A DNA stretch of 63,995 bases, filler included, from Stramenopiles sp. TOSAG23-3 (Eukaryota): NCBI GenBank assembly GCA_900128585.1. It is 4 parts of 4 records of this genome, joined end to end, with 100 filler letters (N's around TTAATTAATTAA, not from the genome) between each part and the next. Parts side by side here need not be neighbours in the genome. Positions count along the whole stretch, not along the records: positions 32,913 to 49,228 come from LT642493.1; 3 more parts are not named here. One strand, written 5' to 3'. The position numbers were made by a program, and so were the translations under genes. Below the pieces are notes generated by a model. That model worked only from the letters and a program-made list of their open reading frames with translations. It made no database searches and had not been told where the DNA came from. Shown here piece by piece: positions 1 through 63,995 of this stretch (within the stretch, counting starts at the first letter, position 1; the number at the start of each line of letters is the position of its first letter).

Positions 1-651
1 CTTCCGTTTGTGAAGAATGATATTATGTACACTGAACGTGAGATTAAAGGGCGTGCGAAAGAGATGGCGGCGGAGATATCGTTGAAGTACAGAAACATTT
101 TAAAACCAGGGGAATGTCTTATTGTCATTGGTTTGTTGAAAGGTGCCATTCCTTTTATGAACGATCTGGTAATGCACCTCACTGTCCCAACCCTGCTCGA
201 CTACATTGGAGTACACAGTTACGAAGGGACGGACACGACCAACACCGTGAATTTTAGGTCGGACATGATGCTTGATCCCAAAGGGAAGCACGTTTTGGTT
301 GTCGACGACATCATTGATACCGGAGGCACTTTGTTTTGGTGCAAAGATCATTTGACGAAGAAGGATCCAGCGTCAATACAAATCGCTTGTATGTTGGACA
401 AAAAGGAGAGAAGAAAACACGCCGTAGAGGCCGATTACGTAGGCTACGATGTAAGTGTGAAAGCTCGCCCCTCCCGTCTCTGTACATATCTAGTCGGTCG
501 TCTGAATTCGTCACTAACCGTTCTTCCATTTTCTGTTTTAAATGCAAAGATACCAAATAAATTCGTTGTAGGATATGGCTTAGATTTCGACCAAGCTTAC
601 CGAACGATTCCATTTGTCGCAGTTTTGGATTCCGCGGCGTATAAAAATTAA
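1..651 (+). CDS. HPRT: Hypoxanthine-guanine phosphoribosyltransferase; frame open from the window start; exons 1-450 and 550-651
   Basis: LKGAIPF, the PRPP-binding motif VLVVDDIIDTGGTL and FVVGYGLD are present. Removing 451-549 restores ADYVGYD|IPNKFVVGYGLD. Confidence 0.93.
   Translation, partial: LPFVKNDIMYTEREIKGRAKEMAAEISLKYRNILKPGECLIVIGLLKGAIPFMNDLVMHLTVPTLLDYIGVHSYEGTDTTNTVNFRSDMMLDPKGKHVLVVDDIIDTGGTLFWCKDHLTKKDPASIQIACMLDKKERRKHAVEADYVGYDVSVKARPSRLCTYLVGRLNSSLTVLPFSVLNAKIPNKFVVGYGLDFDQAYRTIPFVAVLDSAAYKN
451..549 (+). other. Spliceosomal intron, 99 nt, phase 0, no in-frame stop
   Basis: GTAAGT donor at 451, CACTAAC branch site at 512-518, AAG acceptor ending at 549. The translated insert interrupts a conserved HPRT motif. 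Confidence 0.9.
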
Positions 652-858
652 GAAGAAGAAAAGAGAGAAGAATAGAAACAAAACACCACGCAGAAAAGAA
701 GATTAGTGAAAAGTATCTCCTACAATTTCATAAATAACGGTACGGCTGTTTTTGCACTTCAAAATTGGTTTGTCCATTTACTCTATCGTTTCATTTTACA
801 AAACTCTTACGAAAAGAATATAAGCCACAACACCACACCAAAAGAACTTTAATCCAGA

Positions 859-984
859 TACCGATTCGGATCGTTCATGGACTCCACTCTAGATTTCAGT
901 TTTCAGTTTTCAGTTCGCAGTACATTCAGTTCGCAGTTCGCAGTACATTAATACTTTAAATAAAACAGCCAATTTTCTTGTTTT
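859..984 (+). repeat. Internally deleted copy of dispersed repeat family A, ending in the terminal module
   Basis: taccgattcggatcgttcatggac matches the reverse complement of ~49590-49616. It is followed by stuttered ttcagttcgcagtacatt and then aacagccaattttcttgtttt. Confidence 0.8.
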
Positions 985-1220
985 AATATATATTTTATAA
1001 TATATTTTATTTTTTTTGAAATTATAAAATAAAAAAATATTAATAATATATATTATTAAGAAGCGCGCGGCCACCAGCCACCACACCGCTTCTTCATCAG
1101 GGACACCCTGCTCCCCCGCCCTCCTTTTATTTCTGTACGTTTCGCGGCCTCGTACAGCAAGAATTCGTCCCAACGAAAGAAGAATTGACAGTCTGGGTAG
1201 AAAAATAAAGTTCTTAGTAA

Positions 1221-2500
<1,280 letters not shown>

Positions 2501-2764
2501 ACACAACCCAACGGAAGGCATTAAGAGTATAAGCGACTTTCCTACCCCGTCCCTTTCTGGGTACCGCGTTCCAACCGCCGCTTCATTGGACAAAACGGAA
2601 ATAATTAATATATGCGAACAATCACGTAAACTTAGTCCCTACACTCATGGACAAAAACCTTGTCTTCGCTCAACATTTCTTCGATTGTGTAGTAAGAAAT
2701 GTTTTTTATTTCTTTGTTTGTTTCACCTTCTGTTGGTTTTTAGTCCACATATTCAAGTTGAACT

Positions 2765-2789
2765 AAACAAGAAAATTGGCTGTTATTTA
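2765..2789 (+). repeat. Solo copy of the terminal module
   Basis: aaacaagaaaattggctgttattta. Confidence 0.85.
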
Positions 2790-2986
2790 TTTACTAAAAG
2801 TTGGGTAGCTGCATCCCGGCGGACTTTTTTTATTTTTCTTCTTTTGCTTGAATGATGGCTTCGGGTGGGGTTCAATTGAAAAAAGTAAAACGTGTATACA
2901 TAGTTTGGTTCATAGATAATCTATACTTGTATTGTATTTTAGAGATAGAATAAAGGAACATTTTCAAAGGAAACACTTTGATATTT

Positions 2987-3262
2987 AAAGTGAATACTTC
3001 GTTGACAGGGATTTATTTGAGCTCTAACAACATTGGTGCTGAAGGGGCAAAATATATCTTGCAGAGGCGTTGAAAGCGAATACTTCGTGGGCACAGATTA
3101 GTTTGTGCCATAACAACATTGGTGAAGAAGGGGCAAAATATGTTGCAGAGGCGTTGAAAGTGATTACTTCGTTGACAGAGATTATTTTGGACGATAACGA
3201 TATTGGTGCTGAAGGGGCAAAATATGTTGCAGAGGCGTTGGTATAAAATGAGAGTCTTAACG
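2987..3262 (+). pseudogene. Fragment of a 28-aa RI/NLRC3-type leucine-rich-repeat gene (three 84-nt units)
   Basis: Units start at 2987, 3073 and 3157 and encode KVNTSLTxIxLxxNxIGAEGAKYVAEAL. There is a 2-nt insertion in unit 1, a TAA after unit 3, and no start codon. Confidence 0.85.
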
Positions 3263-3348
3263 AGAAACAAAAATAAAGTGGGACAAATGGGATAGCCTGT
3301 TCTCGCGCAGAACACCACCACGCATGTTCGCCCTCGTACCTCTTACCG

Positions 3349-4626
3349 TCACCGCCTCCGTTTCGAAAGCCCCATGAGCCTGGAGATAATCGACAACATA
3401 ACCTCGTCTGCCCCACCGCCAATGGAGACGAGGCGAAGGTCGCGGTGGGCGCGGGTGATGTCGCTCTCTGTGACGAACCCCATGCCGCCCCAAAACTGCA
3501 AGCATCCATCCGTTACTTCTCGGCACAGGCGTCCCGCTTTCAGCTTTGCCATGGACGCCAGCGCCGTCACGTCTTCCCCGTTTATGTACATCTTGGTAGC
3601 CCGGTACGTCAGCGCCCGGAGCGCTTCGATTTCGGTCTGGAACTCCGCGAGCCGATACTGCACGTACTGGTTGTCGAGGATCGACTGGCCAAAGGCCTGG
3701 CGCTGGGACGCGTACGCTGCCGTCTCGGTGACGCAGGTGTCCAATGCTTTGAGAACGTTCGCTGCACAAAATATTCGCTCCTCCTGAAACTGTTCCATTT
3801 GGTAGGTAAAACCCTTCCCCTCGACACCGATAAGGTGCGTCTGTGGCACCCGGACGTTGTCAAAGTAGATTTGGGCAGTGTCCGAGCTCCTCATCCCTAG
3901 CTTGTCCAGCTTCCTCTCGACCACGACCCCCTTCGCGTCCATCGGCAAACATATCAGCGACTTGTTCATGTGTTTCGGTGCGTCCGGCGCAGGGTTCGTG
4001 TTGGCCAGCAAACACATCCAGTCCGCCTGAGTCCCATTCGTAATCCAAAGCTTGCTCCCATTGATAACGTAATCGTCCCCGTCCTTGGCCGCGTTCGTCT
4101 TTATCGAAGCAACGTCGCTTCCGGCCCCCGGTTCGCTGACGCCCAAACAGGGCAACAGGTCGCCTCGGACGGTGGGCTCGAGAAAGTTGCGCTTGACGAA
4201 TTCGGACCCATGCTTCGCCAACGCTGGCGTGGCCATGTCCGTGACGACCCCAACTGCCATGGGGACACCGCCGCATCGTATGGCGCCCATCTCCTCGGCC
4301 ATCAGAACGGAGTACGTGTAGTCCAAGCCCGCACCACCGTACTCCTCCGGCTTCGTCAACCCAAGAAACCCTGCCTCTCCCATTTTCTTGCACACTTCCT
4401 TCCCTGGCCAAATTCCTTCCTCTTCCCACTGCTCTACAAACGGGTCGATTTCCCGATCGATAAACGTCGCTAACGATTCTCCCAACGCCCGATGTTCATA
4501 CGTGTACAGGTCATGGTACCCCCCCGCAACGGTGGACTGGCACTTTGAAACCCCTACACGCGCTCCAAGGGTCCTGGCATGGAACCGTTGTTGAAAGCGA
4601 ACGGCAAGCCTCCCCGATGAAATCAT
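3349..4626 (-). CDS. Acyl-CoA dehydrogenase (AtuD/citronellyl-CoA-like, LCAD group), probably mitochondrial
   Basis: LGVSEPGAGSD, INGSKLWITNG, KLGMRSSDTA, QFQEER, QFWGGMGF and IGGGADEVM are present. An Arg-rich presequence starts at the ATG at 4626. Confidence 0.9.
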   Translation of the reverse strand: MISSGRLAVRFQQRFHARTLGARVGVSKCQSTVAGGYHDLYTYEHRALGESLATFIDREIDPFVEQWEEEGIWPGKEVCKKMGEAGFLGLTKPEEYGGAGLDYTYSVLMAEEMGAIRCGGVPMAVGVVTDMATPALAKHGSEFVKRNFLEPTVRGDLLPCLGVSEPGAGSDVASIKTNAAKDGDDYVINGSKLWITNGTQADWMCLLANTNPAPDAPKHMNKSLICLPMDAKGVVVERKLDKLGMRSSDTAQIYFDNVRVPQTHLIGVEGKGFTYQMEQFQEERIFCAANVLKALDTCVTETAAYASQRQAFGQSILDNQYVQYRLAEFQTEIEALRALTYRATKMYINGEDVTALASMAKLKAGRLCREVTDGCLQFWGGMGFVTESDITRAHRDLRLVSIGGGADEVMLSIISRLMGLSKRRR

Positions 4627-5157
4627 GGTCTCTGTAAAAATACAAATACGTCTGTTTGTGTATGTGTGCGTGCGGCAAGTAGAGAGTAGAATCAGTGAAA
4701 AAATAATCTTCAATCTTGAAGAAGCAATCTCTTTACCGTCGGATGAACAAAATAAGCAATGTGATTTGTTATTAATATTTACATTGAACATTGAAGTAAA
4801 TGACATATAAAATCAACCCCGCCGGCCCGCCGCCCGATGATGAGGAGATATAATTAATAGGATGATGATGATGGCGTCTTCCTTCTTCTTCTTCTTCTTC
4901 TTCTTCTTCTTCTTCTTTCTTCTTCTTTTCTCTCCTCCTCTCCTCTCAATTTTCGTTATTTTTTGCAATTTTTCACCACAGTACAGAAGAGAAGAAGAGT
5001 AATATATATTTAGAGAGAGAGGAGAGAGAAGTGTGGATACATTTTTTAAGAATGAGGAAGTTAAGTGGATGCCTACATTTTTAGCCCTACCGTAAATTCA
5101 CGGACGTTAGAATCGACTTGATATATCTTTCGCATCTTCACTCTATACTTGACATTC

Positions 5158-7014
5158 ATGGCTGCATGGGTCGGTATGGACGCTCGTCCGTCGAAGCGTC
5201 TTTTGGTATTGTATGGTTCCCAGACAGGGTGCGCAGAAGAGGTTGCGAAATACTTTGGACGGCAGGGTGAGCGTCGGATGTTTGACTGCCATGTGCATGC
5301 ACTGGATGATTACGATTGGAAACGTTTTCCAGGTGAGGATTTAGTCGTTTTTGTAGTGTCGACTACGGGGGACGGGGACGCCCCGGACAATATGGTAGAG
5401 TTTTGGAAATTCATTAGAAAACGAAACCTCCCGGCGACGGCGCTGTCGAACGTTTTGTTCACCGTTTTTGGCATGGGCGACAGCTCGTACGCAAAGTACA
5501 ATGCGGTGGCGCGGAAGCTTCATGTACGGATGAAGCAGTTGGGGGCAGTGGAATTTTGCCCGTTGGGGCTGGGGGACGACCAGAGCGCGAACGGCGTCGA
5601 GAGCGACGCCGACGCCTGGGCAAAGGTGATGTGGAGCATGCTGTTGGCGAGGTACCCTCTTCCGAAAGGGTTTGTTGTTGACGACACGCCCCGTTTCGAC
5701 GCAGAGAAGGACATTTCGTACGCGATGACGTATGGGGAAGGTGCCCGGTCGGAGGGCAACGCCGTCTGCGAGTTTTACGACCCCCCGCTGCGGTCGTACG
5801 ACATTGCGTTCGGCCCGATTCCCTGCGTGTTGAAAACAAACAAACGGCTCACGGCAGAATCGTGGACGCAAGACGTGCGGCACGTGGAGCTGGGGTTACT
5901 GCGGCCCGTGCCGTACGAAGCGGGGGACATTGCCGTCGTGTACCCACAGAACGTTTTTGATGTTGACGCTTTCTTACAAGGGTACCGCGCAGAAAAGGAC
6001 GGGCAAGGGGAATCGTACTCTGGCGACGATGTTGTGAACCTCACGTCCAAGGGAACGGGGCGGCAGGGTCTCCCTGCAGGTTGCACGGTGCGCGATTTGT
6101 TTTTGAAACACTTGGATGTGCTGGGCGTGCCAAAACGTTACGCGCTGGAGCAGCTGTCCCACTTTGCGTCGGACCCAGAGCAGCAGGAAAAGTTGCTTGA
6201 GATCTCGTCCAGCTCCGGGGTCGACCTGTACCATAGTTACATCTGGCGCGAGAAGCGATCGTTCCTGGAAGTGTTGGAAGACTTTGCGTCCTGCCGCCCA
6301 CCGCTGGAGGTGTTGGCCTCCATCGTCCCGTTCATTCGTCCCCGAGAGTACTCGATCTCGTCGAGCGGGTCGAAACACGCCCACCGTGAGCTGCACGTCA
6401 CCGTGGCAGTTGTCGAGTACACCACCTTTTACAAGCGCGTACGGCGGGGGCTTTGTTCGACGTGGCTGGCCGGGCTGGAGCACGGGGCACCGGTGACCGT
6501 GTGGGTCAAGAAGGGTATTCTGAAAACCCCACCGCTGCATGCCCCAATGATTTTGGTTGGCCCAGGGACGGGCGTGGCCCCAATGCGGTCGCTGGTTCAG
6601 GAACGCGTGCACGCCATCGCGGCCGGGGAACAGGGCCATGGTGGCGTGGTCGGGCAAACGTACCTCTTCTTTGGAAACCGAAAAGCCGGGAGCGATTTCT
6701 TATACAAGGACGAGTTCAACGCGTACGCCCGGGACAAGAAGCTGAACCTCATCACCGCCTTTTCCCGTGACCAGGCCCACAAGGTCTACGTCCAGCACCG
6801 GCTGGTGGAGGCGAAGGAGGCCGTATGGGACCAGCTGTCAAGGAAAGACGCAGTACTGTACATATCGGGGTCGTCAAAAGGGATGCCGAACGATGTCTAC
6901 AAGGGGCTCCTTTCCATCGCTACAGAATCCGGACAACTCTCCGAAAAGGATGCCATCCGTTTCTTCAGTACCATGAAACTCCAGAAAAGGTACCTTGTTG
7001 AATGTTGGAGTTAA
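5158..7014 (+). CDS. NDOR1: NADPH-dependent diflavin oxidoreductase 1 (Tah18 homolog)
   Basis: Flavodoxin motifs LYGSQTG, STTGDG and GMGDSSY; FAD motif REYSISS; GPGTGVAP; C-terminal ECWS; no N-terminal membrane anchor. Confidence 0.9.
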   Translation: MAAWVGMDARPSKRLLVLYGSQTGCAEEVAKYFGRQGERRMFDCHVHALDDYDWKRFPGEDLVVFVVSTTGDGDAPDNMVEFWKFIRKRNLPATALSNVLFTVFGMGDSSYAKYNAVARKLHVRMKQLGAVEFCPLGLGDDQSANGVESDADAWAKVMWSMLLARYPLPKGFVVDDTPRFDAEKDISYAMTYGEGARSEGNAVCEFYDPPLRSYDIAFGPIPCVLKTNKRLTAESWTQDVRHVELGLLRPVPYEAGDIAVVYPQNVFDVDAFLQGYRAEKDGQGESYSGDDVVNLTSKGTGRQGLPAGCTVRDLFLKHLDVLGVPKRYALEQLSHFASDPEQQEKLLEISSSSGVDLYHSYIWREKRSFLEVLEDFASCRPPLEVLASIVPFIRPREYSISSSGSKHAHRELHVTVAVVEYTTFYKRVRRGLCSTWLAGLEHGAPVTVWVKKGILKTPPLHAPMILVGPGTGVAPMRSLVQERVHAIAAGEQGHGGVVGQTYLFFGNRKAGSDFLYKDEFNAYARDKKLNLITAFSRDQAHKVYVQHRLVEAKEAVWDQLSRKDAVLYISGSSKGMPNDVYKGLLSIATESGQLSEKDAIRFFSTMKLQKRYLVECWS

Positions 7015-7334
7015 AAAATTAGGGTTATTATATAGTTGTATTCTTGGAATCTGTAGAAACCGATGATGAACATAGACAGAGGCTTGTGTATAATATTGAA
7101 TAGGAACATATTCTTCCTTTCTTGTAGTTAAAGTATATATTAGATTACATATATACACTATTCCAATGTAATTTGAATTTTCAAAAGTGAATGGTTCAGA
7201 CAAAAGGAGAGCAGTGGAACTAATATTTTGAGGTAAACGTATACAATAAATATATTACAAGTACATATAGAAAGGAGTTTAAATCGAAGATCTTATGCTG
7301 TGTATATGTTAATCAAAGAAAGTAAGATTTAAAA

Positions 7335-7680
<346 letters not shown>

Positions 7681-8028
7681 GTCGTGGCGAGGAGGAGGAG
7701 GAGGGAGGAGGAGGAAGGTAGGAAAATAATAATTTGATGAGATTGCATTGATCATGTTGTTCATTTAAGAGATAATATATATATACGATAGAGAAGTTGA
7801 ATTGTTACCATGACCGTTGATTCGTTTCTGTTATTGGGCGAGGTTAATTCTTCTTCTATACGTTAGTGGTAGTGTCCTCTATACGTTAGTGTGTCTGTGT
7901 TCTGTTCTGTTCTTCTGTTTTTAAGTGAAAGCAGAAACAGAGAGTGCGTTCGTGTGTATTAGAGAGAGAGAGAGTGAGAGAGACGTGGCGCCCGTGGGAC
8001 TGAGGTACGCTACCCTACCGTAATCACC

Positions 8029-10570
8029 ATGGCGGACTCTCTTCTTGCCCGTGCTTCTTCTTCTTCGGCGGACTCTCGTGCGTCTAAATTCTGTGCGGTG
8101 TGTGGAGAGATGGCATCGCCGACGAGGATGCAGTGCTTGTTTGAGGACCCGACCCTTAGTATCCACCACAACTGCTACAGTAAGACGATGCAACCGATAT
8201 GCAGCGACACGGCCGAGTTGATTTACACGGACCTCTATTGCGCTGAGGCCGCCGCGTTTGCCCTGAAGGCCGCGAGGATGGCCCCAGGCCCCCCCGACCC
8301 CTCGTCCGGCGACGACACAATGGTGTATCTGACGAACGAGCTGGAGGCCAAGATCGACTGGTACTATGCCGCCAATGAAATCGCCAAGCCGAAAACGTCT
8401 GACCGCGCCCCCCCCGTTTCTCTCCCGCGTCCTCAGCGGGGAGATTCAGGTGACGGAGAAGGATCTGGCACGGATGGGACACATTGGCGTGGACCAGTTT
8501 GGGCCAATGGCACGCTCGCCGGCCGTACGGTTTGGTGTTGTGGAATTGAAGCCCGTGTTTACAGGTGCAGCGGTCGCCGATGAGAATAAGAAAACTATGA
8601 AGGCCGTTGTGCTGAAAAAGTACAAATCCGGGGCAAAGCGGTTTGGGGCAGTTCGCACCAGCCCGTCAAGTTTTCGGGATCAGGCGCTAAAGGCCGCGCT
8701 GGCGAAATCGTTCGCCCCGATGGCGTCGATCCCGGGTGGTGAACCTGGCTCCAACAGCAGCGGTCTCGTGAAGGCCAAGAAGCCAACGCGCGCAAGGGCT
8801 GACGAGCGGAAGTCGAAGGGCAGGGTGTCCGTGGGAAAGGCTACAAACCGGCATGCACGCATGGGCGGCGCGGGGGGCACGGGGTCGAGCGGCAGTGCGG
8901 TCTCTCCGACGCCGGCGCGGGAAGAGGACGTGGTGATGCGCATTGCCACGGCAAGGGCAGGTGTAGGACTTAGGATGGATTCGGTGGGGGACGGCAAGGC
9001 AGCGATTATGATGAACAAACTGCTGCATAACAAAAAATTGTACAAACGAACGATGGTGAAAGGCACCTTTGTCAGCGGCTGGCAGTACCAGCTTGTTCGC
9101 GTCGGGCAGGACTCCGTGGAGTCGACCCCGCTGCCCCGGGTTTGTGACATCATCAAGGCCCAGGAGACCCCGTTTGAGATGGCCTTTGTAGCCCACAATT
9201 TTTTGTCGGTAAAAGGCACGTCGTGGAGTGAAGAGTTCCCCTCGACGCCCAAAGCGCCGCGGTCCGGGACGGACAGAGGTGCAGGCACGGGAGCGGGTTC
9301 GGCCGTTGGAAGCGCGCGCCCTTCTGCCCGGGCAGCACAAAAGGCGGTGGCCACGGACGTTGATGGGACGAAGAATTCGTCGGAAGGGTCGACGGCGGGG
9401 TCTGGCGGGAAGGGGAAGGAGCCCGATCCGGAGACGGAGCCCGAGCTGGAGAAGGAGACCGAGCTGGAAAAGGAGCCCGAGCTGGAAAAGGAGCCCGAGC
9501 TGGAAAAGGAGCCCGGGCTAGAAAAGGAGCCCGGGCTAGAAAAGGAGCCCGGGCTAGAAAAGGAGCCCGAGCTGGAAAAGGAGGCTGCGGCGAGCTCGAA
9601 AGCGCCCTCAAGGCCACGGCGAGCGCACACGCAAGCAGAGCAGCTGCTTGCGCAGTACGAGGAGGCGTTTGGATGCCTTCCCCGAACAAAGTACCAGAGA
9701 GATGTGGAGTGGCTGTCCGGCAAGCTGGACCATTACAGGAAGAAGCGAACCCCCGCGGGAAAGAAACGAACCCGCGCGGGAAAGAAGAAAACCCCTGCGG
9801 GAAAGAAGAAAACCCCTGCGGGAAACAAGCGCTCCAGTTCTGCGGTCGCATCGACGTCGAAACCACGGCCAAAGCGAGGGCGCAAGGCGTCCCCCAGGTC
9901 GGTGCCGGGGAGAAGCGGTTTTGTAAACTTCGAAAACCCGAGGGAAACGATGGAGACTACGTTGGTCGCCAAAAACAATAAAAAGAACCCGAACTTGAAC
10001 AAGGAAGTGTTCAAGTACGAGTACCCGCGATGGGTCTTTGGTGTTGTCGAGGACTACACAATAAAGAACCTATTGATCGGGTCCACTGCGATGGTCACGG
10101 AAGGTCGGGCAAAAATCGTCAACATCGTCGATGGGGAGTACCACGTGATTGTGGGCACGTCGAAGGAGGTGGAATACTTTGACGAGAAAGGAATTCAACG
10201 TTTTTTCAACGTAAAAGCCGTCTTCGAGTACGTTGTTAAGTGGGCAGACGACAGGAAGACGACGCATTCCGCGGAAGCGCTCAAGCTATTGATAAACCCG
10301 CTGCAAAAGAACGATGGGGTTGTAACGACGTTTGAGGGGGAGGACCCATCGTTGCTTTCCGTAGAGTCCCGTTGCATCAAACACGATTCAAAGAAAAAGC
10401 TATGGGTGTATGCCATTAAATTATTGGAGGAAAAAAAGGACGGGACGTGGGCAAAAACAAATCGAGAATTTTTCGTCCCCATCGCAGATTTCACTCCAGT
10501 AAAGATTAGTCCAGTCGGGGTCGGAAAAAACATCCGCAGGTTTAAGCTCGACGAACCAAAGTTTTGGTAA
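8029..10570 (+). CDS. Uncharacterised, probably nuclear protein split by a +1 frameshift at the C8 run 8408-8415; N-terminal Cys/His cluster and internal tandem repeats
   Basis: ORFs 8029..8583 and 8366..10570 join (DRAPP|FLSRVLSG) if one C is removed. CAVC...C...HHNC lies at the N-terminus, and there are basic NLS-like repeats. Confidence 0.6.
9437..9580 (+). repeat. Coding minisatellite, 8 x 18 nt (EPELEK / EPGLEK)
   Basis: Units of gagcccgagctggaaaag are directly visible. Confidence 0.95.
9740..9823 (+). repeat. Coding minisatellite, 4 x 21 nt (KKxTPAG)
   Basis: Units of aagaagaaaacccctgcggga are directly visible. Confidence 0.9.
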
Positions 10571-10700
10571 GAAGAGCCGGTGGAGGAGAGGGACGACAAG
10601 GCTTCTTATGAAAATTACTCGCGCGCGTATATTTCTGATTTGAAAAAAAAAACGAGAGAGAGAGAGAGAGAAAGAAAGAAAGCAATTATTCAGTGTTTAC

Positions 10701-10731
10701 AACAAGAAAATTGGCTGTTGTTTAAGTAATT
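10701..10731 (+). repeat. Solo copy of the terminal module
   Basis: aacaagaaaattggctgttgtttaagtaatt. Confidence 0.85.
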
Positions 10732-10925
10732 ATCTCAAATTAAAAACAAATAATATGCGTGTGCTGCTATTTAAGATATTTTATTCTAAAAGTTACTTCG
10801 TACGTTTTTTACGACTCTAATTCTTAAGAATTGCACCCTTGGATTTTCTCCCAATTCATCCTTCCTTGTAATTTGTTTTACCCACTTAAGTTCCTTCCTG
10901 ACGACGCGCAGACATTTCTCATTTT

Positions 10926-12882
10926 TCAATAACCCCCGAGTTGTCTCTGCTGAAACCCTTGTTCCCGAAGCAGCTGTTCCCGAAGGGCCCGGTTCTCGTT
11001 CATCAATCTCTCCTTATCTCTATTCGCCCGAGCAATCAGCAGCCGCTTTTCGTCCATGAACTGCCTCCATTGTCCCCGAGAAAGGGCTGGGTCCCTGGTC
11101 GAGGACAGCTGGCTGACGCCTCTCTCCAATGGGACGCTCTGTGGAGACGTCCCGTACGCGGAGTCCACGGCGCCCTCCTCAAACGCTGAGAGTGTCCTGG
11201 CTGCTTTGAGTCTCTTCTTCAGTTGCTCCACCTGCTCCTCCAGGCCCATGATGACTTCATCGCGCGGTGCCTTGGGGAAAACGGCCTGGCCCTGCATCTC
11301 CATGACCTTCTTGTTCAGAACGTTCACCATTTCCTCCAGCCTTTCCATCTCATTGCGGTGCTTTCCCTTCAATTCATTTATGTACCTTCGGTGCTCGGCG
11401 TCGTTCTCCCGAATCTTTTCCTCCCGGAACTTCACCTCTTCCATCAAACGCGCCTCCACGTTTTCAGAGTTCCCCGCCAGCCTCTTCATGTACGCATTTT
11501 GGTACTGCTCCTTCTGCTCCAGCGCCGCCTCTAACTGTTTGCACCTGGCGTCCAACTTTCGCTCCCTCCCCGTCGGGCCCGCCGCCACTGGCGCCGGCTC
11601 CCGCGGCCCGAGCCCTGCAACGTTCACCCGGGGTTCCGGGGGCTTCACCGCCCGCATCTCCTCTAGGTGGGCGATAAGGGCCGGCCCTACCTCCTCGTAG
11701 TCTATCCCTTGCGAAATACAAATCTCCTTGACTGCTATATGAACGTCCTCCCCGGGAAGAACCGTGAAGGTGTGCCCCCCGCTCGCATTCCCAACCCTCG
11801 GCACCGGCCGCTTCGCATACTCGATCACGTCGTCCTCGGGCGGGATGGGCTCCGCTGCCTGCCCGCGGGCCTGGCCCTCCCCGCCCGTCTCCGCGGGAGG
11901 CATGGGCGGCGGCGGTGGCGGTTGCCCAAGCGCTGCTTCGGCTTCCTTTATTGCCTCTTCCGTCGCTTGGAAATCAATTTCGGCGGTTCGGCCGTCGTCC
12001 TGGGAGGCCGGGGGGGTCGACGCTTCGACTTTCTCCTCGGTCCCGAGCTTTGGGGCCACGTCGTCGCTGTTCGGGGATGCGAAGAAGTTGCTCGGCGACG
12101 AAAAGCGCCCCCCCTGGGACGGTAGTTGCGGCTCTGCCTTCCGAGCACGGAGGGTCCGGACTTCGATCACGGCCCCGTTGTGCAGGCCAAACTCGTACCC
12201 CTTGAAATCGTCCCGGAGCGTTTCCCCGTCGATGCTCATGCTGATCTCTGCCGGCGCCGCCTGGAGCGTATCGGAGAACTGCTCTTTGATTTCCCCGACA
12301 GTGAGCTGCTCGGCCTCCTCTTCCGGTATTGCGACCTCGAACCGTCGCTCTTCCCCAGGCGCCCCGCCCATCACTTTCAGAAAGAAGCAGACATCAGCAC
12401 GCTCCCCACCGTCTCCCCCAAGTTGCTGAAACGAGTTGATGTTGCTATCGTAGTCTGGGTAATCCGAGTCTCCCTCCCCGTCGTCGTACTCGTCGTAGCC
12501 CTCCCCGTCCAGATCGGATCCCCCCCCCGTCGTCCTCGTGTTTGATCTTGTTCAACACGCCAAGCGTCTGCTTCAGCTTTTGCATCCACTGCGTCTTTTC
12601 GTGGTGGCGTGCGGCGCAGAGGTGGTAGATTCGGCCGCTGTTCATGTCCTTTAGCCGGAAACCGAACTCCGTCCGCTGCTTCAGGGCCATGGAAGGGTCC
12701 GCCGTAGCGAACACGTCGAGCATTTCTACTTCTAGCTTGTCCTTGTAGTTCTTCGTCCCTTTCGTCTTCTTGTACCCGAGCTCAAAATCTTCCAAGACAA
12801 AATACCGCCTTCTCCAGTGCCGAGCCTGACGGTCAGTCTTCCACAAATAACCCTCCATCGTAGGGGATGCACGGTCTCCCAT
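10926..12882 (-). CDS. PH domain + ubiquitin-like domain + coiled-coil protein, split by a frameshift at the G9 run (12520-12528)
   Basis: PH motifs EGYLWK...WRRRYFVL...EKTQW. The downstream frame is open from 12527 to 10926 (GSDLDGEGY...FFLKVMGG...LTVGEIK...DGETLRDD...GLHNGAVI, UBL-like). Confidence 0.75.
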
Positions 12883-13065
12883 GGCGTGCGGTGCAACGTT
12901 GGGAGGGGCAGGTGCAACTTCGTTTCAACCCGGATGACTCGCCGACGGACTTCGCTATTCGCTACTACTGCTTCTACTACTGCAACTCAAAAACGCAAAC
13001 GGGAGGATAATAACGAACTCAAAATGCGAACGAACGAACACGAGACAAGACAAAGTTATAACAAA

Positions 13066-13525
13066 CTCTCTCTCCTCGTCTTCTCTTCTTCTTCTTCTTC
13101 TTCTTCTTCTTCTTCTTCTTCTTCTTCTTCTTCTTTCTTCTCGTCTCAACTCTCAACTCTCAACTCTCTCTTCTTCTTCTTCTTTTTTCATTTTTCATCA
13201 AATATTATAATTAATATAATCACATCATTAATATAATCATCAATAATAATCATCACTCAACTCCTCTCTTCTTCTCTTCTTCTTCTGTCTTTCTTTCTTT
13301 CTTTCTTTCTTCTTCTTTCTTTCTTCTTCTCTTCTTCTTCTGTCTTTCTTTCTTTCTTTCTTCTTCTTTCTTTCTTTCTTCTTCTTTCTTTCTTCTTCTT
13401 TCTTTCTTCTTCTTTCTTTCTTCTTCTTTTATGATTTTTTCTCTTTCTTCTTCTTTATTTCTTTTGTCTTTCTTCTGTCTTCTGTCTTCTGTCTGATTCT
13501 TGATTCTTGATCTTTTCTTCTTCTG
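13066..13525. repeat. (TTC)n and CT-rich low-complexity tracts
   Basis: Directly visible. Confidence 0.9.
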
Positions 13526-13633
13526 ATTTGTGTTAGGGTTAGGGTTCATATGATCTTCTCTTTTCTTAGTTCAGATTCTTAGCTTAGGGTTATGACTTAG
13601 GGCTTAGGACTGGAGATACAAAATAAGCCATGA

Positions 13634-13808
13634 ATAATTAAGGATATGTGTATATATAAGTATCAATGCTATGTGTATATAAAAGATGTATATTTTATCT
13701 CTTTTTTATTCTATTTAGTTATAAATAAATATCATCCTAAATATACATAAACATATCATTTCAAATGGTCTGATATAATTATCTATATAAACACATATCC
13801 TTAATTAT
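13634..13808. mobile_element. MITE-like element with 25-bp terminal inverted repeats
   Basis: 13634-13658 and 13784-13808 are inverted with 24/25 identity. A homologous copy lies at ~47398-47603. Confidence 0.7.
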
Positions 13809-14347
13809 ATATTTTCATCTTAAAATCCTTTTATAGTTTTAAGTTATAATATATTATACCAAACAAAACACTTTCAATGATTTATATATTATTACTATGT
13901 ATAAAAAAGGGATTAATATTAAATACAATGTAACTAACGCATACCCTTCCTTAACAAAGAATACTTGTCTGTCTGAAGAAGAAGGAAGGAAGGAACATTT
14001 TATTGTTGTTGCTCATGTTGTTTCAGTTGTATCGTGTGTATATTCTGTTGGTTTGTTGTAAATGCTCATGTACTTTTGGCGCGCGCGTCGCGAATAAATT
14101 TCCTTTCAAAGAAGCAAAAAAAAGAATCAATCAACAAAAAAACTATATGAAGGTTAAATTTATAAAGAAAGAACTTATAGTGAATGAAAACAAAGTAAAA
14201 GAACCATATCGTCCAAGTACAGGAACATTTATATATCCATACATTAAGAGAAATACACACAACGCACAGACACGACGAGAACAATCACTTCTTTGCTTGC
14301 ATCCACGAGACCACTCACTCATTCAGATACATACACACGACAACACC

Positions 14348-14677
14348 ATGAGTTTCGAACCGTCCAAATCCAGTTGCAGTGCTGAAAAGATCCAAGAATT
14401 CTTGGAGCTCCAAGCGTCCGAAATTTCGATACAGGATGTTCCAGGGGTTGGGCCAGCGTTTGCAAGGGACGTGAAGGACAAAAAAGAGGTAACTACATGT
14501 GCCCAGCTTCTTGGACAATTTCTTTTGTTTGTTGCAGCGGATACGGACACGACCGAAGTATGCCAGAAGTTCTACGACTGGTGTAAGTCCGTCAATGGGA
14601 ACGCAAACGCTCACTCCATCACTTTCTCCATAGCGAGTTATGCCGAAAAGAAGGGGCTCTTTAACTACGAGCTCTGA
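14348..14677 (+). CDS. Barrier-to-autointegration factor (BAF/BANF1)-like protein, 109 aa
   Basis: EKIQEFL...IQDVPGVGP...QLLGQFLLF...FYDW aligns with human BAF QKHRDFV...VGSLAGIGE...VVLGQFLVL...FREW. Confidence 0.75.
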   Translation: MSFEPSKSSCSAEKIQEFLELQASEISIQDVPGVGPAFARDVKDKKEVTTCAQLLGQFLLFVAADTDTTEVCQKFYDWCKSVNGNANAHSITFSIASYAEKKGLFNYEL

Positions 14678-15017
14678 GCGCGAAGTTCGGAAGCGGCGAC
14701 TGAAACGAAGGACGCAGGCGAATCGTGCATGTTACTATTACCGTACACATTGTAGTAAGATAAATCATACTGTAGTGGGCGCGGTACATACATGTTGAAG
14801 AGATGGAGGAAAGGCGCCGCCATGCACCGTACTTTGCGCGTGTTGCTGATAACAGCATGTTTCGTTTTAACTCCCTATACGTTCGTTTGTGATATCATAC
14901 CAAACACTTGAAGTTAAAGAACTTTTACGAAATTTATGTACGAATTACTCCTCGTGCGTTTTGAGTTCGACTTCTACACTGTACACCTTTGGGCCACTCT
15001 CTCTCCCCTTCTTCTCA

Positions 15018-16181
15018 TTAACCCTGCAAGCTTTCAATCCAACGCCGAAACCCGGTGATGGCGTTCTCCAGGCTTGTCGCCCCATTCACTTGCAGCCACG
15101 GGGACCCAATCAAAACGTTGGCAGGCAGCCGCTTCTCGGGCTCCTTGAAGACGCATTTCTCCACAAACTCGTTGAACCCTCTGCTGAAACCGTCCGGGAG
15201 ACCCGGCGGGTCGTTCTCCAAAATGGTCTGGACCATCTCAATGTACGTGCAGCTCTCCGGGTCTTTCCCGCTGTACGGGTACGACCCCGTCGCGCACTCG
15301 ATCAAGACCAGTCCCAGGCTCCAAATGTCGCTCACGTAATCGTAGCTCTTGTTTCGAATCCGCTCCGGGGACATGTACTTGAAGGTCCCTACGAACGTGG
15401 CGCACATGGCATCGCTGTCCCCAAGGGCCCGTGAAAGGCCAAAGTCGCTCAACTTGACGACCCCACTGCTGTTGATGAGGACGTTCGAGGGTTTCAGGTC
15501 GCGGTGGAACCGTTTCAACATCTCTTTCATGTACTGCAACCCATAGCATATTTGATACGCAATGTGGGCCAGGACACCCTCGCCCAGGGGCCCCACCTGG
15601 TGCAGCACGTTCGCCAACGACCCCCCGTCCATGTATTCCAGCGCAATGCTGATCGTACCGTCCCTGTAAAACGCCCCAAAAAAACGGACCAGCGCAGGGC
15701 AGGACGCGTCGTACAAACACTCGATCTCGCGCATCAGCTGGTCCCGGTTCCCCTTGTCGAACATGTTGACTACTTTCAGCGCGAGCATCGTCCCTGAGGG
15801 AATGTGCTTCGCCTGCTGGACGTAGCTGCTCGCCCCCCGGCCAATTACCTCCCCAACCGTCAGCTCGTCCGGGTTCACAACGAACGCCTTTTCACTATCC
15901 CGCATCTCCACCCTGGTCTTGTTGATTGCAATGTCACCTTTTATAAACAAGGATTCGGTGACGTCGTAAGACGGGGCCTCCACGCTGTTCGATATTTGAA
16001 CAGAGAGCCCGCGTCGCTTTGAACCCCGCGGACGCGCAGACGCAGACGACGACGAAGCCGACTTGCTTCCCGCGCCGGCATGGGAAGAACTAACCTTCCA
16101 GGAGTCCGAGTAATCGTCGTCCGACATTGCTTCGTCAACGTCGTCGCCATCGTTGAACTTGGAGTCGAACTTTGAGGCCAT
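15018..16181 (-). CDS. MAP kinase kinase (STE7 family, plant MKK3-like activation loop)
   Basis: IGRGASSYV, ALK, HRDLKPSN, DFG and AMCATFVGTFKYMSPER are present. Confidence 0.92.
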   Translation of the reverse strand: MASKFDSKFNDGDDVDEAMSDDDYSDSWKVSSSHAGAGSKSASSSSASARPRGSKRRGLSVQISNSVEAPSYDVTESLFIKGDIAINKTRVEMRDSEKAFVVNPDELTVGEVIGRGASSYVQQAKHIPSGTMLALKVVNMFDKGNRDQLMREIECLYDASCPALVRFFGAFYRDGTISIALEYMDGGSLANVLHQVGPLGEGVLAHIAYQICYGLQYMKEMLKRFHRDLKPSNVLINSSGVVKLSDFGLSRALGDSDAMCATFVGTFKYMSPERIRNKSYDYVSDIWSLGLVLIECATGSYPYSGKDPESCTYIEMVQTILENDPPGLPDGFSRGFNEFVEKCVFKEPEKRLPANVLIGSPWLQVNGATSLENAITGFRRWIESLQG

Positions 16182-16361
16182 GGTGGTGACGTGGCCAAGA
16201 GAATAGAAGATCGCAGAGGCTAGACAATTTAGGGGCTGTGATGAATGACGAACGGGAAATGAAATGTGAGACTTGAAAAAGAAGAGAGGCAGCCATTTTA
16301 TCTACAAAAAGACTTTTGATACTATACTTGTTACTTGTTACAATTGAAGAAGAAGAAGAAA

Positions 16362-16461
16362 NNNNNNNNNNNNNNNNNNNNNNNNNNNNNNNNNNNNNNN
16401 NNNNNTTAATTAATTAANNNNNNNNNNNNNNNNNNNNNNNNNNNNNNNNNNNNNNNNNNNN
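16362..16461. other. Artificial contig linker
   Basis: N44-TTAATTAATTAA-N44, which gives stops in all six frames. Confidence 0.98.
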
Positions 16462-16463
16462 AT

Positions 16464-19400
16464 AAGGATGTGAACACATGGGACAATCTGACGCAAGCCC
16501 AGTTTGAGGTCACTGCCGCGGCCGTGGCGCAAGGTTACAGTGACACGCTGGACCTGTTTGAGTCAATGGTGACGATGACGACAGTTCCCCAGAATTTGGA
16601 AGGGATAGAAGACTACTGCCCGTATGATTGGTGGAACGAGACCGTTCAAGGCCAAAGCATTATGTGGAAAAACGACCCGTGCTGTAATTGGGAACTGCGC
16701 CGAGTCCAGTGCTGTAAGCCAAAAGATATACAAGGGGCGCCCGTCTCTGTGATTGGGAGCGTGGACATGGACGTTGTTCGCTCGTCGTGCCGGACGCCGG
16801 GCAAGGTGCAGAATTTGTTGAAGGACGTCAGTGAGAGCATTCGCTCTGCCAAACAGTGTGCTGCAGACCTCAACGATGAAGTAGGCGCAAATGCACTGAA
16901 CTCATTGTGGGAGTTTCGCGAGGCGTGCGAGAAGAAGATTGGGTACCACGGTGCCGACCAGATGGACGGAAAAGGCGAATGCAGCACAGACGCGGACTGC
17001 TTTTGCACCTATACAACCTGCGGCAGTGAAGGAAAGTGTATCCCCAATTACGGGACAATGGGAGAGTGCTTCTCGCAATGTTTTGAGGTCGAATCCCCCG
17101 CCAGACTCGTACGGTTTTTAAAATTGGAGTGGAACATTTCCTCGACAGACGCCCCGCTGAAGTTTGAAAATATGTTCGTGGAAAAGATGACGGAGCCGAC
17201 ATGCATGGGCGACGAGCGCTGGCATCACGATATCGGCTGGAACCGAATGGAATGGCGTTGCAATGCAACTTGCCAGAAGGGTAACCTGTGCCACAAACAC
17301 TCGGTTTTCGATGCGTACAGAAACGAATGCGAAGAGGCTTGTCGTGCACGCAATGGCCATCACTGTTGGGAAGCGTGCTCTCCGTGGCAGAGCGAGGCGG
17401 TGTGCACGAGCGTAGCCCTCCGTGAATACGTGCCAAACTTTAATACCACTTGGATAGCGAATTCTGACGGGAACGGCGGTCAGTGCGAACCGTCAGGGCT
17501 GCAAACACCGTGCGGTTGCGACCACTGCTACGAGCCATGCCGAATGAAGGAGGCGTGCGAGGCAACGTCGAACAATGGCGGGGGCACCTTCTTCACCCAC
17601 AGCTCGAACGAACCTTGGGGGCAGTGCTGCCCGAACGGCAAATTCATTCATACAAGGACTACGACAGACCATAACAGCAACCAAGTCGAGTACAGGGAGT
17701 GTAAACAAATGGCGATGGGGACTCCTGAAGGCTGGAGTGTTAGAAACGAAGCATGCTGCAGGAGCTTTAAGGGGACATGGAACGGAGCGCACCAGCACTG
17801 TTGCTTTGGACTGCTAAAAACGGAATGCGATTGGAAAGGAGAGTGTGACACGCATTGCGAGGAGCACGTTCATACATGGGAGTCATGCGAACAATGCGCC
17901 GAGACCACCTGCAAGCATGCGGATTGCAAAGCATGCGAAGAGAAAAGCCACGCCTGTTGCGGGGAGACGCTTGTGACCGCGAACAAGACAGCGTGCTTGA
18001 GGTACACCAAATGCAACGATCGATCTTTGTCCCACCGGCTGAAATTCCCGTCCCAGTTTCACGCCGACACCCCGGGCAAAAGCGCCGACTACCGCAACGG
18101 CGCCGCCTGTGGCGCGTTTACGGATGCGCAGGCAGCGAACCAAAAGACGAAACTGTACGACAACATGGGGACCTGCATGCAGTGCTGGGGTAACCACTGC
18201 GAGAGACGCTCTAGACCGTTGCAGTGCATCCTGGAGGAGATTGAAGGCACTAGGGCAACAAAGAGTTCATGCGAAAGTGCTGGAAGAACATGGCTGGTGC
18301 ACGATTGGTGCAGGGCCGGGGACACCTGCCATGGGGAGTGCAGAGACCTGGATCCAAGTGTCGTGGACGCTACAACGTGTTATCAAAGGAACGTTAACTT
18401 CAGCGCAGCCCCTGGTGCTGTATTCAGTGCAGCCCAGGTAGGGATGGCGTGTAGTAATGCGAGTGAACCGCAAGAGTGGAGGAAGAACGAAATTGCAAGG
18501 CGGTCCGCGGACGGGCAGTACCATCCGCCGAAGTATTACTTGGGGGAAGGGCGGTGCAGCCGTGGTTGCTACCGTGAGGCGGAGGAGCCGACGGGATCCG
18601 AACAGTGCGCTAATGGATTGCATTACATCCATGGCGCAGATGTATGCTGCAAGAATTCGTATTGGTATCACTGGGAATCGAAATCATGCAAACGAGACAG
18701 TAACACCTGCGATGACTCAACAGAGACCCGAATTTTAAACCAGGTGCGGTACCGCCCCGCTAAGTATCTGACAGAAGACGAGTGTGCCCTCGGAACCTGT
18801 GCCGGGAGTCTGCGAGACACCGAACACTTCGCGATATGGTCAAAGGAGGACTGCAAAGCGTATTCAAAGCCGTACTGTGACAGAGGCTGTCCGAAGTGCG
18901 TTGCACTTGGCAGATACGACCCGACACTGCAAAACAGTGTTGGCCAGTCCCAGACGTTTAAATATAATTCAACAGGTTCAACAACCTACCCTACTGTTAG
19001 TAACGGTGTGAACCATATTGGTGGCTGGGAAAAATTTGAATGGGTCGGCAGCAATGGCGCATGCTTCGATTGGTCCAACAATTTGGTCACAGATGAGCGC
19101 TACGCACGGGGGAAAACCGAGTGCGAAAGTGTTTACGGCTTGACGTGGTATTCGTGCGAGGAGCAACCGTGGAACTCTAGCTGTGCTACGAGCTTACCAA
19201 CGGCTATTCAAGAGGTGCTTATGTGTAAATCGGGGGGAGAGCACGGACATTGGTGGGAATCATGCCCGACCGAGGAACTGTGCTCTGCTCGAGGGGAGTG
19301 CCGGGGAGACGGATCATGGGACTTCGGAAGTGCGCGAGGGTGCAACGACGGGGGTTGGGAATTCGGAGCATCTCACTGGGGACGAAAATTTGAAACGTCT

Positions 19401-21632
19401 ACCGAAACGATTGGCACTGGTGACACGGCAGAGACTATATCAATCAATCGTGAGGTCCACAAGAATTGCAACGATCAGCGTTGGGGAGAAAATGGCGTGT
19501 GCGTCGATGCTACCGTAGACCTAGCTACCTGCCCGGAGTGGTTGCGACACCCGAAAGGGTGCCGCGTCGATGTCCCATGGATAAGTGTCGACGGACGACA
19601 ACAACAAAATCAAACACACTGTGAAGTCGTTTTAGGGAAGTCATGGTTTGGTCGACTAGATACCAAGGGTGAGTGTGAAGCTGTGATGGGCTGCAAAGAG
19701 CGATACCAATGGGGGTACACCCCAAAGCTCCAAGCAAAGTGCTCAGAGTGTGGAGGTGACTGGGAGCCTCAGTACTACTGGAAAGGCGGGAATTGGAGAG
19801 GCGGCGTAACCGAGGGCTTTCAGTGGGAGAGCCAAGGTGTGCGCATTGCCCCGGCGAATGTATGGACGGGGAGTTTCTCAGAACGGAAAATGAAAGCAGA
19901 GCTACAGAAACCGCTGATGAAAATGTTCGCCGAGACGAAGAAGTCACAGTCGTTGCTGTTGCTGAATTCGTACTTGCCGAGCTTACGGACAATCGCCTGC
20001 GACTGCGGCATTGAAAACTTTGGTTCAAGTTGCTGGGAAGTAGACAATGCATCGTCCGTTGTCTCCGTGGGCACGTCCTTTTGCGGGAATGACGCGAACT
20101 TAATGCAAGGGGGTTGCAGCAAGGTGGAAGTGAAGCAACAATGCACCAGCCGGCGGAGGCGCCGTTTGCTTGCAGCCGGGGGCAATGGAGAATCGTTAGA
20201 GCTTTCATTTGGGCACATATCCGCGGGCTTGTTCTCGCAACCTATCTGCACCGAAACAGGAAGCGAGGAAACGTGCACCTGCACGTCGGATCTGGCGGAC
20301 GGTAAACTGGAGACCATAGGGGCCAATATTAAAAATGCCGGTGGCGTGACGATTGGTCAACTTGCCGGCGATGGAATAGAATTCATCGCACCAAATGCAT
20401 TCCCGGACTCGATTGAAAAGTGTCTAAATTTCCGTACCGATATCCGAACACGCCGCGACTTATTTAACACCAGTGATATTGCTAAACAAAACACCGATGG
20501 GAGTTTTGTGACCCTCAACTACGGCGATTTCGGGGTCTGCAACTCTGCTGCGGGGTGCAGTTCAATATCCCAACAAAAAATCTGTTTCAAAGCAACTGCG
20601 GCTGGAAAGTATTTCCCCATACTAAGGCGACACAAAGAGAGTAGCACAGATACTGGCGCCTGTTCGATCTCTGGCTTCAACGCCGACAGAGGCGTTTGCT
20701 TGTCCGGGGCAAACGAGAAACGTTGCTTTTGCGGCTACTACGGTCTGAAGTGCGACAAAGGGTGCCCCAACTCTTGCGATACCAATAATGCAAAGACCAG
20801 CCGGTGCAATGCCAACACACACGCATGCACATGCCCACCTACGCACACGGGGTCAGACTGTTCGCTGCTAGACTGCGCATCCGACAACAACGGAAACGTA
20901 TGTTACAACCACGGTACTTGCAAGCTGATCAGCGGTGCCGCAACGTGCGAATGTAACAGTTTGTACACCGGTGCCGACTGCAGCACATTGGTAATCACTC
21001 CAAAAAGTGCCGATAATGGTTACCCGGCGCCGTCGGGGCTGACTGGAATCGATGGAATGGCATTTAAATTTGGTTGGAGCTTTCCTTCCCTGTTGATTGC
21101 AATTATTCTTTGGATTATAATTTGCACGCCGTGCTGCCAAGTTGCCTGCTGCTTTTACTGCCCCTGCTGCTGCCGAAAAAGGCGAACTTGTTGTTGGGCA
21201 GAGAAAGGCATCTGTGCTTGCAAGTGCTGCCATACACACTGTGAACAGCATGCATCCCGCCTTGGGAGCCATGCCCAACTGGTAAAGCACGCGTACTTTA
21301 CGAAATTCGATGCAAACCACGACGGTCTGCTTGACGCGCACGAGCTTAAAATTATGTTTTGGAAACGATTCGGGGCGATAACAAACGAAGCCCAAGTTGG
21401 TGTTCTCATTGCAAAATTCGACGGTGACAATGATGGAAAGCTAACGGAAGAAGAGTACCAGAAGATGATTCAAAGTTTGGAAGACGCTGACACGAAACAC
21501 AACACCGTAATGTTTCGGAAAATATTGGAAGAACTCCCCGAAACCGCCGGCATGGGAAAGGAAGTCGAAATGGTCCAGACCAATACTTACGTCGAGAAGG
21601 ATGTCGAAATCGTAAATGAAGTTACTATTTAA
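16464..21632 (+). CDS. Giant cysteine-rich single-pass membrane protein (5' truncated) with EGF-like repeats, a TM segment and two cytosolic EF-hands
   Basis: Open frame of more than 1720 aa. EGF-like CTCPPTHTGSDC and CECNSLYTGADC; RRRRRLL at 20151; TM LLIAIILWIII; EF loops DANHDGLLDAHE and DGDNDGKLTEEE. Confidence 0.85.
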   Translation, partial: KDVNTWDNLTQAQFEVTAAAVAQGYSDTLDLFESMVTMTTVPQNLEGIEDYCPYDWWNETVQGQSIMWKNDPCCNWELRRVQCCKPKDIQGAPVSVIGSVDMDVVRSSCRTPGKVQNLLKDVSESIRSAKQCAADLNDEVGANALNSLWEFREACEKKIGYHGADQMDGKGECSTDADCFCTYTTCGSEGKCIPNYGTMGECFSQCFEVESPARLVRFLKLEWNISSTDAPLKFENMFVEKMTEPTCMGDERWHHDIGWNRMEWRCNATCQKGNLCHKHSVFDAYRNECEEACRARNGHHCWEACSPWQSEAVCTSVALREYVPNFNTTWIANSDGNGGQCEPSGLQTPCGCDHCYEPCRMKEACEATSNNGGGTFFTHSSNEPWGQCCPNGKFIHTRTTTDHNSNQVEYRECKQMAMGTPEGWSVRNEACCRSFKGTWNGAHQHCCFGLLKTECDWKGECDTHCEEHVHTWESCEQCAETTCKHADCKACEEKSHACCGETLVTANKTACLRYTKCNDRSLSHRLKFPSQFHADTPGKSADYRNGAACGAFTDAQAANQKTKLYDNMGTCMQCWGNHCERRSRPLQCILEEIEGTRATKSSCESAGRTWLVHDWCRAGDTCHGECRDLDPSVVDATTCYQRNVNFSAAPGAVFSAAQVGMACSNASEPQEWRKNEIARRSADGQYHPPKYYLGEGRCSRGCYREAEEPTGSEQCANGLHYIHGADVCCKNSYWYHWESKSCKRDSNTCDDSTETRILNQVRYRPAKYLTEDECALGTCAGSLRDTEHFAIWSKEDCKAYSKPYCDRGCPKCVALGRYDPTLQNSVGQSQTFKYNSTGSTTYPTVSNGVNHIGGWEKFEWVGSNGACFDWSNNLVTDERYARGKTECESVYGLTWYSCEEQPWNSSCATSLPTAIQEVLMCKSGGEHGHWWESCPTEELCSARGECRGDGSWDFGSARGCNDGGWEFGASHWGRKFETSTETIGTGDTAETISINREVHKNCNDQRWGENGVCVDATVDLATCPEWLRHPKGCRVDVPWISVDGRQQQNQTHCEVVLGKSWFGRLDTKGECEAVMGCKERYQWGYTPKLQAKCSECGGDWEPQYYWKGGNWRGGVTEGFQWESQGVRIAPANVWTGSFSERKMKAELQKPLMKMFAETKKSQSLLLLNSYLPSLRTIACDCGIENFGSSCWEVDNASSVVSVGTSFCGNDANLMQGGCSKVEVKQQCTSRRRRRLLAAGGNGESLELSFGHISAGLFSQPICTETGSEETCTCTSDLADGKLETIGANIKNAGGVTIGQLAGDGIEFIAPNAFPDSIEKCLNFRTDIRTRRDLFNTSDIAKQNTDGSFVTLNYGDFGVCNSAAGCSSISQQKICFKATAAGKYFPILRRHKESSTDTGACSISGFNADRGVCLSGANEKRCFCGYYGLKCDKGCPNSCDTNNAKTSRCNANTHACTCPPTHTGSDCSLLDCASDNNGNVCYNHGTCKLISGAATCECNSLYTGADCSTLVITPKSADNGYPAPSGLTGIDGMAFKFGWSFPSLLIAIILWIIICTPCCQVACCFYCPCCCRKRRTCCWAEKGICACKCCHTHCEQHASRLGSHAQLVKHAYFTKFDANHDGLLDAHELKIMFWKRFGAITNEAQVGVLIAKFDGDNDGKLTEEEYQKMIQSLEDADTKHNTVMFRKILEELPETAGMGKEVEMVQTNTYVEKDVEIVNEVTI

Positions 21633-21676
21633 AGCTGAGCGCGAGCGGTGATAGCAACGTCGATAAGAATAATCAT

Positions 21677-22034
21677 AAAAACAAAAATTGGCTGTTAATT
21701 TTAGTAATTTTAACAATAAAATTGGCTGTTAAAATTTTAAATGAATCAGCTCCTTTTGTCCCACATTAAAGGTGTACGTTCCTTCATGTGCTGCGAACTT
21801 AATTTCTCCTCTTGTGGTTTTGCAAATCACTATACCCTTGTCACCTAGTCTTGGCTATCATGTTCAGAGATGTACTCCATGCGTGGTCCAGATCGGTAGG
21901 TAGGTGAATTTGCTTTAATTGGCAAAAGACTCGTAGTCAACTTCCTCTTCCGATGTCTCACTCGTAAATGGATCAGTCCTTGAGTGGTTTTCCAAGCAGC
22001 GGCGTGAATGTGTTAAAAGTGCTCGTTGTCTGTC
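21677..22034 (-). mobile_element. Family A copy (~290-bp body) preceded by two terminal modules
   Basis: Colinear with 49465-49717 and with the reverse complement of 63030-63270. Confidence 0.8.
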
Positions 22035-22789
22035 AATTTCGCGCCGCGTCGCGTTCACGGTCTTTCCACCTCGCTCGGTGCGTGTCGGCAACCGGCGACA
22101 ACGAACGGAAAGACGCTTACTACTCTTTATACTCTTCCACTCTTCCACCTACACACAGACTTTGTATTGCCATTTGCCATTTGACATTGGTGTTGCATTA
22201 TTGTAGTATAGTAGCATAGAGAAGAGATGATAGTCCGGTCTACTATCTTGGGGTAATTTTACGTTACATTATTTAAATTCTAAATTTCATTTCTCATATT
22301 ATTAAACTATATATATTATAGTATTGTACATTATAATAGAGTATTTAATATGAGCACAGCATTCAATATTATTATATAATAGTAATAATAATAACCCTAT
22401 TTTCGAAGCGAAGCACGAAGCAGTTCGTGTCGTCTCTTTTTCTTCTTTTTTAAATATTTAATAATAATAAATATATTGCCGTTATTTCGTTCTATATTAT
22501 CCCTTTTTCCTATTATTAATAATGCTATTGCTATATAATAAATAATAATAGATAATATTAATACTCCTCCTCGGCTGTTCTTCTTCTTCTTCTCCATCGA
22601 GAATCGAAAGCAGCATTGCCTTTCTTCTATTTTGGGTCGGGGTTTTGTTCATTTCGTAGATGAGTACAGACTTACTTATCCAGTCACCAGAAGAACGAGG
22701 GTTTTCAAAGAATCGAAAGACTACGAGAGAGCCAATTTGGGTCCATCGGCTTTCATTTCGCAGAGAAGAAGAAAGCGCTTTCGCAGCCT

Positions 22790-25700
22790 ATGGCGTCCAC
22801 AGCCGGGGCAAAGGGGGAAGCTTCGTCCAAAAACGATGGTGTTGATGAGGCCGATCAAAAGCGGGACTATTTGTTTTTGCTGACGCCGTACAGGTTTTGC
22901 TTGCCGAAAACCAAATCTTTAGATTTTGGAAAGGTCTTGTACGAAATATCGGATTATGCCCTCACGGAAAAGTATTACCGTACGCTCGATTTTGCAACGA
23001 AACTTCGCGAAGAGGTCGTTCGCGTTCTTGAGCACTTTCATGGATTACTGGAGGCTCCCCACCCGGCGGATAATTTGTTACAGCTAGACGATACCGCCAG
23101 GCGTTTATACGCCGCGGCAACGCCTTTAGAGCACGCCATTGATGACTACATGGAAACCCTGTCCATTTTAGTGGCACTTGAGGAAAACAAGCACATTCGG
23201 TTTCGTATGGGCTGTAACGTCGAGTGGACTACTTCGTTCCCTGCGAGTGCCAACACGGACGAAGACGAGGAACGGGGCAGGTTTAGGAAAGGCTCCAGCG
23301 TACGCTACGAAATGTGCCATATCCTGTTTCTCAGGGCTGTAGTTGAGTACACGCGCTCTGCTAGGGGGCTCTACAAATTGCACAAGTCGCACAGCTCTAC
23401 TGTCGCTGCACAAACGTGGCAGAACCTGCGGGTGAGCGCAGGCATATTTTTTCATGGCTGTGTAACCAGCGCTCACGACCATAATGATTACGACGGGGAA
23501 GACGAACTGGGGCCTGAAACAACCGCCGGGGTGCTGAGTTTATTGTCGGCACTAATTCTTGCCCAAACCCAGCACGTGGTGTACGCACGCGCCGTGATGT
23601 CGGGAAACCTACCGTTGGCTCTCGAACGCGTGTGCTCGGAGCTCATAAAAGCGTACGACAGGGTTGGAAATGTTCTCGGTAATATCACCATGGGGGACAA
23701 CGACGACCTAAAACAGCTCATGACGGCGAACGACTGGCTGTTAACTTTTGTGAAAGCGATGTACTTAAAAAATGGCGTGCTCTTGCGCGCACGGCAGGAG
23801 AAGTTTGATGCGGCGGAAGTGTGGGCGAATGTTGGGCTTTCCTTGACCCGGGCAAGGGCACATACACGCATGACAGTGATGGAAGATACGCCGAAAGCAT
23901 TTCGCACCGCAATGAAAAGCGAAAAGACCCAGTTCACGCAGTACGTGGCCGACTACAAGGAAGTTAACGAAAAACTGGGGACCGCACGAGGGCCGATGGC
24001 GCACTTACGATCCCAGCTCATGGCACAGTTGAATACGACAGAGGAAAAAATATCCATTGCTGGTCTCAGTGCAGCGATCAGCTCAATAGTACCCTACGAT
24101 GGATATAGTGTACAGGAACACCAGATCAATGAGTACGTGGACGTCTTCTCTGGACCATTGCCGTTCCGTCGAAGGGAATACAACGAAAAGCGGGAGCAGC
24201 TGGGGGACGATATTGATCATTTGCCCGTGGACGAGGACGGGGAGGAGACGAAGGAAGAAGTATCACTTGAAGCAAGCATGTCTCGCTCTTCCCTTGGCTC
24301 ACCGCTGCAGAAGCGAGATTCACTGAACTCGAGTTACTTTGGGGGAAGTTCGGTGTGGAAAGAAGGGCAACTTGAAGGCACTCGTTGGAGTTCAACCCAA
24401 ATGGGGAGAACCCGCGTTCTCTTCGAAAGGATCCGTACGAAAGAGGAGCATGGCATGGTGGATCATGGCATACCGTTTCAGGCTCCACCAAAGCCAGAGC
24501 CAACGTCTACACGCTTCGAAGAATTGGACAGCTTGCATTTGGAGCAGGCCGGCCTTGCGGTTTCCAAGAAGAAATGCGGCATGTGCCGACAAATGTTTGC
24601 ATCTCTGGGAGGGAAAGTGACGCTGAAAGCAATTATGGACAAACAACACGAGTGGGGACTGCCGGTGGATCACCGAAAGCGCGCAAACACGGCGACTGTT
24701 ATGTACGCCGACACACCGATTTGCGTGTTTTGTTTGCAGTTCTGTTACCCCGAAACGGCGGACAAGGCAGGCGGGACGAGCGTGGCGAGTGTGGCCTCCA
24801 CGGATAGCTTTGGACAGTTTATGGTACAGAGCAGTTTCAAAAAGCCCTCCCGCACGGCCTTGGAGACGTCCGCAAAGATAGTGAACTCGCTGATTTCCCC
24901 ACCAAAACGCTCTCGTTTTCGGGCGCTTTCCCCTGTCGCCGTGCCCTCTGCCACTACTATCCTTCGTAGACCACGAACAAGCCCCAGCAATGTGAACCTG
25001 GCAAGGACCCTAGGGCACCAAGCAGAGGCAAGAATGCTTCGCCTGGAAAACGAAGCAATAAAACCGAGTCACGTCGATGCCAGACCGGTGACGCGGCTAC
25101 CGCATTACCATTCTCCATCGTTTCCAGAGAAAACATTGAAGGAATCTAAACTTATTCCCAAGCAAGCCGTGGCCAGCCATGGGTGGGGGTTGGACGGAAA
25201 TGTGGATGACGTGTATTACGCAGCAGCGCTCGGCTACGATGATTGCGCTGCGCACGATCGAGACAGACATGTACTGGAGGCGCACTTTGCGAAAACCAAT
25301 GAGTTGAAACCTATGAAACTGCTATTTGCGCGTTTGCACAGTCTAAAATCCTACACCAGCAATGCCGACAAGCTCGGAAGGAAGGGGGTTGCTCTCGGCA
25401 AAAAAGCTCGAAAAGCAACGAAGACAGAAGTTCCTGACCCGCACAATTTACCTCGAATTAAACTTAAAATATGGTTGGACTTGTACGATGACAACCACGA
25501 GTGGGTGAAAGAAGCCATGCGAAAAAGTAGGCACATTGCTAGCATACCCGAGGCTGGCGCATCAGACCTGTTGCGAACGCTGAGCACGACAGTGGAGACA
25601 ATTGACTGGGTCCAATTTTTGAAAATTTTTAAAACAATGGTGACTCCCTGCACAAAGTGCCCTTGGGGGAGATGCACCACCTTCATGTTTCGGCCGAATG

Positions 25701-27442
25701 TTATAGGGCACGACTACTGCGAATGCGGGCACAGCCTGCGTGATCATGTCGCACCATCGTTCTCCACGGACAACATAGAGGATGCCAAGTCAAAATCGCT
25801 CCTATTTTCCCAGCTAGGGGATGAAGCCGAAGATGCACCATCCAATTGGATATCACCTGGACGCAAAGCCCGTGCACGGCCGCCCATGCGTGCCGCTCCT
25901 TCCAACTCCACCATACTGGAAAGCCTGCTGCAGGGAGGGACTTCGCGAATGTCTTCACACTACAAGCATATCCAGACGGCCGACGAGCAGTACAAGAGGT
26001 TGCTCCCTGTAGTAAAGAAATTGAACGAGGATGCGGCACTCCAGCAAAGCCGGTCCCTTCATGCCAGCGGGATTGACAGGCGCAGGTTGCTTTCGCAATC
26101 GTTGAGGGCCCATCATGACGCCAAAGTCGAACGTGCCCAGCCGGGCCACATGTCCCTTGTATTCGCCGGGCGTGACGCCGGCGGAGGAGTTCCCGCGCCA
26201 TCGCGGCAAATCAAAATCGCATGCGGCCTGTGCTATTTTAAATTTACCCTTGCCAATTTACCCTGCGCGGCGACGCGAGGGACCCTTATTCGCATCAGCG
26301 AAGAGTTCAAGGCCCAAACGGAGCGCCGGCACCGGGCAGAGTTCCTGAAGGGAAAACATGTCATAGTAGATGCCGAATCGGTCCCAGTGTCGGGAAGCCG
26401 TATGTACGAAAAGTACGGTCGGGTCGTCAAAACCAACGCGGGGCTCGGCCAGCTGTTTCTAGTGCACTTGGACGGCTCGAGAGCATGGTACAAAATTGAC
26501 GATAGCTGGGAATGGGAAGTAGAAGATAAGCAAGCGCTGGTCACTAAAAACAAAAAAGCTTCAAAGGGCGGCAAACCGATAATGACGAAGCAACATCGCC
26601 AATCTACCAAACCCCTGCCGCCCGAAGTGGAATACAAACGAAACCGTACAAAAAGCCTGAAAAAGTACGACAAAGTCCGTATCTGCATCTTTTGCGCTCA
26701 GATATACGAAGACGCCTTCGAAACAGAGCGCAAGAAGCAGATGGCAGAGGCGACCGCCATGCGGGAGCGCAATGCCTCCTCTCGGAAAAACAAAGTTGAC
26801 ATGTTCGCAGATTTTAAAAGGGAGGAAGCAGAACGGAAACGAAAGGAGGAAGAGGAGAAGCTGGCGGCTGAGCAGAGGGCATTAGAGGAGGAAGAAGCGC
26901 AACGCCACGAGGCGGAAGTGGCTCGCAACCGGCGCAAATACCAGCACGAACAAAGGGGAACGGACGCCGAGGTCGAGCATTTGCCCACTGCTACCGAAAG
27001 GAGGCAGCTCAGCATAAAACGGTGGGAAGCGCGGCACAACAAAAAATATTACGAAGTAAGTCGGGAAGAGCGGCAAAAAGTTGACATGCTTGCGGAACAA
27101 GAAGAAATTGATAGAATGACCCATGAAGCGGAGACGCTCAATGTAATCCTTGACAAGGTTGGTCTGAACCTCACGTCCATCCCTTTCAGCCTCGAGCAGC
27201 TGCGTGCAATGACCCTGCGCCGTAGAATACGGGTCGTTGCGTCGATACGAATCCAAGCCCTGGCGCGAGGGTTTGTCCAGCGTATTCGAATCGTCCGATA
27301 CTTGGGTGGCGAAGGGGCAAGCATCGAACAAAACATAGACGAGTTGAAGGATAAAATAGAGAAGTTAAAAGAGACGAAAAGGGCGTTGGAAGAATCTCAC
27401 AAGGAACGAACTCGTCGTCGTGAAGGCTTTTCCAAAAAGTAA
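22790..27442 (+). CDS. 1550-aa protein with an N-terminal BRO1-like domain, Cys-cluster (Zn) motifs, a coiled coil and an IQ motif
   Basis: BRO1-like VEWTTS...RYEMCHILF...SAGIF...LILAQTQ; CGMC...CVFC and CGLC...CIFC pairs; IQ motif IQALARGFVQR. Confidence 0.7.
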   Translation: MASTAGAKGEASSKNDGVDEADQKRDYLFLLTPYRFCLPKTKSLDFGKVLYEISDYALTEKYYRTLDFATKLREEVVRVLEHFHGLLEAPHPADNLLQLDDTARRLYAAATPLEHAIDDYMETLSILVALEENKHIRFRMGCNVEWTTSFPASANTDEDEERGRFRKGSSVRYEMCHILFLRAVVEYTRSARGLYKLHKSHSSTVAAQTWQNLRVSAGIFFHGCVTSAHDHNDYDGEDELGPETTAGVLSLLSALILAQTQHVVYARAVMSGNLPLALERVCSELIKAYDRVGNVLGNITMGDNDDLKQLMTANDWLLTFVKAMYLKNGVLLRARQEKFDAAEVWANVGLSLTRARAHTRMTVMEDTPKAFRTAMKSEKTQFTQYVADYKEVNEKLGTARGPMAHLRSQLMAQLNTTEEKISIAGLSAAISSIVPYDGYSVQEHQINEYVDVFSGPLPFRRREYNEKREQLGDDIDHLPVDEDGEETKEEVSLEASMSRSSLGSPLQKRDSLNSSYFGGSSVWKEGQLEGTRWSSTQMGRTRVLFERIRTKEEHGMVDHGIPFQAPPKPEPTSTRFEELDSLHLEQAGLAVSKKKCGMCRQMFASLGGKVTLKAIMDKQHEWGLPVDHRKRANTATVMYADTPICVFCLQFCYPETADKAGGTSVASVASTDSFGQFMVQSSFKKPSRTALETSAKIVNSLISPPKRSRFRALSPVAVPSATTILRRPRTSPSNVNLARTLGHQAEARMLRLENEAIKPSHVDARPVTRLPHYHSPSFPEKTLKESKLIPKQAVASHGWGLDGNVDDVYYAAALGYDDCAAHDRDRHVLEAHFAKTNELKPMKLLFARLHSLKSYTSNADKLGRKGVALGKKARKATKTEVPDPHNLPRIKLKIWLDLYDDNHEWVKEAMRKSRHIASIPEAGASDLLRTLSTTVETIDWVQFLKIFKTMVTPCTKCPWGRCTTFMFRPNVIGHDYCECGHSLRDHVAPSFSTDNIEDAKSKSLLFSQLGDEAEDAPSNWISPGRKARARPPMRAAPSNSTILESLLQGGTSRMSSHYKHIQTADEQYKRLLPVVKKLNEDAALQQSRSLHASGIDRRRLLSQSLRAHHDAKVERAQPGHMSLVFAGRDAGGGVPAPSRQIKIACGLCYFKFTLANLPCAATRGTLIRISEEFKAQTERRHRAEFLKGKHVIVDAESVPVSGSRMYEKYGRVVKTNAGLGQLFLVHLDGSRAWYKIDDSWEWEVEDKQALVTKNKKASKGGKPIMTKQHRQSTKPLPPEVEYKRNRTKSLKKYDKVRICIFCAQIYEDAFETERKKQMAEATAMRERNASSRKNKVDMFADFKREEAERKRKEEEEKLAAEQRALEEEEAQRHEAEVARNRRKYQHEQRGTDAEVEHLPTATERRQLSIKRWEARHNKKYYEVSREERQKVDMLAEQEEIDRMTHEAETLNVILDKVGLNLTSIPFSLEQLRAMTLRRRIRVVASIRIQALARGFVQRIRIVRYLGGEGASIEQNIDELKDKIEKLKETKRALEESHKERTRRREGFSKK

Positions 27443-27828
27443 GAAAACCCACCAACTAATTTATATATAGTGTTAATAATAGGGTAAAAACGAAACTCCT
27501 CCGTGTATTTTTAGAAGTATTTAAGCAAAGCAGGAAGCAGGAATGAATATAATAAGAGGAAGGTAATGTAATCTATATACATGAAATAGTGAGGAGGAAA
27601 AGAGAAGACAAAATATAATAATATATAAAATATAATAACGAAAAATATGAGATGATCTCTTAAAGATTTTGGATGTAATGAATGCAATGATGAATGCGAG
27701 AAAGTATTTACTTGAATTTAAATGCGTGTTTTTCTGCTTTGTTCACCCTATCAACGATTTTCAATCTCGCAGCATACTTAAAATAGGCCCATTACTTGCT
27801 GGCCGCTGGCTGCTGGGAAGGATTTGCA

Positions 27829-29937
27829 ATGGCAAGCAAGCAGCAATACCGTGCACTGCGTGACTTTGAGCCGTCTGGAGAGGATGAACTTGGGATGGCA
27901 GCGGGGGATATAATTAGTTTGTTGGATTCTCAGCCCGGCGAAGACAATAGTTGGAAGAACGGTCGAAATACCACGTCTGGAAAAGAAGGTCTTTTCCCAT
28001 TGAACTTTTGTGAACTGTACGAAAGTGAAGTGGCAAAAAGTGTCACGAGCGACGAGCCGAAGGATGCGCTGTCAACATTTGTCGACAACGAGATTACGTA
28101 TTATGAGGCGCAAGATACCGAGGAGTCCCAGACCCCAGCACAAGATGCTGAGGCGTCCCGGCCCTCATCACAAGAGCCATTTGGGTCAAATGACCCACAA
28201 AAAGATGCCAGCGCAACGAGTGCAGACATTACCCCGCAGTATCGGGCAGTTTACGATTTCTCCCCGGATGGAGAGGACGAGTTGGGGTTCAAAAAGGGAG
28301 ACCTCATAGTAATGACAAAACCAAAGGACACTGCCGATGAGTGGCGCCATGGGTACAACACTGCGACATATAAACATGGACTGTTTCCGCTCACCTTTTG
28401 CGTGACATCGGACACTCAGGAAAGCATAAATAATACAGACGCAAGCGAGATGCAGGATGAACTTTACAGCCTAGTCGAAACGCAATCGGCGCCAACGCGT
28501 CCTCCGAAATTGTCCCGTACCGAGCCGTCATCTCCGAAGGGGGGTACTGGCAGTGTCGTTTCTCGCCAAAGCGTACGGTCCCCAACATTGCTGGCCTCCT
28601 CATCCAATATCCTCAACTCGACAGTGACCCGCCCAGCTGCGCAGCGGGTCGTTCCCGAAGACCAGGACATCATTACTCGGATAAATGACCAGAACAAGGA
28701 TCGTAATCTGTGGCTTGCTTGTACTACCTCTCACTGTGTCCGTTGCGCACAACACAAATTGAGAAAAGAGACTGGAAAGCTCAAGAAGCGGGTGTCCAGC
28801 ACGTGCGAGCATATATTACAAAGAATTGTACACCTGGTAACGGTAGATGGGGCAGACATAAACTATCAAAACGAAGATGCGCTCGGGACAACTCCGTTGA
28901 TGGCTGCTGCAGAGAAAGGCTTTGCAAACGTTACCAAATTTCTGGTCCAGGATTGTCGAGCGGACCCGAACAAAACAAGCAAGCAAGGAAAAACTGCCCT
29001 TCACATTGCTTCCCGTATAGGAAGCAAGTCGGTGGTGTCGCTGCTGCTGGCCGCAAAGGCACAGCCATTGCTTCGAACGGTCACCCACGAGAACACGCCG
29101 CCTCATTTTGCGGCGATGCACGGAAAAATAGAAATTTTAAAATTGTTCCTGACAACAGGTTTGGTCTACATCAATACCCAAAACGCCGCCGGGGATACGT
29201 TCTTGCACTGCGCGAGCGCCCATGGCCACACCGCCACCGTCCAATATTTGCTCGACAAGGGCGCCATGCCGAATGTTCGCAACCAAACCAAAAGCACACC
29301 GCTGCAGCTGGCCGCGCAAAATGGACACATTGGTTCCATTAAACTGCTGATAAAATTTGGGGACGAAGAATCCGTGAACAACCAAAACCACCACGGGAAA
29401 ACGGCGCTGCACTTTGTCGCGGAGCACAACAATATCGAAATGCTGCATTTGATTCTAGAGAACAAAGGAAGGAAAAGCACGAACCTCCCTGATTTCGCCG
29501 GGGAGGTCCCTCTCCATGGTGCGGTCCGGAACAAATGTTCCGAAGCGTGCAAGGTACTGTTTAAAGAGTACAACGCCAACCCAACGTACAGAAACTTGTC
29601 TGGAGAGAGCCCGTTAAGTTTGGCGCTGGCACAGAAGAACAGCAATTACCAACGGTGCTACGACCAGCTGCGAACCAGCCTGAAGCGGAGAAAACAATTG
29701 GAAAAGGAAGCCAACTCAATAAAAATCAATTCCAGGGACAATTTTGTCCTTGAGTACGAAGACCGGAAGAGAGCCAAGGAACAGCTTAGTCCAGAACAGT
29801 TGCTGAAGAAAAGCGAAACCCGCAGGGGTAACTTCGTAATGCAGATGAAGAAAAAAGAAGACGCAGCTTTGCGTAGAAACCTATTTGTAACCAGTGCCAG
29901 CAAAGGATTGGAGGGAAAATATTACGTAGTTGGTTAA
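27829..29937 (+). CDS. SH3-SH3-ankyrin repeat protein
   Basis: Two SH3 domains (YRALRDFEP...ELG...W...GLFP) and about 8 ankyrin repeats (TPLM, TALH, TPPH, TFLH, TPLQ, TALH, VPLH, SPL). Confidence 0.92.
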   Translation: MASKQQYRALRDFEPSGEDELGMAAGDIISLLDSQPGEDNSWKNGRNTTSGKEGLFPLNFCELYESEVAKSVTSDEPKDALSTFVDNEITYYEAQDTEESQTPAQDAEASRPSSQEPFGSNDPQKDASATSADITPQYRAVYDFSPDGEDELGFKKGDLIVMTKPKDTADEWRHGYNTATYKHGLFPLTFCVTSDTQESINNTDASEMQDELYSLVETQSAPTRPPKLSRTEPSSPKGGTGSVVSRQSVRSPTLLASSSNILNSTVTRPAAQRVVPEDQDIITRINDQNKDRNLWLACTTSHCVRCAQHKLRKETGKLKKRVSSTCEHILQRIVHLVTVDGADINYQNEDALGTTPLMAAAEKGFANVTKFLVQDCRADPNKTSKQGKTALHIASRIGSKSVVSLLLAAKAQPLLRTVTHENTPPHFAAMHGKIEILKLFLTTGLVYINTQNAAGDTFLHCASAHGHTATVQYLLDKGAMPNVRNQTKSTPLQLAAQNGHIGSIKLLIKFGDEESVNNQNHHGKTALHFVAEHNNIEMLHLILENKGRKSTNLPDFAGEVPLHGAVRNKCSEACKVLFKEYNANPTYRNLSGESPLSLALAQKNSNYQRCYDQLRTSLKRRKQLEKEANSIKINSRDNFVLEYEDRKRAKEQLSPEQLLKKSETRRGNFVMQMKKKEDAALRRNLFVTSASKGLEGKYYVVG

Positions 29938-30370
29938 TAATAACCCATACATTATATTTCAATAACATAAACCTAGAAGGGCCGTTCTAAGATAATCACG
30001 TAATAAAATTCAATTTTTCGTTTTTTAAATATTTTTTGATGAAGAATGAAGAAACTTTCCGCCGTTATTAGAGTTTTCTGTGTTTTGTGTTTAAAAACAA
30101 GTTTATGATTTATGATATCAAGAAAGATTTCGATCGGACGCAAATGATTGTCAAATAACACTCTCATTTATCACATTTATCATCACGGTTAACAGTTCTG
30201 AACAAACCACCGAATTTAGTTTGCTTAGTTATTCGTTGTCGTGTTTAGTGTAAATTGCGACTGAAGTCTGCGATTATAAAACAAGACTGTCCGCTGTCCT
30301 CCACCGTTATTTACTACACCTATCGTTTGCAAGCCCGTTGTGTTGACACTACGATATTGCATATACAAAC

Positions 30371-30970
30371 ATGGTAAAGAACAAGTTGAAAAACAAAAAG
30401 TCGCGCAGGTCTGCGCCGAAGAAGAAGAAAAGGTCAAAGTCGTGGGCTTGGTCTCGCGAGGAGGTTAATTTTCTTGTCAAAACGATGACCGACTATGACA
30501 GGGAACTGCAAACGCTCGAGTCCGCCCAGGAGAAAGTGTTCTTCGACAGCGACGGAACGCCGTGCACGATCTTACAAAAGTACATCGAAAAGATCAGTGA
30601 CAGATACGGCCGCTCAAAGATGGCAGTGGAGAACAAATTTTACAAAATGATCCGACGCAACGAGCACCCTGATACGAGGAAAAAGTACGGCGCTTGGAAA
30701 ACACACGAAGAGGTATACCTGCTGGGCATCGCAAAGGAGTACACCAACCATTTAACGAACATCCAGAGGAGAGGCTATTCGCAGGAACCAATTGTGAATG
30801 CACTCGACGGCACACCCTGCACCATCTTCCAGATGTACATCAGCAAAGTGGCATCGTTCACGAACCGAAGCAAAGTGGCATCGTTCACGAACCGATCGTA
30901 CAAGGCGTGCGAGTCGAAGTTTTACAAAACTTTGGCGAGGAACTCAACAATATCCAAATGCCACATTTGA
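30371..30970 (+). CDS. Two-repeat Myb/SANT-like protein, copy 1; 3' end derived from ankyrin-gene DNA
   Basis: WSREEVNFL...GRSKMAVENKFY and WKTHEEVYLL...NRSYKACESKFY; basic N-terminus; 27-nt internal duplication. Confidence 0.65.
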   Translation: MVKNKLKNKKSRRSAPKKKKRSKSWAWSREEVNFLVKTMTDYDRELQTLESAQEKVFFDSDGTPCTILQKYIEKISDRYGRSKMAVENKFYKMIRRNEHPDTRKKYGAWKTHEEVYLLGIAKEYTNHLTNIQRRGYSQEPIVNALDGTPCTIFQMYISKVASFTNRSKVASFTNRSYKACESKFYKTLARNSTISKCHI

Positions 30971-31318
30971 TTCTAGGGATCAAAGGAAGGAACAGCAATG
31001 ACCAACGGTGCTACGACCAGCTGCGAACCAGCCTGAAACGGAGGAAACAATTGAAAAAGAAAACCAACTCAATAAAAACCAATAGCAGGGACGATTTTGT
31101 CGTTGAGTGCGAAGAACGGAAGAGAACCAAGGAATAGCTAAGTCCAAAACAGTGTTCAGTTGCTGAACAAAATCGAAACCCGCAGGGGTAACTTCATCAT
31201 GCATGCAGATGAAGAAAGAAGAAGACGCAGTTTGCTTTTGAGCGGAGAACCCATTTTTTGAACGGTGAGAGAGAAGAGGAAAGAAGGGTTGACAGTTCAA
31301 ATTTTACGTAGTCGACTA
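30929..31318 (+). pseudogene. Duplicated, internally deleted 3' fragment of the SH3-ankyrin gene
   Basis: Matches 29411-29480 joined directly to ~29645-29937, with stops and indels. Confidence 0.85.
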
Positions 31319-31712
31319 ATAATTACCAAATAATGTATAATGCAGTAACATACAATCTTAAAAGAGCATTCTAAAATTTTAACGTAATATTTTTAATATT
31401 TTTAAATATTTTTTAATGAAGCAAGAAGAAGAAACAACTTTTTTGTCGTTATTTTTTAGTTGTTTTGTTTAAAAAAACAAGTTTATGATTCATGATATCA
31501 AGCTTGATTTCGATCGGAAGAAAACGATTGCACTTATCCATATTTAATTATCCATTATAAATCAATTCTCACAATTATCGAATTAATCAACAATAATAAC
31601 AGTTCTGAACAAATCACCGAATTTAGTTTGCGTAAAGATTCGTAACGTGTTTAGTGAAAATCCGTGAAACCGAAAATCCGTGAAACCCGTTGTGCTGAAA
31701 CTACGATATATC

Positions 31713-32231
31713 ATGGGAAAAAGCAAGTCGAGAAACAAAAAGTCGAAAAGGTCCGCGCCGAAGAAGAAGAAAGCGGCAAAGTCGTGGGCTTGGTCTCGCG
31801 AGGAGGTTGCCTTTCTTACCAAAACGATGACCGACTATGACAGGGAACTGCAAACGCTTGATGCCGCCCAGGAGAAACGATACTTCGACAAAAACGGAAT
31901 GCCGTGCACGGTCTTACAAAAGTACGTCGAAAAGGTCGTGGCCAAATACGGTCGTTCAGAGTTGGCAGTGCAGAACAAATTTTACAAAATGATCCGAAAC
32001 AAAGAGTACCCTGATACGAGGAGAAAGTACGGCGCTTGGAAAGCACTCGAAGAGAGATACCTGCTGACAACCGCAAAGGATTACCATGACCATTTATCAA
32101 GAATCCAGGAGGGAGGCCTTTCGCAGGAAGTAATTGTGAATGCACTCGACGGCACACCCTGCACCATCTTCCAGATGTACATCAGCAAAGTGGCATCGTT
32201 CACGAACCGAAGCAATATAAGCTGCATCTGA
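31713..32231 (+). CDS. Two-repeat Myb/SANT-like protein, copy 2 (second repeat truncated)
   Basis: Clear paralog of 30371..30970. Confidence 0.65.
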   Translation: MGKSKSRNKKSKRSAPKKKKAAKSWAWSREEVAFLTKTMTDYDRELQTLDAAQEKRYFDKNGMPCTVLQKYVEKVVAKYGRSELAVQNKFYKMIRNKEYPDTRRKYGAWKALEERYLLTTAKDYHDHLSRIQEGGLSQEVIVNALDGTPCTIFQMYISKVASFTNRSNISCI

Positions 32232-32556
32232 TTCTAGGGATCAAGGAAGGAGCAGCAATGACCAACGGTGCTACGACCAGCTGCGAACCAGCCTGAAACG
32301 GAGGAAACAATTGAAAAAGAAAGCCAACTCAATAAAAACCAATAGCAGGGACGATTTTGTCGTTGAGTACGAAGAACAGAAGAGAACGAAGGAACAGCTA
32401 AGTCCAAAACAGTTGCTGAACAAAAGCGAAACCCGCAGGGGTAACTTCGTAATGCAGATGAGGAAAAAAGAAGACGCAGTTTGCTTTGCGTAGAAACCTA
32501 TTTGTAACCAGTGCCAGCAAAGGATTGGAGGGAAAATATTACGTAGTCGGTTCATA
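32212..32556 (+). pseudogene. Second duplicated 3' fragment of the SH3-ankyrin gene
   Basis: Shares the internal deletion seen in 30929-31318 and matches 29645-29940. Confidence 0.85.
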
Positions 32557-32574
32557 ATAATCTAAAAACAATAT

Positions 32575-32812
32575 TTCCTTCTTCTTTCTCCTTCTTCTTG
32601 TTCTTCTTCTTCTTTCTTTCTTTCTTCTTTCTTCCTTCTTTCTTCCTTCTTTCTTCTTGTTCTTTCTTCATGTTCTTTCTTCTTCCTCTTCTTTTCTTCA
32701 TCTTTCTTTCTTTCTTCCTTCTTTCTTCTTTCTTATTCCTTCCTTCTTTTCCTTCCTTCTTTCTTCCTTCTTTGTTCCTTCTTTGTTCCTTCTTTGTTCC
32801 GTCTTTGTTCCT
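32575..32812. repeat. CT-rich low-complexity tract at contig end
   Basis: Directly visible. Confidence 0.9.
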
Positions 32813-32912
32813 NNNNNNNNNNNNNNNNNNNNNNNNNNNNNNNNNNNNNNNNNNNNTTAATTAATTAANNNNNNNNNNNNNNNNNNNNNNNNNNNNNNNN
32901 NNNNNNNNNNNN
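32813..32912. other. Artificial contig linker
   Basis: N44-TTAATTAATTAA-N44. Confidence 0.98.
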
Positions 32913-34655
32913 GCCCCGATTCCTGCCAACATGTGGTTGGTGAACGTTTCAGAAAACAGCAACAGGATAGACCAACTTTTCGACCTGCTCTCGGAATTAT
33001 TTTTGAGCGAAGGAGCAAAGGGCGTCCATACCGGCCCCCCTTACCTCAAGGCTGCGAATGCGTTTGCGGCTGCGGTGACGAGTGTAGCGTATTCTCTTAG
33101 CGAGCATGGTGGCCGAATCATCGCCTGCCAAAGCTCGTTGCCAACTGTCGGGGTGGGGAAAATGGATTGCCGAGAAGAGGCAAAATTGTATGGTAGGCAG
33201 GGAGAGGCTGTAATGTGGTTTCCAGACCCCGCCAAGCCTTCGTACAAGCGGCTGGGGAAGTACTGCGCAGAGAAACAAATCTGCGTGGACATAATTTCAA
33301 TGAACAGCAAAAACCACTGCGATGTTGCTACCATGCGCATTGTGCCCGAAAAAACGGGCGGGGAAATGCTCTATTACCCTGAATTTGACCTGGGAAGCCG
33401 GTACTACCAAGATCGCATGCGACAGGATGTCAAGCGATTGCTAACGGCATACGTGGCCCTGGAAGCTACGTTAAAGATCAGGTGCAGCGAAGGCCTTCGC
33501 GTCGTTGCAATTCATGGCCCAGGGGACGCGGACAGAGACCCCTCGCAGGTGAACGTTGCATTGCTCGGGGAGGACCTGTCCTTCTGCGCATCGTTTGAAT
33601 ACACAACCGATTTGGGCGAGGACCAGAAAAATGCTTACCTGCAGGTCTCGTTGCTGCACACTTCCATGAGCGGTCGGCGCACCGTGAGGGTGATGAATCT
33701 GCAGCTTCCGTTGACTTCGCAGCTTAGCAGTACCTTTCGGCATTCGGATATTGATACGGTTTGCAATCTGTTATGCCGGAAGGCGGTTCGAAAGGTGTAC
33801 GAGAATGTCAGAGACTCTTCGTCGCAAATGAAACGGATGATGTCCGGCGTACGCGACCATTTGCTAAGCCGCGTGATAAAAATGTTGCATGCGTACAGGC
33901 GTTACTGCGCAACGGCGTCATCGTCTGGCCAGCTGATCCTGCCGGAAGCCCTCAAGTTTTTGCCGTTGCTAACGTTAGCGTTGAGAAAGAGTGTGTGGTT
34001 GCAATCGAATGAAATCTCCATTACGCCCAATATCCGCGCAGATGAACGCGCCGCGTCCATGTCCTTGTTGCAAAGTGCGTCCCCTGCGCTCTTCATGTCG
34101 ACATTGTACCCGTACTTGTTCTGCTTGCACGAGATGAAGGCTGAACACGGGCTGCCACACAAAGAAACTCCGTCCGGTGAAAGCCGCCCGGATGCCGATG
34201 ATGTTTTCCTCCCGAAACCACAGTATCCATCATCGGAACACTTAACCGAGATGGGCTTGCTGTTGCTGGTAAATGGCCTCGATTTCTATTTTTGGGTGGG
34301 AAGGAAAGTGCTGAGGACAACCCTCCAAGATTTGTTCAATCGAACGTCGCTGCCAAACGATGAAGCAAAAGTGCAGAAAATTTTGTTTCAAAAGCGCGAC
34401 AACATGTTGTCCCGGCGTATATTTGGGGTCATTAATGCCATGAAGCAGAGGATGCGCGTGGACCCCAGTCGCATACGACTGCATGTTGTCAAACAGATGT
34501 CTGGTGTCCGAACCGCGAAAGAACGGAGTACGTACAGCGAAGATAGATTTTTATCATTGTTGATAGAGGACAAATCAAGGCACGGAATGTCGCATGTTGA
34601 AATGCTCTGCCATGTCCATAAGAAGATTCAATTGAAAATGAGCGACTACGATTGA
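32913..34655 (+). CDS. SEC24: COPII coat protein Sec24 (5' truncated)
   Basis: GGRIIACQSSLPTVGVG, DVATM...TGG, KIRCSEGL, RRTVRVMNL, SSSGQLILPEALKFLPL and C-terminal LCHVHKKI. Confidence 0.9.
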   Translation, partial: APIPANMWLVNVSENSNRIDQLFDLLSELFLSEGAKGVHTGPPYLKAANAFAAAVTSVAYSLSEHGGRIIACQSSLPTVGVGKMDCREEAKLYGRQGEAVMWFPDPAKPSYKRLGKYCAEKQICVDIISMNSKNHCDVATMRIVPEKTGGEMLYYPEFDLGSRYYQDRMRQDVKRLLTAYVALEATLKIRCSEGLRVVAIHGPGDADRDPSQVNVALLGEDLSFCASFEYTTDLGEDQKNAYLQVSLLHTSMSGRRTVRVMNLQLPLTSQLSSTFRHSDIDTVCNLLCRKAVRKVYENVRDSSSQMKRMMSGVRDHLLSRVIKMLHAYRRYCATASSSGQLILPEALKFLPLLTLALRKSVWLQSNEISITPNIRADERAASMSLLQSASPALFMSTLYPYLFCLHEMKAEHGLPHKETPSGESRPDADDVFLPKPQYPSSEHLTEMGLLLLVNGLDFYFWVGRKVLRTTLQDLFNRTSLPNDEAKVQKILFQKRDNMLSRRIFGVINAMKQRMRVDPSRIRLHVVKQMSGVRTAKERSTYSEDRFLSLLIEDKSRHGMSHVEMLCHVHKKIQLKMSDYD

Positions 34656-34734
34656 GACCCAATATAATCATATTCATATCTACTACACTTAAAACAATTA
34701 AATAATAAAACCGAAATAATGTTGTTTTAAAAAA

Positions 34735-34840
34735 AGCAAGAAAATTGGCTGTTATTTAAGTAATTAAATTTAGCTTCCTCATACCCTAATTCTAACTTGG
34801 GGATGTTGTTTTTAAAAACAAAAATTGGATGTTATTTTGT
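34735..34840 (+). repeat. Terminal module (ATACCCT variant) plus a degenerate second copy
   Basis: caagaaaattggctgttatttaagtaattaaatttagcttcctcataccctaattctaacttgg, the reverse complement of 49339-49403. Confidence 0.88.
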
Positions 34841-34952
34841 TTTTAAGATTCTTGTTCTTATAAAGGATACTCTCTGAGATAAATTCCTTATGCATAACAG
34901 TAAATGATAGTGTGCGCCGTTTTTAATTTTACGTAGACACCCCTCGAACAGC

Positions 34953-36395
34953 TCAAGGCGTAGGTCTTTTATACACGATGAATTTCCAGCACATCTGGGC
35001 CCCTAAATTCTGTGAAACCACCGAGCGTTCGTTGACAAGGTCAAAAACCACTTTAATATTGCGCGAAAATTTATTTACGACATCAAAAAACGACTTTCTG
35101 TCTTTTGCATAAATCTTTATGGTCGTCAAATTGCTGCATGCGTACAGAAACTCGTATATTGATTTCAATCGTATGGATGGTCTGCCGTCTTCGAAATCAA
35201 TGATATCGTGTGCAATTTGTGTATTGTCGATAACGACGTGCTCTATAACCCTTGAATGTTCAAACAAACAGTCTGGCAATCGTTTTGTATTGTACCGTCT
35301 TAAGTCGATGCCACTGGTAAGGTAGGCCCTTCTCAGGAGACTGCCTGTGTGGTACTGATCTTTGTACTGCGGTTGGTCGAACCTGTCGCGCTTGCTTTCT
35401 GCCAAATGTTTTTTTGCTTCTGCTAGCGCTCGTCTTTCTTCTTTCTCTTTCCTAAGTTTCATGGTTAAAGACTTCATGTGTTTGCTTCTATACTTTAAAA
35501 GGGTGCGGACAGATTTCGCGCCTTCGCCAATGGCCAGTTTGTCGGGACCCTTTATTTTATTTCGTTCCAAACTCAACTCCGTAAGCCTGTCCAAAGGCTC
35601 TAATTGCAACGGTATTCGGTCGAGCTGGTTCCCGTCCAAGAACAGTTTTTCCAGGTTTTTTAGAAATGAAATTTCGGATGGACAAAACGATAAATTGTTG
35701 TTCGACAAAGACAGAAATCTTAAGTTCTTTAGCCTCCCAATCTCAAATTCGGGAGGAACTTCGAGCATATTGTTGTCCAGCCACAGTTTTTCTAAGGACA
35801 CCATATGTGAGAGTGGCTCAGGCCAGACTCGCAACGAATTGTAGGACAAACAAAGCGCTTTCAAGTGAACAAATTCTGAAAATTGCTTTGGGATTTTTGA
35901 CAAAAGAAGCCTTCTGAGCGACAAGACGGTGAGGTTTTTCAGTCTAAATGTATGCTCTAAAATCGATCTAGGAATAATCATGTCGGTAGAGACGCGGTGA
36001 CTTTTTGAAATGTACAATTTTTCCAAGCCGCTTGCTGACTCAGCCTTCCTATCAATTGCTTCTTTCAACCGCTCGGAATCTTTCTCCGTCAATGAAACAC
36101 GTAGAAGATTTCTTTGTTTCTCGTCTGTGTTCATATTTTTGAGGCGTTCTTTATAATCCATTGAAAAGCGGACGGTCCTTCTCACACGTACTTTCTTCAA
36201 GGACGAAACAGGTGGCGGAGATGTCTCGGGAAAATTATCCACAGTATTTTCTTTTGCGTTCTCTTTTTCGTCTTCGGCAGCTTTATCTTTACTTGTCATT
36301 TCTTTTGAAGTTCTTTGCACGCTATCACCAAAGTTCATTGTGCCAATATTCACCAATCCAGTACCCTCCGCTAAGTCGAGTTCTTTTTCCTCCAT
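34953..36395 (-). CDS. Leucine-rich repeat protein
   Basis: About six LxxLxLxxNxL repeats (e.g. LEKLWLDNNML, LRFLSLSNNNL, LEKLFLDGNQL). Confidence 0.85.
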   Translation of the reverse strand: MEEKELDLAEGTGLVNIGTMNFGDSVQRTSKEMTSKDKAAEDEKENAKENTVDNFPETSPPPVSSLKKVRVRRTVRFSMDYKERLKNMNTDEKQRNLLRVSLTEKDSERLKEAIDRKAESASGLEKLYISKSHRVSTDMIIPRSILEHTFRLKNLTVLSLRRLLLSKIPKQFSEFVHLKALCLSYNSLRVWPEPLSHMVSLEKLWLDNNMLEVPPEFEIGRLKNLRFLSLSNNNLSFCPSEISFLKNLEKLFLDGNQLDRIPLQLEPLDRLTELSLERNKIKGPDKLAIGEGAKSVRTLLKYRSKHMKSLTMKLRKEKEERRALAEAKKHLAESKRDRFDQPQYKDQYHTGSLLRRAYLTSGIDLRRYNTKRLPDCLFEHSRVIEHVVIDNTQIAHDIIDFEDGRPSIRLKSIYEFLYACSNLTTIKIYAKDRKSFFDVVNKFSRNIKVVFDLVNERSVVSQNLGAQMCWKFIVYKRPTP

Positions 36396-37416
36396 TGTTG
36401 TTCCAACGGTATAAAGAAATTGTTTCACAATCAGGCACTATTGCAATCTGTGTCTATTCTTTATTTACTTATTATCTATCTATTTTCCTATCTCTCTTTA
36501 ATTTATACTTTCAAATAGAAACCCTTTGGTTGATTTCTCCAAAATAAATATAGCAACAAGAATAACGTCTCTTACATCGCAAGAAGAAATATAATTATTT
36601 ATCAATAATAATAATAATAATAAATAATTATAAAAAAAAATAATATAATAATTTTAAAAGAATAATTAATATTATAATAAAAAAATACGTACTACTGTTC
36701 GTACACCACTGCTGTACACCAACAACCAACAAAAGAATAAATTATTATTAATAAAAAATAGTTCGTCTATTATTAGCCTAATTAAATGTATAATTTAAAA
36801 TATGAATTATTTAACCCATCTCATTCATCATCATGTGTTGGTTTTGTTATTCGGCGTGGGAAGCGTTTCGCACATTTCTTTTAAACCAGTGCTGTATGTA
36901 TGTTATTTATTTTTCTAATTGCTTTCTTTTCTTGATAATAAACCTAACAATGCTGTCTTATATTCTTTTCAATATTAGATGCAGCTATTGGATAGTATGA
37001 TACCAATTTTTTTGGTTGTTTGTTCTTCTTCCTGCTACTATTTATATGAACATAAAATAATAATAAAATTAATTTATTGTTGAGATCATCCCTCTCCTCT
37101 TATTATTTCGATATATTGCACAGCGCAGAGGAAGAATAAGAGAAGACAAAAAAAAAATTTAAATAAATACCAAGTAATTAATACGACGACGGTAGCGTAG
37201 TAGAAAGTAAAAAAAATAATATCCCCTTGCCTTTCTTTGACGATTTGGCATTCACACATGCATTTTCAAGACGTCAAAATATTTTCAAACTGGAACAGTA
37301 GCTAAAACAAAAGAGTAACTAAGACGACGAATTTAGAAACATATATTGACTTGCATTTCATAATCGCATATTTGAACACAGACGACGTCAAGTAATTGAA
37401 AACAAACTGTATCAAA

Positions 37417-39024
37417 ATGATGCTTGCAGAAAGAAACCTGAATGTTGTAAAGAAGGTTACGTTTCAAACCCCGACAAAAGCAGTGGCTCCGGCAACGACC
37501 ATTGAGTCGGCGGGTACTGCAAAAGAAAACAATAAAGTAGTAAACAAAAACGAAACGGCTTCGGCTTCACCAATCCCAGGAATACAGTACGATGCGTTTG
37601 GGTTTGTTTCTAACCCGCCGCACGTCCTCAACGGATGCACTGAATCGGAAGAGTCCACTTTGAAGTGGGACAAATATATTGAAAACCATGGTTTAGACTG
37701 GGTTGGAGCTCGATCGAAAGAGTTGGAACAGCTTGTAATGACCTGCAACATTCCAAAGAAACACAGGCCAACAATATGGATGAAATGGTCTGGAGCCGAG
37801 GAGATGAAGGAAGAGAAAGGGGACTCGTACTATTCCAGCCTCCAGAAGCAATCACCAGAGGAAAAGGTGATGAAACAGATTGAACTGGACATACCAAGAA
37901 CTTGTCCGCAGCACAAGCACTTTCTGCACGAGACGTCGGCTGGAAGGGAGCAACTGCGCCATGTTTTGTACGCTTATGCCGTGCACAACAAGGATCTTGG
38001 GTACTTGCAGTCAATGAACTTTATTGCGGCTCAGCTCTTGCTTGTTACGGAGAACGAGGAACAGACGTTTTGGATTTTGACCGCGATTGTAGAACGTATG
38101 CTCGGGGAAGGGTTTTATACTGGTAGATTAGGAAAGTTGTTAAAGAGCATAGACACGTTTTCAGCATTAGTCGCCGAAAAACTACCTCAGGTGTCTCACC
38201 CGAATTGGTTCCTGTGCATGTACTTCAACAGTCTAAAAAGCGAGATTACTACGCGTGCGTGGGACATGGTCTTCTTCCATGCCTCGGATACTACCGAGGC
38301 CCTAGCTTGCATCGGTTTGGCTCTGGTCGACATTGCCAGGGACGGCATTCTCGGAGCTAAACACGCCCCGGGATGTGCCCGTAGTTTGCAAACCATGGCG
38401 GACCAGGTCATAGATGGCAATGACTTCCTTAGAAACGCTTTTGCAGAAAAATGGAGCGTGAACCAAATTCGTCGTGCAATGAGGAGTCAAACCATCCAGA
38501 AAGCTGTCCAAGAGGTCAGAAGCAAGGTTGTCGCCCCGCGCACGGCGTACAAACACAAACGGTCTCGAAGTGCTGGGGACGCTGATATTTTTTCATCCAT
38601 AAATAAAAACGGGAATGTTTTCGGGAAGAAGGGGGCACAAACTGCCATGAAATCAAAGCGACGGCGGCTGAATCGCCCCATGGGCCAGAGTTGCGATGAT
38701 GCCAGCATTAACAAGAGGATACATTTTGGCACACCGTCCAAAGCGCGGAATACAAATAACACTGATGTTGGATTTTCGCCATTCGTTGCGCTCAAAAAAT
38801 GGTTTACGCCGTCGAAGCGCCCCGCCGCGCAGTCGTCTAAAAAATCTTCGAGGCGAAGCGCGGTGAAAAGCAACACTCCGCTACCGGGCATCACATTCCA
38901 TGCGCACAACCTACAGAAAATAAATGATTGCTGTGGAAGTCCCATGGGTATGGAAATGCAGCCGACAAAAGCTGGATCCCAACCTTCCAGCCTACTTCGT
39001 GGTGGTGGTACGGAGAAGTTATGA
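37417..39024 (+). CDS. TBC-domain Rab GTPase-activating protein
   Basis: IPKKHRPTIW, R finger QIELDIPRT, Q finger YLQSMNFI, WFL and RAWD. Confidence 0.9.
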   Translation: MMLAERNLNVVKKVTFQTPTKAVAPATTIESAGTAKENNKVVNKNETASASPIPGIQYDAFGFVSNPPHVLNGCTESEESTLKWDKYIENHGLDWVGARSKELEQLVMTCNIPKKHRPTIWMKWSGAEEMKEEKGDSYYSSLQKQSPEEKVMKQIELDIPRTCPQHKHFLHETSAGREQLRHVLYAYAVHNKDLGYLQSMNFIAAQLLLVTENEEQTFWILTAIVERMLGEGFYTGRLGKLLKSIDTFSALVAEKLPQVSHPNWFLCMYFNSLKSEITTRAWDMVFFHASDTTEALACIGLALVDIARDGILGAKHAPGCARSLQTMADQVIDGNDFLRNAFAEKWSVNQIRRAMRSQTIQKAVQEVRSKVVAPRTAYKHKRSRSAGDADIFSSINKNGNVFGKKGAQTAMKSKRRRLNRPMGQSCDDASINKRIHFGTPSKARNTNNTDVGFSPFVALKKWFTPSKRPAAQSSKKSSRRSAVKSNTPLPGITFHAHNLQKINDCCGSPMGMEMQPTKAGSQPSSLLRGGGTEKL

Positions 39025-39031
39025 GAATCAC

Positions 39032-40113
39032 AAAACAAGAAAATTGGCTGTTATTTAAGAAGTAATTAAAATTTAGCTTTCTCATGAACCGCGAAAATGA
39101 ATCAGAGTTTAATTAAAAATAAAAAAACAAAAAATTGGCTGTTACTTAAATAATCAAGTTAGGATTAGGGTATGAGGAAGCTAAATTTAATTACTTATAA
39201 TTCAATAACAACAGCCAATTTTCTTGTAAGTATGATATCATAGTCGAAGTACTTAAAATTTACCGTCTTTATACTGCAAACTTATCCCTGCTCTTGAGAT
39301 TTTACTACTTACTTTAGTAGTACTAACGAAAAACAAAGAAAATTGGCTGTTATTTAAGTAATTAAACAATATACCACCCTCTTGTCCCTTGTCATTTAGT
39401 CTTGTTTTTCATTCTCATGTGTAATCCATGCATGATCCGAATCGGTAAACTTATGTCGATTTGCGTCGATGTCAAAGAGTTTATTAAATATGTAACAGCC
39501 AATTTTCTTGTTTTATTAAAAGAAATAATGTTCTTATCTTAGGTACACTTACATCTGTATGTGTATACGACCACGAAACGATCAAACTCAATACCGATCA
39601 TTATTTCATTGAGCAGTACGTACTTTTAAGACCAATCAATTGGAATCTTGACCAGAACTTGGGGAGGATCTGCAATAGGAGGAGGTATTGTTCTTGAACT
39701 GACACCTTCTTTTTTCTTTAATTTTAATTACTATAAAATAACAGCCAATTTTTCTTGTTTTTATCTTAAACAAGAAAATTGGCTGTTATTTAAGTATGAT
39801 GATATAATATGTTACTTAAATAACGGCCAATTTTCTTGTTTTTCAATTAAAATTAATGTGCTGCGAACTGAAATCTAGATTTAGACATTCTAGGTTTACA
39901 TTCCTTCATGAACCTGCGAAAATAATAATTCTCTTATCATATCTTATATAAGAATTACGTAAGAGTCGAGAAATTACGAAGTAGTAACCCCTGTATGATA
40001 TTTACTTTAAGAACTTAGAAACTTTTTGAGTAAAATCTCGTAAACTCTGAAATACCAGTGTTACCGAATTTTTTGTTTTTATTACTTAAATAACTCAGCC
40101 AATTTTTTGTTTT
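39032..40113. mobile_element. Cluster of nine terminal modules in both orientations, with family A (39248-39480) and family B (39538-39720) bodies
   Basis: Forward modules at 39032, 39124, 39331 and 39768; reverse modules ending at 39227, 39514, 39762, 39841 and 40113. Confidence 0.8.
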
Positions 40114-40171
40114 TATTACTCATATGCGTAACACGCAAAAAAAACATTGAAAGCACTGCGTTCCGGCGCAG

Positions 40172-41011
40172 TTAAGCCTGCTGCAGCGAGTCCAAAAAAT
40201 GATCTACTTCGCTCGACCCGGGCGTAGCTTTTTCCGTTGGTATTTGCGGTTGACTTTTGGTGGAGATGGAATCTTGCGAGAGTGGCGGATCTTTGTTTGG
40301 GGAAGCATCTTTTTTTCGTCGTTTGCTGTCTTGCTGCCGCCACGGTCTTAGGTCTTTGCGTAAGTTTTCGCTAAGTGGCCTTACGTGCAAATAGTTGCAC
40401 TGGTGCCCACGTCGACAAAGGCCATTCTTATCGAACTGTTTACAACGCCCTTCGCACCAGTGCCTGCTTATCCCTAAAACTGGAGAGAATTCCGCCACTA
40501 TAACACTGCCATCATAATACCGCCCATGCATCGCCTCTTTCAGCTTAATCGCATCCTCCTCGTCAGCGTACGTAACGTACACGTGGCCCCGCAAGTGTTC
40601 TACTTCGTTTTCCAGTACGCAGACGGACTGAAGGTTTCCACTCTTTGTGCACTCTTCGTAGACTTCCATGAAGAAATCTTCAAAATCTTCTATGGTTTTG
40701 CCTGGAGTATCAAGCCACATGTGCCTCAGCAAGACGGTGCGACTGAACGCAGGGCAATGGTGTTGGCGCGAACAAGATTCCCCGTGCCGGCATGCCCCCA
40801 TTTTGAAATAAAACGGACAGTTTTTCCGGTCAGATTCCGATCGCTGAATACTTGCCAAATACCGCGCCCCGCCCCCCTCTCTCCGACCCCTATACATGTT
40901 CTGCCGAGGCTGGCTCCTTCCCCTTGACCTTGACAGTGACCGCTCGTAGTCACTACTCCTATCCTCTCTCCGACGCACCTGATCACCTACAACTGTGTCT
41001 TGATACGACAT
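40172..41011 (-). CDS. U2AF small subunit (U2AF35) family protein, CCCH-UHM-CCCH
   Basis: YLASI...CPFYFKMGACRHGESCSRQH, FEDFF, HLRGHVYV, AEFSPV and CRRGHQCNYLH. Confidence 0.88.
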   Translation of the reverse strand: MSYQDTVVGDQVRRREDRSSDYERSLSRSRGRSQPRQNMYRGRREGGGARYLASIQRSESDRKNCPFYFKMGACRHGESCSRQHHCPAFSRTVLLRHMWLDTPGKTIEDFEDFFMEVYEECTKSGNLQSVCVLENEVEHLRGHVYVTYADEEDAIKLKEAMHGRYYDGSVIVAEFSPVLGISRHWCEGRCKQFDKNGLCRRGHQCNYLHVRPLSENLRKDLRPWRQQDSKRRKKDASPNKDPPLSQDSISTKSQPQIPTEKATPGSSEVDHFLDSLQQA

Positions 41012-41736
41012 ATATAAAAATATATTGTGAAACAATCCCAAAGGTCTCCGTATGCGTCTGCGTTGGGTCGGACGTACTCCCAATAAACGAAATTATCAGC
41101 GTCTTTACGTTAACAAATACGAGGCAGAAGAACAACTGTAGAAAATTCGTTGTAAATCTGCACATAAATATTTTCTCTGGAAAATTCTACATTCTGCAAT
41201 TCTTTCTGTGAAAACGTCTTTCATGAACTCTCTAATGATAATATAAATATTTGTCCCTCGTGAATGAATGCACACAATAATAATATTATTAATTTTTTAT
41301 TATTATTGATATTATTATTACTATTAGTAATAGTAGTAGGATATGGATTATGGATGGGGTCGGTCTTCGTCTTCTTCTTCGTTGGTTGTTGATGTTGTTT
41401 TTTCTGGTGTGTGTGTGTTGTGTGGTTAGGGTTAGGTCCAGGGTATTATACATTCCTCGTAATAAGTTTTTATTAAAAAAATAAAAATATCATTCTTCTT
41501 CTTCTTATCGCACAATTTATAAATATCCATCATCATCCTCCACAACACAACAACTTTTTTTTTCAGTTAATTATTAATTAATTATTCAAATCATTAATTC
41601 ATGATTTTAAATTTTTTTTGGAGGTGTTGTTATAGATGAGCCATCAATAAAACTTGTATGCATATTTGCCTTTGCCTGGTTAATCATTTACTGACGATCC
41701 GCCAAGCGGGTTATTAACCATCTTTCGTCTGTACTT

Positions 41737-42624
41737 ATGGCCACGACGTCCCCCCGTGCGATCTTAGAGCGCCTATGTCGAAAAGAACTAGATGTCTTAA
41801 GGGCGGTCAAAGTGGAAGAAGCCAACGTCACACGCCGTGCAAAGAAAATAGAAAACTTGATGAACCATGCTGAGTTAAACTTTCCCACCATATACGGGGT
41901 TCTCCCTGAAAAAATGAAAAGGTCCGGGTTCAAAACGGAGAAAGATCTGCGTTTGTACAACGCTGTCAAAGCAAGAATAGACCGGGGACTTCCTGAATTT
42001 GAAAGGCTTTACGAAGAATTCCAGGACAACTACAGATCAAATGGGGAGAAGAAAGCAGCATTTCTAGAACATTTTAACTCGAGCAACCGGAAAAAACAGG
42101 CCATGGGGGAAAACATGTACAGAACAAGAGAAAGCCAAGCGCACGCGATTGAATTTCTCCGGCTTTTGCGAGCGGAAAGGGACAAGTGTGAACCGCGGTC
42201 GTCGGCCTCGAAACGCGCAACGTATCGCACGGAAGCATTGGGTGTTCAGCCGCATTTAAACGACAACTTCCGTATTCACATGAAATTGATGGAATCTCTG
42301 AATTTTTGCTCCTTGCTTGATATAAATTCGACGGATTTTCCGTCCTATGGAACGGGGGCTAAGGTGCAGCAGACGGAAGTGGAAGCCATGCTGTTCGAAC
42401 TGTTCCATAATTTACGACAGCAAGGGTCCATCGCAATTGCCCAACACGTCAAAAATGCCATGGACACATTTTCCAACCTCGAATGGTCTCCAGCGTCCAC
42501 GGGCATATTTTTACGATTAACCCGTGCATTCCACTATGATTTGAGAGCCCCTGACGACACCTTGTCGGTGTACCGCAGAGCCCGGTTCCAGCGGGGTGAA
42601 TGCATTTTTGTTGAATGTGAATAA
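41737..42624 (+). CDS. Hypothetical protein, 295 aa
   Basis: ATG-initiated ORF that fills a GC-richer block between AT-rich spacers. No family recognised. Confidence 0.6.
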   Translation: MATTSPRAILERLCRKELDVLRAVKVEEANVTRRAKKIENLMNHAELNFPTIYGVLPEKMKRSGFKTEKDLRLYNAVKARIDRGLPEFERLYEEFQDNYRSNGEKKAAFLEHFNSSNRKKQAMGENMYRTRESQAHAIEFLRLLRAERDKCEPRSSASKRATYRTEALGVQPHLNDNFRIHMKLMESLNFCSLLDINSTDFPSYGTGAKVQQTEVEAMLFELFHNLRQQGSIAIAQHVKNAMDTFSNLEWSPASTGIFLRLTRAFHYDLRAPDDTLSVYRRARFQRGECIFVECE

Positions 42625-42797
42625 ACACGTAGACGCGTTGTGTCTTATCTCCCAAAATGTAAAGTTTAATGAAAATGAAATATCTTAAATTCTTATTATC
42701 AGTTAGCATAAATTAATAAATCTTAAGAGTGTTTTAATCATTTTTTTTTGAAACCGCGTACGAAGTACAAAATACGAAGTAATTTTTCAGGTTTTCG

Positions 42798-42913
42798 TAA
42801 CTTAAATAGCAGCCAAATTTTTGTTTTTATATGTAAACCTAGAATGTCTAAATCTAGATTTCAGTTCGCAGTACATTAATTTTAATTACTTAAATAACAG
42901 CCAATTTTCTTGT
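42798..42913 (+). repeat. Two terminal modules (ctagatttcagttcgcagtacatt variant)
   Basis: 42835-42885 is the reverse complement of 39845-39900, and the stretch ends in aacagccaattttcttgt. Confidence 0.85.
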
Positions 42914-42992
42914 AGCTACGTAATACACGCGCCCAAAAACAACACTGCAGAAAATACACTTCGTAATACCCAAATGGATCAGCTTCTTCCTC

Positions 42993-44024
42993 TCACAGCC
43001 TGCTCTGCTGTGAAGTTGCGAACAAACGTTGCTTCATGGCATTACTGAAATCGTCCAGGAACGCGTGGCAGTCCGCGGTTCCTGCGACACCTTCAAGCAT
43101 CCAAAAAATGTGCATCCCAGGGTAAGTTTTCACAACAGCATCATCGCTGTTGTTCGCAGATCTTTGCAGGGCTTTTCCGTACGCGACACCTTCAGAAATT
43201 AAAGGGTCGTGACTCGCTACGGCAATCCAGGCCGGGGGCAAATTGTCGAAAGATGACGCTTTGATAGGCGACACCCGCCAGTCGTCCCATATCTCTGGTG
43301 CGTTGCTGGAGGTGTAGTTGTCACGAAACTCTAGCATTGCTTCGGACGTCAAGAAATAATCGCTTCCAAATGCTGCATGGCTTTTTGTTGACATGTTCGA
43401 CAAGTCAAATGCACCGCAAAGCGGCGCCTGTACCTTTATGTTTCTTGCGTAGATACTATCACGTGCCATCAATGAACAAACCGCAGCAATGTTACCACCC
43501 GCACTGTCACCCGCCAGTGCAATACTTTCATTGTCGACTAAATGGTGCAACGTACTTGAACTCCTGCCAGACGCTACCCATTCGAACACGTCGTAGAAAT
43601 CTTCTATTGCCGCCGGAAATTTGTACTCTGGGCTAAGCCGGTAATCCACAGACACACACACAGCACCGATTTTGCGGCAACAAGTTTGCAGGAAATTGTG
43701 ATAATCAAGGGGCGTTCCCAACGTCCAACCCCCCCCGTGCGCGTACAACATGATGGGAAGCCTGCCTTCGTGGGTTTGAGGAAAATACGCGATGCAAGGA
43801 ATGTCTCGTTTGTTACTGCGAGACGGAACAGCGATCCGCTCCGTTCGAACATTGGCCTTTACATCGGCAGATAATTTCAAACCGAAATTTTTCAGTAAAC
43901 CAGAGTACCCCGCCCGCTTCTCTTCTAAAGTTACCACGGGGGCTCTTTTCTTTGGGGCGTGATACATTTTCAAAAAACGCTTCGTTGCCGCGTTCAACGA
44001 ATACTTGTACTTCCCGGTCGCCAT
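42993..44024 (-). CDS. Hormone-sensitive-lipase family esterase (alpha/beta hydrolase 3) with C-terminal SRL
   Basis: HGGGW, DYRLSPE, GDSAGG, HDPL and GMH motifs; ends QQSRL*. Confidence 0.9.
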   Translation of the reverse strand: MATGKYKYSLNAATKRFLKMYHAPKKRAPVVTLEEKRAGYSGLLKNFGLKLSADVKANVRTERIAVPSRSNKRDIPCIAYFPQTHEGRLPIMLYAHGGGWTLGTPLDYHNFLQTCCRKIGAVCVSVDYRLSPEYKFPAAIEDFYDVFEWVASGRSSSTLHHLVDNESIALAGDSAGGNIAAVCSLMARDSIYARNIKVQAPLCGAFDLSNMSTKSHAAFGSDYFLTSEAMLEFRDNYTSSNAPEIWDDWRVSPIKASSFDNLPPAWIAVASHDPLISEGVAYGKALQRSANNSDDAVVKTYPGMHIFWMLEGVAGTADCHAFLDDFSNAMKQRLFATSQQSRL

Positions 44025-44424
44025 CGACTGTTTAAGTCTTTTGCCCACACTGCTGAAACGATCTTTGCCTTATAACATATTATTGAGGCGTAAAAGGGCT
44101 GGTAAATAGCTTCTTCTTTCAACACTATAAAGTGCGCGTCCGCAATAATAATATACTGACAAATCGTTTTGAACTTGTGAGACTTGCCAATAATGCTGGA
44201 AGAAGAGGAGAAATTATTACTACTCCTCGTATATATTCGATCGACGACGAATTATTATAATAATATTATTAGTCTATAATAATTTTTTTATTATTATTAT
44301 TATATATTATTATTTACTATATTTTTTCGATATTAGATGACGACTACTACTAATAATTATAATATTACGAAGTACGATATATAAGAAACAAGCACAACAA
44401 CAAGATAGAAAAAGAAGAACTTCA

Positions 44425-46938
44425 TCATTGTTCTTTCGCTGTCAATTCAATGGAAGACGATTCGGTGCCAGAGCGATTATCCCCTGTGATTGCCTTATCC
44501 GTATCCTTATCCTCAGGATCAACCTCCTCTTCGTCTTTTGTTTGGGCGTTCCAACTCTTTGCATACTCCCCATCCAGTTGCATGAGCTCTTGGTGGGTGC
44601 CTTTCTCGTGTATCAAACCATCCTTCAACACAATGATCTGGTCGCTGTCTTGGATAGTACTTAGTCGGTGGGCAATCACCAGCTGCGTGCGGCCTCGAGT
44701 CAAATTGGACAGAGCGTTCTGAATGGCCATCTCTGTTATTGAATCCAACGCGCTTGTCGCTTCGTCGAGGACTACAATGGGGGGGTCCTTCAGCAAGCAG
44801 CGGGCAATCGCAACCCGTTGTTTCTCTCCACCGCTCAGCTTCAGGCCCCTCTCTCCAACGTGGGTTTCCCACTGTTTGCCAAGGGAAAGGATAAACTCAA
44901 GAATGTTCGCGTTCCTCGCCGCCGTTTCTAGCTCTTCGTCGCTAGCTCCTTGGTTTCCGTATCGAATGTTGTGCCGTATGCTCTCATTGAACAGCACAGT
45001 ATCTTGGGGGACGACACCAATCGACCCCCGCAGCGTCTTTTGGGTTACAGACGATATATCTTGCCCATCGATCTTAATTTTTCCGGCAGTAACGTTGTAG
45101 AATCGAAACAAAAGCCTCGACACGGTGGTCTTGCCTGCGCCCGTGTGGCCAACAATGGCGGTCTTGGAACCGGCCTTGCACGTGAACGATATCCCATGTA
45201 TACCTTTGGTCTTTTCGCCGGGGTACTGGAAAACTACGTTTTCGAACTCAATGGACGCGCCGCAGTTTTTATCTTTGACCTGCAATGCTTTCGCTCCGTC
45301 GACATCATAAATGTCCGGCCTCAGCTTCAGCAGCTCGCTCAAGTTTGTCATGTCAACCATGGCCTGGATGATAACTCCGTAGATCGTGCCAAGAAAGCTC
45401 AACGGGGCAAACAGCTGAGATATATATGCCAGCACGCTGACAAAATCTCCGACCTGGTCGGCCGGGTTGGACCCTTTCGTCTGCAAAATCTGGATTGCCA
45501 TGATGCCAAGGCCGAAGAACGTGGTTAGCTTGATATCCAACTGTTGCAGCGTGTTCAGAAGCCCAAGGCTGGCTTGGGTGCTCACCGTGTGCTTTTGGAA
45601 CTTCCCAACAGCCTCGATGAACCGGTCCTTCTCTCGCTCTTCTGTTGCGAAATATTTCACCGTTTCAAAGTTTATCAAACTGTCCGTGGCAATGTCGTGG
45701 TACTTGTTGTCCTGCCGGTTTGCCTTTTTTCTGAACTTTTTTCTCCACATCGTAATCTTTACCGTAAGCACAATGTAGATGGAAAACGAGAGGAACGCGA
45801 CCACCGCCAATTGCGGGGATTGGAACCGAACGTAGAAAATAACAAACGTGATCGCACACTCGATCAGCGATGGGATCAAGTACAACACCAGGTAGTTCAT
45901 CACGGAGTCCGCGCTGCTGATTCCTCTGTCCATGATCCGAAGCACGTGGCCGATTTTTTTCTTCAAGTGCCAATCCAAAGACAGGGAGTGGAGGTGGGAA
46001 AATGTCGACTCCGCAATTTCTGCAAACGCCTTCTGCTTCACCTTCAGGTACACCAGCTTTTGCAGCTCTTTGAACGCCCCGGAGAGCCATCCCGCAAGGA
46101 AGTACAGAAACAAGTATACCCATGGCACTTCGCCCTTGGTGACGAGCTGCTGTGTGGCTTGACCAATGAACAGAGGGGCCAGAATGTTGCACGCCTTCGA
46201 AGACATCATGATGAAAAATGTGCTAATGGCCCTAACTTTCGGGGTGCAGCCCTTCGGCCAAAAGTATGGTCGAAGGATGTACAGCATATCGCTGACTTTC
46301 AACGTATTCGAGTTCTTTCCGTCATAAAATCTTGCCCGTGGATCTTCGGTCTCCTCCTCCTTCTTCGCGCCCTTCTTTTGACTCTCAATGTCGCTCGATT
46401 TTCCGCCCACCTCGTTGCGTTTTTTCTCTGCATCGTCCTCCAGGGCTTTCACAAGTTTTACCAGCACACGAATTGCCTCGTTGTTCCGCCGGTGCTCGAG
46501 CCCCCCCAGGACGGTGGAAAGAATGGGCAGTGCGATCTGCCACCATTCCACCACCGTTCCCGTAACGCCACACACGAGAAAAAACTTAGCAGTGGTGAGG
46601 ATGACCGATGATCCACTCACCCAGTACATTACTTGAGTGCCCACCTTGTTCGCAGCCGGGCTGGTCAGCGCGAACAACACAAGTGCGAGGACGCACCGTA
46701 AAATGCTCAACAGAAAGACGTCGAACATGGAGATGTTCACGTCGTATGAGAGGATTTCAACACTCTCGAACCAAGAAATCTTTGTACTATACCCCCCTGC
46801 AAAGTAAATTAGGCACGTCAAAGTCAAATCTCCCACACCAAGCAAGGCCGACCATTTCTTTTTTGTGCCGTAAATTTCCAAAGCGTGCTCCGACAGACTC
46901 TTTCTCGCCGCACCGTCCGTCCCAACAACTGCTGCCAT
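44425..46938 (-). CDS. ABCB half-transporter of HMT1/ABCB6 type (N-terminal TM extension)
   Basis: HLHSLSLDWH, DSLINFETVKYF, Walker A GHTGAGKT, LSGGEKQR, LDEATSALD and IAHRLST. Confidence 0.92.
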   Translation of the reverse strand: MAAVVGTDGAARKSLSEHALEIYGTKKKWSALLGVGDLTLTCLIYFAGGYSTKISWFESVEILSYDVNISMFDVFLLSILRCVLALVLFALTSPAANKVGTQVMYWVSGSSVILTTAKFFLVCGVTGTVVEWWQIALPILSTVLGGLEHRRNNEAIRVLVKLVKALEDDAEKKRNEVGGKSSDIESQKKGAKKEEETEDPRARFYDGKNSNTLKVSDMLYILRPYFWPKGCTPKVRAISTFFIMMSSKACNILAPLFIGQATQQLVTKGEVPWVYLFLYFLAGWLSGAFKELQKLVYLKVKQKAFAEIAESTFSHLHSLSLDWHLKKKIGHVLRIMDRGISSADSVMNYLVLYLIPSLIECAITFVIFYVRFQSPQLAVVAFLSFSIYIVLTVKITMWRKKFRKKANRQDNKYHDIATDSLINFETVKYFATEEREKDRFIEAVGKFQKHTVSTQASLGLLNTLQQLDIKLTTFFGLGIMAIQILQTKGSNPADQVGDFVSVLAYISQLFAPLSFLGTIYGVIIQAMVDMTNLSELLKLRPDIYDVDGAKALQVKDKNCGASIEFENVVFQYPGEKTKGIHGISFTCKAGSKTAIVGHTGAGKTTVSRLLFRFYNVTAGKIKIDGQDISSVTQKTLRGSIGVVPQDTVLFNESIRHNIRYGNQGASDEELETAARNANILEFILSLGKQWETHVGERGLKLSGGEKQRVAIARCLLKDPPIVVLDEATSALDSITEMAIQNALSNLTRGRTQLVIAHRLSTIQDSDQIIVLKDGLIHEKGTHQELMQLDGEYAKSWNAQTKDEEEVDPEDKDTDKAITGDNRSGTESSSIELTAKEQ

Positions 46939-47397
46939 GCTGATATAAATTCGATTTAAATTGAAAACGGCTTCGTCTCCTTGGGTTGGTTAAAAGAATG
47001 CAAAACACGAAATAAAATAGTACGAACACCATGACATTCATTTATTTCATCTCATTTCTTTCCATTTTTCTTCATTCGTACAAATTACAAACGTGCAGCA
47101 GACATACTTCCCTTCATTCTTTTCTTGAAGTTAAAAGTGAAAAAATAATGTCTATACTGTGTAGTTGTATTAAAATATATTTATCCAAGTTTTTTTCATA
47201 ATTTTTTGAATTTATATTTTAAATTCTTCTTCTCATTTTCTCATTTCTTGCAAAGTTGTACTTTTGAAGAATGATGATGCTGTGATAATGTTATTAGTCG
47301 TTTTATAAAATATATGCAATATATAATAATATGTACGGTGAGAAGAGTGCCAAATGCCAAAAGAAGGGGGAGGAGGTCAGAAGAGACTAAGGCGGAC

Positions 47398-47603
47398 CAA
47401 ATAAGTCATAATTAAGGATATGTATTATATATGCTATGTTCATGTAATGAGGTATACTTTATCACTTTTTTAATTCTATTTATATATTATTAATATGAAT
47501 AAAGTGATTTCATCTAAATCCATACATTTACAATGACCTTATCATAACAAATTGATTATATATATACATTTTCCCTTAATTTTGGATTATATTGTCTCTC
47601 TCC
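47398..47603. mobile_element. Second, more diverged copy of the MITE-like element
   Basis: caaataagtcataattaaggatatgt...tatatatacattttcccttaatt is colinear with 13620-13808. Confidence 0.65.
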
Positions 47604-48104
47604 AGAAGCGAGAAGAGACTAAAGGGCATATTATGGCATACATTCATTTTGCCTCTTTGCCTCTTTGCCACTCTTTTCGTTGTCGATCCAATTGTGAGCC
47701 ACATCTGATAGAGTTATTATTATAAACCAATCGATTCAGTCCGTCCTCCATACTACTACGGGTATATTTATTATTTTATTATTTTAGCTTTTTTCATAGT
47801 AGTATTTTATTCATCGCATCATCCATCGCATCTTCTATTTACCAATTTATAATAATAATATCATCGATCGATGTTGTTTTTTTTATTACAAAAAAAACTC
47901 TAACAACTATAATACCATCAATGTTTATTCTTGTCATTATTTTAGAAACGTTTCTGTAGGACGGTTGAACAGTCCACGGATTCAAAGGTTGTTCTACGTG
48001 TCTGTTTGATTGGTGCACATTCGGGGTATTCAATAAGTTATAGTTTCGTTTCTGTAGCGTTGTAGACTTTTAGAAAAGCTGGTCTAAAGAGGAGTCTACC
48101 CAAT

Positions 48105-49228
48105 ATGCGTTCGTGGCGAACTGCGTTTCCGGTGGTCGGGAGATACTCTCGGTTGGTTGGTCCTGCCTTTTCGACGGGTGGTGGTACGGGGACCGAACGC
48201 AGGTTGCGGGGCCGGGCAAGGGCACATCAGCTAGGCGTTCGACAGGCCTCCTCCGGCTCTGCCGCAGCACTTCCGAACGAAGCGCACGCCACGAGCACGT
48301 TAGTGGATCGATTTGGCCGTCAGCACACCTATTTGAGACTGTCGATGACAGAAAAGTGCAACTTGCGATGCCAGTATTGCATGCCGGAAGACGGCATTCC
48401 CCTGCAGCACCAAGAGAAGCTGTTGTCTGGCGAGGAGCTCGTAGAAATTGCTGACATGTTTATTAGCGAAGGAGTGGATAAAATCAGGCTGACCGGGGGG
48501 GAGCCCTTGCTGAGCCCGCACGTCGACTACGTGTGCGAAAACGTGGGGGCCAACGAAGCGATCAGCCTGCTAGGGATAACGACAAACGGGCTGCTGCTGC
48601 CGCGAAAGCTACCCAAGCTTTTAGATTACGGAGTCAATCGCATTAACGTCAGCTTGGACACGCTGGTCGAGCCAAAATTTGAATTTTTAACTCGGAGACG
48701 GGGTCTTCACCGCGTGCTGCAGTCCATCGACGACGCTGTCGTGGCGCAGGAAGAGCAGAATCAAAGGGGGTGGGCGAATGCCGGGTCCGGGGCACCCCGC
48801 CCCCCACTCGAGGTTAAAATGAACGTGGTGATGATGAAGAATGTGAATGACGACGAAATCTGCGATTTTGTAGAGTTTACTCGGGAGCGCCCGGTGAACG
48901 TCCGATTCATAGAGTTTATGCCGTTCAATGACAACAAGTGGAACCATGACAAATTCTTGAGCTACAAGCATGCTCTGGGAATGATATGCGCAGATTCCCG
49001 TTTTCAAGATAGTGACGGGAACCCTCTGGTGCAACCCCTGAAGAACCATCCCAACGATACTTCAAAAGGCTTCAAAGTGGACGGGTTCGCAGGGCAGATC
49101 GGCTTCATTTCTTCCATGACGGAGAATTTTTGTAGAGGCTGCAATCGCGTAAGAGTGACCGCTGACGGAGATCTGAAAGTATGTTTGTTTGGAGACGAAA
49201 ACGACAGTGTCTCGCTCCGTGATATTAT
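48105..49228 (+). CDS. MOCS1: GTP 3',8-cyclase (MoaA/MOCS1A/CNX2), 3' truncated by the contig end
   Basis: DRFGRQHTYLRLS, radical-SAM motif CNLRCQYC, RLTGGEP, RFIEFMP and FCRGCNRVR...KVC. Confidence 0.95.
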
Positions 49229-49328
49229 NNNNNNNNNNNNNNNNNNNNNNNNNNNNNNNNNNNNNNNNNNNNTTAATTAATTAANNNNNNNNNNNNNNNN
49301 NNNNNNNNNNNNNNNNNNNNNNNNNNNN
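49229..49328. other. Artificial contig linker
   Basis: N44-TTAATTAATTAA-N44. Confidence 0.98.
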
Positions 49329-49340
49329 AATTACAGAACC

Positions 49341-49930
49341 AAGTTAGGATTAGGGTACGACGAAGCTAAATTTAATTACTTAAATAACAGCCAATTTTCT
49401 TGTTTAAGATATCATATAATTTTTTTAAAGTAATTAAAATTTATCTTCTTCATATACCGCGAAAGTGAATCTGCTCCTTTTGTCCACTACAGGTTTACGT
49501 TCCTTCATATACTGCGAACTTATCTCTGCTCCAGAGATTTTACTAATCAATATCCCTTGTCACTTGGTCGTGAGTATCATTCCCGTGTGTACTCCATGCA
49601 TGCTCCGAATCGGTAGATGGATTTGCGCCGATGGCATGTCTCACTCGTAAATGAATCAGTCCTTGTGCGGTTCTCCAAGCAGCGGCGTGATTGTTTGAAA
49701 GGTGCTCGTTGTCTGTCTTGTGAACCAGCCAGGGAATCGTCATTTGTGAGTTGAGGTGTAGGGAGAGGGTCGTTTGGGTAGATGTGCGTAATTGGCATTT
49801 GTGGGTTCTGTTGCAATGGTGAAGATTCGGTGTGCAGTGCTAATGGTTGTGGTTCTTCGGAGGGCTGTTGGTATCTCATCCTGCTGGCGATACTATGGTC
49901 CCCTTCCTCTTGATGATTGCATTGAGGATT
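49341..49930 (-). mobile_element. Terminal module (49341-49405) next to a ~500-bp family A copy on the minus strand
   Basis: 49428-49930 aligns with the reverse complement of 62830-63290. Confidence 0.82.
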
Positions 49931-50248
49931 GTACTTCTGTGTCGTCATAATATTAAAACAAAATTCTTTTTCTTAAAGCAGATATCGCTTCCAGCGCTTT
50001 ACATGATTTGTTTCCTGTGCTGCGTAATTTGGTTTCACAGAAATCTCACCCCGCGCTGCGCAGGCAATGTTCCCTGGACTAGGATAGGGTAATGCTCGAC
50101 GGAGGCCGGACTAGAGGACTGTACTTCACTAAATCCACCCCAAAAACGATTTGAAGTGGAACCCAAGTTTCACCACATTAGGGAAAACAGAGGGGCAAAT
50201 CCGCGCGGCGCATTCGCCCTGTTTTGTTAAGCTTCAAATAAATCTTTT

Positions 50249-51493
50249 TCATAATGATAAAAGCATGCGAGAAGGATTTTCAAGTTTGTCGCATATTGTA
50301 CGAAGGAATGTCACAGCTTCTCGACCATCAATTAATCTGTGGTCATATGTCAAGGCAAGATACATAATAGGCCTGGGTAAGATTTCATTTCCCACAACCG
50401 TTGGCCTGTTCTTAATTGCATGCATGCCTAAAATTGCAGATTGGGGAGGGTTTATGATGGGGGTTCCCAGCATGGAACCAAAAACTCCTCCATTAGATAT
50501 AGTGAAAGTACCACCAGACATCTCCTCCAGGGATAGAGCATCATTTGATGCTTTGGTTGAATAGATAGAAATATTTTTTTCCACGTCCAAAAACGTCATG
50601 GAATCAACATTCCTTAACACAGGAACAACCAGTCCACGTGGTGATGCAACAGCTATACTAATGTCTACATAATCTCGATAAATCACCTCATTAGTTTCAT
50701 CATCGATAACAGCATTCACAGAGGGGTTCGATTGCAAACTTTCAGCGCAGGCTTTTACGAAGAAAGACATAAACCCCAATTTCACGCCGTGTTGCTCTTC
50801 AAATTCGCCCTTATAACTGTTACGTATTTTTACCACATTTGTCATATCCACTTCATTGAAAGTAGTCAACATTGCCGTGGTATTCTGTGAATCTTTCAGG
50901 CGCTGCGCTATACGCCTGCGCATGCGAGACATTTTTACTCGCCGTTCTTCGCGAAAGGTAGAAGTGCCATCATCATCCTCTACAGAAGAAGCATTTGAGT
51001 GGATCTTTTTGGCAACGGAAGCCTCCGTCTTGATGGGATCGCTTTCTCGCGGCACCTTCGCGCCTTGGGCGCTAATTAATTGATCAACGTCGCTTGCAAT
51101 TACATTGCCTACTTCGATTAAACATAGTGGGGTCCCTACTTCAACAGAATCATCTGTACTAACAATAATGTCGTGGACCGTCCCACTTACCGGAGAACGG
51201 ACGTCAACAGAAACCTTGTCCGTTTCGATGACAGCAACAACATCGTCGATCGCACAAACGTCCCCAGTCTGCTTTTGGAATTCTACGACAGTGCCTTCAG
51301 TTATCGAATCTCCCAAAGATGGAACAATTAACTTATAATGATCGCTTGAGGTTGAAAATGTGTGGACCAACGAACCAAAGGGATAGAATCTGCCGAGCAA
51401 CGGTGTAAGTTGATTCTCCAACTTTGTGGTTTTTAATAGACCAGAGCCGTTTTTGAAGAGTCTACTTCGAGACTGTAGTCTGTGAAACAACAT
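50249..51493 (-). CDS. DLST: Dihydrolipoamide succinyltransferase (2-oxoglutarate dehydrogenase E2)
   Basis: Lipoyl domain [29 protein letters not shown] and catalytic DHRLIDG. Confidence 0.95.
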
Positions 51494-53759
51494 TAGAAGA
51501 AACTTATTTCGTTCAGATATGTATTCTATATGTTAGAATACCCTGTGGTGGTTGTGGCGTGGGGTCAAGGCTGTTCTAGAAACGCCCAGTTTATTGCAGA
51601 GAAACAAAGTGTAAAGGGAGTGAAAACCAAGCAGTAAGATTTGCCGCTACACTCACAATGTGATTTTTAATGGCGTGTGGAATTACATCCATCACTGGGC
51701 AGCTGGGTGGTGGTGGTGGTGGTGGTGGTATTTTTATAGTTTCATGATGGTGTGAATAATTGTGAGTTTAATAGCTAAATATTGGGAAGGCTATCATATG
51801 AAATTTATATATCTTAGAGCTATTCAATGTATGAAGCTGCTGACAAATAGAATAAAAACTGAACGGCGCTCAAAGTAAACAGGTTGTTGACGTAATTAAT
51901 TTTTGGTCAGTTTTCCTTAGAACAGTTCTTAATAAGAGAGCAGGTAATTTTATTTTTTACACTTTTTTCACATTGATTTAACAAGTAGCATACTGGAATG
52001 TTACGTTTAGGCAGGAATGTTCAGACAGCATATATAAGCCGTGTAAGAAAACAAGAAACAAAGAATAATGTGAATTTGAAGGGTGTTCCTTCCAAGTGAT
52101 TCATGTCGCATTTTAAAATTATTTTGGAAACCAACCCAATGATATGCCTACGTAATAATTATCCCATTTTACCGCACACTAAAACTTTATTATTTTAAGG
52201 TTTGATATGCATTTAAGTACAACTGTATATCCTATCAAAACACGTAATAAGGAATAATTAATAAAAAAGTAGATTTATATATTAAGGTATTGCTTGTAAA
52301 ATATGAACTTCAGAGAGGGGAAGGTAGTCACTCGTCTACTATTTTCCATGGTTCCTGGAACTTTTTTATTTCCAGCTGCCAAAATGCTCGATAATGCCTC
52401 TGAAACTGAGGGTTTTATTTTACTTGATGTTGTATATATCACACTAACCTATCAAAATAAAGAAGTGTATACACTTTTTCCCTTCTACTACTAAACAACT
52501 AAATTTTTTATGATGATGGATGATGGACGCAAATTCTACTTTTCATCGCTTCGTACTGTGTGCCCTTGTTCCCCTTCTACTACTCACTAAACACGCCCAA
52601 TGCTATGTAATACAAAAAAATGGTTCCCCCCCTCCCTTTTTTCGTATCAGGTCCTTAAAACCCAAAACTTCATGATTTGAACGACTGTCATATTCCTTAA
52701 ATCAGCAGGGTGGGTCATCGTGCCGGGAGGTACCTCTAAATATAATAATATACAGAAAAACATCATTTTGTCAGCACGAACTAACTACTCACAATAGAAA
52801 ATGTACAAAAGCTGCAAAGAAGCGAAGAAGAAAAACACTGAAACACAATAACAAAGATTCCCTTCCCTCGAAGTGCACGGGTGTCAACATCTTAAAATAA
52901 ATTATGTATCTTTCTGTTTCTGTACAAGTAAGTGTTAATTTAAACTTCAAAGTGTTCTGTACAATTAATTCAAATTGCAGGTAGGATAAAAATAAATTTA
53001 GAGTACAGCTAGTACGAAAACTTTTGTCCCAATCATATATAGAAATACCATAGGTGATTTGTCCCGATATCAATACCATGGGCGTTTTTTCGTTTTCTGT
53101 TTGATTGGTCAACGTTTGAATTTGTGCTATAAATAGCGCATCCCCAACCCTCCTTAAAAAGTAAGAAAGGGCAGGGTCATTGCCAAACGGCAGCTGGAAA
53201 TACATCATTTTGCATAGACGAGATTTAGATAGGAATTTGTACTTATTTGATTCAAGTGAGTTCCCATCAGAGCATAGAATAAACCTAGTGTACTACCAAA
53301 AGAAAGAAGACACAAGGAGAGAAGCAAAAAAGCGGAGGCAAAATTGTGCCGAAACAAAATTTGTAATTCGCCTTAATAGACGACTCTTAGTACTACGGGT
53401 GAAAAATATTCAAGTAGTATAATGAATATTCGTACTTAAAAGTTATTTTTTATATTAATTATTAAATTTAATAAAAAAAAAAGACCACTACTTCTCGGCA
53501 TCGAAAAGTGCCATCGGCTTGTAGACTTGTAAAGCCGTCGTCTCCTACTCCACACTTTTTTTAGTGATACCGCAATCTTGGTTCCCATCTGGAGGGCTAA
53601 AGTTCTAAGCAACGGACTTCTTCTACTCATTTCAAAAGCAACGGGCTAGGTCCATTTCTACTTACATTTCACACAAGCATGCGAGCTACAATAATAAATA
53701 AAACTAGTATTCAATAATTACTAACTCATTTCTACGCAAGTCAAAAGGCCCACGTTGCG

Positions 53760-55601
53760 ATGGAGCAGAGGCAAGGAAACAACATAAAACAAGGGACAGC
53801 ATATGTCTTTATGCTACATATTCCCCATATTCCGGACCACTCATCTGCCGGACTTGGTTACTCCAACGGCATTGCCAAGATTGAACAATCATTCAGTTTT
53901 GCAAACTCTAAAAGAAACGAAGAACGTGGGGCGAGGAAAAGTCTGAGCGTCCTTCCACCCAGCAAAAAGCCTCAGTCTCCCACTTGCAGTGATCAGGAGC
54001 AGGATGATGGAGCCGCAGATCCCAGAGGTGGAAGAACTTTTGCAACAGGGGTACAAGATGTACTTGAAGGAATACTAGACCATATTACACAACCAACATG
54101 GCTACAAGATTTTGCCCCAGAAAGACGGGAAAAACTTGACCACCCCCCAAGTACAAATATTGCAGCGGGGCATATTGTTATTTTTACCACACAATATGTA
54201 GATCTGGTTCTGAACCGGTTAAAACGTTTCGGTGTCGGCACGGCAGATCATGGCACGATGACGATATTTCCATCAAGTTTACAGTATGGTAGTGGGCCTC
54301 AAATGGGAGTCCTTCCCGGAGATGACAAAAGGCTTATTCATACAGATAATTCTGGTGACAATAATATGCACGTCGATGGTACTAACTTCGTTTCTAATTT
54401 TCTCAATTCCGTAAATTCGAGGGTAGTTGTAGAAGAAGTCATAGGTAATGTTCGCGCCGGTGCAATTTTTTCGTTCGACTATTTGCTGTTAGTAATTGTG
54501 GCATCAATGATAGCTGCTGTCGGTTTGGGCTCAAATAATGTTGTTGCTATTGTTGCGAGTATGCTTGTTTCTCCCATTGTAAGTAAAATCATCCATGAGT
54601 GCCTGTCTATTCTAGTACTAACTTTTGTACTTTTGTTGTATTTCACTGCATTGGCGTGTGCTGCTTGCATTCTGCATGTGTAGATGGGTCCCATTTTAGC
54701 CATAACCTTTGGAATCACAACATTTCAAAAAGACTTAATATTTATAGGCTTACGAACTGAAATCATTAGTTTGTTATTATGTATTTTAATGGGTGCGATT
54801 GTTGCATGCGGTATGCATCTGTTTGGAGCGCCACAGATTTTTAAGTGGCCAACTGATGAAATGGGTAGTAGAGGAGAATGGACTGGGATTCTAGTGAGTA
54901 TATTTATAGCACTACCGTCAGGCGTTGGCGTCGCCTTGTCTGTGCTCGGGAACAATACTAGTAGCCTTGTCGGCGTAGCAATTTCAGCCAGTTTATTGCC
55001 GCCTGCTGTAAATACAGGAATGTGTATTGCGTATTATTTTATCTCGTTAGATGACCCCGAAATTTCAACTGAAGAGTTAGGGGAAATAGGTGGTATCAGT
55101 TTTCTTTTGACTCTAATTAATATTATTATCATTGTGTGCATGGCATTGCTTATCTTTAAAATCAAGGAAGTGTTTACTATTCCTGGTGATTCATTGTTTT
55201 GGGCAAATGATATTCAAGCGTTTAGAAATGCTACGAATGCTATAAAGAATAAAAAAGAAGGTGAGAAAATGCTTCAGAAAATAAAAGACCTAATGCAAGA
55301 AGGCAAAGTAGAGAATAAGATGCATAATTTACAGTCCATGAATTCTAATTTCAAGAATGCGGTTGGAACAAAAACTCAGAAAAAATCGGTTGAACTAAAC
55401 CAAGGGGGATTCCGCAACCATAAAAATGATAGAACTATATCTAGAGGCATGTTAAAACCTCCAAAAACGGAAGTCAACATATTCCATTTTGTTGATCTTG
55501 CCGCCAAAGATCTAGCAACTGATCAATGCGATTTAAGTGCAGTGGATGTATATAGTACTTCTGAACATGCTGGGGTGAAAGATATATTTAGTGAAATGTA
55601 G
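53760..55601 (+). CDS. DUF389-family membrane protein; exons 53760-54578 and 54684-55601
   Basis: Splicing gives ASMLVSPI|MGPI; SLVGVAISASLLPPAVN is present. Confidence 0.8.
54579..54683 (+). other. Spliceosomal intron, 105 nt, phase 0
   Basis: GTAAGT donor, TACTAAC at 54616-54622, TAG acceptor. Confidence 0.88.
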
Positions 55602-55934
55602 ATCTAGATAATAACTTTATCGAAAGTGAACACGACTGCTTTCCAGCATGCAATACGATCCGATGTGTTCTTAATGCGATACCTGTCAATAAATATGTCT
55701 TTCCATGCAAATTGCTTTTCTACCAAAATTTGTTTTCTATCAAATATATGGTTTAGGAAGAAGGTACATACATACGACCAGAAAGAGTCGCAGACGCACC
55801 GGTTTACCAACTCTCTCGCCACCACCCAAGATGACACGAAACGAGTATTTAGCCCACGGACAAAAAAACAATATGACCCGATTTACTTGTTAATAGTTCG
55901 TCTTACTCGCATGATGGAAAGAGAACGGCCCACG

Positions 55935-56764
55935 ATGTGAGAGACCAGGTGAGAACATACGAAATACGCCCCGAAGTAGAAAACCAAGGATAATCTTCGC
56001 CGATTTTGAAATAATATAAACAAAAAATTGGCTATTATTAAGAAAAAAATGGCTGTTATTTTAAGTAATTAAAATTCATCTTCTTCATATACTGCGAAGT
56101 TCATTAAGAAGATAAATTTTAATTAATATGGCATACATGCTTAATTACTTAAAATAAATAACAGCCATTATTTGTTTTTAAAGTAAAATTTTACATTACA
56201 ACCACAGTTTAAATACTCTAAGGTACATTAAAAACATTAATTATAATTAAATACAACAAGTACAAATGACCATTTAAGTGACAAGGATATATGATTACTA
56301 TAATCACACCAGTAGAGTTCAGTTCGCAGTACGTAAATTACTTAAATAACAGCCATAATTTTGTTTTTAAATACAAAAAATAATTGGCTGTTATTTAAAA
56401 CAGAATATATAGTATGTTTTAAAATAACAGACAATTTTTCGTTTTAAAATAAAATTTCGGACTTGGGAGAGACATACGAATATGTCCTGGAAATCGCTGA
56501 CCGGCCTAGCCGATTAGGATTCTCAGAAGGTACACTTACATCTGTATGTGTATACGAACAGGAAACGATCAAACTCAATACCGATCATTATTTCATTGAG
56601 CAATTTATGCCGCTGTGTACTTTGAAGACCAATCAATTGGGATCTTGGCCAGAACTTGGGGAGGATCTGCAATAGGAGGAGATATTGATTCTTGAATTGA
56701 CACCTTCTTTTTTCTTTTTATACATATTTTACCTACATAAATAACCGCCAGTTTTTTGTTTTTT
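55935..56764. mobile_element. Cluster of seven terminal modules with family A (56270-56368) and family B (56468-56720) bodies
   Basis: 56528-56718 is near-identical to 39541-39718; modules occur in both orientations. Confidence 0.78.
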
Positions 56765-56867
56765 AATTATATTTTCGTAGCTGACAGAAAATGTTTTACG
56801 TACTATCATGATACGCATTTTGTTTTTTCGTATTGTTAAGATCCAGAAAAAATATCCTCCCGCGGTG

Positions 56868-59108
56868 TTAACTTATCCTTCTGACAACTTTCCTCATATG
56901 GTACTCATGCAAATCACCTCTGAGAATCATTACTTGGATGGCTTTTCGCACCATTGCTTCTGCAAACCCTTTCTCGACAAATTCTTTTACAAGAGTTGCA
57001 ACAGGGACGTCTGAGCCAACTGAAATTCGCCTTTTAAATAAACCCTCAATAATTTGAATTCGTTCCCGTGACTGTGGATTGAGCAGCGAGGAGTGACTGG
57101 AAGCCATAGACATACTTGCAATACCAGTCGACACTTTAAACAATCGAATGGCTTCAGCTACATGGGCTGCTGTGACAGACACAGAAAGGCTCATTTTTGC
57201 TAAGGCTTCAGATATGCGAACAATTGCCTCTAGCTGTCGCACAGTTATAGGAATGGAAGATGCTTTTTCATCGCTGGCAACATTTCTTTGTCTTTGAGAG
57301 TGACGAATTTTGATGTAATGACTTTGAAGAATATCTGCCGCACTTTCAGATAGAGAGGGTGCGCATTTCATGCGGCAATATGATATAAAGCGTTTCATAG
57401 TACTTATAGTCAAGTCATTATCGTACTCTAAACCGTTTTTTTCATTTGCGACGATGCCATTAGAGTTAATGTGAACACCCATAACATGCTCCGCGATTTC
57501 TCTGTCTTTCTTTTCGTCGCGAATATCTCGAACGATAAAAATGAGATCGAAACGGGATAAAATTGTTGGCAAAAAATCAATATTTTCAGCTGCCGACTTC
57601 GAGTCATCATAACTTCCATACACAGGATTTGCTGCTGCGAGTACAGATGATCTTGAATTTAAAATGGTCGTGATTCCAGCTTTGGCAATTGAAATGGTTT
57701 GCTGCTCCATTGCTTCATGAATGGCTACTCTGTCACTTTCCCTCATTTTGTCAAATTCATCAATGCAACAGACACCTCCGTCTGACAACACCATGGCCCC
57801 TCCTTCAAGATAAAACTCGCCTTTTGCATCTTTTATCACAGATGCTGTTAAGCCCGCGGCACTGCTACCTTTTCCTGAGGTATACACACCTACAGGTGCA
57901 GCTTTTTCCACAAACTTAAGAAATTGAGACTTGGCAGTTGAAGGGTCTCCCAGGAGAAGAATGTTGATATCACCGCGCAGTGCCATTCCATCAGGAAGCA
58001 GTTTGCGCGATCCACCGAACAACAAACATGCAATCGCCTTTTTTATGTCCACAGTGTAGTCGCCAGAAATAGATGGGCAAATGCTTTTCCAAACGTTCTC
58101 ATATACATTCGAATTTTTTGCTAATGACTGGAATTTTTCTTCATCACTTGGATTAAAGGTGACAGCGGCTCGCCCGGATCCTTCTGCAGTTACCCGCATG
58201 CCTAACACCTTAAAAAATGGAGTTCGAACACTTTGGCTTGCAGTCTGGCTACCGCCTACTCTCTTTTTTGAACTCTTTCGGAAGATAGAGTATACTCCCA
58301 TTATTGAAACCCTGGTGCCCGGTGAAACTCTATCGACAAGGTTTCTGTCTGCGGCGAGCAAAATGTGCCTTGGCATTTCTCCAGTCGGAACTTGCTCTGG
58401 GGCCTCTTGGAGCTTAAGTGTTTGCTGATCCACATACATCGACTCGTCAGGTACAATTAAGTAAGGGTCAACACCGCACGTTTTGTTTCCAATAAGAGTC
58501 TGTTCCACCATACTTTCTCTAACATTTTGAGATTTACGACATTTTCTGGGTATAGATATTCCCTGATAAGGTTCTGTGCACTTAACGGAAATTGAATCTC
58601 CACAGGATCGACACCGCAGAGTGACTGTGTGCGCCTTAGCCGTGGAGCGACCTGACGAAATAACAATACCAGAAATTTGCAAAAGTGCATTCACGTCAGT
58701 CGCGCCCAAATCTCGCATTCGTACACAATTTTGCGAGCTACTCAACAGAACCTGGAAATTTGATATCTCTAGTAAAGGAGTCATTAATAATTCACTGACA
58801 ACTACCCTCAAAGCGTGTTCAAATAAGTTTATAACTTTGTTTGGTTCCTTTTGAAGAATCTCTAAGAGACGTGGGTCATAGCTGTTCAAGTCTTTGACTT
58901 TGACTTCTAAAAAATATTTTCTCCGACGATAGTTTTGCAACAGTTTTTCCCTATAGATGAATCGATGTTTGTCCCTGAAAGTTCTTATAAAGTCCTTGAA
59001 AATACGTTGGGTTTCAGATGCGGGCAACACAGACGCAGTAGATAGGTGTTCGGTCTGTGGTGCAAGTTGTTGATTGCTGGTGTAAACGCCTCCCACGTCC
59101 CAATCCAT
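56868..59108 (-). CDS. MCM5: DNA replication licensing factor MCM5
   Basis: QEAPEQVPTGEMPRH, GDPSTAKSQ, IDEFDKM, SRFD, IPITVRQLEA, and the N-terminal MDWD typical of MCM5. Confidence 0.96.
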   Translation of the reverse strand: MDWDVGGVYTSNQQLAPQTEHLSTASVLPASETQRIFKDFIRTFRDKHRFIYREKLLQNYRRRKYFLEVKVKDLNSYDPRLLEILQKEPNKVINLFEHALRVVVSELLMTPLLEISNFQVLLSSSQNCVRMRDLGATDVNALLQISGIVISSGRSTAKAHTVTLRCRSCGDSISVKCTEPYQGISIPRKCRKSQNVRESMVEQTLIGNKTCGVDPYLIVPDESMYVDQQTLKLQEAPEQVPTGEMPRHILLAADRNLVDRVSPGTRVSIMGVYSIFRKSSKKRVGGSQTASQSVRTPFFKVLGMRVTAEGSGRAAVTFNPSDEEKFQSLAKNSNVYENVWKSICPSISGDYTVDIKKAIACLLFGGSRKLLPDGMALRGDINILLLGDPSTAKSQFLKFVEKAAPVGVYTSGKGSSAAGLTASVIKDAKGEFYLEGGAMVLSDGGVCCIDEFDKMRESDRVAIHEAMEQQTISIAKAGITTILNSRSSVLAAANPVYGSYDDSKSAAENIDFLPTILSRFDLIFIVRDIRDEKKDREIAEHVMGVHINSNGIVANEKNGLEYDNDLTISTMKRFISYCRMKCAPSLSESAADILQSHYIKIRHSQRQRNVASDEKASSIPITVRQLEAIVRISEALAKMSLSVSVTAAHVAEAIRLFKVSTGIASMSMASSHSSLLNPQSRERIQIIEGLFKRRISVGSDVPVATLVKEFVEKGFAEAMVRKAIQVMILRGDLHEYHMRKVVRRIS

Positions 59109-62100
59109 AGAAAAGGACAAATTATTGATTAGTACAGGGATTAAACTTTGGGCAACTTAGGCGTTTTTTGAAACAAGCAAGACGTACATATAATCCTATT
59201 TGAAAAAATAGGATTGTAAGAAGAGCAGCAAGTGCACAACTCTTCGAGCAAAATTAACGGATACGGCATGGCAGAAAACGGAAAAGTCTGAAAGACGGAG
59301 CCCATCAAATATTTTTCATATGATAAAATATTATAATTTTTTTTTATTATTACAGTATTATTACAGTATATTGTTTTAATAAAAAATCTTCGTAATGTAC
59401 AATATTTACGTAATACTTTTTTATAATAGACCTACCACAAAAGCATAAATGTCAGTCGTCTTCTGTCCAGCAGAGGAGAAGTATTGTGTACAATAAAAGG
59501 AGTACACCCCGTTCAAGAGAATACTGTGACCTGTGATCCATCTCAGAACAAACGCAGAAGGATAAAGGAAGGGTTTTACAAAAAACACTTTTTCTTCCGT
59601 ACTACGAGTAAACTTTGATTTATTGAATTGAAATCTAAAATCTATTTAATCTATTAGCTGTATCGATGCTTTTCCTTCCTTCGGTGATAGGGGTATAATG
59701 GAATGATCTCATTCCCGCCATTTTTCTGTTTTCTGAGATGCCTTGGAACCGCTCTTTAACTACCTTGGTACAGCTTTCTGAAAATATTATTTTTACAAGA
59801 CTTGACGCATTATTTTATTTTCAACTTTTTACTAGGACTGTATGTAGTGTTTACAAATAATTTGTTTCCCTTCAATTGCCAATATGAGAAAATTTGGACT
59901 TATTGATGGCGCTCTTAAATAAGCCCAAAATAAAACATACATCAGCAGAGATACGCAACCTGGGTACCCCAGTTGTAGTAAGCTGAGCTTTAAGCCCCCC
60001 GGTCCTCGCAGTTTTTAAGGATTCTGCGGAACCGACTTCAAAAAGGTCACTTTTCCAAATAGTAGAATTTTCACTGCTGTGTATCATATATGGAGTTTGC
60101 AGCAAAATAACAAAACATTGTTCTCATTTTTTAAAAATAAAAACACATTATTTCATTTATTTTAATAAACTACACCAATAATTGTATGCCGAGGGCAGCC
60201 GAGGGGATCGGGTACCACGGATTTATTTTGATTCTATTTTACATTTCATGGGATCCTCTAATTGAGGTGTAACAGCAGGGAGGCCCTAAGTATAATTGAC
60301 CTAATTGTCGATAGAATGGCAGGAGCCGCTCGGTAGAGATTGTAAGCATTCATATAGACACAGCACCCTTCGCTATGCTTTTCCTATTCGGCTGATAACT
60401 CAACACTCAGGCCAATTATTTGTAGTGAATCGATCCGTTTACGTTTAGTTTAATAATAATTTTTTTCCTTCTTCTTCTTCATCACCCATTATTTTCTTCC
60501 TCCGCTCCTTCCTTGTTGTGGTGGTGTTAATTATAATAATAATAACTTATTATTTTAGTAGTAGAAGAAGAGAAGAAGGAGATAATTAAGTTTTCACTAA
60601 TCCCAAGTGATCAATGAGACCGATGAAACAGCTTCCTTTATGCGCTAAGAATTTCTTTGTTATTTATATGCTATTTGACATAATGGTATTTGCCTGCTAC
60701 ATCCTATTCAAACACTAATCTATCAAAGTTCATTAGAATACCTTGAAGTACAACCGAAAAAACATGTAAAGTTGAATTCTCATATATACAAGTATAATGT
60801 TAATAGGCAGATAGTATTTGATGTATTGCAGCGAATTGAGTATACCTCCATTTCATTAGAATACACTTTCGTGTAAATAAAATAAGATGCGGTTGTTTAA
60901 ACATGTAATTACAAAGAGTACATACAAATACCGATTAATAAAGGCATGACATTTACAGTTACTGTACCTAACTTTTGGCGTAACCCTACAAAAAGTCGGG
61001 GGTGGGACACACACCTCGCATAAGATTAGAGGAATCCCATCCATTTAATTCACAATTACATACACACAGTATGTGAATGAATCTTAATTCTTTAGCATTT
61101 AACTAATAATCACATACACACAGTATGTGGTGAATCTTGATTATATTTTCGTTCTCGTCGGTGTTATACATATATCTGGTCAGGTTGGTGGGCTAAATCT
61201 TTCTTCAGATGAAGAACTGTCGTCAATCTTCTGGGGTCTGTCTCTTTTTGGCTGGGAAAGACTTTGGTTGAAAATGATAAGCTCGTCACATCTTCGCCAT
61301 ACGAAGAGCTGCCGTCTATCTTTTGGGGTCTGTATCTTTTTAACTTCGTTTGTTTGTTCTTAGCTAAATCAACTGGCGCTGCTTTGTAGATTCCGACACA
61401 CTTTTTACGAGCTCCTTTAGTAGTTCCAATCCAGTTTTCAGAGAAATGAAAGTTTCTGTCTTTCTGGAAGACCCGCTGCAGAAGAGGGGTTGCAAAATCC
61501 TTAGCGAATCGCGTAGTAACCAAGGGTCCGCACTTGGAATCATATTGTGGGATGGTGGTATATTAGTGCGTCGCCTCTGAGGTGAGGTTCCTGCGATATT
61601 GCGTTTTGAAGAAGTGAGTACCTTTGGTTTAACCTCCATTTCTGTTGGGCGTCCCATGTATGCCCCGCGAGATTACTGGCCGTGTCCATGTGGGTGTCGT
61701 AGTTTAATGAATATCAGTTCGTGCCGATCTACTATAAGGCATGCTAGATGGTTCATCATCATTTTTCGTCGCCTCTGAAAATCAGGGAGATCGCATACCT
61801 GGTGCCCTGCTTTTGCTTTCATGGTCCCATGGTATCCAAGGACGAAGAAGATGTACCTTTTGAAAGTGTTACGAGCCGCGTTGAAAACGTTAAATTAAGA
61901 AGAAGAAGAAACCTAATTTAGAAACGTTAAATTAAGATAACTGAATTTTCTTTTTTTTTCTTTCTCAAGGTAACATATTTAAAACAAAATAGAAATATTT
62001 ACTTTGTAATTTAGATCAATTAATTAGTTTTTTTCTCCCCAAGAGATTGGTAGCTTGTCGTCGGGCGAAGAAATGCGGTCTCCATCATTTTCATCTGAAG

Positions 62101-62824
62101 GTTTTCACCAGTTAGAAAGAGAAAAAAATAGTCCCCAGGAGACTGGTGGCAGTTCCTCATCGGAAGAATAATTTAGCCCATCAACATCACCCGACGTATG
62201 TATAGCACAACGTAAGAATACCCCTGACACCCAGGATATTCGCTCCCGCTTGGATAGCCCCGGCTATACAAAAACCAATATCAGCCACTGTTCAAGCCGC
62301 AGCGAGTTGCACCGAGGATAAGGAACTGATTATACAAACGGTAATATCGTCCGTGCAGAGGATGCACTGCCTAGTATGTACTATTTTTCAAACACGCCTA
62401 GGGGTGAACCGGTTGACTAAGGTAAAAGTGGTTTCGCGGATGCCCCTTTGCCATCTGAACGTAATTGGGGTGCCAGGAGGGTAGCATCACCCCGACTGCT
62501 CTAAGAGTAAGTAACGTTGGGAACAATGTCAGGTCAATGGTGAATAGAAGAACGATTATTAATTTTCAATAGATGTTCACAAAAGCAAAAAGATAAAAGA
62601 AAAGAAACAACGAGAAAAAAAAAGCGAAAGTAATAGAAACTCGAGACGGAAGAAGAAAAGAAAATTGAGACGGAAAAAATAATAACCTGAGTGTGCTTTA
62701 CAATCAAAAACAATAATTGAAAACATTTACTTGTAATTTAGTACCTCAATACAATCCAGTAGTGAGCAATCCAGTAATGCCGCGACCCTAATTATTGGTG
62801 TCACCCTCGAACAACGGCACAGAC

Positions 62825-63315
62825 GTACAATTATCAATGCAATCGTCAGAGGAAGGGGACCTGAGCATCGCCAGCAGGACGAGATACCAACTAGCACGCC
62901 AAAGAACCACAACCACAGCAGCACTGCACACCGAATCTTCACCATCGCAACAGAACCCACAAACGCCGATTACGCACACCGACCCAAACGACCCTCTTCC
63001 GACACCTCAATTCACAAATGACATTTCCCTGACAACGAGCACCCTTAAAACATCCACGCCGCTGCTTGCAAAATCACAAAGGACTGATTCATTCACGAGC
63101 GAGACATCGGATGAGGAAGTTGACTACGGGTCTTTTGACACCGACACAAACCGACATACTGATTAGGTTCATGCATGGAGTACATATGAGAATGATAGTC
63201 CAGACTAAGTGACAAGAGTATATTTTTTTAGTAAAATCTCAGGAGCAGAGATAAGTTCGCATTACATGAAGACGATAAATTTTAACTACTTAAATGACAG
63301 ACAATTTTTGGTTTT
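62825..63315 (+). mobile_element. Longest family A copy: Ser/Thr-rich open frame to 63166, ~150-nt tail, degenerate terminal module
   Basis: Homologous to 49428-49930, 21741-22034 and 39248-39480. Confidence 0.8.
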
Positions 63316-63509
63316 AATTTAGATAAACTGAATCAGTTTTTTTTTAAATTATAAATGGGGTACATAAGAGGGATAAAGTGAAGACTAAAAGACAGGAATT
63401 GTCTCTCTTATGATATTAACTTTTTGTTGCTATTTGCTTGTTATCTTGTCTTCCTTGTTTGATGGATATGGTACAGAATACAGAATATGCTGAGAGTAAT
63501 GATGCAAAG

Positions 63510-63610
63510 ACTATACGAATACGCCCTGAAGTGGAAAATCAACGATACTCTTCACCGGTATAGATCTTCAGAAGATACATATACGCCAATTATGTATACG
63601 ACCAGGTCAC
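63510..63610 (+). repeat. Diverged family B-related segment
   Basis: atacgaatacgccctgaagtggaaaatc resembles 55957-55985, and tcagaagatacat...tgtatacgaccagg resembles 56523-56562. Confidence 0.55.
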
Positions 63611-63995
63611 CTTACGCCAAGACTAATCAGAATAGGTTTTGGGGCAGATCCAGGCATCTACAACACAATAATAGCCGTTGTCTCAAACAATCTTATGATA
63701 GTTTGACAGACGACCATCAGAATATTTTTTCGGATAGACCCAGACATGTACAAAACATATTCAGACATCTATCTGGCAAAAATTGTATTCTGGAACACAA
63801 GGAGGAGTTTTGGTTCTTGAATTAGTTTGCCTAATGTTTTTTCTTTTGTAGTGTCTTAAAACATACTATTTATGCATGATTAGTTTTTAAAATAATTCAG
63901 TTCGCAGTACATTAATATTATTTCATAGAGCAGTACAACAGACAACGAGCACCTCAAAAAAAAATAAGCCGCTGTTTACTTGCCAGTTGGAATCT

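Follow-up and report, generated by a model that had tools for sequence, protein, structure and literature searches.

What is the short module that recurs behind gene ends in Stramenopiles sp. TOSAG23-3, and does it follow the strand of the gene before it? The question arises at 39024..40172 of the window (the whole stretch of 63,995 nucleotides analysed, composed of four contigs with linkers of N-TTAATTAATTAA-N between them), a convergent gap with a RabGAP-TBC domain host gene on its left (37417..39024, + strand; ORF, PF00566 at E 5e-41) and a U2AF35-like host gene on its right (40172..41011, - strand; two CCCH fingers and an RRM by domain search). In order across this gap, the modules have the signs + + - + - - + - -. 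The initial annotation proposed that the module reads AAACAAG on the mRNA-like strand just after the stop codon, and the distances and orientations given there for the window genes agree with ORF calls and PWM module positions. The first module is forward after the stops of the TBC (+8), EF-hand/Cys-rich (+44) and Sec24 (+78) genes, the gene ending at 10570 (+129) and DUF389 (+415), and reverse after those of the U2AF35-like (58), esterase (77) and MCM5 (105) genes; named matches of the host MCM5 include brown algae, labyrinthulids and oomycetes. For ADH, the module lies at +265 if the stop is near 2500 with a frame change at about 2370, and at +389 by the ORF caller. HPRT is the exception that had been recognized: the first module is reverse, 304 from the stop, and the subfamily B copy after this gene (850..983, + strand, 90% to L187) directs the element tail away from it. 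The genome (28.4 Mb) is compact, with 68% coding, and holds 1036 forward and 1022 reverse copies of the module core AAAATTGGCTGTTA; a reversed control has 0 copies, and therefore the module is real.

First, a non-LTR retrotransposon of the restriction-like endonuclease (RLE) type has a constant 3' terminus that ends in T, and the module is the reverse complement of this terminus; the T-rich end described initially is the true 3' end of this element. In the related metagenome contig L135, a 1,748-aa RT and endonuclease frame, open at the 5' edge of the contig, is followed by a 3' UTR of about 115 nt ending in the module. The frame has the RT motifs RPIAIGE, DAKNAFNS, GTQQGDP and FADD and, toward its C-terminus, a Cys/His finger at 1286-1311, PHN at 1318, E at 1349 and QAD at 1382 with an AD...D endonuclease motif; the pattern C-x-C..C-x8-H-x3-C-x8-PHN-x28-E-x32-QAD is close to REL patterns in passages of PMC12857005. 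Judged from its sequence, L135 appears to have the single-ORF layout of the RLE type, with the RT followed by the finger and a PD-(D/E)xK-like endonuclease motif. L135 itself has no Pfam RT match and no direct PDB match, and the RT call is based on motifs and on one step via homologues: the RT region matches P0157, which has Pfam RVT_1, at E 5e-49 (35% identity over 90%), and a profile of these sequences matches structures of R2 (E 3e-15; 9nl3, 9dou and 8gh6 are the best PDB matches) and L1 ORF2 (E 1e-13). P0002 gave 265 matches, mostly short fragments, against the 50% representatives. A PF00078 search of the own genome returned 8 matches, none an RT of the element family, which were read as 3 Ty3/gypsy-like and 5 DIRS-like; contigs C3947, C4090 and C2821 may carry longer RT-bearing copies. 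By motif the element appears CRE-like. As in CRE1/2, SLACS, CZAR, Cnl1, MoTeR and FoTeR, the Cys/His finger and the endonuclease stand C-terminal to the RT and many copies are truncated, and the AD of the MoTeR/FoTeR RAD is also in the L135 motif. The differences are that the last acidic residue of L135, in the next D-V motif, lies some 57 aa beyond AD rather than 12-14 (the relative P0156 has QPD and FFDVH at the same places), that L135 has long insertions and a Ser/Asp-rich C-terminal tail, and that the element has a T-rich end. SLACS and CRE1 end in poly(A).

Second, the gap behind the TBC gene is filled with pieces of such elements, and window fragments are 78-99% identical to element 3' ends. 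The gap begins with a truncated 3' end of about 70 nt (39032..39103, - strand, 79% to the L131 3' UTR), whose PWM module at 39033-39060 reads AAACAAG on the + strand, and with a short stub (39117..39160, - strand, module 39124-39151). A subfamily A 3' end follows (39146..39229, + strand, module 39202-39229), which corresponds to the last 75 nt or so of the L135 element at 83%, and then a piece from inside the subfamily X 3' UTR that has no module itself (39267..39307, - strand, 93% to L131). At 39330..39476 (- strand), a module at 39332-39359 and filler precede a subfamily X fragment at 39386-39476 containing the ORF end of the element (97% and 81% matches). Beyond a stub at 39480..39514 (+ strand, module 39486-39513), a family D copy of about 220 nt (39541..39762, + strand, 85% to window 56441-56765) ends in the module at 39732-39759; extension of family D copies to an RT was attempted, and no link was obtained. 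Two head-to-head stubs with tails outward (39768..39842, modules 39768-39795 and 39814-39841) are followed by a 3'-UTR fragment without terminal module (39846..39910, - strand, 91% to L131), which has a 98% inverted match to 42831-42887. The last stub (40077..40113, + strand) has a degenerate module at 40086-40113, 58 nt from the U2AF35-like stop, and is spanned by DNA contigs of runs X2, X3 and X4 from 39890 onward. Like the stubs of this gap, several other copies in the window were identified by PWM and element matches: two stubs after Sec24 in the convergent gap with the LRR gene (34733..34850, - strand), two before the esterase stop in a convergent gap (42792..42915, + strand), one minimal stub after the gene ending at 10570 (10700..10743, - strand), two modules with a subfamily X body of about 300 nt after the EF-hand gene in a tandem gap (21677..22033, - strand), and a second large mixed cluster of 7 modules between DUF389 and MCM5 (56017..56765). 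The minimal stub after ADH (2765..2792, - strand) was found by PWM. A contig start at 49329..49944 holds a subfamily A stub (49329-49405, sense +, 99% to the L135 end) and a subfamily X copy of 520 nt (49422-49944, sense -, 80% to L131), and the longest copy of the window, about 570 nt (62744..63315, + strand, 82% to L131, tblastn 62%), comprises a decayed C-terminal tail of the element ORF, the 3' UTR and a module at 63288-63315.

Third, the early claim that these are inserted elements is supported by target duplications, by one empty site and by contiguity with a retrotransposon ORF. Among 42 listed loci that match the ORF end, 7 were too short, and in 28 of the 35 testable the module lies at most 260 nt away in element orientation. 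The shared bodies measure 28-602 nt (median 99), with variable 5' truncation and a constant 3' end; the T-run after TTG is 4-5 in 73/125 ends, and the following base is A in 81%. Of 49 copies, 8 have target duplications of at least 11 nt (null mean 0.34, max 2) and 41 have none of that length; the duplicated sites start T(1-3)AA, and the flanks are otherwise unrelated. Target duplications are also stated for CRE in passages of PMC3636483. The suggested look for empty-site alleles yielded one pair, in which G000 C40:7839-7850 is empty where L183 has 335 nt inserted, with a duplication of 11-12 nt; the tail of this polymorphic insertion faces a minus-strand stop 66 nt away. No empty-site allele was found among the 15 joints listed (163 more) for four runs against window 33500-44100. 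The idea of priming at A-rich sequence stood as far as target-primed insertion is concerned, but not for a long A-rich primer, since the T(1-3)AA site gives 1-3 A. The same data bear on the possibility that the module is a terminal inverted repeat of a MITE or Kolobok-like DNA transposon with a TTAA flank, so that clusters run forward-first and reverse-last. Flanks are often TTAAAAAC, and +...- is the commonest cluster pattern outside the window (9/23); however, the copies have no constant interior sequence or length, bodies continue into the retrotransposon ORF, and the duplications are 11-16 nt rather than TTAA. Tail-out pairs sharing a duplication of at least 10 nt number 2/68 (null mean 0.66, max 3), and with the L135 frame ending in the module and the duplication lengths, these counts led us to reject the terminal repeat as hardly credible. 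Single-event tail-out composites as the cause of forward-reverse clusters were not above null overall and were also rejected; there is one good composite in C35, with a 12-nt duplication around a +...- pair.

Fourth, the apparent strand rule is mostly a matter of the geometry of asymmetric copies, and orientation is close to random. By the criterion of the initial annotation, 40 independent contigs gave 32 sense to 19 antisense (p=0.09), and the window 9:2. After the gene calls had been improved, the modules in the convergent gaps of C1-C40 stood at 39:24 raw and 36:27 with element bodies masked. In all data outside the window, the proposed tabulation did return a raw skew of 62:31 (p=0.002), inflated because the added loci were picked for long bodies, but this skew was lost on masking (51:42, p=0.41), which follows BLAST limits and can over- or under-run; single copies there went from 16:7 raw to 11:12 masked. 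Under a true rule, terminators would be nicked by the endonuclease on the mRNA-like (non-template) strand, which an R-loop, for example, could expose, so that most copies would lie tail-to-tail with the nearest gene. Such a rule would be consistent with the raw skew, with the tandem gaps (10:6) and cluster outer ends (29:17, p=0.10) outside the window, and with the tail of the polymorphic insertion facing the stop. The masked window also leans this way (16:5, p=0.027), in clustered, non-independent copies from the region where the rule was noticed. However, the masked and single-copy counts speak against such a rule, and in simulations a true bias of 0.7 gave 72-75% raw, whereas randomly oriented insertions gave 57-62% 'sense' from geometry alone, as in the unbiased sample (62%). 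The body extends to just one side of the module, and as a result a convergent-gap module is pushed toward the gene with which it is tail-to-tail, and nested insertions make clusters tend to be forward-first and reverse-last even with random orientation; the near-palindromic T(1-3)AA gives no strand preference from the target site. As a general statement, the strand rule is therefore weak and, as a true nicking rule, improbable; masked plus tandem counts give a 95% interval of 0.46-0.65 for the sense share, and a mild true bias of up to about 65% may exist. The rule is not a finding to carry forward, and caution is needed wherever orientation is measured from one end of an asymmetric insert. 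It is highly probable that truncated tails of an RLE non-LTR retrotransposon, in near-random orientation, explain the modules.

Fifth, location is the robust signal of these copies, and the tie to gene 3' ends proposed at the outset was upheld. Outside the window (741 kb), 63 modules were located in convergent, 12 in tandem and 2 in divergent gaps and 0 in ORFs, with ORF-based gene calls in which some genes were missed or added between the first and improved sets. In C1-C40, 30/94 convergent, 11/93 tandem and 2/77 divergent gaps carry modules (chi-square p 6e-7), at an AT content of 0.65-0.67 in all three classes. Selection only, with random insertion in AT-rich DNA and purging of promoter and ORF copies, is an unlikely though serious explanation. 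The compactness of the genome favors it, as does the fact that convergent gaps alone are without a promoter, and contigs of other samples also cover the copies at 34734, 40086 and 42800, which suggests that many copies are old and filtered. Nevertheless, other repeated segments of at least 60 nt, several of them low-complexity and some convergent ones belonging to module elements, number 15 in divergent, 10 in tandem and 13 in convergent gaps, so that divergent gaps tolerate inserts of 160-330 nt; moreover, the bias persists among near-perfect modules (18 convergent, 7 tandem, 0 divergent), and the depletion reaches about 60-fold per kb even though a stub measures just 30-100 nt. A signal that serves the host in 3' UTRs or in termination, whether original or co-opted in the manner of Leishmania SIDERs, would fit thousands of copies nearly all behind genes and a module within the last 20 codons or so of a called ORF in 2 related loci. 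This alternative, of which the initial annotation had offered a strand-specific form, is very improbable: 64/94 convergent and 82/93 tandem gaps are without a module, both orientations follow stops in tandem gaps, decayed copies are common, one site is polymorphic, the module is contiguous with a retrotransposon ORF, and folding of the 3' UTR is no better than that of shuffled sequences (z 0.64).

Herein, we propose that the module is the last 35 nt or so of the RNA of a retrotransposon family with an RT and a C-terminal restriction-like endonuclease. The element RNA would end in ...CAGCCAATTTTCTTG plus 3-5 U, without poly(A), and the endonuclease would nick AT-rich DNA at T(1-3)AA-type sites, where the 3'-OH of the nick would prime reverse transcription at the RNA end, with AAAACAAG... 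as the first cDNA bases. Synthesis would usually stop early and leave a stub of 28-600 nt, in some cases with a target duplication of 11-16 nt; copies would collect just behind stop codons, mainly between convergent genes, and nest in older copies, and with near-random orientation the body on one side of the module would yield the apparent rule. Location might reflect targeting together with selection. Steering to RNA polymerase II termination zones, with gene 3' ends as a safe haven and possibly a mild preference for nicking the mRNA-like strand, is a tentative proposal to which we give slightly less than an even chance; candidate guides are, for example, a termination factor, an R-loop or positive supercoiling between convergent genes.

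R2 likewise uses target-primed reverse transcription without need of a poly(A) tail; however, it is specific for 28S rDNA, whereas the module family is not sequence-specific beyond T(1-3)AA. The repeat-specific insertion typical of CRE, though not universal there, was not seen, the flanks being unrelated beyond T(1-3)AA and the copies dispersed at thousands of sites instead of in spliced-leader or telomere repeats. Leishmania SIDER1/2 are also short truncated retroposons present in thousands, mostly in 3' UTRs (passages of PMC2323293), but SIDERs are extinct and ingi-related with a demonstrated role in mRNA decay, whereas module copies are polymorphic, RLE-type and keep the 3' end. The L1-like Zorro3 of Candida albicans, also a non-LTR element in a compact genome, keeps out of ORFs and has a gap-class bias, which is the opposite one, with 16/30 new insertions between divergent genes and 1 convergent, at poly-A (passages of PMC1965478). 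In the main texts of the open-access literature, we found no paper on a non-LTR element favoring convergent gene ends, nor on the module family. For this uncultured marine stramenopile, the polymorphic stubs are ready population markers. RLE retrotransposons are mostly known as repeated-target specialists (passages of PMC4640811), and a dispersed, U-ending RLE family found nearly exclusively downstream of protein-coding genes would represent a new safe-haven strategy in compact genomes and might lead to a retrotransposon protein able to sense transcription termination. If steering to termination zones is true, it would be a targeting class apart from rDNA, spliced-leader, tRNA-gene, telomere and promoter targeting.

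Several findings on the repeated module have been made in the present study. First, the module is the constant end of a few common continuations differing in length, and these belong to a real element family. A profile based on 76 seed sites (no matches to reversed sequence at score 16) detected 26 modules in the window, including nine in the convergent gap 39024-40172 (order + + - + - - + - -), and its positions agreed with the module-to-stop distances of the initial annotation. The genome contains 2,058 copies of the 14-nt core (control, 0); in 40 contigs outside the window (C1-C40), 84 profile matches were found versus 50 exact core matches listed there, a ratio suggesting approximately 3,400 modules by extrapolation. 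In three runs, module bins were sequenced at hundreds of times the single-copy depth. The longest copy in the window (62750-63250) had 52 matches in the genome and led to a decayed frame with a Cys/His finger in contig C2323, which matched the intact metagenome proteins P0001 and P0002; P0002 as query retrieved 80 loci. The related metagenome contig L135 carries a 1,748-aa frame, open at the 5' end, that contains RT motifs and, towards the C terminus, a finger and an endonuclease motif; it is followed by approximately 115 nt of 3' UTR ending ...TAACAGCCAATTTTCTTGTTTT. A module lies at most 260 nt away, in element orientation, in 28 of 35 testable ORF-end loci (42 listed, seven too short). Because the module closes the 3' UTR behind this type of ORF, the AAACAAG... 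reading of the initial annotation corresponds to the first-strand cDNA sense, and the T-rich end is the element's own 3' end. The element is predicted to encode an RT on the basis of the motifs, of P0157, a homologue of the element RT (E 5e-49) with Pfam RVT_1, and of a five-sequence RT profile matching R2 and L1 structures; L135 alone gave no RT match in Pfam and PDB searches. The L135-type ORF family includes at least three variants of the 3' UTR (A, B and X); family D has the same terminus, but a link to an RT was not found.

Second, the copies are truncated and have been mobile. Body lengths range from 28 to 602 nt (median 99; 110 modules), and among 125 anchored ends, 73 have four or five T after TTG and 81% have A following the T-run. 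Flanking repeats of at least 11 nt were observed in 8 of 49 copies with both flanks and a body of at least 60 nt (shuffled mean 0.34, maximum 2); several target duplications start with T(1-3)AA, and the repeat in one of the eight copies, L181, resembles a second, tandem copy of the element end and not a target duplication. An empty allele, a check proposed in the initial annotation, was identified: locus L183 contains a 335-nt copy flanked by a duplication of 11-12 nt at a site empty in the genome itself (C40:7839-7850; 99% identity over 5.4 kb). This polymorphic insertion is located in a gap between convergent genes; a minus-strand stop is 66 nt away, and a decayed module of greater age is approximately 90 nt away. 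Loci L187 and L188 are 99.8% identical over the 6.3 kb that run up to a module near 6360 and wholly different beyond, which could stem from a rearrangement between elements, from insertion of a large segment or from a chimeric assembly. At L176:2942 and L169:3885, modules lie within the final ~20 codons of called host ORFs and may supply C-terminal residues; similarly, P0004 is a DUF229 protein joined to an element fragment. By analogy with established TPRT, the endonuclease would nick AT-rich DNA at a T(1-3)AA site, the 3'-OH at the nick would pair with 1-3 U of the element RNA end, and first-strand cDNA would begin AAAACAAG. The mosaics would then be built up by synthesis that stops early, by fillers, by template jumping and by nested insertion. 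A composite in C35, with both tails outward and a common 12-nt duplication, may have arisen in a single event with priming from both DNA ends; such pairs numbered 2 of 68, not above chance overall.

Third, the orientation rule proposed in the initial annotation, whereby the nearest module after a stop codon reads forward ('sense') on the mRNA-like strand, is weak or absent and mostly geometric. The same measure that gave 9:2 sense:antisense in the window gave 32:19 in C1-C40 (p=0.09), and it has a built-in bias, since the body on one side places a module nearer to its tail-to-tail partner gene, and insertions that subsequently enter bodies displace the outermost module in the same direction. 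With bodies masked, the ratio in convergent gaps of C1-C40 was 36:27 (35:30 under looser masking). Across convergent gaps in everything analysed outside the window it was 51:42 (p=0.41), and single copies among these gave 11:12; the window itself gave 16:5. Tandem gaps, where the geometric bias is absent, gave 10:6, and cluster outer ends 29:17. Random orientation, simulated with the actual sizes of gaps, clusters and bodies, produced 57-62% raw 'sense' and 55-59% at outer ends, and a simulated true bias of 0.7 produced 72-75% raw; the values in the unbiased sample were 62% and 64%. The masked and tandem counts place the sense fraction at 0.46-0.65 (95% interval), and a mild true strand bias of insertion may exist.

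The source assembly comprises 28.4 Mb in 7,088 contigs. The window genes are mostly single long ORFs, and Pfam confirmed the names initially given; the named relatives of MCM5 are mostly stramenopiles, and the region is found in marine metagenomes. Artificial linkers (N44-TTAATTAATTAA-N44) occupy 16362-16461, 32813-32912 and 49229-49328, joining four contigs; genes on opposite sides are not neighbours. Within 2330-2500, the ADH gene changes frame near 2370, with the C-terminal ~40 aa in another frame and a stop near 2500, through a small deletion or an assembly error; decayed 84-nt LRR-type tandem repeats (2965-3240) lie in the convergent gap behind it. At 29637-32493, a ~1.3-kb unit is repeated in tandem in three diverged copies, covering the C-terminal part of the SH3-ankyrin gene plus two short ORFs, and 59108-62700, ~3.6 kb with broken coding-like stretches and no called gene, is possibly another decayed element. 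Long TTCT/TCT microsatellite tracts (7327-7677, 13079-13524, 32574-32806) are located away from modules, either at the ends of contigs or in gaps on the promoter side of genes. Other interspersed repeats, 200-370 nt long and module-free, were found at C16:9070-9445, C16:13920-14238, C19:7646-7941, C22:5185-5491, C13:1460-1710 and C12:10734-10951; several of them are in divergent gaps, and some are inverted on themselves (MITE-like). Directly behind a module in C2323, a different element fragment begins (L131:6677-8238), with a frame that resembles the endonuclease end, runs on into a weakly Ulp1-like stretch (Pfam C48, E 0.09) and, as judged by motif, into OTU-like protease stretches. By their motifs, L123-L130 include Ty3/gypsy-like pol frames (1,300-1,550 aa, open) and DIRS-like elements with overlapping frames in the genome, and a ~700-nt DNA-transposon-like insertion with terminal inverted repeats (L207:625-1327) is absent from the L208 assembly.

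The element works like an R2-group LINE, sharing the R2-group order of RT, finger and endonuclease motif in one frame. In a comparison by motifs, its endonuclease spacing resembles the CRE clade (patterns from PMC12857005), as do its target duplications (PMC3636483), but it differs in an atypical spacing of the last catalytic residue and in lacking a specific repeat target. A 3' location is common to the element and SIDERs in the portion of PMC2323293 concerned, Zorro3 has the opposite gap bias (PMC1965478, in part), and gene ends are not among the known RLE targets in excerpts of PMC4640811. Searches of the open-access literature found no description of the family or its gene-end niche.

Finally, the preference of the copies for gene 3' ends is real and strong. 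In C1-C40 (741 kb, 315 called genes, 84 modules), none lay in ORFs. Convergent gaps contained 63 modules (1.53/kb; present in 30 of 94 gaps), tandem gaps 12 (0.18/kb; 11 of 93) and divergent gaps two (0.02/kb; 2 of 77), with seven outside classed gaps; the AT content was the same in all three classes. Of the 80 related loci, 69 were retained after removal of 11 duplicates or orthologues; in these, 24 modules were convergent, seven tandem and none divergent, the remainder lying outside classed gaps apart from four in called ORFs (two within the last ~20 codons, two likely ORF miscalls). Within tandem gaps, 15 of 22 copies lay in the stop-side half. Selection alone could have left the copies behind genes, but we consider this the less likely explanation. 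Divergent gaps also contain other repeated segments (15, against 13 in convergent and 10 in tandem gaps), an observation that speaks against selection being sufficient, although the control is small and includes low-complexity pieces. We consider it probable that targeting, with added selection, placed the copies behind genes.
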